Assembly (NCBI GenBank): GCA_021160705.1
Contig: JAGHBZ010000077.1
Coordinates: 1-29,250 of the forward strand
DNA from: Candidatus Sumerlaeota bacterium
Lineage (GTDB): Bacteria; Sumerlaeota; Sumerlaeia; MWCT01; JAGHBZ01
DNA: 29,250 nt
Direction: 5' to 3'
In this document: positions 1 through 29,250 of the stretch, piece by piece
How positions within the stretch are numbered: position 1 is the first letter of the stretch
Layout of the letters: the number at the start of each line of letters is the position of its first letter
The notes under the pieces: generated by a model
Told to the model about the DNA's origin: nothing
The model's input: only the letters and a program-made list of their open reading frames with translations
Database searches by the model: none
Made by a program: the position numbers and the translations under genes

Positions 1-340
1 CCCTTTGAAGGAGGAGGGGTTTTTTTATGTTATCGTATTATTTCTTATCAAAACTTTTAATGTGAGTATATCCATAAATGTATGATAGCATTCTGCAGTT
101 AAGATTAAAAAAATGAAATTTGTAACCATTTTGTTCATTTGAAATAATTCCGAGAGGAACTCCCTGGAAATAGAAAATATCAAGACACCCTGCCAGCAAG
201 AACCTCTGGAGAGAGAGCTAATTGTGCTTTGTCCATTAAACCGAAAAAGCAAAAAATAACAGGCGAAGAGGTTCAACCTATGTGAAGTGAAGGTGAATTC
301 CGGCACATTAACCACACATTTCTCAATCTTGTAGTCAATG

Positions 341-2665
341 CTAATTAGATTGGAGTGTTTTAGTGCTCGGGGTGGTGTGTTTCATAATTGTGAGGAGCGA
401 AATTATGGCAAATAATGTGAGGAGTGTGATATAGAGTCCGAGTCTGAAAGAGAAGGGTCTGTAGGTGAATCTTATGATGTGCGAACCAGCGGGGATGTTC
501 ACCATTCGGAATAAATGATTCGCAGTAAAAATATGCAGTTTTTTTGTTCCATCCAGATACGCCCGCCAGCCGGTAAAATTGGGTTCACTTATCACAATAT
601 AGCACTCCTTACGAGCACTTACACGGAGGCTAATCTCGTCTTCGCTGTAATTAATAACGCTGTAGTTGAGTGATATTTCGTCAGGGTTCTGAAATATCAT
701 TTCGCCAGGAGTAGACACCAGTTGGTCCGACTCAGTTACACTGAACCGATATGGATTCAACTGCTCAGGAAGAGTGGCAAGTGCCTGTCCTGACTTCACA
801 AACTGCACACGTTCAGGCGCATAAACATACGGCATCTGCTCCTCTGGTATGCTCAATAAAACGCTATTTCCCTCCTGCTTCACAATCTTGTACCCGAGGT
901 TCATAAATTTTTCAGGATGTTTGGTAAGAACATAGTTGACCTTGAATAGCCGAAGAAACTCCGGGCTCTCAAACCAGTAGCGCTCTAATAGGTCAAAATA
1001 TCTTTTGAACCCAACAGGATGATACCCGTGTGGTGTGGCAATACGTCTCGCAATCATACGCATACGAAGTACATTTGAGGTATCCAGCAGGCGTGGGGGA
1101 CTTTTATCTGCTCTTCGCTTGATATACGAATCTATTTCGTAGTTGAACAGGTAGTTATGATAACCCTGAATCGGTATGGGGTTAATAAATATGCGGTCGT
1201 TTGCTCTCAGGTCGAAAAATGCTACCAGTATTAGTATTCCGCTCAGGATATAGAGATAACTCTTCTGCTGATGGAAACGAACAATCAGCGACATAACAAG
1301 CAGAAGAACGCCCAGATAAAACGTCAGATGAATCACCGCTAATAGCAGGAACGGGAAAGTGCGAAAAAAGGAGATACTCGTGGGTATCCTGCCATCTCTC
1401 CACAATAGCCAGACCAACAGTGATGAAAATGCTAACAGAAAAAATCCACTGGATGTATACAACAGTCGCCTGTACATTCGGAGTGTGAGATTGCCGTAAG
1501 GTTTTCGCCAGAAATGGTCAAATCCGAGTGCTGACAGTGTGACCAGACTGAATGTCATCACGACCATTATGGTGGCAGGTGAACGAAATTTGTTGTACCC
1601 GGGGACGTGCTCATAAAAGAATCGGTAGAGTGGCGAGAATTTGCCACACGCAAGAGCCATAGAGAGGAGAAATAAAATGGCAAAAAACCAGCGCCACCGA
1701 TTGTGTCCTGCGAAAAGCCCGATGATTGCAAATACCCATACCCCTGCCCCCACGTAGTCGGTCACAAGACGTTCCTTCCATCTTCCCTGATACTGTCCAT
1801 ATCCCTTCTCAGTGCTATCGCCGACAAAACGCGGAAATAGAAGCTCGGGCAGTTCCTCAGGCGGAAACGAACCTGCTATGGCTTCTTTATAAGGGACGCA
1901 AGGTGAACGGTTGCTCTCCCCCGCCATCTCCAGTGAAGGCAATAACTGAACTGAGGACAGGAATAACCCGATGAGTAGCATCAGTACCACTGGAATGAGC
2001 ACTTTTTGAATAAAATTTCGTACAGTGATGGCATCCGCTATAAAGGCGAACAGAAAAAATAGCCCGAGAATCTGCACCGTATAATAAAAAATCTGCAGAT
2101 GACTGGCAAGGATTTGCAATGCGAGTCCAGTGCCACCAATGAGCAGGTATTTAGTCTCCTGACGCTGGAGATAAAAGTTCGCTGACCCAATGACCAGTGG
2201 TAGCCAGATGATTGCCTGAACTTTCTGCAGGTGTCCGGGATGTATCAACGAGACCAGATGCCCGGAGGACATAAACACGACACCACCAAAGATGGCACTA
2301 ACCTCGCTTAGACCAAAAGAACGGCAAGAATAATAAAATGTCAATCCGGCAATGAGCAGTGCAATAAAATATTGAAGGTTGAACACCAGTGGAAATGGCA
2401 AAAATGCCGACAGAATATTTGTCGGATAAAAAGGACAGAACGCAAAGGAGCCGATGAATGGTATACCACAAAATAAATACGGTATCCACAACGGAATGAC
2501 CGCATTGTGCCGAACCACCTGCCAGCCATAATAACTGAGAATGTAATCATGACTTACAGTATCACGTCCGTAGAGCAGGACTTTGTTGCTCAGTGCGTCG
2601 CCTACAAGAAGAAGACCCACTATAATAAAAATACTTATTGGCAATATTCTTGTGAAACGTCCCAT
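341..2665 (-). CDS. YfhO-family multi-pass membrane protein (putative GT-C fold glycosyltransferase)
   Basis: 774 aa ORF with many hydrophobic segments. N-terminal 'PLWIPYLFCGIPFIG...FYP' and C-terminal soluble region 'YIVISEPNFTGWRAYLDG...IFTANHLFRMVNIPAGSHIIRFTYRP' are typical of YfhO-like proteins. Confidence 0.8.
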   Translation of the reverse strand: MGRFTRILPISIFIIVGLLLVGDALSNKVLLYGRDTVSHDYILSYYGWQVVRHNAVIPLWIPYLFCGIPFIGSFAFCPFYPTNILSAFLPFPLVFNLQYFIALLIAGLTFYYSCRSFGLSEVSAIFGGVVFMSSGHLVSLIHPGHLQKVQAIIWLPLVIGSANFYLQRQETKYLLIGGTGLALQILASHLQIFYYTVQILGLFFLFAFIADAITVRNFIQKVLIPVVLMLLIGLFLSSVQLLPSLEMAGESNRSPCVPYKEAIAGSFPPEELPELLFPRFVGDSTEKGYGQYQGRWKERLVTDYVGAGVWVFAIIGLFAGHNRWRWFFAILFLLSMALACGKFSPLYRFFYEHVPGYNKFRSPATIMVVMTFSLVTLSALGFDHFWRKPYGNLTLRMYRRLLYTSSGFFLLAFSSLLVWLLWRDGRIPTSISFFRTFPFLLLAVIHLTFYLGVLLLVMSLIVRFHQQKSYLYILSGILILVAFFDLRANDRIFINPIPIQGYHNYLFNYEIDSYIKRRADKSPPRLLDTSNVLRMRMIARRIATPHGYHPVGFKRYFDLLERYWFESPEFLRLFKVNYVLTKHPEKFMNLGYKIVKQEGNSVLLSIPEEQMPYVYAPERVQFVKSGQALATLPEQLNPYRFSVTESDQLVSTPGEMIFQNPDEISLNYSVINYSEDEISLRVSARKECYIVISEPNFTGWRAYLDGTKKLHIFTANHLFRMVNIPAGSHIIRFTYRPFSFRLGLYITLLTLFAIISLLTIMKHTTPSTKTLQSN

Positions 2666-2736
2666 CTGAAAGCACTGTCTCTCCGGTCAACGCAATTCAG
2701 CGCTATCCTCCCGGCACCAGCTGAACAATGATAAAC

Positions 2737-2765
2737 AGAATAGTGTTATCTTCGGAGTCTGTCAA
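2737..2765 (-). promoter_or_regulatory. sigma70-type promoter for the YfhO-like gene
   Basis: Minus strand TTGACA (2765-2760), 17-bp spacer, TATTCT (2742-2737), about 70 bp upstream of the ATG at 2665. Confidence 0.65.
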
Positions 2766-2829
2766 AAGCACAATACAAAAAATGTAACTATCCCTCAGAC
2801 CAGTGTAAATTTCAGGCTGTTTAAAAGTG

Positions 2830-2859
2830 TTGACATCTTTAACTTGGAGATGGTATGCT
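2830..2859 (+). promoter_or_regulatory. sigma70-type promoter with extended -10 for the coiled-coil gene
   Basis: TTGACA 2830-2835, 18-bp spacer, TG-n-TATGCT 2851-2859. It overlaps the ORF-track start (2827), so the true start is probably ATG 2878 or 2890. Confidence 0.6.
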
Positions 2860-2877
2860 AATGGAAGATTATATTTT

Positions 2878-3363
2878 ATGGATACTGAGATGACAGACCG
2901 AGAAGAGAAATTACTGGAACGGTTTACAGGGAAGATAAAAGACCTGCTGTTCCCTGAGTTCAAGGAACTACACAACAGGATGAGTAATATTGAGCAACGG
3001 ATGGAAGGTGTGGAAAAACAGATGCTCCACGTCGCCAAACGTCTTGACGACCATCAGCAACAACTGGTTATGCTAAACCAGCGGATTGACGAGACAAACC
3101 AGCGGATTGATAGAATCCATGCAGATGTTATCAACAGATTAGATGCAATGAACCAGCGGATAGATAATGTTAACCTCGAATTAAGCAAACGTATGGAAAA
3201 TTTATGGATTGCAATTAGTGGGCAAATGAACGGGTTTAATGAGCGACTTGACCGACTTCACGCCGCGATGGTTAAACACGATGAACACCATCTCCTTGAG
3301 GTAAAGCTGGAAAAACTCTCAGAACGAGTAGAGCGACTGGAGGCACATTTAGAGCCACGTTGA
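2878..3363 (+). CDS. Coiled-coil hypothetical protein with NQRID heptad repeats
   Basis: Continuous heptad pattern; NQRID three times (nt 3076, 3097, 3151). Start moved from 2827 because of the promoter position. Confidence 0.7.
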   Translation: MDTEMTDREEKLLERFTGKIKDLLFPEFKELHNRMSNIEQRMEGVEKQMLHVAKRLDDHQQQLVMLNQRIDETNQRIDRIHADVINRLDAMNQRIDNVNLELSKRMENLWIAISGQMNGFNERLDRLHAAMVKHDEHHLLEVKLEKLSERVERLEAHLEPR

Positions 3364-3802
3364 GCTCTCATCCCTCCTGAGAAATCTCCCTCGCTGGTAG
3401 AAAAGTGGTGTTCCACAAAACTCTCTTAAATTTATCGCTACTAATAAAGGGATTCACTTCTTCTCTTCTCTTTCACCCTGAGAATTTTGCAAAATAATAT
3501 AAAGTGAAGGCTGTGTAGTATTTGTATTCTTCTCTCGCCCTGGAGTAAAGCTTAACCTGCTCCGGGCTAATATATCCCCCGTCATAAAAGTACTTTCTGC
3601 AGAAACCTTATTCGCCTCCTATCAAAAATCAAAAACTACACAGGCGGAGTTTCTATTTATCATTGAAATGCCATCCTGGTGAGCATTAAGCCAGAAAAAA
3701 AGCAGAAAATTTCCAGATAGAATCAAGATACTTTTATAGCCAGATGGCTCATAATCTATGTTGTTTATTAAGTGGATTTCTCCACTGTGCAGAAAGGAGT
3801 GA

Positions 3803-5062
3803 ATGACTATGAAAATTTTTATCGGCGACCTGCACTTAGGCTGCGGTGATGAACGCGACGACTTCCTTTATCTCGGCAAAGATGCTGATGAGGCTGAGTT
3901 ACAGAAGAAATCGTTTCGCCGTCGTGCGTTCACACGTATGCATCAGCTCTTTGAAAAATTTATTGAGTATATCCTGAGGATGGCAGAAGAGAAAGATAAT
4001 AGCCAGCCACCTGAGCTCGTTCTTTTAGGTGATATTTTTGACCTCCTGCAGGTCGAACCCGTGGAGGAGGAGTTCCGTAAACCTGCACGACTACAGCGGA
4101 TTTATGATGCACATAAACCCTTTTTCTCCGCACTCAATCACTTTGCTGAGAATGGTGGCAGGATTACGTTTGTCATCGGCAACCATGACCATGAACTCGT
4201 GGATAAAAAAATGTTTAAATTACTCCGTGAATTTTTGCCTTCTCTGAACAAGAACTACGGTAGCAAACCTTTGTTCGCTTACGTGGATGAGGAATGGGGG
4301 ATTTATGCGGAGCATGGAAATCAGCTCGACCCGGTCAATCGGTTCAACGATTTTAAGAATCCTGAGGAGTTACCGGTGGGGTCAATTATCGTCATCAAAC
4401 TGGTGAATCCATTTGAACCGAGCTGCCCTTTGTTTGATAACATTCAGGGTACTTATGAGACGCTGTGGTACGCTGCCTCACGCCTGCCAGAACTGGTAGC
4501 ACCTGAACTCCTTAAACAATCAAGAGAATACCAGAAAATGAACCTGGGACTGACCGCAACACTTATAAATCATCTCCTCTACATCCTCGTCAGCAAAAAA
4601 GTGCTCCATATCAAACCCGAGTACCTGCCGTTGATAGGCGAAGCAGTGATAGCAGCTGAGGCGCTCATAAGAAAATTCTCCGGCAAAAAGAAAAGACCCC
4701 CACGTTACCTTAACCATCTGCGAATACTTAGCGAAGCCACTCAATCATCAATTCTGAGCCAGGCAGAGAGAATCCTTGCGTATCCAGAACGAGCACATCT
4801 CCTGAGCAGAGTGCCGAAAAAACTCAATGTCCTGTTATTCGGGCATACTCATCAGCCACTTACACTCAGGACTGAGTCAGGTGTTTATGCTAATTGCGGT
4901 TGCTGGCGACCACGCGCAATTGCCCTTTATCGGAAGGTGTTTCGACTACGACAGACACTAAACTTTGTCGTCGTGTCAAAGACCCGTACAGGTAAAGTGC
5001 GAGTCCGACTCCTTGACTTTTTAAAAACCTTAGAGCGTGAGGCGAGTCCTGAGAATACATAG
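3803..5062 (+). CDS. Calcineurin-like metallophosphoesterase (LpxH/YbbF-like motif set)
   Basis: All five motifs in order: GDLH, LGDIFD, GNHD, EHG, GHTH. SD AAGGAG at 3794-3799; start may be ATG 3809. Confidence 0.85.
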   Translation: MTMKIFIGDLHLGCGDERDDFLYLGKDADEAELQKKSFRRRAFTRMHQLFEKFIEYILRMAEEKDNSQPPELVLLGDIFDLLQVEPVEEEFRKPARLQRIYDAHKPFFSALNHFAENGGRITFVIGNHDHELVDKKMFKLLREFLPSLNKNYGSKPLFAYVDEEWGIYAEHGNQLDPVNRFNDFKNPEELPVGSIIVIKLVNPFEPSCPLFDNIQGTYETLWYAASRLPELVAPELLKQSREYQKMNLGLTATLINHLLYILVSKKVLHIKPEYLPLIGEAVIAAEALIRKFSGKKKRPPRYLNHLRILSEATQSSILSQAERILAYPERAHLLSRVPKKLNVLLFGHTHQPLTLRTESGVYANCGCWRPRAIALYRKVFRLRQTLNFVVVSKTRTGKVRVRLLDFLKTLEREASPENT

Positions 5063-5229
5063 ACTCTTTAAAGTATAATTTGGACTTTTGTGTCAATTAA
5101 GGTTCTTCTTACTTGAAGATACCCTACCATCAGGATTATAAATATCTCACTTCTCACTATGAATTATTTTTAATGCAATGTTAAAATATATCTTTCATCG
5201 CTGGCGAATAAAACACTCAAATACGGATA

Positions 5230-5997
5230 ATGCACCATAGTTTTTTAGATAAGTATAGCGAATTGGAGAGCCCAGTTCATCGGATACATCCACTGGTGAA
5301 GCTCTGTGGATACGGTGTTATTCTGCTCTTCACGTTGACAGCCAGTATATACAGACCACTGGAGTTTGTTATAGCAGGAGTGCTGATTTTAGGTGTGGTG
5401 AGCATATCAAGGATTCCCATTATATACGTGATTCGCAAGACGCTTTTGCTTTCGCCACTGATGATTACGTTACTCATTCTACTGCCGTTTATTCGTGGAG
5501 AACGGATTCTCTGGGGTATCAACTTCATTTTCCCGATTTCCATAACCGCAGAGGGAGTGTATTTGAGTGGCACAATTGCAGTGAAATCAGTGCTGGTGTT
5601 CTGGTCAAGTGTATTGCTGGTCTCCACGACTCGTTTTCCAGACCTCCTTTACGCGCTTCGTATGGTGCGAGTACCTCAGACTATGATAACTGTTCTTGCA
5701 TTTATGTATCGGTACGTTTTTCTCCTGATTGATGAGACCGAGCGAATGGAGACCGCGCACAGGGCTCGGCTGGTCAGGCGTCAGGGATTACCACTATTGA
5801 TGAAGTCGGTGGTCTACCTTGTTCGGGCAATTTTTATACGTAGTTTTGAACGAAGCACACGGGTATACCAGGCGATGTGTGCGCGTGGGTTCAGGGGCGA
5901 GGTGTGTCTCCTACAAACGCCTTCAATCCATACGGCTGACATTGTATTCCTCTTTGTTTTTACTGGATTAATTGTTGTAATCAAGCTGGCGATTTAG
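5230..5997 (+). CDS. cbiQ: ECF transporter transmembrane T component, CbiQ/NikQ type
   Basis: 'MHHSFLDKYSELESPVHRIHP..KL' N-terminus, 'STTRFPDLLYALR..RVP', 'FMYRY...E..RM..A..AR' and 'FIRSFERS.RVYQAM.ARGF'. Confidence 0.9.
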   Translation: MHHSFLDKYSELESPVHRIHPLVKLCGYGVILLFTLTASIYRPLEFVIAGVLILGVVSISRIPIIYVIRKTLLLSPLMITLLILLPFIRGERILWGINFIFPISITAEGVYLSGTIAVKSVLVFWSSVLLVSTTRFPDLLYALRMVRVPQTMITVLAFMYRYVFLLIDETERMETAHRARLVRRQGLPLLMKSVVYLVRAIFIRSFERSTRVYQAMCARGFRGEVCLLQTPSIHTADIVFLFVFTGLIVVIKLAI

Positions 5998-6006
5998 GAA
6001 CCAAAA

Positions 6007-6759
6007 ATGCAAATGACAGACGTGGATAGAACAAACACTCCTGTGCTCAGGCTCAAAGATGTCTATTATACATATCCGGATGGAGTGGAATCGTTAAGAG
6101 GCGTCTCGCTTGAAGTTTACAGGGATGAAAAAGTGGGACTGGTCGGACCGAACGGAGCAGGGAAGTCAACGTTGATGACTGTGGTGATTGGTATCCGAAT
6201 CCCACGAACAGGAGAGGTGGAGGTTCTGGGACAGGTACTCAACCCTAAGACACGCCGTGAAATCAGGCGTCGAGCTGGACTGGTTTTTCAGGACCCGGAC
6301 GACCAGCTTTTTTGTCCAACGGTATTTGATGAAGTTGCCTTTGCTCCGATAAATATGGGTTATCCTGAAGAGCAAGTTACTGAAATGGTGGCAAGGGCAC
6401 TAAAACAAGTTGACCTTGAAGGGTATGAACGGCGCTCATCGTTTCATTTAAGCATCGGCGAACGAAAACGGCTGGCATTTGCTACGGTGCTCTCCTATTC
6501 TCCGGAGATATTGCTGATAGACGAACCCTCAGCCAACTTAGACCCCCAGCATCGCCGTCAGACCATTAATCTTCTGAAGAGCCTGCCCCAGACTATGCTC
6601 ATTGCCACCCATGACCTTGACCTGGTGCTTGATGTATGTGAACGTTGCTTTGTAATAAATAGAGGACGCATTGTGGCAGATGGAGATGTAGAGAGTATCC
6701 TGACGGATGAACAATTGCTACTATCAAATGGTTTGGAACTCCCTCTGTCCCGCCAATGA
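6007..6759 (+). CDS. cbiO: ECF transporter ATPase, CbiO/NikO type
   Basis: Walker A GPNGAGKST, 'GLVFQDPDDQLFCPTVFDEVAF', signature LSIGE, Walker B LLIDEP, 'IATHD'. Starts 9 bp after the cbiQ stop. Confidence 0.9.
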   Translation: MQMTDVDRTNTPVLRLKDVYYTYPDGVESLRGVSLEVYRDEKVGLVGPNGAGKSTLMTVVIGIRIPRTGEVEVLGQVLNPKTRREIRRRAGLVFQDPDDQLFCPTVFDEVAFAPINMGYPEEQVTEMVARALKQVDLEGYERRSSFHLSIGERKRLAFATVLSYSPEILLIDEPSANLDPQHRRQTINLLKSLPQTMLIATHDLDLVLDVCERCFVINRGRIVADGDVESILTDEQLLLSNGLELPLSRQ

Positions 6760-6785
6760 GATAATGAGATATGGGGGGGGTGATA

Positions 6786-6841
6786 AGTGAAGCGTGGAGC
6801 GTGAAACGTGAAGCGTGAAACGTGAAGCGTGAAACGTGAAG
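6786..6841. repeat. Tandem 7-bp repeat (CGTGAAA/CGTGAAG), 8 units
   Basis: AGTGAAG CGTGGAG CGTGAAA CGTGAAG CGTGAAA CGTGAAG CGTGAAA CGTGAAG, read directly from the sequence. Confidence 0.95.
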
Positions 6842-7118
6842 CATTGCAACTCCTCCGGCGATGAGATGTGAGGTAGATGGGAGTTCACCACAGCGGTGAA
6901 TGTTCGTGAAGTAAAATAGTTCAATAGCAGGGGCTGAAACATTTTGTCAGCAACAGCCTCTATATCCAACTTAAAAATTGTGATAGAAAAAATTTGCTAT
7001 TAAGGACCACAAATACTATGCATTAAACCGTAACTCAGCTCATTTAAGTAATAGGTGGGAGAAGTGAAGTGCATTAAAACAATAATATGGAACTTGAGGG
7101 TCAGGATTAAATAAAGAA

Positions 7119-7892
7119 ATGTTGACGGCAAAAAATCTCTCTTTTTCCTATGAGCGCAGGGCGGTATTAACAGACATTTCGCTCAGTCTTGAGCAAGGGG
7201 AGCTCGTTGGACTTATAGGACCAAATGGTGCGGGGAAAAGTACATTGATAAAAGTTCTAAGTGGAGTGCTTAGCCCTGAGCAGGGCGAGGTGGTGCTGGC
7301 TGGTATACCACTCTCCACATTGAGCGCAAGGGAGATTGCCCGCCGAATAGCAGTGGTTCCGCAGAGTAGTGGTTTGGTGTTCCCGTATAAAGTGCTGGAG
7401 GTGGTGCTAATGGGTCGGTATGCGGTGGCTGAGGGCAGGTTATTTGACCATCCAACGGATGTGAAGATTGCCTATGATATGCTGGGGGAGGTAGACGCAC
7501 TGGGATTTGCAGACCGCTCATTTCACGAGCTCAGTGGAGGCGAACAACAGCTCGTCATTATTGCCCGAGCCCTGGCACAACAAACTCCCATACTCCTCCT
7601 TGACGAACCAGCCTCTGCGCTTGACCTTAAACATCAGGTGTTTATTGCACGACTGCTATCCCGACTGGTAAAGCGTGAACGTAAAGCTGTGCTCATAGCG
7701 GGGCACAACATTAATTATCTCGCAAGATTTTGTCATCGTCTTGTCGTCATCAAGCACGGCAGGATTATCGCTCAGGGTGAACCACGCCAGATTATAACGC
7801 CAGAGCTAATCTCTGAGGTCTACGAGACCACAGTGGAAATACTTTGCGATAAGTGTGGTAATCCAATTGTGACATTGCCGGGCGTAGAATGA
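7119..7892 (+). CDS. ABC ATPase of the iron-siderophore/haem/cobalamin uptake class (FecE/HmuV/BtuD-like)
   Basis: GPNGAGKST, 'IARRIAVVPQ', 'EVVLMGRY', LSGGEQQ, LLLDEP, 'LDLKHQ', C-terminal 'ITPELISEVYE'. Confidence 0.88.
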   Translation: MLTAKNLSFSYERRAVLTDISLSLEQGELVGLIGPNGAGKSTLIKVLSGVLSPEQGEVVLAGIPLSTLSAREIARRIAVVPQSSGLVFPYKVLEVVLMGRYAVAEGRLFDHPTDVKIAYDMLGEVDALGFADRSFHELSGGEQQLVIIARALAQQTPILLLDEPASALDLKHQVFIARLLSRLVKRERKAVLIAGHNINYLARFCHRLVVIKHGRIIAQGEPRQIITPELISEVYETTVEILCDKCGNPIVTLPGVE

Positions 7893-7982
7893 ATACTCAC
7901 TCAGGGTAGAGGATAATCAGTGAAGTGAGCTGACGTATAGTATTTTACGACAATCTAAATGAAGTAGATTAAAGCACAGGAA

Positions 7983-9554
7983 ATGTCGGGCACAAAAAAA
8001 GCTAACCTGTGGGAACGGCACTCGCTGGGGGTGGTTTTCGTGGCGCTTTTAGCAGGTTCAGCTCTCCTTATTTACGCTCATAGGATTACACCGTATTATC
8101 CGGCAGATAGTTATTTTTACCTTTCAAAGGCACGGAATTTAGTTCAGGGCAAAGGACTCACTGTCAACTGGAACGATGGGTATGATAATAAGTACTTCCC
8201 GGGATATTCAGTGCTCGTGGGTATAGCGGATATGTTATCCCCGGGTTCGCTTCAGCCCTGGTTTCCATTGCAATTATTATGCTTATGGGTGTCGGTGTTA
8301 TTGACGTTCTATTTATTTAAAGAGAGTGGAATAGATGCATTATTGGCGGCAACAACTGCTGGTGCACTTTCACTACATTTTGTTGTTCAAAAATGGAGTG
8401 CAGTGCCATCTGCAGAACCCACTGCACTGGTCTTTATATTGTTGTCGGTGCTCCTGTTTCGCAAAAGTATGTTTTACAGGGATAGGTGCGATACCGGTGA
8501 AGCAGGGCGAGGTAGGTGGAGTCAGCTTCTGGTGTGGGTCTATGGGGTGGGGAGTTTCCTATTAGCAGGTATTGCCTTTGCCACACGTGTGGAGGCAGGA
8601 TACCTCTGGGTAATCGGGATTATATATTTCTGGTATTTCAGAAAATGGCGAAGTTTTCCGGCTCCGGGTCTAATGATTTGCGGTGTCATACTATTTTTCG
8701 TCCCGCTTCTTATATGGCTACTCAGTCAGCCGAGGAGTGAGGGGTCTGCATCACTGCTGTATATCCAGGAGTTTTTTGCCCACCTCTCGTTAAGAGAGAC
8801 AGGAAAGAACTTTATGAGGTATTTATTGTCACCATTTTTAAGCAAAAGATTTATCTCATCATCGCCAATGGCTCAGTTTCTGATATATTTACTGAACGTT
8901 GTGGGAATAGTGAGCATTTTATTTGGTCTGCGAGGGGTAATGGGGCGAAGACTTCAGTTTGTCGCTCTGATAAGCGTGGGGTATATGGCGCTTCATTCTT
9001 TCTGGTATTATAGTTATGAGAGATTTATGTATCTTATTTCGCCTTTGTTATGTCTACTGCTGATGAGTACTTGCCGGGCATTTGTAGATGGAGGTTTTCG
9101 CGGTATTACCCGTTCGTCTTCACAAAAGCAGGCACTGTTTCTGATTGTTGCAATGGGAATATTTATTGTACAGGGACACTATTCAATGCTCCATATAAAA
9201 GACCATAGCGCACATCTGGTATTGCCGGATATGGACTATCGGGAGGTTGCTTCACGTGCAGATGAGTTTGCTGGTAAGGATGGCTCTGTACTAAGCCAAT
9301 GGGGTTCACCACTTGCGTATTACATACGGCGACCCGTGTTCATTGACACGGACGATAAATTCTATTATCGGCAGATGTTTTCAAAAGACAGGACACTGGA
9401 GTTTCTCAGAAAACATAACGTCCGTGTACTAATTATTCGGCAGACACTATTTGATTGGATGCTTACCCATAATATTCCTCTGAATATGAGCTCTCTGTTC
9501 AAACCTATAAAAGAAAGCAAGCACTACCGGCTCATATACGTCAAGCCAGAATAG
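7983..9554 (+). CDS. GT39/ArnT/PMT-like membrane glycosyltransferase (GT-C fold)
   Basis: 523 aa polytopic protein with first-loop 'ADSYFY...ARNL', 'PGYS', 'SAEP' loop, 'TR.E', 'YERFMY' and a soluble C-terminal domain. Confidence 0.7.
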   Translation: MSGTKKANLWERHSLGVVFVALLAGSALLIYAHRITPYYPADSYFYLSKARNLVQGKGLTVNWNDGYDNKYFPGYSVLVGIADMLSPGSLQPWFPLQLLCLWVSVLLTFYLFKESGIDALLAATTAGALSLHFVVQKWSAVPSAEPTALVFILLSVLLFRKSMFYRDRCDTGEAGRGRWSQLLVWVYGVGSFLLAGIAFATRVEAGYLWVIGIIYFWYFRKWRSFPAPGLMICGVILFFVPLLIWLLSQPRSEGSASLLYIQEFFAHLSLRETGKNFMRYLLSPFLSKRFISSSPMAQFLIYLLNVVGIVSILFGLRGVMGRRLQFVALISVGYMALHSFWYYSYERFMYLISPLLCLLLMSTCRAFVDGGFRGITRSSSQKQALFLIVAMGIFIVQGHYSMLHIKDHSAHLVLPDMDYREVASRADEFAGKDGSVLSQWGSPLAYYIRRPVFIDTDDKFYYRQMFSKDRTLEFLRKHNVRVLIIRQTLFDWMLTHNIPLNMSSLFKPIKESKHYRLIYVKPE

Positions 9555-9670
9555 TCCACTTCACTACCGTGAGCTTTGAGCCCTTATACGATTCAATATA
9601 GGATTTTTTATTGCCAGGCGGAGGATATTGTAATAACGTTTTCTATTTGAAATGAGTGGAATTTTCTTTT

Positions 9671-9766
9671 TACAGGTCGCTCCTACGGAGCTCGGATGTC
9701 TCTACTTGCTGCCATTAACCCCAGCGCTGACGCACTGGGCTACATACAGGTCGTTCCTTCAGAACT
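9671..9766. repeat. REP-like palindromic element cluster between convergent genes
   Basis: TACAGGTCGCTCCTACGGAGCT (9671-9692) and TACAGGTCGTTCCTTCAGAACT (9745-9766) are 18/22 identical and flank the hairpin CCCAGCGC-TGAC-GCACTGGG (9720-9739). Confidence 0.7.
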
Positions 9767-10083
9767 ATACAAAAATGAGGCGGCACAAATTTCATTTGTA
9801 AAATCTCAAATGGGAAATGTTATAAGAGACAGGAGGAACGAACCTGAGCGCTACCAGGGCAGTTTTTTGGGGCTTATGGAGGTTTGCATATAAGTGGTTT
9901 TCATCATTAAGAGTTTTAATTGCCATTTGAAATGCTCATAAATAACACTCAGCAACTTCTTATAATCGTACCATTTTACCGAGAACTATTTCTAAAGAGG
10001 TATTTTTTTTCTGTATCTGCAAGGCACAAACTGGCAAGCCAATATTAACGTTAGACTCGCTTTTCATTTTTAGGAGCGGTGAA

Positions 10084-10359
10084 CTACTTGGAGTTAATGT
10101 TTATCCATTTTAAAATCTTTTCCTTATTAGACAAATCTCCGATAATACGCTGAGAGTGTGGAGGGGTTTCTTTAACGAGTGTAGGTGTAGCAAGTATTCT
10201 TTCCTGTTCAGCCAGTTCAGGTCGTTCAGTCACATTGATGATATTTAACTTACATACGCCCTTGAGTTCCTCCTCACATATTTGACGAAGCACCGCAATT
10301 GAGCGGTGAGATTGGGTCGTGTTACCGCTGATAAACAATTATAAAAAAATCTTATTCAT
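10084..10359 (-). pseudogene. kaiB: KaiB-family protein with an in-frame TAA at codon 7 (or a shortened TTG-start form, 10338-10084)
   Basis: 'ICEEEL...L.II.V.E.PELAEQERILATPTLVK..P...RIIGDLS..EKIL' is the KaiB signature. Upstream reads ATG AAT AAG ATT TTT TTA TAA TTG TTT ATC (MNKIFL*LFISG). Confidence 0.75.
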
Positions 10360-10423
10360 ATTACTCTCTTTCATCTGATTCACATATCGTGTTTCTCCTG
10401 AGCTATCTACTATGTTATCCATA

Positions 10424-11236
10424 TCAAGCAGTATTTGTCTTTTCTCGCAGATGGAGGAGATTGAAATGCGGATACATACCAGAATAGACAGAATCACACT
10501 TCTTACTCATAAATCTTGCCCGAAGTTTATCCACTGCTTGTGCTTGAAAAGGCGGAGTCGGTTTATTTCTTTCATCCCCACCGGGTAAACTTAATATCAT
10601 CGTATCTTTTTTTAGGGTTACCATTCCGGGCGAGAAAGTATTTGACTGAGCGTTGAGGCTATATTGCTTTAAAATTCTGGAGCAGTCCTGCTCAAAGCCA
10701 CCGAGTTGTTTGTTTACCATATCTTTGATTAATGCCTCCTTTTTCTTTTCAAGGACAGAACTCATCACAGCAGATGAAGGATGTGCAACCGGGTTTTCAG
10801 AGCTCAGGTGCTCTGGTAGGTAGCGAAGAATAGCCTTTTTTTGGAGTTTACCATTCCAATACACCATAACGCCCAGTTTATCTTTATCTTTCAGGGTCTG
10901 AAGATTCTCCAAAAGAGTGCCTTTATATTTTTCGAGCATTGCTTTTAGGGTGTCCTCAGTGTGAAACAGCGTTGCGAACCCAAATGGTACTGCACAAGAA
11001 TATCTCATCACTCCTTCTATAAGTTTCATATGAAGATTTGTTTTAAGCGTGAGCCACTCCGAACGCGTGATATTCGTCGGGGTAAATTCTTCTGCAGAGA
11101 CTTTGCTCACAACGGCGTAAAGCCCCTGGTGATACACAAAATATACCCCCTGGTCTAAGTAATAAAGGTCTTTGATGTTGGGTATAATATTGGTCACACA
11201 ATAAAGATAAATAATGCTGTTTTTTTCTCTGCCCAT
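10424..11236 (-). CDS. GvpL/GvpF-family gas-vesicle accessory-like protein (divergent)
   Basis: N-terminal 'IYLYCVT', 'GLYAVVSKVSAEEF', 'H..LIEGVM....VPFGFATLF' resemble the GvpL/F pattern; the C-terminal GPWPPY-type motif is degenerate (SGMYPHF). Confidence 0.7.
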   Translation of the reverse strand: MGREKNSIIYLYCVTNIIPNIKDLYYLDQGVYFVYHQGLYAVVSKVSAEEFTPTNITRSEWLTLKTNLHMKLIEGVMRYSCAVPFGFATLFHTEDTLKAMLEKYKGTLLENLQTLKDKDKLGVMVYWNGKLQKKAILRYLPEHLSSENPVAHPSSAVMSSVLEKKKEALIKDMVNKQLGGFEQDCSRILKQYSLNAQSNTFSPGMVTLKKDTMILSLPGGDERNKPTPPFQAQAVDKLRARFMSKKCDSVYSGMYPHFNLLHLREKTNTA

Positions 11237-11271
11237 CTTTTCACCTCTATAAAAGAGCTTAATTATTTGAG

Positions 11272-12339
11272 TTAACCCGGATGCTGACGTGCAAGGGGAT
11301 GATTGAAATGAAACGCATAATTTCTGATTAGTTCGTCCGAACGGTATACAAAGTCTTTTCCCCCAGGGTTAACCACCGAATGGGGCGACAGGAGCGTAGC
11401 TTCTTTATAAGTTTGCTTAAGACCAAGTTGACTTATTACTTTATTGCCGGGAAGGAGGTTATCAGCGTGCCATAGTTTATCGGAGTATTTTTGCTTTATT
11501 TCAAGGGTATAAAAACTGTAAGGGGGAAGGGGACCTAGACATTGAAACTCTAGCTTCTCACCAAATCTGGTATTGAGCCATTCTACTTTATTATAGAACT
11601 CGTGTTTTTCTGATTTATTGATTAAGAGTGCGGCATTCATCACTATCCCGGGATTCATCGGCTCAAGCATTTTAAATTCACGACATATATCCTTAAAGAC
11701 ATTCTGTAATCTGGATACGAGTTCTTCTACTTTGCGTTTCAACACTTGCTGGGTCAAAGAATTCAGAGCAATTCGCTCGGTTAACGTTATCTTTCTATGA
11801 TTAGTTAACAGTTTTTCTTTCAATTCTTTTATTTCTTTTTGTTCGGCGACCTGTCGGAGTATGGCTTTGAAATCACGCCACGTGACAATAACGTCAATTT
11901 CTATAAGGTTCTTAATTTCTTTCAGTATCTCTTTCAGTAACCAGTATCCTTCCTGTAAGATATGTCTGACCTCAGTTTCGTTCTCGGCAAAGGTGCCAAT
12001 ATTTACCGGGATGATTGTATACTTTAGATTCATAATTTTCTCAATAACGTCTCGATGCTTTCTCTGTAGACGCTCAAGCAGGTTTCGTGGTAGATTCGTG
12101 ATGTCAATCATCCGAGAATCACTCACAAGGGCAGAGATGTCTTTATAAGGAATTGTATATATCCAGGTGGGTGTTTTAGTTTCTGCTATAGTTGTTGAGG
12201 GAATTGTTGTGGTAATACTGGCGAAGTCAGTCACCTGTGGCTTGTGTTCACGCCACTCTGAGAGCGAGACAGGAGTAAAAATCTGAAGTACATTACCGGA
12301 GTTTACAATGCCGTAGATATATTTGCCAAGTTTATTCAT
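11272..12339 (-). CDS. GvpF/GvpL-family protein with a C-terminal J-domain-like tail
   Basis: 'GKYIYGIV', 'IYTIPYKDISALVSDS', 'HRDVIEKIM...TIIPVNIGT', 'EIDVIVTW', 'GPLPPYSF', then 'LKQTYKEATLLSPHSVVNPG'. Confidence 0.8.
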   Translation of the reverse strand: MNKLGKYIYGIVNSGNVLQIFTPVSLSEWREHKPQVTDFASITTTIPSTTIAETKTPTWIYTIPYKDISALVSDSRMIDITNLPRNLLERLQRKHRDVIEKIMNLKYTIIPVNIGTFAENETEVRHILQEGYWLLKEILKEIKNLIEIDVIVTWRDFKAILRQVAEQKEIKELKEKLLTNHRKITLTERIALNSLTQQVLKRKVEELVSRLQNVFKDICREFKMLEPMNPGIVMNAALLINKSEKHEFYNKVEWLNTRFGEKLEFQCLGPLPPYSFYTLEIKQKYSDKLWHADNLLPGNKVISQLGLKQTYKEATLLSPHSVVNPGGKDFVYRSDELIRNYAFHFNHPLARQHPG

Positions 12340-12363
12340 TTGCTATTTATTTTTATTAGATGT

Positions 12364-12549
12364 CTAAAGCCTATTTATTCCGAGTTCTATTTTTTGTAAC
12401 CGCCTTTTAAGAATATTTCTAATTATGGATGGGCTCGCTTTTTGGTGTAGGAGTGAGATTTTGTCTTTCTGTAGTAGATATAATTCTAAATGAGCCCGCG
12501 AATGAATTTGGGGTATAGAACGTAATTTTATGCCGTGTATAGTCTTAAT
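12364..12549 (-). CDS. Unannotated 61-codon ORF with ATT start (or a start-codon-mutated gene)
   Basis: SD AAGGAGGT (12563-12557 region) lies 7 nt before ATT at 12549. The frame IKTIHGIKLRSIPQIHSRAHLELYLLQKDKISLLHQKASPSIIRNILKRRLQKIELGINRL ends at TAG 12364, 24 nt before the gvpF-like ATG. No in-frame ATG/GTG/TTG back to the upstream stop. Confidence 0.55.
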   Translation of the reverse strand: MKTIHGIKLRSIPQIHSRAHLELYLLQKDKISLLHQKASPSIIRNILKRRLQKIELGINRL

Positions 12550-12589
12550 TGGGAAAACCTCCTTTTCTATGGAAGCCTTTACAGAAAGT

Positions 12590-12619
12590 GGGAGATGGTC
12601 TGCGTACAGACCGTCTCCC
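12590..12619 (-). terminator. Strong hairpin (terminator, attenuator or processing stem)
   Basis: GGGAGACGGTCTG-TACG-CAGACCATCTCCC, a 13-bp stem with one mismatch, followed on the minus strand by ACTTTCT (only a weak U-tract). Confidence 0.55.
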
Positions 12620-12621
12620 CT

Positions 12622-12776
12622 GTGCCGCCGAGAGGTGTGATAGGTCAGAAGAGAGCCTCAACCTTCAGTGGCAAAACCGAGGGTTCACGCTCTCGACCCG
12701 GTATGTAGAAAGGTTATTCTCCAGAGCTGTGACTCACTTTTCAGGTTGGGTTTCGTGTACCCTCTCTGACGGCAAC
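12622..12776 (-). ncRNA. Rod-shaped structured RNA candidate with 6S (SsrS)-like architecture
   Basis: Nested pairings found by eye: GTTGCCGTC-A-GAGAGG/CCTCTC-GGCGGC-AC; a central bubble of 12 and 23 nt; CAACCT-GAAA-AGTG/CACT-GA-AGGTTG; TCAC-A-GCTCT/AGAGC-GTGA. The G-U wobble favours the minus strand. The 3' CGGCGGCAC resembles the 3' conserved end of E. coli 6S (CGGCGGCAUC). Confidence 0.5.
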
Positions 12777-12930
12777 TCTATTTGAAATTCAGAAGGAAAT
12801 GAGTACCTGTGTGAAGTAAGAAAGCCAAAAGAAGCATATTTATACTTTACTCATTCCCTTTACGCCGTTATTCACGGTTATCAAAGAGCATTATGTGTAT
12901 AATTTTTTTAATACTAATAAGTGAATAGTA

Positions 12931-12946
12931 TGCAATACACGTGCCA
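12931..12946 (-). promoter_or_regulatory. sigma54 (RpoN) -24/-12 promoter
   Basis: Minus strand TGGCACGTGTATTGCA matches the consensus TGGCACG-N4-TTGC(A/T) with exact GG-N10-GC spacing; it lies about 160 bp downstream of an NtrC-family gene. Confidence 0.85.
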
Positions 12947-13108
12947 GAGAGTATGCGAACCGAGAAGATATTTGAAGAGCCGATGATAAGCTTATGGGGA
13001 CTCTTATTGAGGGGTATGGTAAAAGATAAGAGGATGCATAAGAGAAGGATTGCTTAAGGAGTCAGTAAGTAGAGTGAGACAGAGGTGGGACAGAAGTGGA
13101 CGGAATTG

Positions 13109-14479
13109 TCACAATCCCACACTTTTTAATCTTCTGTAGAGAGCTTTTCTGTGTATGCCCAGGAGTTCAGCAGCTTTTGTCTTATTTCCCCCGGCTTCTG
13201 CAAGTGCCTTTACAATCAGCTCTCTTTCAATCCTCCTGGTTATATCATTCAATGAAAGTCTTTGCTCTAAACTCTTTAAGCCACCACTACTCTCCGGTGA
13301 GGTAATTATGTGTGGGGGTAAATGGCAGGGTTTAATATATTCAGAATTTGTCAGAAGTACCGCTCTTCTTATGACATTTTTCAACTCCCGCACATTACCC
13401 GGCCAGGAGTAATTAAGAAAGGCTCTCATTACCTCCGGAGAGAATCCTTTTATCTTTTTATTAAATTCTTGATTTGCTTTATCCAGGATATATTGAGCTA
13501 GTAGAGGAATATCATCTTTTCTTTCGCGAAGGGCTGGAAGTGTGATATAGAATTCGTTCAGACGATAAAAAAGGTCGTGTCTGAATTTACCAGTTCTAAC
13601 TTCTTCATTGAGATTAACGTTGGTAGCGGCGATAATTCTGACATCTACTTCTATAAGTTTCTTCCCACCAAGATGTTGAATGCATTTATTTTCAAGTACA
13701 CGGAGGAGTTTAGCCTGTGCGGGTAGGGAGAGATTGGTTATTTCATCCAGGAATAATGTGCCGCCGTTTGCGCGTTCAAACTCGCCTTCTTTTTTAGTAT
13801 CTGCCCCGGTAAACGCCCCTTTTTCGTAGCCGAAGAGTTCGCTTTCAATTAGTGTTTCAGGGATAGCGCCGCAGTTAACAGCAACAAAAGGTTTGTTTTT
13901 CCGGTGGCTTTCCTGGTGAATCATCTGAGCGATTAATTCTTTGCCGGTGCCACTTTCACCCTCCAAAATAATTGTCATATTGGTAGGGGCAATAATCTTG
14001 ACCTGCTTGATGACCTGTTTTATCTCCGGGCTGTCGCCTATCAGTTCTTCGACCTCGGTCTTTTCATTCAATCTTTTTCTGAGGGTCTCTACTTCTTTGC
14101 TCAGGTGGCGTGTGTGAAGAGCCTTCCTGATTACCAGCACTATTTCTTCGCTATCAAATGGTTTGGTAATGTAATCATAGGCGCCTAACTTCATTGCCTG
14201 AACCGCACTTTTCACGTCCCCGTATGCGGTAAGCATAATGACCAGGAGGTCTTTATCAATTTTTTTCATCTCCTCTAAGACAGTGATGCCATCTTTTCCG
14301 GGTAGACGCATATCCAATAGGACCAGTGCGGGCGGATTCTCTTTAACTTCCTTTAGAGCGCGTATTCCATCACCCACTGCGGTGACGTCGAACCCTTCAT
14401 CCTTTAATACATTAGAGAGGATGAACCGCATATCTTTGTTATCGTCAACTATTAAAATCCTTTCCATTTTCTTCTCCAA
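13109..14479 (-). CDS. sigma54-dependent response regulator (NtrC/AtoC family; REC-AAA+-Fis HTH)
   Basis: Receiver (ILIVDD, LLDMRLP, KP), Walker [15 protein letters not shown] loop, 'GTLFLDEI', 'WPGNVREL', HTH '[19 protein letters not shown]'. Confidence 0.95.
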
Positions 14480-14566
14480 TTACCCCTTTAACCGATTAAT
14501 AGATGAACCAACACACAGACCAGCTGATTCCTTGCTTTTTGTTTAAGTTCTAAATTTAGCTCCGAA

Positions 14567-15838
14567 TCACCTGCACACACTTGCTACCGATTCAGTGTCT
14601 TCTGAAGAAGAGACCTTTGAGAAAGGCTGCTTCAGCACCGGAAATCTCACCGTCACTTCAGTGCCTTCGCCAGGTTTACTCTTAATATGAAGCCTTCCGT
14701 TATGGTAACTAATAATCTGGTGGGCTAAATACAAACCTAACCCCACGCCGTCATCTTTCGTGGTAAAGAAGGGTTCAAATATTTTATTTAAATTTTCTTG
14801 AGAAATGCCATAGCCAGAGTCTTTGAACCTGACGATTACCTCTTCAGAGTGTGGGTCAAAATATGAGGTAATATTCAGATTCCCGCCCTCAGGCATAGCA
14901 TCGCACGCATTGAGGATAAAGTTTAGAAATGTCTCCTGAAGGCTTTTTTTGTTGAGCAGGAGCGGTGGAAGATTTCTGTTGATTCTACGAGTGATGCGAA
15001 TACCCTGGCGTGCACAACGACCCTTAACGAGCTCCAGTGCACTGGCAATGACCTCGCCAATATCTCCCATCTCAAGTGTCAGGTCGCGTGGTCTGGCAAA
15101 ATCAAGTATATCCTTAAGAATCTTATTTGCATTCTCTGCGTTATCTAAAATAATCTTCAGATACTTTCTCAGGAGTGTGGTGTCGGTATGATTGCTGAGG
15201 CAGACTTGAGCTGCGGCGACTATACAACTCAGTGGATTTCTGATTTCATGGGCAAAGCCAGAGGCAAACCTTCCGAGTGCAGCGAGTTTCTCAGCCTGGA
15301 TAAGTTCCTGCTGAGTTTCCTTTAGCTCGGTGTATGCCTTTCTGAGAGCCTCCTCAGTGCGTTTCCGCTCGGTGATGTCGCGTGCAATACCCTGGATTGC
15401 ATAAGGGCGTCCATTGCGGTAAATCATCGAAGCGGTGGTCTCAACAAAAACATACTCGCCGTTCTTGCATCTCAGTTTAAACTCTGTAAGCCCATCCTGG
15501 TAGCCGGTTTCAATTATTTCTTTAAGCACCTTACAGGCTTTTGGAATCTGGTCTTTGCTAAGCAAAGATTTAAAATTAAGTGTAGCGAGTTCCTCCTTCT
15601 TATAACCCAGTAAATGCAGTGCGGCTGGATTAGCGTCGATGAAGTTTCCTTCCAGGTCGTGGAGATACACACAATCAAGTGAACGCTCAAACAGCGCCCG
15701 GTATCTTTCTTGGGTTTCCCGGAGTGTCTCTTCCATTTTGAGGGATTTGCTCATATTCATCATCTCCGTTGTAGTCCTCCCGAAGAAGAGGTAATCTCCA
15801 GGATTAATATCTGTATTTTTCATTTTCTCAACAATCAT
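14567..15838 (-). CDS. PAS-domain sensor histidine kinase (NtrB/AtoS-like)
   Basis: One PAS-PAC domain ('DITERKR'), H-box 'FAHEIRNPL', N-box 'NFILNACDAM', G boxes 'DSGYGI', 'FEPFFTTK', 'GLGL'. Confidence 0.93.
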   Translation of the reverse strand: MIVEKMKNTDINPGDYLFFGRTTTEMMNMSKSLKMEETLRETQERYRALFERSLDCVYLHDLEGNFIDANPAALHLLGYKKEELATLNFKSLLSKDQIPKACKVLKEIIETGYQDGLTEFKLRCKNGEYVFVETTASMIYRNGRPYAIQGIARDITERKRTEEALRKAYTELKETQQELIQAEKLAALGRFASGFAHEIRNPLSCIVAAAQVCLSNHTDTTLLRKYLKIILDNAENANKILKDILDFARPRDLTLEMGDIGEVIASALELVKGRCARQGIRITRRINRNLPPLLLNKKSLQETFLNFILNACDAMPEGGNLNITSYFDPHSEEVIVRFKDSGYGISQENLNKIFEPFFTTKDDGVGLGLYLAHQIISYHNGRLHIKSKPGEGTEVTVRFPVLKQPFSKVSSSEDTESVASVCR

Positions 15839-16111
15839 AATTTCATTATTTCCTCCAGATAAATTTGGCGTCTAATTTTCTCTGTTCAATTAACGCCTTA
15901 TATTTTAAAATCAAATTATAGTACTGAGATTAAGAAATTGTGTCTATCAGACAAAGACTAATTCTCACGTAAGATTTTTGCTTTTTTCATTGTCGGATTT
16001 TGTCTTACAAAGGGTGGTTTTGTGGTGAGGGAAGAGGTATGTAACTTTTTTATTTTGAGTGTACTAGAAACTTAAGGGGAACAATTCTGAATTGCCATTA
16101 ATTATGAAATC

Positions 16112-16744
16112 TCACTCCACAAGATTATGTTTTATCACATAATAAGTGAGTTCAGCATTATTTTTCATCCCCATTTTTTGCAAAACACGTGACCTATAGG
16201 TGCTGATAGTCTTTATGCTAAGTGCCATTTCCTCAGCGATTTCCTTAACGGTCTTTCCGGAAGCAATCATACGCATCACCTGATACTCCCGGTCTGAGAG
16301 ACGTTCGTGTGGGAGTTTATCTGTGTCGGTATCCAGTCTTGAGGCGAGTTTTTCAGCAAAAGAAGGGCTGATATATTTTCTGCCCTGAGAGACTTTTCGG
16401 ATTGCTCCAATCAATTCGTCAGGGGCACTCTCTTTAGTGAGATAACCTGAAGCTCCTGCCTTTATTACACGTTCAGCATAATGTTCTTCAGGGTGGATAC
16501 TTAACATAAGGACCTGAATCTTTGGTTTTGCAAATTTAATTTCTTTTAAGACATCCAGACCACTTCGCCCGGGCATACTAATATCTAACAGGACCACATC
16601 AAAATCCTCCTTAAGCACTTTGTTGAGCACTTCTTGAGATGTGGCGGCTTCGCCTGCCACTACCATATCGTCGGTCTCTGCGAGTATCTGCTTTATGCCT
16701 TCCCGCACTATTGGGTGGTCATCTGCTATAAGTATTTTTATCAT
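16112..16744 (-). CDS. NarL/FixJ-family response regulator (REC-LuxR HTH; UvrY-like)
   Basis: 'ILIADDHPIVREG', 'LLDISMPG', 'LSDREYQV...IASGKTVKEIAEEMALSIKTISTYRSRVLQKM'. Confidence 0.95.
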   Translation of the reverse strand: MIKILIADDHPIVREGIKQILAETDDMVVAGEAATSQEVLNKVLKEDFDVVLLDISMPGRSGLDVLKEIKFAKPKIQVLMLSIHPEEHYAERVIKAGASGYLTKESAPDELIGAIRKVSQGRKYISPSFAEKLASRLDTDTDKLPHERLSDREYQVMRMIASGKTVKEIAEEMALSIKTISTYRSRVLQKMGMKNNAELTYYVIKHNLVE

Positions 16745-19700
16745 TTTGTCCCTCCTAGATTAAGAGGAATAGTTACTATTACTGTAGTCCCTTTATTGTG
16801 TCTACCAGTAATTGAGAGAGTGCCTCCGATAGAGTAGCACCGCTCTCGCATTCCAATTAACCCAAATGAATGAGGGTCATAAATCTGCTTTTTATTAATT
16901 CCTATACCATTATCCTTAACTGTCAACACCAACTTATTGTGTTTTTGCCTCAAGCTGACACTAACCCGGCTAGCCTGAGAGTGTCGGGCAACATTTGTAA
17001 GGGTCTCCTGAAAGATTCGGAAAATCACCGTTGCTCGCGCCTTATCTACAACAATATCCTCCGGGGAGAGTTGTACTTCGCATTTCGTTCCAGTTCGTTT
17101 CTGAAACTCTTCAGCCTGCCATACGATAGCGGTAGCAAGCCCCAGGTCATCCAGTAATCCGGGTCTCAATTCGGTAGAGATTCTCTTGACGGTTTGAATG
17201 GTCATATCAATGAGTTTTAACATCGTTTCAGTCTTCTTAATAAGTGATGTGTGGTGTTTGGGCAATCTATTAGCCAGCCAGTAAACGTCCATTTTAAGGG
17301 CGGTCAAAGTTTGCCCTAACTCGTCATGAATCTCACGGGCAATTTGAGTCCTTTCTTCTTCACGGACTGAGTCCAGATGTCTGGCAAGTGCACGCATCTC
17401 TTTATGAGATTTCTCTAATTCCTCTAATGCTTTCAAACGTTCGGTCACGTCGGTTAAGATATAGACACCACCCATAAGATTCCCGGATTCATCCAGGAGT
17501 GGGTCAATGGATGCCTCAAACCATCTATCCTCCAGTTGTAGAACTGTGGTTTCTCTGCGAAGGGTTTTCCGCACACGTTGTACGATACAATCCTGTGGAG
17601 GTGAAGATGTTTTATGAATTAACTCATAGTGAGTGTGCCCCACTATTTCACTAAATGGTTTTCTTAAGAGTTCAGCGGTGGCTTTATTGCACCTCAAGAT
17701 TCTCCCCTTTGGAGACATTAAACAGACAGAGTCGCTAATAGCATCAAAGGTAGTGCGCCATTCACGTGCAGCCACACGTAGTGCCTCTTCTGCACGTTTG
17801 CGCTCTGTGATGTCGGTTAAGATATAGACACCGCCCATAAGATTCCCGGATTCATCCAGGAGTGGGTCAATGGATGCCTCAAACCATCTATCCTCCAGTT
17901 GTAGGACTGTGGTTTCTCTGCGAAGGGTTTTCCGCACACGTTGTACGATACAATCCTGTGGAGGTGAAAATGTTTTATGAATTAACTCATAGTGAGTGCG
18001 CCCCACTATTTCACTAAATGGTTTTCTTAAGAGTTCAGCGGTGGCTTTATTGCACCTCAAGATTCTCCCCTCTGGAGTCATCAAACAGACAGAGTCGCTA
18101 ATAGCGTCAAATGTAGTGCGCCACTGTCGTGCAGCTCCCCGTAGAGCCTCTTCAGCACGTTTGCGGTCTGTGATATCCTGTCCAATGCCATAAAAGATTC
18201 TTTTACCTGATACAGTTAAGGGAACCACATTGAGTAAGAGAGTTTTACTCTTTCCGTGAACCGAGTATTCAGTCTCAATAGTGCGCCGAGCAAGGGAGAG
18301 AGAACCTTTGTGATTCTCCTGGTTCAGGACAGTTTCCGGGAGTAACTCCCAGAGTTTGCGAGTAGGAAGTTCATCGCGTCTATGCTCCAGGAAGTCAAGG
18401 GCTGAGTTGTTTGCGTCAATGAACCGCCCTTTCTCATCAACTATAAAAATGGGGTTAAGAGCCTCTTCGAACAGAGTGCGGTACATCATTTCGCTTTCCC
18501 GGAGGGATTCCTCAGCCTGAATACGTTCCAGTGCGCCACCACAATGGTCTGCAAGTAACTGCAATGTCTTAAGGTCATCCTCTGTGTAGGCATACGGGGT
18601 ATAACTCTGAATGGATAATATCCCTACCACTTTTTTGCCTTTTCGGATGGGAACAAACATCAACGAGGCTGAACGTCGTGAGGTATTACCAAAGGGTATC
18701 AGGTTACTTTCCACGTCAGTAGTATCTCGCAAAATTAGTTGACCACCCTCTATAACTGTGCGTTCCTCAATCTTACTCGGGAATTTGCCACTTAATACGG
18801 GTGGAAACTCAATTTTCTTTCCGTCTATGGTGTCAATATTCAACACCGAATAGACCGCATGCACCTCAGGTATGTAATGAGAAACAAAACAAGCGTCCCA
18901 GCCAAGGAGATGCTCTGCTGTATCAACAATAACTTTTGCGGCTTCTTTCTGGCTCTTTGCCCCATTAAGTCTTTGTCCCAGTTCTGCAAACGCCTTGCTA
19001 CGTTCTTCAGCTCGCTTGAGTTCAGTAATGTCGCTTAGAGATGCAACATAGCCTGCCTCTACATCTGTGGGGTCTACACATACAACTGAAAGCATACACC
19101 AGAACCTGGTGCCGTCTACCCTTTGTAGATGTAGTTCCCGCATATCAATCCCGGTTCTTCGGACCGATTCTGTAGCTGAGTGGATGTACTCCTCGTACTC
19201 CTCTTTACTTGCAAATAAGCCTCTCAGGGAGAGACCTATCACATCCGCGGTGCTGGTGCATTCAGGGTCAAGGATTATCCGCATTGAACGGTTCGCATAC
19301 ATTATCTTCCAATCCGGGCTCAACATACATAACCCGTGGGGAGTGCTACGCAATATCGCTTGATACTGCATTTGTAATTTTTGTAGTTCATCACGGCTTT
19401 TACGTAACTCTTCCTCTGTTCGTTTTCTATCAGTAATATCCTGTAATATGCCAAGCGACCCAATGACCTTTCCTGTTCTTTCGTCACGTACAGGGACCGA
19501 GCAATCGGTGAGCCATTTCTCTTCACCCGAGGGGGTAATTATCCGTAAATCCATCCGATAGCGTTTTACCTTACCTAGCCTAAACATCCTGCCATATTCA
19601 AAAGGGTCAGAGGGTGCATCTGGTTCGGTAACTATCATCTCTTTTGTAATCTCTCTCATTTTTTCAAAAGTTAGCTCAGAGGATGGTATACCCAGGAGTT

Positions 19701-21591
19701 CCTTACATCCTTCACCCATAAACTCATACATATAATCAGTATATTTCAACAGGTAGGGCAGTCCCTGAGCGTTCTCAATAGCACTTCTATAGATGTAATG
19801 TGCTTGTTTTAATTCTTCTTCTGCACGTTTACGTTCGGTAATGTCTGTATCTGCGCCCCTATATCCGAGAAGATTGCCATCCTTATCAAGAATTGGCACA
19901 CCACTGGTTGTTAACCACACCGTAGAGCCATCCTTGTGGATATTACGATTAAGAAAGTTATGGAATGATTGTTTTTTCTGAAATGAGTCAAACACAAACT
20001 TTTTGAGTTTCTCTCGGTCATCCGGATGAAAGAAGTCATAAAAATGCATTTTTCCCACGACTTCTTCAGGTTTGTAGCCAAGAATCTTCTCCACCATTGG
20101 ACTTGAGTAGGTGTAAACCCCCTGAGTGTCAATTTCCCAAATCCATTCTTGGGCATTTTCAGCCACCTGTTTAAATCGTTCTTCAGACTCCCGAAGCTCT
20201 GCGGTCTTTTTAATTAATTGATGTGTGAGAAGCAGGTTTTCCACAGCGGGAGCAATCTGACGCCCAACAGCGCTTAGAAGTTCTACATCTCTCTGTGTGT
20301 AGGCATTAAAAGTGTAGCTCTGAACTGACATAACGCCAATCACACGTTCGCCAACAATTAGCGGGACAAAGACCAGAGAGGCAGAGGGTCTGCTTTTATC
20401 TCCGAATGGGACGAATGAGCCAGGGCTGTACGTTGAGACTGTTTTGTCCGTTAAGTCCGAGGGCTTGCGATGGATGAGAATGGGTTTCTTTTTCTCAAAG
20501 ACTATTTTAGTGCTGGGACCTTTACCAAGTTCAAACTTCACATCCACTTGCGAGACACGACGAAACTGCCCGTCAATGGTGTCGAAATTGCCCAAGCCGT
20601 AGAGTTCATCCGTACCGGGGATGTAAGCGTCGAGATAGAAAGCATCCATCCGCAGGACTCCGCGTAAGACTCGCACAAGGGAGTCACTGAACTCTTCAGG
20701 GGTGCGACTGCTGACAATTGCACGGCTTACCGAGAGTAATGTTGAAAGTGTCTGGTTGGTCGTAAGGAGCTCCTCTTCAGTGCGCTTGCGGGCGGAAATA
20801 TCTCTGCCAATCCCAACAATTGCCACCACATTTTTCTCTTCATCCAGTACAGCTTTGTATGCCCACCCAAACCATCTCCAGCCCTCCTGAGTCATTGCTC
20901 TGTGTTCTACATAGCAAGAATAGGGTGGACGATAGAGGGTGGACATTGCCTCGGCGGTAGCTTTCCGGTCATCCTGATGGATAAAGGGTATGAAATTTCT
21001 ACCGAGCAATTCCTCCTCGCTCTTGCCGAAGGTCTCACAATAGGTCTTGCTTACAAAAAGAAGCCTTCCCTCAATATCAACTTTCACGATTAGGTCTGTC
21101 TGGTTTTCCACAAGGAGTCTGTAGCGTTCTTCATTAGTGCGGAGTCGGGATTCCAGGCGTTTGAGCTCAGTGATGTCTTTAATTGTTGCGAAATAATTGA
21201 CAACATTCCCCTGGGCGTCTTTTATGCAGGCTGGGGAGACGAGGACAGGGAACCGCTCGCCGGACTTTCGCATAAACGTCAACTCAAACTCCCGGAATTC
21301 ACCTCGTTTAATTTTCTGAAATGTCCTTTCTATTTCTTTGAACTCCTCAGGTGGACAAAACGGATGTGGCATACCAACTCCCAGAAGCTCTGCTCTTGAA
21401 AACCCAGTCATCTCACAAAAAGCCGGGTTCACATCAATAATAACACCATCTGGGTCAACCACATAAAGTCCATCTTTCATCAGGGAAATGAGAGTGTCTG
21501 AGAAGGAGTCCATCTCCTGTAGCGTCTTTCTGGCGTGTTTACGCTCAGGAAAGAGTCTGTGTTTAATTTGTTTTCTTCTCCCTTGTTTCAT
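16741..21591 (-). CDS. Large cytoplasmic multi-PAS/GAF histidine kinase, HisKA_3 (NarX/NreB) class
   Basis: About 8 PAS/PAC modules and 2 GAF domains; H-box 'EEERTQIAREIHDELGQ'; 'FRIFQETLTNVARHSQA', 'DNGIG', 'FGLIGMRER'. No transmembrane segment seen. Overlaps the NarL-type gene by 4 nt. Confidence 0.93.
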   Translation of the reverse strand: MKQGRRKQIKHRLFPERKHARKTLQEMDSFSDTLISLMKDGLYVVDPDGVIIDVNPAFCEMTGFSRAELLGVGMPHPFCPPEEFKEIERTFQKIKRGEFREFELTFMRKSGERFPVLVSPACIKDAQGNVVNYFATIKDITELKRLESRLRTNEERYRLLVENQTDLIVKVDIEGRLLFVSKTYCETFGKSEEELLGRNFIPFIHQDDRKATAEAMSTLYRPPYSCYVEHRAMTQEGWRWFGWAYKAVLDEEKNVVAIVGIGRDISARKRTEEELLTTNQTLSTLLSVSRAIVSSRTPEEFSDSLVRVLRGVLRMDAFYLDAYIPGTDELYGLGNFDTIDGQFRRVSQVDVKFELGKGPSTKIVFEKKKPILIHRKPSDLTDKTVSTYSPGSFVPFGDKSRPSASLVFVPLIVGERVIGVMSVQSYTFNAYTQRDVELLSAVGRQIAPAVENLLLTHQLIKKTAELRESEERFKQVAENAQEWIWEIDTQGVYTYSSPMVEKILGYKPEEVVGKMHFYDFFHPDDREKLKKFVFDSFQKKQSFHNFLNRNIHKDGSTVWLTTSGVPILDKDGNLLGYRGADTDITERKRAEEELKQAHYIYRSAIENAQGLPYLLKYTDYMYEFMGEGCKELLGIPSSELTFEKMREITKEMIVTEPDAPSDPFEYGRMFRLGKVKRYRMDLRIITPSGEEKWLTDCSVPVRDERTGKVIGSLGILQDITDRKRTEEELRKSRDELQKLQMQYQAILRSTPHGLCMLSPDWKIMYANRSMRIILDPECTSTADVIGLSLRGLFASKEEYEEYIHSATESVRRTGIDMRELHLQRVDGTRFWCMLSVVCVDPTDVEAGYVASLSDITELKRAEERSKAFAELGQRLNGAKSQKEAAKVIVDTAEHLLGWDACFVSHYIPEVHAVYSVLNIDTIDGKKIEFPPVLSGKFPSKIEERTVIEGGQLILRDTTDVESNLIPFGNTSRRSASLMFVPIRKGKKVVGILSIQSYTPYAYTEDDLKTLQLLADHCGGALERIQAEESLRESEMMYRTLFEEALNPIFIVDEKGRFIDANNSALDFLEHRRDELPTRKLWELLPETVLNQENHKGSLSLARRTIETEYSVHGKSKTLLLNVVPLTVSGKRIFYGIGQDITDRKRAEEALRGAARQWRTTFDAISDSVCLMTPEGRILRCNKATAELLRKPFSEIVGRTHYELIHKTFSPPQDCIVQRVRKTLRRETTVLQLEDRWFEASIDPLLDESGNLMGGVYILTDITERKRAEEALRVAAREWRTTFDAISDSVCLMSPKGRILRCNKATAELLRKPFSEIVGHTHYELIHKTSSPPQDCIVQRVRKTLRRETTVLQLEDRWFEASIDPLLDESGNLMGGVYILTDVTERLKALEELEKSHKEMRALARHLDSVREEERTQIAREIHDELGQTLTALKMDVYWLANRLPKHHTSLIKKTETMLKLIDMTIQTVKRISTELRPGLLDDLGLATAIVWQAEEFQKRTGTKCEVQLSPEDIVVDKARATVIFRIFQETLTNVARHSQASRVSVSLRQKHNKLVLTVKDNGIGINKKQIYDPHSFGLIGMRERCYSIGGTLSITGRHNKGTTVIVTIPLNLGGTK
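17449..18174. repeat. In-frame tandem duplication, 2 x 363 bp (one PAS-PAC module)
   Basis: 17449-17811 versus 17812-18174; about 18 differences by manual count (about 95% identity). Confidence 0.95.
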
Positions 21592-21800
21592 AATGATGCA
21601 CCTGCAAAACTCACTGCCCCTCTTTTTCTAAAGAGAGTGCAGTAATATTTATTCTGAAAGCAACTAATAATAATGGACTTATGTTATTCACTGTGGCGAA
21701 TCTATGCAACGAAGTTCTGTTTGTTAGCTCCATTCAGAGAGTTTTATATACTTCTTCGGCGAAGATTAAGCAAAAGTTTAGGCAAATCCTATGAGTGTAA

Positions 21801-22715
21801 TCAGTCCACAAGATTAGGTTTCTGGGTCAAGGAGTTATATTTTTCACGCTTTTGCTCATACATCAATGCATCCGCTTGCTCAAGAATCTCTTCAATTGAA
21901 CAGGGTCTCATAGGGTCATAATGGGCTACTCCAAAACTCAGAGAAAGAGGGAAAGGAAAGGTTCTTTCACGATTATATTTACTTAGGTTGTTCTGCAACC
22001 GTGCAATAATATAATTAGTGGACTCGCGGGTAGCATCTAACACGAGGATAACAAACTCATCTCCAGCGATACGGGCGATGATGTCGGATTTGCGAAATGT
22101 GTTTTTAAGGAGCCCGGCAATTTCTATTAACACGCGGTCACCTTCACAGTGACCAAAATTGTCATTAATCCATTTCATTCCGTCCACGTCGGCAAAAATA
22201 AGATACATCTCCCGCTTTTTACGGTCGGCAATCTTAATTTGCTGTTCAGCCAGGGTGAGAAATCCACGCCGATTGTAAAGTCCAGTAAGGTCGTCATAAA
22301 GTGATAAGGCTTTGAGAGATTCCTTTAACTTTTGGTGTTGGATAGCATATCGAATGGAGCGTTCCAGGAGAGATGGTGAGAGTTGAGCTTTTTCCAGATA
22401 CCCGGCGGCACCAAAGTGCATAGCAGAGAGGTCTACCTTGCGGTCGCCCTGTGATGTAAGTAAGAGCATAGGAGCACTGCACCCATAGGCGAGAGCTTCT
22501 CGCATTAGCTCCAGCCCATCCTTTGCCCCAAGCCGATAGTCAATTAGGTAAACATCGTGTTCTGAGCATTTAATCGCATTCAGACCGTCTTCATACGTAG
22601 AGACCCAGTCAAGTTTAAAGTTCACATCCTCAATCCCGGAAAGCATATCTTTAGTAAGGATATAATCCTCTTCGTCATCATCGATAAGTAGAATTCTAAT
22701 TACTGTTTTGCTCAT
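21801..22715 (-). CDS. Response regulator-diguanylate cyclase (REC-GGDEF), AGDEF variant
   Basis: Receiver 'ILLIDDD...LIDY'; cyclase 'DDLTGLYNRR', 'DVDGMKWINDNFGHCEGD', I-site RKSD, 'RIAGDEF'. Confidence 0.92.
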   Translation of the reverse strand: MSKTVIRILLIDDDEEDYILTKDMLSGIEDVNFKLDWVSTYEDGLNAIKCSEHDVYLIDYRLGAKDGLELMREALAYGCSAPMLLLTSQGDRKVDLSAMHFGAAGYLEKAQLSPSLLERSIRYAIQHQKLKESLKALSLYDDLTGLYNRRGFLTLAEQQIKIADRKKREMYLIFADVDGMKWINDNFGHCEGDRVLIEIAGLLKNTFRKSDIIARIAGDEFVILVLDATRESTNYIIARLQNNLSKYNRERTFPFPLSLSFGVAHYDPMRPCSIEEILEQADALMYEQKREKYNSLTQKPNLVD

Positions 22716-22724
22716 ATTGTTCCC

Positions 22725-23177
22725 TCACTCTTGTTCAGGGGGTTCACCAATAGGAGACCAAATTTGCCAGAGAGTTTTTAGGGTATTAATAAGACAATCA
22801 AGGGTAACGGGTTTAGTGATATAGGAATTAGCCCCCATTTTATAGCTCTGCACGATGTCTCTCTCTTCAGAGGATTGTGTGAGTACAACCACCGGGATGT
22901 CGCATAACAAGGGGTCAGTTTTTATTTCTTTAAGTACTTCATAACCATCTTTTTTCGGCATATTGAGGTCAAGCAGAATCAGGTCTGGACGTGGTGCAGA
23001 GTCAGGGTCTACAAATTTACCACGTTGCTGGAGATACTCTAAGAGACACTCGCCATCCTCAACGACCCGGAGTTCATCCGTTAATTCCCTCTCCATCACT
23101 ATATCTTTGAGTAACATTCTATCCTCCGGGTCGTCGTCCGCTAATAGAATAATGAAGCGTTTTCGAGATTCAGTCAT
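22725..23177 (-). CDS. Single-domain response regulator, Rcp1-like
   Basis: 'ILLADDDPED', 'PRPDLILLDLNMPKKDG.EVL.EIK.DP.L..IPVVVLT.S....DI..SY..GANSYITKP'. Confidence 0.9.
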   Translation of the reverse strand: MTESRKRFIILLADDDPEDRMLLKDIVMERELTDELRVVEDGECLLEYLQQRGKFVDPDSAPRPDLILLDLNMPKKDGYEVLKEIKTDPLLCDIPVVVLTQSSEERDIVQSYKMGANSYITKPVTLDCLINTLKTLWQIWSPIGEPPEQE

Positions 23178-26100
23178 TGATACAGTTCTCCTTTGTGTTG
23201 GTGGACTGGAAGTATGACGATAAAAGTCGTTCCCTGTGCAGGCTTACTTTTTGCTGTGATTTGACCATTATGACAGTCCACAATTTTTCTACAGAGCGCA
23301 AGTCCTATCCCGGTGCCCTCGTATTTACCACGCCCGTACAGGCGCTGAAATGGCAAAAAGATGCGGTCAAGATACTTCTCATCAAACCCTATTCCGTTGT
23401 CTTCTACAAAAATTTGATAGTATTTAACATTTTCAGCACCAATCTTTTCTTCATCTTTGTTTTGTAGCAAAGGCTGACTATATACCCTTACCCGAGGCGT
23501 GACATCAGGACGGCGGAATTTCAGGGCATTACCAATAAGATTTTGAAATAGCTCTCGCATAAGTGTGGGGTCTGCATCAATTGTCGGCAGCTCTGCTACC
23601 TCCACGTTCGCTCCAGTCTCCTGAATTTGTACCTCCAGGTCTGATATGACATCCTGGAGAATTTTGTTGAGATTAACCGCCACAAATTGCCTCCCTTGAG
23701 TGGTAACACGTGAAAAGGCAAGTAAATCCTGGATTAATCTCCGCATTCGGTGTGTGGCATTCAGCATCCGCATTAAATAATCTCGCCCCTGCTCGGTGAG
23801 TTCTTCAAAGCAAATATCTTTAAGCCTATCCCCGAAGCTCTGAATCTTTCGTAGAGGTTCTTGCAGGTCATGGGAGGCTATATAGGCAAACTGCTCTAAC
23901 TCGGTATTTGAGCGCTCCAGAGCCTTTGCTCTCTGGATAAGTTCCTCTTCTATTCGTTTACGTTCTGTAATATCCTGCAGAATCCCCAGTGAATAAGTAG
24001 CTTCGCCGGTCTTTTCGTCACGGATGTTTATGGAATAATCGCTTAACCATTTTTCCTCACCCTGGGGGGTGATGATTTTCAGGTCAACCCTATAACGCTC
24101 AATTTCTCCTCTAAGGAATGCGTCAATGTATTCATTAAGAGGGAGTGCGGAATGCTCCGGGTCGGCTATAATGATTTCTTGTTGAAGAGTTTCCAAATCT
24201 TTTCTGGTTAGTTTCGAGCAAGGGATTCCTATAAGCGTGTCACATCCCTTGCCTATGAACTCATAGGTCTCAGTGGCATAATTGAGGATGTAAGGGACGC
24301 CCTGAGCATTTTCTATTGCCTTACGATAGATTTCGTGTACGTGGTTCAATTTTTCCTCAGCCATCCTGCGTTCTGTGATATCTTCTCCAGAGCTTAGCAC
24401 GCCTATGATATTATTTTCTCTGTCTTTTATTATAGTATTATGACAGGCAATAATTCTTTCCTCTCCCTGTTTATTCAAGACTGGATTTTCAAAATATTCA
24501 ACTGGCTCTATTTCTCCTGCCATCAGTTTATCAAAAACGGATTTAACCTCACTCCTTAGCCTTTGGGGGAGGAAATTACTGAACCAGTTTTTGCCGATGA
24601 TTTCTTCCTCTGAATAGCCAAGGATTTCACAACCTTTCTTGTTGATGAGAGTGACCTCACCTTTTGCATTGACGGCTACAATCATTACTCCGGCGACATC
24701 AAGATATTTCTGTGCTCTTTCTTTCTCTTCGCGGAGGGCAATTTCTGCTTGTACCCGCCGTAATGCGGGTGCCACCGTGTCCGCAATTGACTTTAGTAGA
24801 CCCAGCTCTTGTTCTCCATACCGATTTGGTTGATAGGATTGAACAGAAAGGATGCCAAATACGTCTCCAGCGAAGCTTATCGGAACAAAAAGCAGACTCC
24901 AAGAAAGACGCGAGGTATCACCAAAGCGGGACATTGGGAACATATCTTCAGTCTCCCGATTAAGAATAAGGGGCTTACCCTCCAGGAGTTGGTTTAACCC
25001 GGGATACGGGGGAGGGGTGTTGTCGGTTGATTTAAAAGCAACCCGTTTGCCATTAATGGTATCCACAGCGTATACCCTACGGAATAAATTGGAGTGAGGT
25101 AAACGTTCTGCAAAAAAGAAGGCATCCCAGTTGAAGAGCTCATCAGTAGCCTGACTCAGTAGGATAGCGATTGCCTCCAGAGTATCAGCTTCAACCAATT
25201 GAACCCCCAGTTGGGCAAAGGTCTGTCTTTCTATCTCTGCGCGTTTTCGCTTGGTAATATCGACCACCACTGAGCGTCTCTCCACAACATTGCCATTCTC
25301 ATCTTTGATTGCATTGACCGAGAGAAGCCCGTAGACTTTTTGTCCATCTTTTCTCCTATAGACCATCTCTTCATTTTTCCATTCTTTTCCTTTTAGAAAT
25401 TGTGCAAATAATTGTTTTGCTTTATCTTTTGATTCCTCTGCATAAAGGTCAAAGACCTTCATTCTTTGCAGCTCTTCCAGCGAGTATCCGGTGAAATCTG
25501 CTGCTGCCTTATTAGCTCTTTTTATCAAGCCATCTCTACCCACGGAAAAGTAAGCGACTGGTGCACTCTCATAGAGGTCCTGGTATCTAAGCTGTGATTC
25601 TCGGAGTTCAGCAGTGCTTTGAATCAATTGCTGGTGCAAAAGCAGACCTTCAACTGCGGGAGCTATCTGACGTGCCACGGCTTTGAGAAGCTCCACATCC
25701 TGCAGGGTGTAAGCATTAAAGGTATAGCTCTGGACTGAAAGAATACCAATGACTCGTTCGCCAACAACTAGTGGCACATAGAGCAAAGAAGCTGATGGAC
25801 GCGAGGTGTCGCCAAAACGAATAAATCTGTCTGCATCTAATTCTATCTCTTCAGGTTTACGATGGATGAGCACAGGTTCTTTATCTTCAAAGATAGACTC
25901 TGCAATAGGACTCTTTTCGCGATCGAAAAATCCACTCACAGGGGAGACGCGTTGAAATTTCCCATTAATTGTATCAAAACATCCGGTACTTAAGATTTTA
26001 TATGAATCAGGATAATATGCATCTATAAAGAAGGCGTCAACTCGCATTACCCGACGTAATTCGTATGCGAGTGCTTCGCTTAGTTGCTCGGGGGTGCGGG

Positions 26101-26275
26101 CGGATGCCATAGCGAGGCTAACTGCGTTCAGAGTGGTAAGCATTCGGTTGGTCTCGTATAGGGTATCCTTTGCCTGCTTGAGTTGTGCCTCTGAAACCTC
26201 CAGTTCTGCTACGCGTTTGCGCAACTCCTGTATTTCTTTTATAAGTTGCTTTTTTGTCTTATGCTCGGCTTTCAT
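23174..26275 (-). CDS. GAF-PAS-GAF-PAS-PAS histidine kinase with a Cph1-type transmitter
   Basis: H-box 'LERSNTELEQFAYIASHDLQEPLRKI', 'LFQNLIGNALKF', 'DNGIGF', 'FQRL...YEGTGIGLALCRKIV'. Overlaps the Rcp1-like gene by 4 nt. Confidence 0.93.
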   Translation of the reverse strand: MKAEHKTKKQLIKEIQELRKRVAELEVSEAQLKQAKDTLYETNRMLTTLNAVSLAMASARTPEQLSEALAYELRRVMRVDAFFIDAYYPDSYKILSTGCFDTINGKFQRVSPVSGFFDREKSPIAESIFEDKEPVLIHRKPEEIELDADRFIRFGDTSRPSASLLYVPLVVGERVIGILSVQSYTFNAYTLQDVELLKAVARQIAPAVEGLLLHQQLIQSTAELRESQLRYQDLYESAPVAYFSVGRDGLIKRANKAAADFTGYSLEELQRMKVFDLYAEESKDKAKQLFAQFLKGKEWKNEEMVYRRKDGQKVYGLLSVNAIKDENGNVVERRSVVVDITKRKRAEIERQTFAQLGVQLVEADTLEAIAILLSQATDELFNWDAFFFAERLPHSNLFRRVYAVDTINGKRVAFKSTDNTPPPYPGLNQLLEGKPLILNRETEDMFPMSRFGDTSRLSWSLLFVPISFAGDVFGILSVQSYQPNRYGEQELGLLKSIADTVAPALRRVQAEIALREEKERAQKYLDVAGVMIVAVNAKGEVTLINKKGCEILGYSEEEIIGKNWFSNFLPQRLRSEVKSVFDKLMAGEIEPVEYFENPVLNKQGEERIIACHNTIIKDRENNIIGVLSSGEDITERRMAEEKLNHVHEIYRKAIENAQGVPYILNYATETYEFIGKGCDTLIGIPCSKLTRKDLETLQQEIIIADPEHSALPLNEYIDAFLRGEIERYRVDLKIITPQGEEKWLSDYSINIRDEKTGEATYSLGILQDITERKRIEEELIQRAKALERSNTELEQFAYIASHDLQEPLRKIQSFGDRLKDICFEELTEQGRDYLMRMLNATHRMRRLIQDLLAFSRVTTQGRQFVAVNLNKILQDVISDLEVQIQETGANVEVAELPTIDADPTLMRELFQNLIGNALKFRRPDVTPRVRVYSQPLLQNKDEEKIGAENVKYYQIFVEDNGIGFDEKYLDRIFLPFQRLYGRGKYEGTGIGLALCRKIVDCHNGQITAKSKPAQGTTFIVILPVHQHKGELYQ

Positions 26276-26508
26276 TACATCTTCTTCTCGCGGCAGAGTA
26301 TATTCTACACCTTAATATATTTATCTGTCATTTTGCTGAATACTTTACAATTAGTTTCATTTTTTTAATGCATTTCTGGATATTAACCTGTCAGGATGTA
26401 GAAAAAGGAAACTTATTATGATTTTAACGTGTTTAATCATAGGCAATAGAGTTATTGGTAGGGATTGATTTATCTTGGAAAATAACCGTCCAAATCTTAT
26501 TATAAGGA

Positions 26509-26886
26509 CTACAAATTTGTATCTATTTCTTTCTCTTCAGCAAGCAGACGCTGGATTGCTTCGTTAAGTTTATTATAATCCACAGGTTTCGGGCAATACT
26601 CCAAATGAGGGTCTTCTGGTGAATGCACACGTAATTTTGTGCCACTGCAAATAATGATTGGCAGGTTAGGACCGTAGTATTTGCGGATTGTGTTGTAAAG
26701 CAGTCCCCCAGTTATACCAGGCATTAAAATGTCTAAAATCACAAGGTCTGGTTTAAAGCTCGCAATCTCCGCTATAGCACGCTCTGCATTGCTCAGTTTT
26801 AAAATCTTATGCTCTGCCTTCGTTAAAAATCTCTCAAGGATGTCCAGAAATTCAGTATCATCATCTATTGCAAGTATTCGTGCCAT
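26509..26886 (-). CDS. Single-domain CheY-like receiver
   Basis: 'ILAIDDD', 'PDLVILDILMPG', 'IIICSG', 'KP'. Confidence 0.88.
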   Translation of the reverse strand: MARILAIDDDTEFLDILERFLTKAEHKILKLSNAERAIAEIASFKPDLVILDILMPGITGGLLYNTIRKYYGPNLPIIICSGTKLRVHSPEDPHLEYCPKPVDYNKLNEAIQRLLAEEKEIDTNL

Positions 26887-27285
26887 CCGGGATACCCTTC
26901 TGAGAAAATATCCTGTATTCTGATTCAGCCTTTAGCGGATATATAAGATAATAAACTTTCATCACGCCAGTAGAATACTAACGTACTCCCTGGCAATAAA
27001 AATGATTTTACTTCCTGTAGCCTGTTTCCTTCTGTATAAGAAAGAACAGGGATTTCTTCGCTGAATATAAAATTAGAGGGTTATTATGTTTCAATAAAGA
27101 GTTTATGTCAAATCGTTTTCAGAAATGGAATTTACTTGAATATATATAGATATTTGAGGGAAGATAACGGGACGGTAAAACGAGGCAACTTAATGGAATT
27201 TTTTCCTTAAGTCATCTTCAGCTTCTCTTTAATAGTCTAAAACAAAAAGGATACGATAGTTCCTTTTCAGAAGAGGAGGGAGGAA

Positions 27286-28539
27286 ATGGAGGTAATTGAT
27301 AAAAATATCGTGATAATTATAATCATTGCTTTATGTATTCTGGGAAATGTGAGTGCCATTTTTGCACAGCCGGAGGAGTTTATTGCACAGGCAAAAGATT
27401 TCCTCAATTCAGCGGAAGGTGGCGGTGAGAATAACGCACTCAGCAATTATATTCGTGCTATGGGGGAATTTAATACAAATCTCTTTATCCGCCACCAGCG
27501 TGCGTTTGATACGATTTTGGAAAAAGGCTGGACAGGCAGGGAGAAAGAGGAAATAGAGGTCTTGCGTTCTTTGCAACCTATACTTGCCGAAATCTGGCGT
27601 GGTAATGAGAAACCATTTGTCAGATACCCGCCGTATGAGCCACTTTCATCGCCGGTTCCCAATTTCTTGAAGTTGCAACTCTTAGGAAAACTTCTGGTTA
27701 TTCAGGCGCTTTACTGCGAGCATATTAATCGCCCTGATTATGCGCTGGAATGGTATAAACACGCTCTTATGTTCGCCCAACGTATGTGCGATAAGAACTC
27801 AATGCTTGTGGGGAAACTTATCTCACTTTCCGTAGAAAGAAACACCCTTAAATCCTTTCAGCGATTTCTCGTCCGACAAAATTTTGGCAAAGAGATATAT
27901 CAAAAGATTGCCGAGGAGCTTGCCGGGTTACGCTCAACTGAGACACCAGTCTGGCAGTTCATAAAAACCGAGGATAAATATGTTGCTCTCCTGATAAATG
28001 ACCCTGAGTCGGCTTTGATGCTTCCCGGTAGGAAACAACCCCTCACCCCCAGGGAACAACAGATGATAAAGTTCATCAACGCAAATAAAGAATCTGTAAG
28101 GAAGCAATATCGGGAGTTTTCGCAAAAGATGGAGGAACTATTGAAAAAGGGGTATCCAGAAATTATCCGCACAGAGCAGAATACTCTAAAGTCTGGGCTC
28201 CCGCCATTTTTAAGTAGTATAATCCCCAATTTTCGGGAGGCGAGTCTCCGCGAAGGCATAACATACGCTATCTGGTCACTCACTATTGCCACAGCCCGTG
28301 TACGTGCATACCGTCAAGAGAAGGGCACTCTCCCCCGGGAGATTTCAGCACTTGGAGAGGTTGGTATGAGCCTGCCCGATGACCCGTTTTCAAACCAACC
28401 ACTCAAATACATTTTTGTCGGTAATAGAGCTAAGTTGTATAGCATTGGTCCTGACCTTACTGATAATAATGCAAAGATAGAATACGACCCCACAAATGGC
28501 TCAGTCTCAACCGGCGACATTATTGTCGCAGTGAGATGA
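27286..28539 (+). CDS. Secreted or periplasmic helical protein with a GspG/pseudopilin-like C-terminus
   Basis: SD GGAGG; hydrophobic N-terminus ending AIFA-Q (signal peptide-like); C-terminal 'LPDDPFS..PLKY...KLYSIGPD.......YDPTNGSVSTGDI'. Confidence 0.6.
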   Translation: MEVIDKNIVIIIIIALCILGNVSAIFAQPEEFIAQAKDFLNSAEGGGENNALSNYIRAMGEFNTNLFIRHQRAFDTILEKGWTGREKEEIEVLRSLQPILAEIWRGNEKPFVRYPPYEPLSSPVPNFLKLQLLGKLLVIQALYCEHINRPDYALEWYKHALMFAQRMCDKNSMLVGKLISLSVERNTLKSFQRFLVRQNFGKEIYQKIAEELAGLRSTETPVWQFIKTEDKYVALLINDPESALMLPGRKQPLTPREQQMIKFINANKESVRKQYREFSQKMEELLKKGYPEIIRTEQNTLKSGLPPFLSSIIPNFREASLREGITYAIWSLTIATARVRAYRQEKGTLPREISALGEVGMSLPDDPFSNQPLKYIFVGNRAKLYSIGPDLTDNNAKIEYDPTNGSVSTGDIIVAVR

Positions 28540-28701
28540 GTGCGTATACCACCATAATAAGTTAAGATTGATAGTGCCATCACACCCGTAGAGTCCGGGG
28601 ACACTTCGTGCATATACCACTATAATAAGCAGGATTATGCGAGCAATTGAGGTACTTAGGGATTACTGCTCTATCGGAGGCGGTGTTTCGTTTACTGTTG
28701 T

Positions 28702-28766
28702 GTCCGTTAAATCCGTTTAGTCGGTTTAGGTCGGTTTAGGTCGGTTTAGTCGGTTAGTCGGTTTAT
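28702..28766. repeat. Tandem 8-10 bp repeat (TCGGTTTAG), about 7 units
   Basis: TCCGTTAAA..TCCGTTTAG TCGGTTTAGG TCGGTTTAGG TCGGTTTAG TCGGTTAG TCGGTTTAT. Confidence 0.9.
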
Positions 28767-28846
28767 CAAGGTTCATCATCCTTATTCCCTACCACTAATC
28801 TCAAAATTGTGAAAATGAGAGCTGAGCTTCACAGGTTAACTCCTTT

Positions 28847-29187
28847 CTCCTGGCTTCCTGGTCTCCTTATAAAAAAGAGTTAATAAGGAATCCAGGAGAC
28901 CAGGATAACTCTAAGATGGTAAGGTTTTTCGCTTCAATCAGAAAGGGAAATTAATATTACGATATGCTTGCAACAAAGCACATCGTGAGCTTTACTGGAA
29001 TTGAGAACAGACTCCTAAAGTTAAGTTGTTGTGAAAAGGTCGTTCCCTCCTGGCTTCCTGGTCTCCTTATAGAAAAAAAGAGTATTTATTAGGAAGCCAG
29101 GAGAGCAGGATAGGTCTGGAATAGTGAGATTTTTTCGCTTCAATCAGAAAGGAAAAATTAATCCTAGGATATGCTTACAACAGAGCA
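28847..29187. repeat. Two ~135-140 bp imperfect direct repeats (200-bp period), each beginning with a long hairpin
   Basis: 28847-28980 and 29047-29187 share an identical CTCCTGGCTTCCTGGTCTCCTTAT and TTTTTCGCTTCAATCAGAAAGG, plus GATATGCTT.CAACA.AGCA. The copy 1 stem 28848-28870/28883-28905 pairs at 19/23 positions. Confidence 0.9.
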
Positions 29188-29250
29188 ATTTTTCTTCTCT
29201 GTGTACTCGGTGAACTCTGTGGCTAAGAAGAAAAAGAGCAAGCCATAGAG

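Follow-up and report, generated by a model that had tools for sequence, protein, structure and literature searches.

A GvpF/L locus behind a predicted sigma54 promoter in a Candidatus Sumerlaeota bacterium, probably a reduced descendant of a gas vesicle gene cluster

What is a pair of gas vesicle accessory genes doing behind a sigma54 promoter and beside kaiB, in a stretch of DNA that encodes neither GvpA nor KaiC? The locus in question lies in a 29,250-nt stretch (hereafter the window) of contig JAGHBZ010000077.1, which belongs to a metagenome-assembled genome (MAG) of a Candidatus Sumerlaeota bacterium (GCA_021160705.1) that is 82% complete and amounts to 3.08 Mb in 486 contigs. A first, sequence-only reading had offered it as a candidate new system in which GvpF/L-fold proteins and KaiB act together or, alternatively, as the remnant of a sigma54-controlled gas vesicle regulon. 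All the elements that it listed are present where it placed them, four of the minus-strand genes are supported by Pfam (the NtrC-type activator, the two GvpL_GvpF genes and KaiB), the operon-like spacers of 24, 35 and 64 nt between the small ORF, the GvpF-type gene, the GvpL-type gene and kaiB are correct, and the absence of gvpA and kaiC from the window is borne out. The answer that we favour, and hold to be reasonably probable, is that the locus arose by reduction from a type of gvp cluster whose control lies with a sensor kinase, an NtrC-type activator and a sigma54 promoter, and that the surviving GvpF/L genes are still under selection and kaiB is a lineage-specific neighbour. The features concerned are as follows.

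14567..15838, minus strand: PAS-HisKA-HATPase sensor kinase, the activator's partner and part of the ancestral gvp-cluster head (Pfam)
13109..14479, minus strand: NtrC-type sigma54 activator with REC, Sigma54_activat and HTH_8 domains (Pfam)
13074..13120, minus strand: candidate enhancer repeats, GTGGGAT, then CCGTCCAC, CTGTCCCAC, CTGTCTCAC (read from the sequence)
12931..12946, minus strand: predicted sigma54 promoter, TGGCAC-N5-TTGCA (sequence match)
12565..12920, minus strand: structured leader of about 355 nt (fold compared with shuffled sequence)
12364..12564, minus strand: small ORF, homologue of a conserved gvp-cluster protein of 102-110 aa (tblastn)
11272..12339, minus strand: GvpF-type gene whose J-domain tail is degenerate and shortened, hereafter GvpF-J (Pfam GvpL_GvpF, E 1.3e-43, 150.2 bits, cut-off 23.6)
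10424..11236, minus strand: GvpL-type gene (Pfam GvpL_GvpF, 84.0 bits, cut-off 23.6)
10084..10383, minus strand: orphan kaiB (Pfam KaiB, PF07689, 82.5 bits, domain at 10084-10338)

The origin of the locus is best seen by comparison with 80 public-genome loci carrying relatives of GvpF-J, a family of more than 600 homologues in which the GvpL_GvpF and DnaJ domains are both found in 118 of the best 120 listed. The contigs of this family that were inspected all carry full gvp clusters. GvpA-family, GvpG and Cdc48-type genes are present in every locus of the 80 that has long flanks on both sides, GvpN and GvpK in nearly all of them, gaps among the core accessory genes are rare, and in these well-flanked loci the gvp genes are contiguous in one cluster. 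The full order is kinase, in some cases a receiver, NtrC, one sigma54 site, gvpA, gvpN, the small protein, Hsp20, an ArsA-like ATPase, a Cdc48-type AAA+ protein, GvpF-J, further GvpF/L genes, gvpG, gvpJ and gvpK. The head of the cluster is in view in 10 loci (from MAGs labelled Omnitrophota, Atribacteria, Desantisbacteria and others), each headed by an orthologue of the window's NtrC (identity 42-66%, with one at 36%), and a single sigma54 site follows NtrC in seven of these. Such complete orthologous clusters, with the same kinase, the same NtrC and a single sigma54 site before gvpA, strongly support a sigma54-controlled gas vesicle regulon as the origin of the locus, as the second of the two earlier suggestions had it.

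What is left of this cluster in the window is the kinase, the NtrC gene, the promoter, the small protein, GvpF-J and one GvpL-type gene, all of them orthologous to their counterparts in the chaperone-rich gvp clusters of uncultivated phyla (defined by the GvpF-J fusion, a Cdc48-type AAA+ protein, an ArsA-like ATPase, Hsp20 and a zinc-finger protein), whereas some 15 genes out of about 20 have been lost, including the chaperone genes. An association of ArsA and Hsp20 with gvp clusters has been noted before (PMC2963123). When cluster proteins of three loci (L013, L015 and L017) were used as tblastn queries, only GvpF-J, the one GvpL and the small protein were matched. An independent JGI assembly (L101; 99.72% identity over 7244 nt) agrees with the window in the order of genes and in their junctions over 12751-5508. 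Samples that contain the organism come from hydrothermal vents or marine sediment. The reduction is lineage-specific, and a scan of genome contigs with single proteins brought up no close relatives of the reduced cluster. Vertical inheritance from kin was considered and rejected: only two other genomes among 44 of the phylum have gvp clusters, and the GvpF-J of G008, a member of the same order with a complete cluster, is only 40% identical.

The regulatory head is shared in detail with the complete clusters. In five of five genomes tested, the best homologue of the kinase lies directly upstream of the cluster-head NtrC, co-oriented and on the same contig. The activator, with GAFTGA at residue 221 and a Walker A motif at 174, is 59-66% identical to the NtrC that heads L018, L022, L034, L058, L071 and L072, and its terminal branch is normal (0.38 vs a median of 0.33). 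The sigma54 site is the sole one in the window and one of five in the 3.08-Mb genome; an equivalent single site stands between NtrC and gvpA in L018, L034, L058, L066, L068, L071 and L080, and the site itself is identical in a diverged strain (run X5) despite differences at 12917, 12951 and 12960. With rpoN found in the genome (contig C421, one of the genes that had been suggested for a search), the site at 12946-12931 is a predicted sigma54-dependent promoter with a cognate activator, as first proposed. The repeats at 13074-13120, which have a period of about 11 nt and lie 130-170 nt upstream of the -24 element, are a possible activator-binding enhancer, to be taken as a lead only; in L034, a TGGGAC and two copies of GTCCCAT are found about as far away in the orthologous gap. 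An enhancer motif common to all clusters was rejected as a candidate, the motif varying by lineage and only L034 resembling the window. As a separate observation, the sigma54 site of L066 precedes a receiver gene that intervenes before gvpA.

Control of this type is already known. In Serratia sp. ATCC 39006, sigma54 and the NtrC-like GvrA, along with GvrB and GvrC, control gvpA1 (PMC4982088), so the view that nothing of the kind had been described does not hold as regards sigma54 control of gvp genes. The window keeps the same control logic, with a cluster-encoded NtrC-family activator, a consensus sigma54 site (that of the gvpA operon in Serratia) and a sensor kinase in the circuit, but differs in that (i) its operon is devoid of gvpA or any structural gene, (ii) its regulator lies directly upstream of the promoter, whereas that of Serratia is in a second operon and (iii) its accessory genes are those of another cluster type. 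The apparent new combination is explained in this way by a known sigma54/NtrC gvp regulon in a heavily reduced state, and the conservation of the kinase/NtrC/sigma54 head wherever a cluster head is in view (10 of the 80 loci) extends the GvrA paradigm well beyond enterobacteria.

In the place that gvpA occupies in complete clusters, the window has the structured leader, which is AT-rich in its 5' part and further contains a GC-rich multibranch 'rod' (12772-12623) and a strong hairpin (12624-12586). The rod-like RNA and hairpin spotted earlier stand up to comparison with shuffled sequence, the leader folding with a z of -4.1 (0 of 100 shuffles as good), the hairpin with -6.2 and the rod with -2.6, and its GC content is 51% vs 35-41% in the adjacent genes. 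The leader was rejected both as a known RNA (Rfam gave nothing, either at its gathering threshold or with E allowed up to 5) and as a repetitive or mobile element (it occurs once in the genome). Nothing above chance was found when a gvpA or gvpN remnant was sought in it, by tblastn at word size 2 over a 769-nt region and by blastn with eight orthologous NtrC-gvpA intergenic regions.

The small ORF that follows is 40% identical over 72 aa to a product of L013 (2974-3306; tblastn, E 4e-10 against the genome) and 39% identical to one of L017 (568-876), and homologues are found in 42 of the 80 loci, usually just after gvpN. It is without their C-terminal third, and its frame holds no ATG, GTG or TTG. 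The putative Shine-Dalgarno sequence and ATT start described from the letters are there (AAGGAGG 9 nt before the ATT at 12549, which is open for 61 codons), and translation could start at this point; the AAGGAGG bases are also codons K-E-V, aligned with K-D-V in the homologue. Upstream of the ATT, one strain contig carries two indels, a +1 at 12553 and a -1 at 12585.

The GvpF-J gene has been altered far more than its regulator. It had been described as GvpF-like plus J-like, and the second half of this description stands in part: the tail does align to the J-domain of family members, but no DnaJ (PF00226) match is reported by Pfam at E 0.01, about 35 C-terminal residues of the family alignment are missing, and HSVVNP is read where homologues have HPD(K/R)NP. 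The HPD motif is the one that recruits Hsp70. Of 92 alignment columns conserved in the family, 32 are altered in this protein, while the median for other members is 4; the J-tail is altered at 13 conserved columns, and the terminal branch of the protein is 1.32 vs a median of 0.40. Among loci paired at 58-67% NtrC identity, GvpF-J identity is 49-59% between complete clusters vs 38-42% when one of the pair is the window, and no relative at 42-100% identity was found among 5.8 billion proteins. As for the GvpL-type gene, its orthologue in complete clusters is the third GvpF/L gene and not the one that usually lies next to GvpF-J; its best match is at 10461-11324 of L013 (41% identity, E 8e-44), and it is about 35% identical to its orthologues, which are 55-65% identical among themselves. 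Both genes pass the PF06386 gathering threshold yet do not reach the NCBIfam equivalog scores set for GvpF and GvpL. They have evolved about three times as fast as the regulator, and the retained genes are 2-3 times more diverged than the regulator predicts. This excess could date from a donor lineage, not sampled so far, in which the cluster was still complete.

Are these genes simply dead? A locus in which the small ORF, GvpF-J, GvpL and kaiB are non-functional and heading to deletion, with only the two-component regulator perhaps in use, would fit the loss of HPD, the shortened tail and the many deviating columns of GvpF-J, the small ORF that has neither a canonical start nor its C-terminal third and has strain indels just upstream, and the nonsense allele of kaiB (see below). 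Strain variation on low-depth contigs (40 of the 75 differences listed) also fits in part, with synonymous to non-synonymous ratios of 2:2 in the J-tail and 2:3 in the small ORF, which show no synonymous bias. In the GvpF core (codons 129-261), however, the same small sample gives 7 synonymous and 4 non-synonymous variants, that is, 11 codons. Moreover, both long frames are unbroken where several stops would be expected under neutrality (a neutral simulation of the excess divergence, in which indels are ignored, gives open-frame probabilities of 0.001 for GvpF-J and 0.0045 for GvpL), the junctions between the small ORF, GvpF-J and GvpL are clean spacers of 24-35 nt free of gene fragments, and the sigma54 site is unaltered in the diverged strain. 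We regard the inactivity of all four genes as unlikely on this balance. Because the frames are open and strain variation is synonymous-biased, the GvpF/L genes appear to be kept open by selection. The phrase 'decaying genes' that had been used for them is apt for how heavily the pair is altered, but not for frames that are seemingly held open. An estimate of dN/dS from the L101 assembly was discarded, its 20 differences in 7.2 kb being too few.

If the favoured reading of a reduced, still selected cluster is followed through, the phosphorylated activator would bind the repeats at about 13120-13074 and open the sigma54 promoter at 12946-12931, and the predicted transcript would consist of the 355-nt structured leader followed by the small ORF, GvpF-J, GvpL and probably kaiB, its start, the co-transcription and the translation of the small ORF being deduced from the layout. 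In gas vesicle producers, GvpA is bound by GvpF, and the accessory proteins form a complex with GvpL at its hub (PMC7688916). A cell lacking GvpA would be incapable of forming gas vesicles; given the open frames and synonymous-biased polymorphism, GvpL and the GvpF-J that has lost HPD have most likely been kept as a complex of the GvpF-GvpL type whose role is residual or altered. A GvpF-GvpL pair that does without GvpA is not known to have any partner or function. More tentatively, the selected GvpF/L-fold pair, a small coiled-coil partner, the ancestral kinase/NtrC/sigma54 switch and a new 355-nt leader, with no shell genes, might make up an assembly module that has been repurposed, possibly with a tie to KaiB/KaiC signalling. 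Should the pair truly be selected without GvpA, it would give a first indication that the fold has a function outside gas vesicles. The locus also provides a natural 'minimal' GvpF-GvpL pair for study.

A different possibility is that the organism still makes gas vesicles, with gvpA and the rest on contigs absent from the MAG and the window holding ordinary accessory genes. A separate gvp cluster on unbinned contigs is possible with a MAG that is 82% complete and in 486 pieces, and the intact regulator and promoter, together with the apparent purifying selection on the GvpF core, would be in keeping with it. Nevertheless, no gvp structural gene was found in the 3.08 Mb: gvpA gave neither a Pfam Gas_vesicle (PF00741) match nor a tblastn match with three GvpA/J proteins in the window or the 82%-complete MAG, tblastn matched no gvpN, gvpG, gvpJ or gvpK in that MAG, and the search for gvpA/J/K/N that had been suggested at the outset accordingly came back empty there. 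In addition, the well-flanked loci are all contiguous, in one cluster under the same regulator, unrelated genes bound the window's cluster on both sides in two independent assemblies, and neither accelerated evolution nor loss of HPD is expected in a working accessory protein. A cluster split in two is therefore improbable. A published parallel comes from cyanobacteria, in which degenerate or rearranged gvp clusters occur. The partially degenerated cluster of Anabaena PCC 7120, likewise one from which normal vesicles are no longer formed, is described as intact though degenerated (PMC7204071); the window differs in that its shell genes are gone altogether.

There remains kaiB, on which the claim of a new system hinged. 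Its domain is complete (profile positions 2-81 of 82), and its score does not reach the NCBIfam equivalog cut-offs. The frame is broken by a TAA at 10341-10339 in the assembly considered here and is intact, at 99 aa, in the 99.7% identical P0121/L101 sequence, where AAA (Lys) is read instead; kaiB would be a lineage-specific neighbour, dispensable in at least one strain. The neighbourhood survey that had been put forward revealed no recurrence, an outcome named in advance as counting against the proposal, with KaiB near 0 of the 80 GvpF-J loci (within 10 kb), and the sole other instance of GvpF/L-KaiB linkage is 99.7% identical to the window and comes from the same population or its strains. 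The search for kaiC produced a single kaiC-kaiB pair (contig C157), whose double-domain KaiC is the only one in the genome. That GvpF/L-fold proteins and KaiB form a new signalling or assembly system under sigma54, perhaps with this KaiC, is very improbable. In its favour are the adjacency and shared orientation of GvpL and kaiB, which are 40-64 nt apart with no terminator predicted in the gap, the KaiB frame that is intact in one assembly and the double-domain KaiC encoded in the genome. Against it, the combination occurs in no second lineage, the window's strain has a nonsense allele, the nearest KaiB relatives pair with an adjacent KaiC, and the KaiC on C157 already has its own KaiB, which is only 32% identical to that of the window. 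This is not a recurring new system, kaiB standing beside reduced gvp genes in one species only, and kaiB is an accidental neighbour that defines no part of any system. Compared with the kaiB-kaiC operons of non-cyanobacterial prokaryotes, the window has no kaiC or remnant of it downstream of kaiB and carries the nonsense allele, but its KaiB domain is complete and the protein is 57-60% identical to its nearest homologues, which are encoded immediately upstream of kaiC, and the gene is probably what is left of a kaiB-kaiC pair.

Read on the minus strand, the locus consists of a signalling pair, a promoter motif, a leader and four frames:

15838-14567, minus strand: PAS-HisKA-HATPase kinase (Pfam domains)
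14479-13109, minus strand: NtrC-type activator (REC, Sigma54_activat and HTH_8; GAFTGA at residue 221, Walker A at residue 174)
12946-12931, minus strand: sigma54 motif TGGCAC-N5-TTGCA (from sequence)
after this motif and before the small frame, minus strand: ORF-free leader of ~355 nt
12564-12367, minus strand: small frame of 61-66 codons, homologue of a gvp-cluster protein
12339-11272, minus strand: 355-aa GvpL_GvpF protein, here GvpF-J (150 bits)
11236-10424, minus strand: 270-aa GvpL_GvpF protein, GvpL-type (84 bits)
10338-10084, minus strand: KaiB-domain gene (82.5 bits)

Pfam domains, sequence reading and an independently assembled JGI contig (L101) bear out this arrangement, which from the activator gene to kaiB is as the sequence-only reading had listed it, down to the intergenic gaps of 24, 35 and 64 nt. 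Since L101 (99.72% identity over 7244 nt) repeats order and junctions identically over 12751-5508, the arrangement is no assembly artefact.

Homologues of the 355-aa protein number more than 600. Of the 120 best listed, 118 are GvpL_GvpF + DnaJ fusions of ~350 aa, and the top match is only 41-42% identical; our literature search found no description of a J-domain fusion of GvpF. Contigs carrying these homologues are complete gvp clusters, which hold GvpN, GvpA, Hsp20, an ArsA-like ATPase, a Cdc48-type AAA+ protein, GvpF-J, further GvpF/L genes, GvpG, GvpJ, GvpK and more GvpA-like genes. Scanning species-representative genomes with GvpF-J gave 80 loci, from MAGs labelled Omnitrophota, Pirellulales, Ignavibacteriales, Nitrospinae/Nitrospinota, Atribacteria, Latescibacter and others; wherever both flanks are long, the locus has GvpA-family, GvpG and Cdc48-type genes, and in nearly all such cases GvpN and GvpK as well. 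This cluster type, which besides the GvpF-J fusion, Cdc48-type AAA+, ArsA-like ATPase and Hsp20 also has a CXXCXGXG zinc-finger protein, is widespread in uncultivated phyla (80 loci, including L013, L018, L022, L034 and L058).

Wherever the cluster head is in view (10 loci), it is the same kinase/NtrC/sigma54 unit. An NtrC orthologue, full-length or flank-truncated, heads the co-oriented gvp cluster and is 42-66% identical to the window NtrC in nine loci and 36% in L093. Seven of the ten have exactly one TGGCA(C/T)-N5-TTGC(A/T) site within up to 21 kb, positioned after the NtrC gene and before gvpA (in L066 a receiver gene separates the site from gvpA). In all five genomes that could be extended, the closest match to the window kinase lies directly upstream of the cluster-head NtrC on the same contig, a receiver gene sometimes separating the two. 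NtrC-headed loci, single sites and kinase adjacency together give an ancestral design of kinase, (receiver), NtrC, sigma54 promoter, gvpA and the rest, the head of which has been kept unchanged in the window. Its control logic is that experimentally shown in Serratia sp. ATCC 39006, in which gvpA1, whose mapped start has a consensus sigma54 site ahead of it, depends on sigma54 and the NtrC-like GvrA, and also needs GvrB and GvrC (PMC4982088).

The window NtrC is no more distant from the others than these are among themselves (median identity 59.5% vs 49.5%), and its terminal branch is 0.38 vs a median of 0.33 (maximum-likelihood tree). The sigma54 motif occurs at 5 sites in the 3.08-Mb genome vs 2.4 expected from base composition, a genome search for rpoN found it (contig C421), and the element is identical in a strain with flanking differences at 12917, 12951 and 12960. 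Repeats at ~13120-13074 (GTGGGAT, then CCGTCCAC, CTGTCCCAC and CTGTCTCAC, period ~11 nt), 130-170 nt upstream of the promoter and similar to the TGGGAC / GTCCCAT repeats that L034 has in the corresponding gap, are a candidate enhancer, a lead and nothing more. Further co-oriented signalling genes lie upstream of the pair (16112-26886, minus strand: REC-GerE regulator, 1616-aa protein, REC-GGDEF, REC, GAF/PAS histidine kinase, REC); of the signalling genes upstream of NtrC, ancestral gvp-cluster membership is established for the 14567-15838 kinase.

With the same head present in complete clusters, one option of the sequence-only reading, a remnant of a sigma54-controlled gas-vesicle regulon, holds as to origin: the locus is very probably, and with good support, a reduced kinase/NtrC/sigma54-controlled gvp cluster.

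What was retained has changed considerably. The window GvpF-J aligns with its family over its whole length, including the part previously called J-like, but HPD(K/R)NP reads HSVVNP, Pfam detects no J-domain, and the family's final ~35 aligned residues are missing at the C-terminus. Of the 92 columns with at least 90% conservation across 29 other members, the window protein departs from the family at 32 (19 in the GvpF core, 13 in the tail), the others at a median of 4 and at no more than 8. For locus pairs with NtrC proteins 58-67% identical, GvpF-J identity is 49-59% among complete clusters vs 38-42% for the window, and GvpL orthologues share 55-65% identity among themselves vs ~35% with the window; terminal branches are 1.32 (median 0.40) for GvpF-J and 1.30 (median 0.53) for GvpL (maximum-likelihood trees). 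Among the GvpF/L genes of the canonical order, the 270-aa protein has its orthologue in the third (L013 10461-11324, 41%, E 8e-44) and not in the one that usually comes after GvpF-J. The small frame has homologues of 102-110 aa in 42 of the 80 loci, usually just after gvpN (40% identity over 72 aa to L013 2974-3306; 39% to L017 568-876); it has no in-frame ATG, GTG or TTG, and the C-terminal third present in these homologues is missing. The 'perfect SD' reported for it, AAGGAGG, does stand 9 nt before the ATT, but the same bases are codons K-E-V aligned with K-D-V at the homologue N-terminus, and may be inherited coding sequence now placed there by chance. The changes in all three would fit relaxed or changed constraint after loss of partner genes.

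Are these plain pseudogenes? Among the strain differences listed, synonymous bias is missing from the J-tail (2:2 synonymous to non-synonymous, with double hits) and from the small ORF (2:3), as decay would have it, and one strain has two homopolymer changes just upstream of the ATT (+1 at 12553, -1 at 12585), indels compatible with an ATT start or a non-coding relic. Against decay, GvpF-J codons 129-261 show 7 synonymous and 4 non-synonymous differences (P ~0.008, our binomial estimate for a neutral expectation of 75% non-synonymous). When the two genes were mutated at random up to their excess amino-acid divergence (28% of residues in GvpF-J, 38% in GvpL; indels ignored), the frame stayed open in only 0.1% and 0.45% of runs, respectively. 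The strain differences come from hydrothermal-vent and marine-sediment metagenomes of several studies, in which contigs match the locus at 95-99% identity. Continued selection on the retained GvpF/L genes is thus likely, and no more than that since the strain sample is small and from low-depth contigs; wholesale decay we consider doubtful. That the remaining gvp genes sit in the 18% of the genome left unbinned is a slimmer prospect still: tblastn with GvpA/J, GvpN, GvpG and GvpK and the Pfam Gas_vesicle model gave no match in the 3.08-Mb MAG (82% complete). We favour, as reasonably probable, a reduced gvp cluster whose retained genes have a residual or altered role, that is, a lineage-specific form of the known sigma54/NtrC-controlled cluster.

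The leader described by the sequence-only reading is indeed structured, folding better than shuffled sequence as a whole (z -4.1), in the 'rod' 12772-12623 (z -2.6) and in the hairpin 12624-12586 (z -6.2); its 3' part is richer in GC (51%) than the genes around it (35-41%). Complete clusters have gvpA roughly 60-225 nt after the sigma54 site, where the window has 355 nt of structured RNA with no detectable gvpA or gvpN remnant, Rfam match, second copy in the genome or similarity to orthologous leaders. Known from one species only, it may act as a new cis-regulatory leader, give rise to a small RNA, or be structured debris. Complete clusters share a sequence just downstream of gvpA (GGAUUCUUGYCRA..CACCCU...CGCCAAGWGAKUCC; L018 ~1545-1620, L034 ~2122-2150, L058 ~1689-1760, L022 ~2505-2580), absent from the window, which forms a long hairpin when folded (z about -3 for L018 and L058) and may be a conserved RNA element.

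A real GvpF/L-KaiB system, the novelty first proposed, is very unlikely, no KaiB homologue lying within 10 kb of any of the 80 GvpF-J loci and the closest KaiB relatives (57-60% identity) lying immediately upstream of kaiC, often amid receiver and kinase genes. Nothing indicates a functional partnership, and the window holds no kaiC remnant. The genome's sole KaiC has its own KaiB, 32% identical to that of the window; this pair (C157 1124-3147) runs double-domain kaiC then kaiB, opposite to the kaiB-kaiC order of the window KaiB's relatives. The stretch from the GvpL gene to kaiB has no predicted terminator, which makes read-through plausible. L101 reads AAA (Lys) where the window has an in-frame TAA (10341-10339), and its kaiB encodes 99 aa from a GTG at 10383; the TAA is therefore either an error or a nonsense allele at strain level. 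A TTG directly follows the TAA, and re-initiation there could give a KaiB without half of its first strand. Convergent with kaiB, 9720-9766 (plus strand) matches the Rfam Acido-Lenti-1 sRNA (39.2 vs gathering 37 bits) within a 65-codon 'ORF' (9696-9893); as neither Pfam nor NCBIfam matches this frame, it may not code for a protein. Beyond it, a 523-aa protein (7983-9554, plus strand), also without Pfam or NCBIfam match, carries 11 of the 20 differences between the window and L101 (7 synonymous, 4 non-synonymous).

Follow-up and report, generated by a model that had tools for sequence, protein, structure and literature searches.

Activation by σ54 is usually seen as an on/off decision made at initiation. 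In the window analysed here (the whole stretch of 29,250 nucleotides), a folded RNA of ~190 bases was found in the untranslated leader between a σ54 promoter and a small gene of a gas-vesicle cluster. This locus raises the question of what an RNA in such a position is, and of whether it acts on its own messenger, acts elsewhere in the cell or does nothing at all. A sequence-only reading had offered two options, namely a 6S RNA under σ54 control or a novel cis-regulatory leader.

Results

Gene context and the σ54 promoter

All genes between 10084 and 26886 of the window lie on the minus strand, to which all window coordinates below refer unless the plus strand is named. In minus-strand order, a PAS histidine kinase (15838-14567) comes first, followed by an NtrC-type σ54 activator (14479-13109); after 769 nt of intergenic DNA come a GvpL/F protein whose tail is J-like (gvpL-J, 12339-11272), a second GvpL/F protein (GvpF, 11236-10424) and then kaiB. 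The source genome, a MAG of 486 contigs that is 82% complete, encodes the σ54 gene rpoN. The Acido-Lenti-1 RNA model (RF01687) also gave a match in the window, at 9720-9766 on the plus strand, in the gap between a 523-aa gene and kaiB (39.2 bits against a cut-off of 37).

The sole perfect -24/-12 match in the window, TGGCAC-N5-TTGCA, was located at 12931-12946. This σ54 promoter lies directly after the activator gene, as do the promoters of σ54-dependent sRNAs encoded beside their activators. We infer that the locus is transcribed from it, with a start probably near 12921; the folded RNA lies ~145 nt downstream of the promoter. A single syntenic relative, L041, was found by way of the activator protein (85% identical), and in it the promoter is conserved as TGGCAT-N5-TTGCA.

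Upstream of the promoter, an enhancer-like block (TGTGACAAT-TCCGTCCAC...TGTCCC...TGTCTCAC, 13074-13113) begins within the activator stop codon and is identical to L041 at 15-17 of 20 positions in sliding windows. Its motifs (GTGACA..TCCGTCCAC..TGTCCC..TGTCyCAC) are common to the window, to L041 and to a further locus, L131 (3348-3398), where they stand upstream of the σ54 promoter of gvpA. Relatives of the activator with 67% identity are encoded directly before gvpA in L131, with a σ54 promoter and a leader of ~45 nt, and the family of the activator seems to regulate gas vesicles. In Serratia sp. ATCC 39006, gvpA1 is driven by σ54 and the NtrC-type regulator GvrA (PMC4982088), a system that resembles the present locus in its NtrC-type activator and its σ54 promoter for gas-vesicle genes. 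In place of the short leader of L131, the window has a structured leader of ~370 nt, and gvpA (PF00741) was not found in the 82%-complete genome by a search whose control was also silent.

The first part of the leader contains a conserved block, AAAAUUAU...AUAAUGCUCUUUGA (also given as AAAAUUAU...GCUCUUUGA; 12881-12906), that is identical to L041 at 22 of 26 positions; the AU-rich 5′ domain as a whole is 43% identical, at or below the neutral level defined below. The segment AUAAUGCUCUUUGA (12881-12894) resembles a mini-ORF (MLFD...). A leader peptide MLFD/E was nevertheless rejected, since its AUG is AAG in L048, a strain of the L041 species; the constraint on AUAAUGCUCUUUGA therefore acts on RNA or DNA and not on a peptide. 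Also rejected was a helix P0 pairing 12889-12881 with 12785-12775, the predicted probability of which was 0.5-0.7 in the window versus 0.08 in L041. Four independent assemblies of the sister species (L042, L043, L044 and L047) end 86 nt past the activator stop codon, where the intergenic region begins, and these breaks may reflect strain heterogeneity at that point.

Predicted fold of the leader RNA

Between 12776 and 12622, the minus strand is predicted to form a rod closed by a 13-bp helix, P1, the strands of which are AGAGTTGCCGT and ATCACACCTCTCGGCGGCAC. Within P1, P1a (UGCCGUC/GGCGGCA) pairs 12774-12768 with 12629-12623, and P1b (GAGAGG/CCUCUC) pairs 12766-12761 with 12635-12630 and is kept in L041 with a one-base shift. 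When the region 12585-12780 was folded, the minimum free energy was -78.9 kcal/mol compared with -58.5 ± 4.8 kcal/mol for shuffled sequences (z -4.2), and none of 200 shuffles did as well; the rod alone gave z -3.3. The GC content is 51-60% in the folded region and 34-45% in its flanks. The plus strand folds nearly equally well (z -3.6), and the RNA was assigned to the minus strand because of gene orientation and context and because its G.U pairs would be A.C on the other strand.

On the 5′ side of the rod, an internal-loop motif, GUACACGAAACCC (GUAUACAAUACCC in L041; 12748-12760), is identical at 10 of 13 positions and is mostly unpaired in both predicted folds. It is followed by a 48-nt segment specific to the window (12700-12747), which carries two small hairpins inside 12735-12706 and has no counterpart in L041. 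The inner hairpin (12642-12699, z -3.7) comprises helices P2 to P4 (GAGAGC/GCUCUC, AACC/GGUU and UCGGU/ACUGA), and the 3′ strands of P2 and P1 together form a pyrimidine-rich strand, CUCUCUUC...AUCACACCUCUCGGCGGCAC (12622-12655), that is conserved with L041. Immediately beyond the rod lies a terminator-like hairpin, GGGGAGACGGUCUG-UACG-CAGACCAUCUCCC, with the tail ACUUUCUG (12590-12620; z -5.3 in the window and -7.2 in L041). Its stem (12620-12590) has 12 pairs, arranged as 6 + 6 around a C.A mismatch, and its tail holds four U in eight nucleotides in both species; the U run is short and offset.

The sequence-only reading had described three nested helices and a central bubble over 155 nt. Such a fold is indeed present on the minus strand, but its bubble varies in size: in the window, ~59 nt of the 5′ side (12758-12700) fall outside the P1 and inner-hairpin helices, versus ~12 nt in L041. 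The 5′ strand GUCAGAGAG, which had been placed at 12769-12761, lies one base off, at 12770-12762. An alternative pairing of this strand with 12653-12644, put forward as a switch, does exist over 9 bp; its role as a switch found no support. When the alternative was forced, the energy rose from -78.9 to -67.7 kcal/mol (a cost of +11.2 kcal/mol). In the unforced full leader, the P1 pairs had probabilities of 0.83-1.0, and only 3-5 of the nine alternative pairs can still form in L041. No conserved mutually exclusive pairing was seen in the window and L041.

Conservation of the fold

As a neutral baseline, the four-fold sites of the activator gene were compared between the window and L041 and were found to be 41% identical, which is near saturation. 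The rod interior, at 43%, stands at this level, and the spacer after the hairpin (22-33 nt) is 24% identical. The 3′ strand of the rod (12656-12621), by comparison, is 83% identical and includes AUCACACCUCUCGGCGGCAC, an unbroken run of 20 identical positions at 12641-12622. On the 5′ side, AGAGUUGCCGU (12769-12779), which contains the 5′ strand of P1a, is identical at 11 of 11 positions. Both strands of P1 are invariant, and the promoter, the hairpin stems, the Shine-Dalgarno (SD) sequence and the AUU start codon are conserved as well. A rod and a hairpin are likewise predicted for the corresponding stretch of L041 (z -5.7; rod alone z -4.4), and the folds of ORF controls gave z near 0.

The hairpin differs between the two species by one compensatory change (U-A to A-U) and two half-compensatory ones (C.A to C-G and G-C to G.U, window to L041). 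In the rod, GAGA/UCUC and CGGU/ACUG are kept in both species, and P3 reads AACC/GGUU in the window and GAUG/CAUC in L041; this compensation in P3 depends on a structure-guided register, as the alignment of the interior is ambiguous. Covariation drawn from two species carries no statistical weight, and an invariant P1 says nothing on pairing. The rod also differs in length, with the extra 48 nt on its 5′ side in the window and an apical extension of ~55 nt in L041. In one divergent strain of the window's species, C12724 is changed to U, which turns a G-C pair into G.U.

Searches for further copies covered several collections. Contigs reached by way of the same proteins add no further orthologue of the rod: L133 is identical to the window, and L048 and L049, two strains from the L041 species, extend over other parts of the leader only. 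L050 proved to be a false cluster member. A DNA search of 60 relatives with 12560-12960 returned nothing real. A single-sequence covariance model of the RNA (R1), which detects L041 at 27 bits, found only the window itself and one match with E=0.09 among 100 relatives. The exact 20-mer ATCACACCTCTCGGCGGCAC was absent from two collections, one of genome contigs and one of metagenome contigs, and no other copy of the RNA was found in the source genome. Searched with Rfam, neither the window region nor its L041 counterpart gave a match, whether the limit was the gathering score or E<=10. The data indicate that the fold is a real, selected RNA structure restricted to one lineage, and its only known carriers are two uncultured species from vents or sediments. 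It belongs to no described family, and its general kind is already known.

The small gene downstream

After the hairpin comes an SD sequence, AAGGAGGU, with an AUU start codon (together 12547-12564), both of which are conserved in L041. The hairpin had been described as 13 bp long and ~25 nt before the SD; it is present with the 12 pairs given above, it ends 27 nt before GGAGG (12562-12558, within an SD at 12564-12557), and this SD serves an ORF whose AUU lies 8 nt further. The distance from hairpin to SD and AUU is thus about 27-40 nt. The ORF has 61 codons (12364-12549) and a dN/dS of 0.32 against L041, in which it has 66 codons and keeps its frame through a 3-nt indel; the other frames show dN/dS >1 and contain stops. 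Judged by these substitutions, it is a real gene under purifying selection. Its spacer is too short for a promoter and is not conserved, and the ORF would therefore be read from the σ54 transcript, with the RNA as a part of its 5′ UTR.

The encoded protein matched no Pfam or NCBIfam family; its relatives are longer, unnamed proteins (~110-125 aa) encoded in gas-vesicle clusters (in G008 and at 80 metagenome loci), of which it is a shortened form. None of these 80 loci has an R1 match at E<=10, and a strict σ54 promoter was present within 700 nt upstream at 0 of the 56 metagenome loci where the motif could be placed. Within the ORF, 24 nt at 12478-12501, UCGCGGGCUCAUUUAGAAUUAUAU (encoding SRAHLELY), are identical in L041 with zero synonymous changes, and an extra constraint at the nucleotide level is possible there. 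In both species the SD is predicted to pair (p 0.8-1.0), but with partners that are not homologous (12554-12579 in the window and 9926-9976 in L041): the partner is an upstream GGCUUCC in the window versus a downstream segment within the ORF in L041. An anti-SD role for AUCACACCUCUC would be speculation.

In L041, gvpL-J (10147-10205) is cut down to ~19 codons and then meets a stop, and GvpF is 43% identical between the two species, compared with 85% for the activator. No relative of GvpL-J with >42% identity was found, and the relatives that were found belong to gvp clusters of the ordinary kind. What remains of gvp seems to be in decay and the cluster to be under reduction in this lineage. 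The long, structured leader is thus new in a lineage with a shrinking gas-vesicle cluster.

Discussion

We consider it somewhat better than even, at a probability of roughly 55%, that the RNA is a cis-acting leader element that acts after initiation on its own messenger. A promoter stands before it and the SD of a real gene after it, without a further promoter in between, which places it in the 5′ UTR of an ORF that is itself conserved. Identity in the closing helix and in the hairpin far exceeds the neutral level; the cis-regulatory option of the sequence-only reading thus agrees with what was found. In the mechanism that we propose, a leader of ~370 nt would be transcribed from the σ54 promoter, driven by the adjacent pair of PAS kinase and NtrC-type activator. 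Its core would be the rod closed by the invariant P1 of 13-14 bp, followed by the stable hairpin with its short, offset U run and, ~27-40 nt on, by the SD and AUU of the small gas-vesicle-cluster gene, with the remnant gvpL/F genes and kaiB behind. The element may set the share of the σ54 transcript that continues into the coding part to be translated. As to its mode of action, we infer that the hairpin would most likely cause pausing or partial termination, or that the rod would be processed or bound by a protein.

Several points speak against a cis-acting leader. The comparison rests on two species and an invariant P1, and with the downstream genes looking as if in decay, the RNA itself could be the selected product. 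No conserved antiterminator or anti-SD alternative was found in the two species, and the U run is weak (4 of 8), with a census of the genome showing such tails to be equally common inside ORFs and after them. Compared with known riboswitch and attenuator leaders, the RNA is alike in its 5′ UTR position and in its order, in which a domain with a conserved P1 precedes a terminator-like hairpin and an SD. Unlike them, it has no conserved competing structure and matches no known aptamer, and its domain has room for 48 inserted nucleotides and for an apical extension of 55 nt.

It is possible, if unlikely, that the RNA is instead a trans-acting, σ54-dependent sRNA of ~330 nt that ends at the hairpin, with the downstream genes as relics reached by read-through. 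CrcZ/CbrB, NrsZ/NtrC, GlmY/GlrR and Qrr/LuxO are σ54-dependent sRNAs encoded beside their activator genes. The order seen here, with a kinase and an NtrC-type activator, a -24/-12 promoter, a structured RNA and a stable hairpin, fits this known pattern. Moreover, the elements of the RNA are better conserved than the downstream genes, as seen in GvpF at 43% against the activator at 85% and in gvpL-J, which is deleted in L041. An sRNA would, however, be expected to end at its hairpin, and the U run of this hairpin is weak and offset in both species. Unlike in CrcZ, NrsZ, GlmY and Qrr, a conserved SD and an ORF under purifying selection follow at once, within 27-40 nt and with no promoter of their own, and there is no similarity to these sRNAs in sequence or by model. 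Neither a known target or seed nor another copy in the genome speaks for action in trans.

A bolder proposal, which we regard as rather doubtful, is that the reduced gas-vesicle operon has given rise to an undescribed class of regulatory RNA. This could be a leader in which the invariant P1 and the internal loop form a core that responds to a ligand, a protein or temperature, or a σ54-dependent RNA that is now the main product of the locus while its coding genes decay.

Also improbable is the view that the RNA is a functionless, GC-rich leftover of the reduced gas-vesicle cluster that folds by chance. Most gvp genes have been lost in the lineage, the rod interior evolves at the neutral rate, and just two species carry the RNA, all of which would suit a leftover. 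Against a neutral identity of 41%, however, stand the invariant runs of 20/20 and 11/11 and the compensatory change, and both orthologues fold far better than shuffled sequences, as the sequence-only reading had asked of a genuine structure. A relic of a gvp pseudogene was rejected, as tblastn with 291 peptides from five gvp loci matched the small ORF only and not the rod.

Quite improbable, in our judgement, is a ligand-sensing riboswitch, for example one for a nucleotide second messenger, whose aptamer would be the P1-closed domain with its conserved internal loop. P1 is invariant, a terminator-like hairpin and an SD lie downstream, and the P1/P2 internal loop is flanked on each side by conserved nucleotides (GUAYACRAWACCC and CC.AUCAC). 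Among the riboswitch models of Rfam, however, none matched the window or L041, with only noise at E<=10; this includes the models for c-di-GMP, which had been thought a tempting ligand. The region between P1 and P2 also differs by the 48-nt insertion, and the two species, the only ones known to carry the RNA, share no mutually exclusive pairing.

The 6S option fared worst. Like 6S RNA (RF00013), the RNA is of similar length (a rod of ~155 nt) and in its predicted fold in the window has a closing helix and a one-sided internal loop. Unlike 6S RNA, it matches no model, lies in a 5′ UTR under a σ54 promoter and is without the usual ssrS neighbours. RF00013, whose gathering score is 46.4 bits, gave no match at E<=10 in 12200-13150 of the window or in 9369-10210 of L041. 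As to an ssrS gene elsewhere, the model finds none in the source genome, which is 82% complete, but it does find a canonical 6S RNA at a locus of its own in each of five relatives from the same family or order (52.9-92.2 bits). Since RF00013 recognises 6S in these relatives, the RNA of the window is not the 6S RNA of the lineage. That it is a 6S RNA made by the σ54 holoenzyme to sequester the σ70 holoenzyme is thus barely credible, given also a loop of 59 versus ~12 nt and a position within an mRNA leader.

The value of the cis-acting leader that we favour is limited by its occurrence in two uncultured vent or sediment species and by its place before a decaying gene cluster. As a test object it is compact, with promoter, leader and ORF contained in ~700 bp. 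If functional, it would constitute a second checkpoint, at the level of RNA, that follows activation by σ54.
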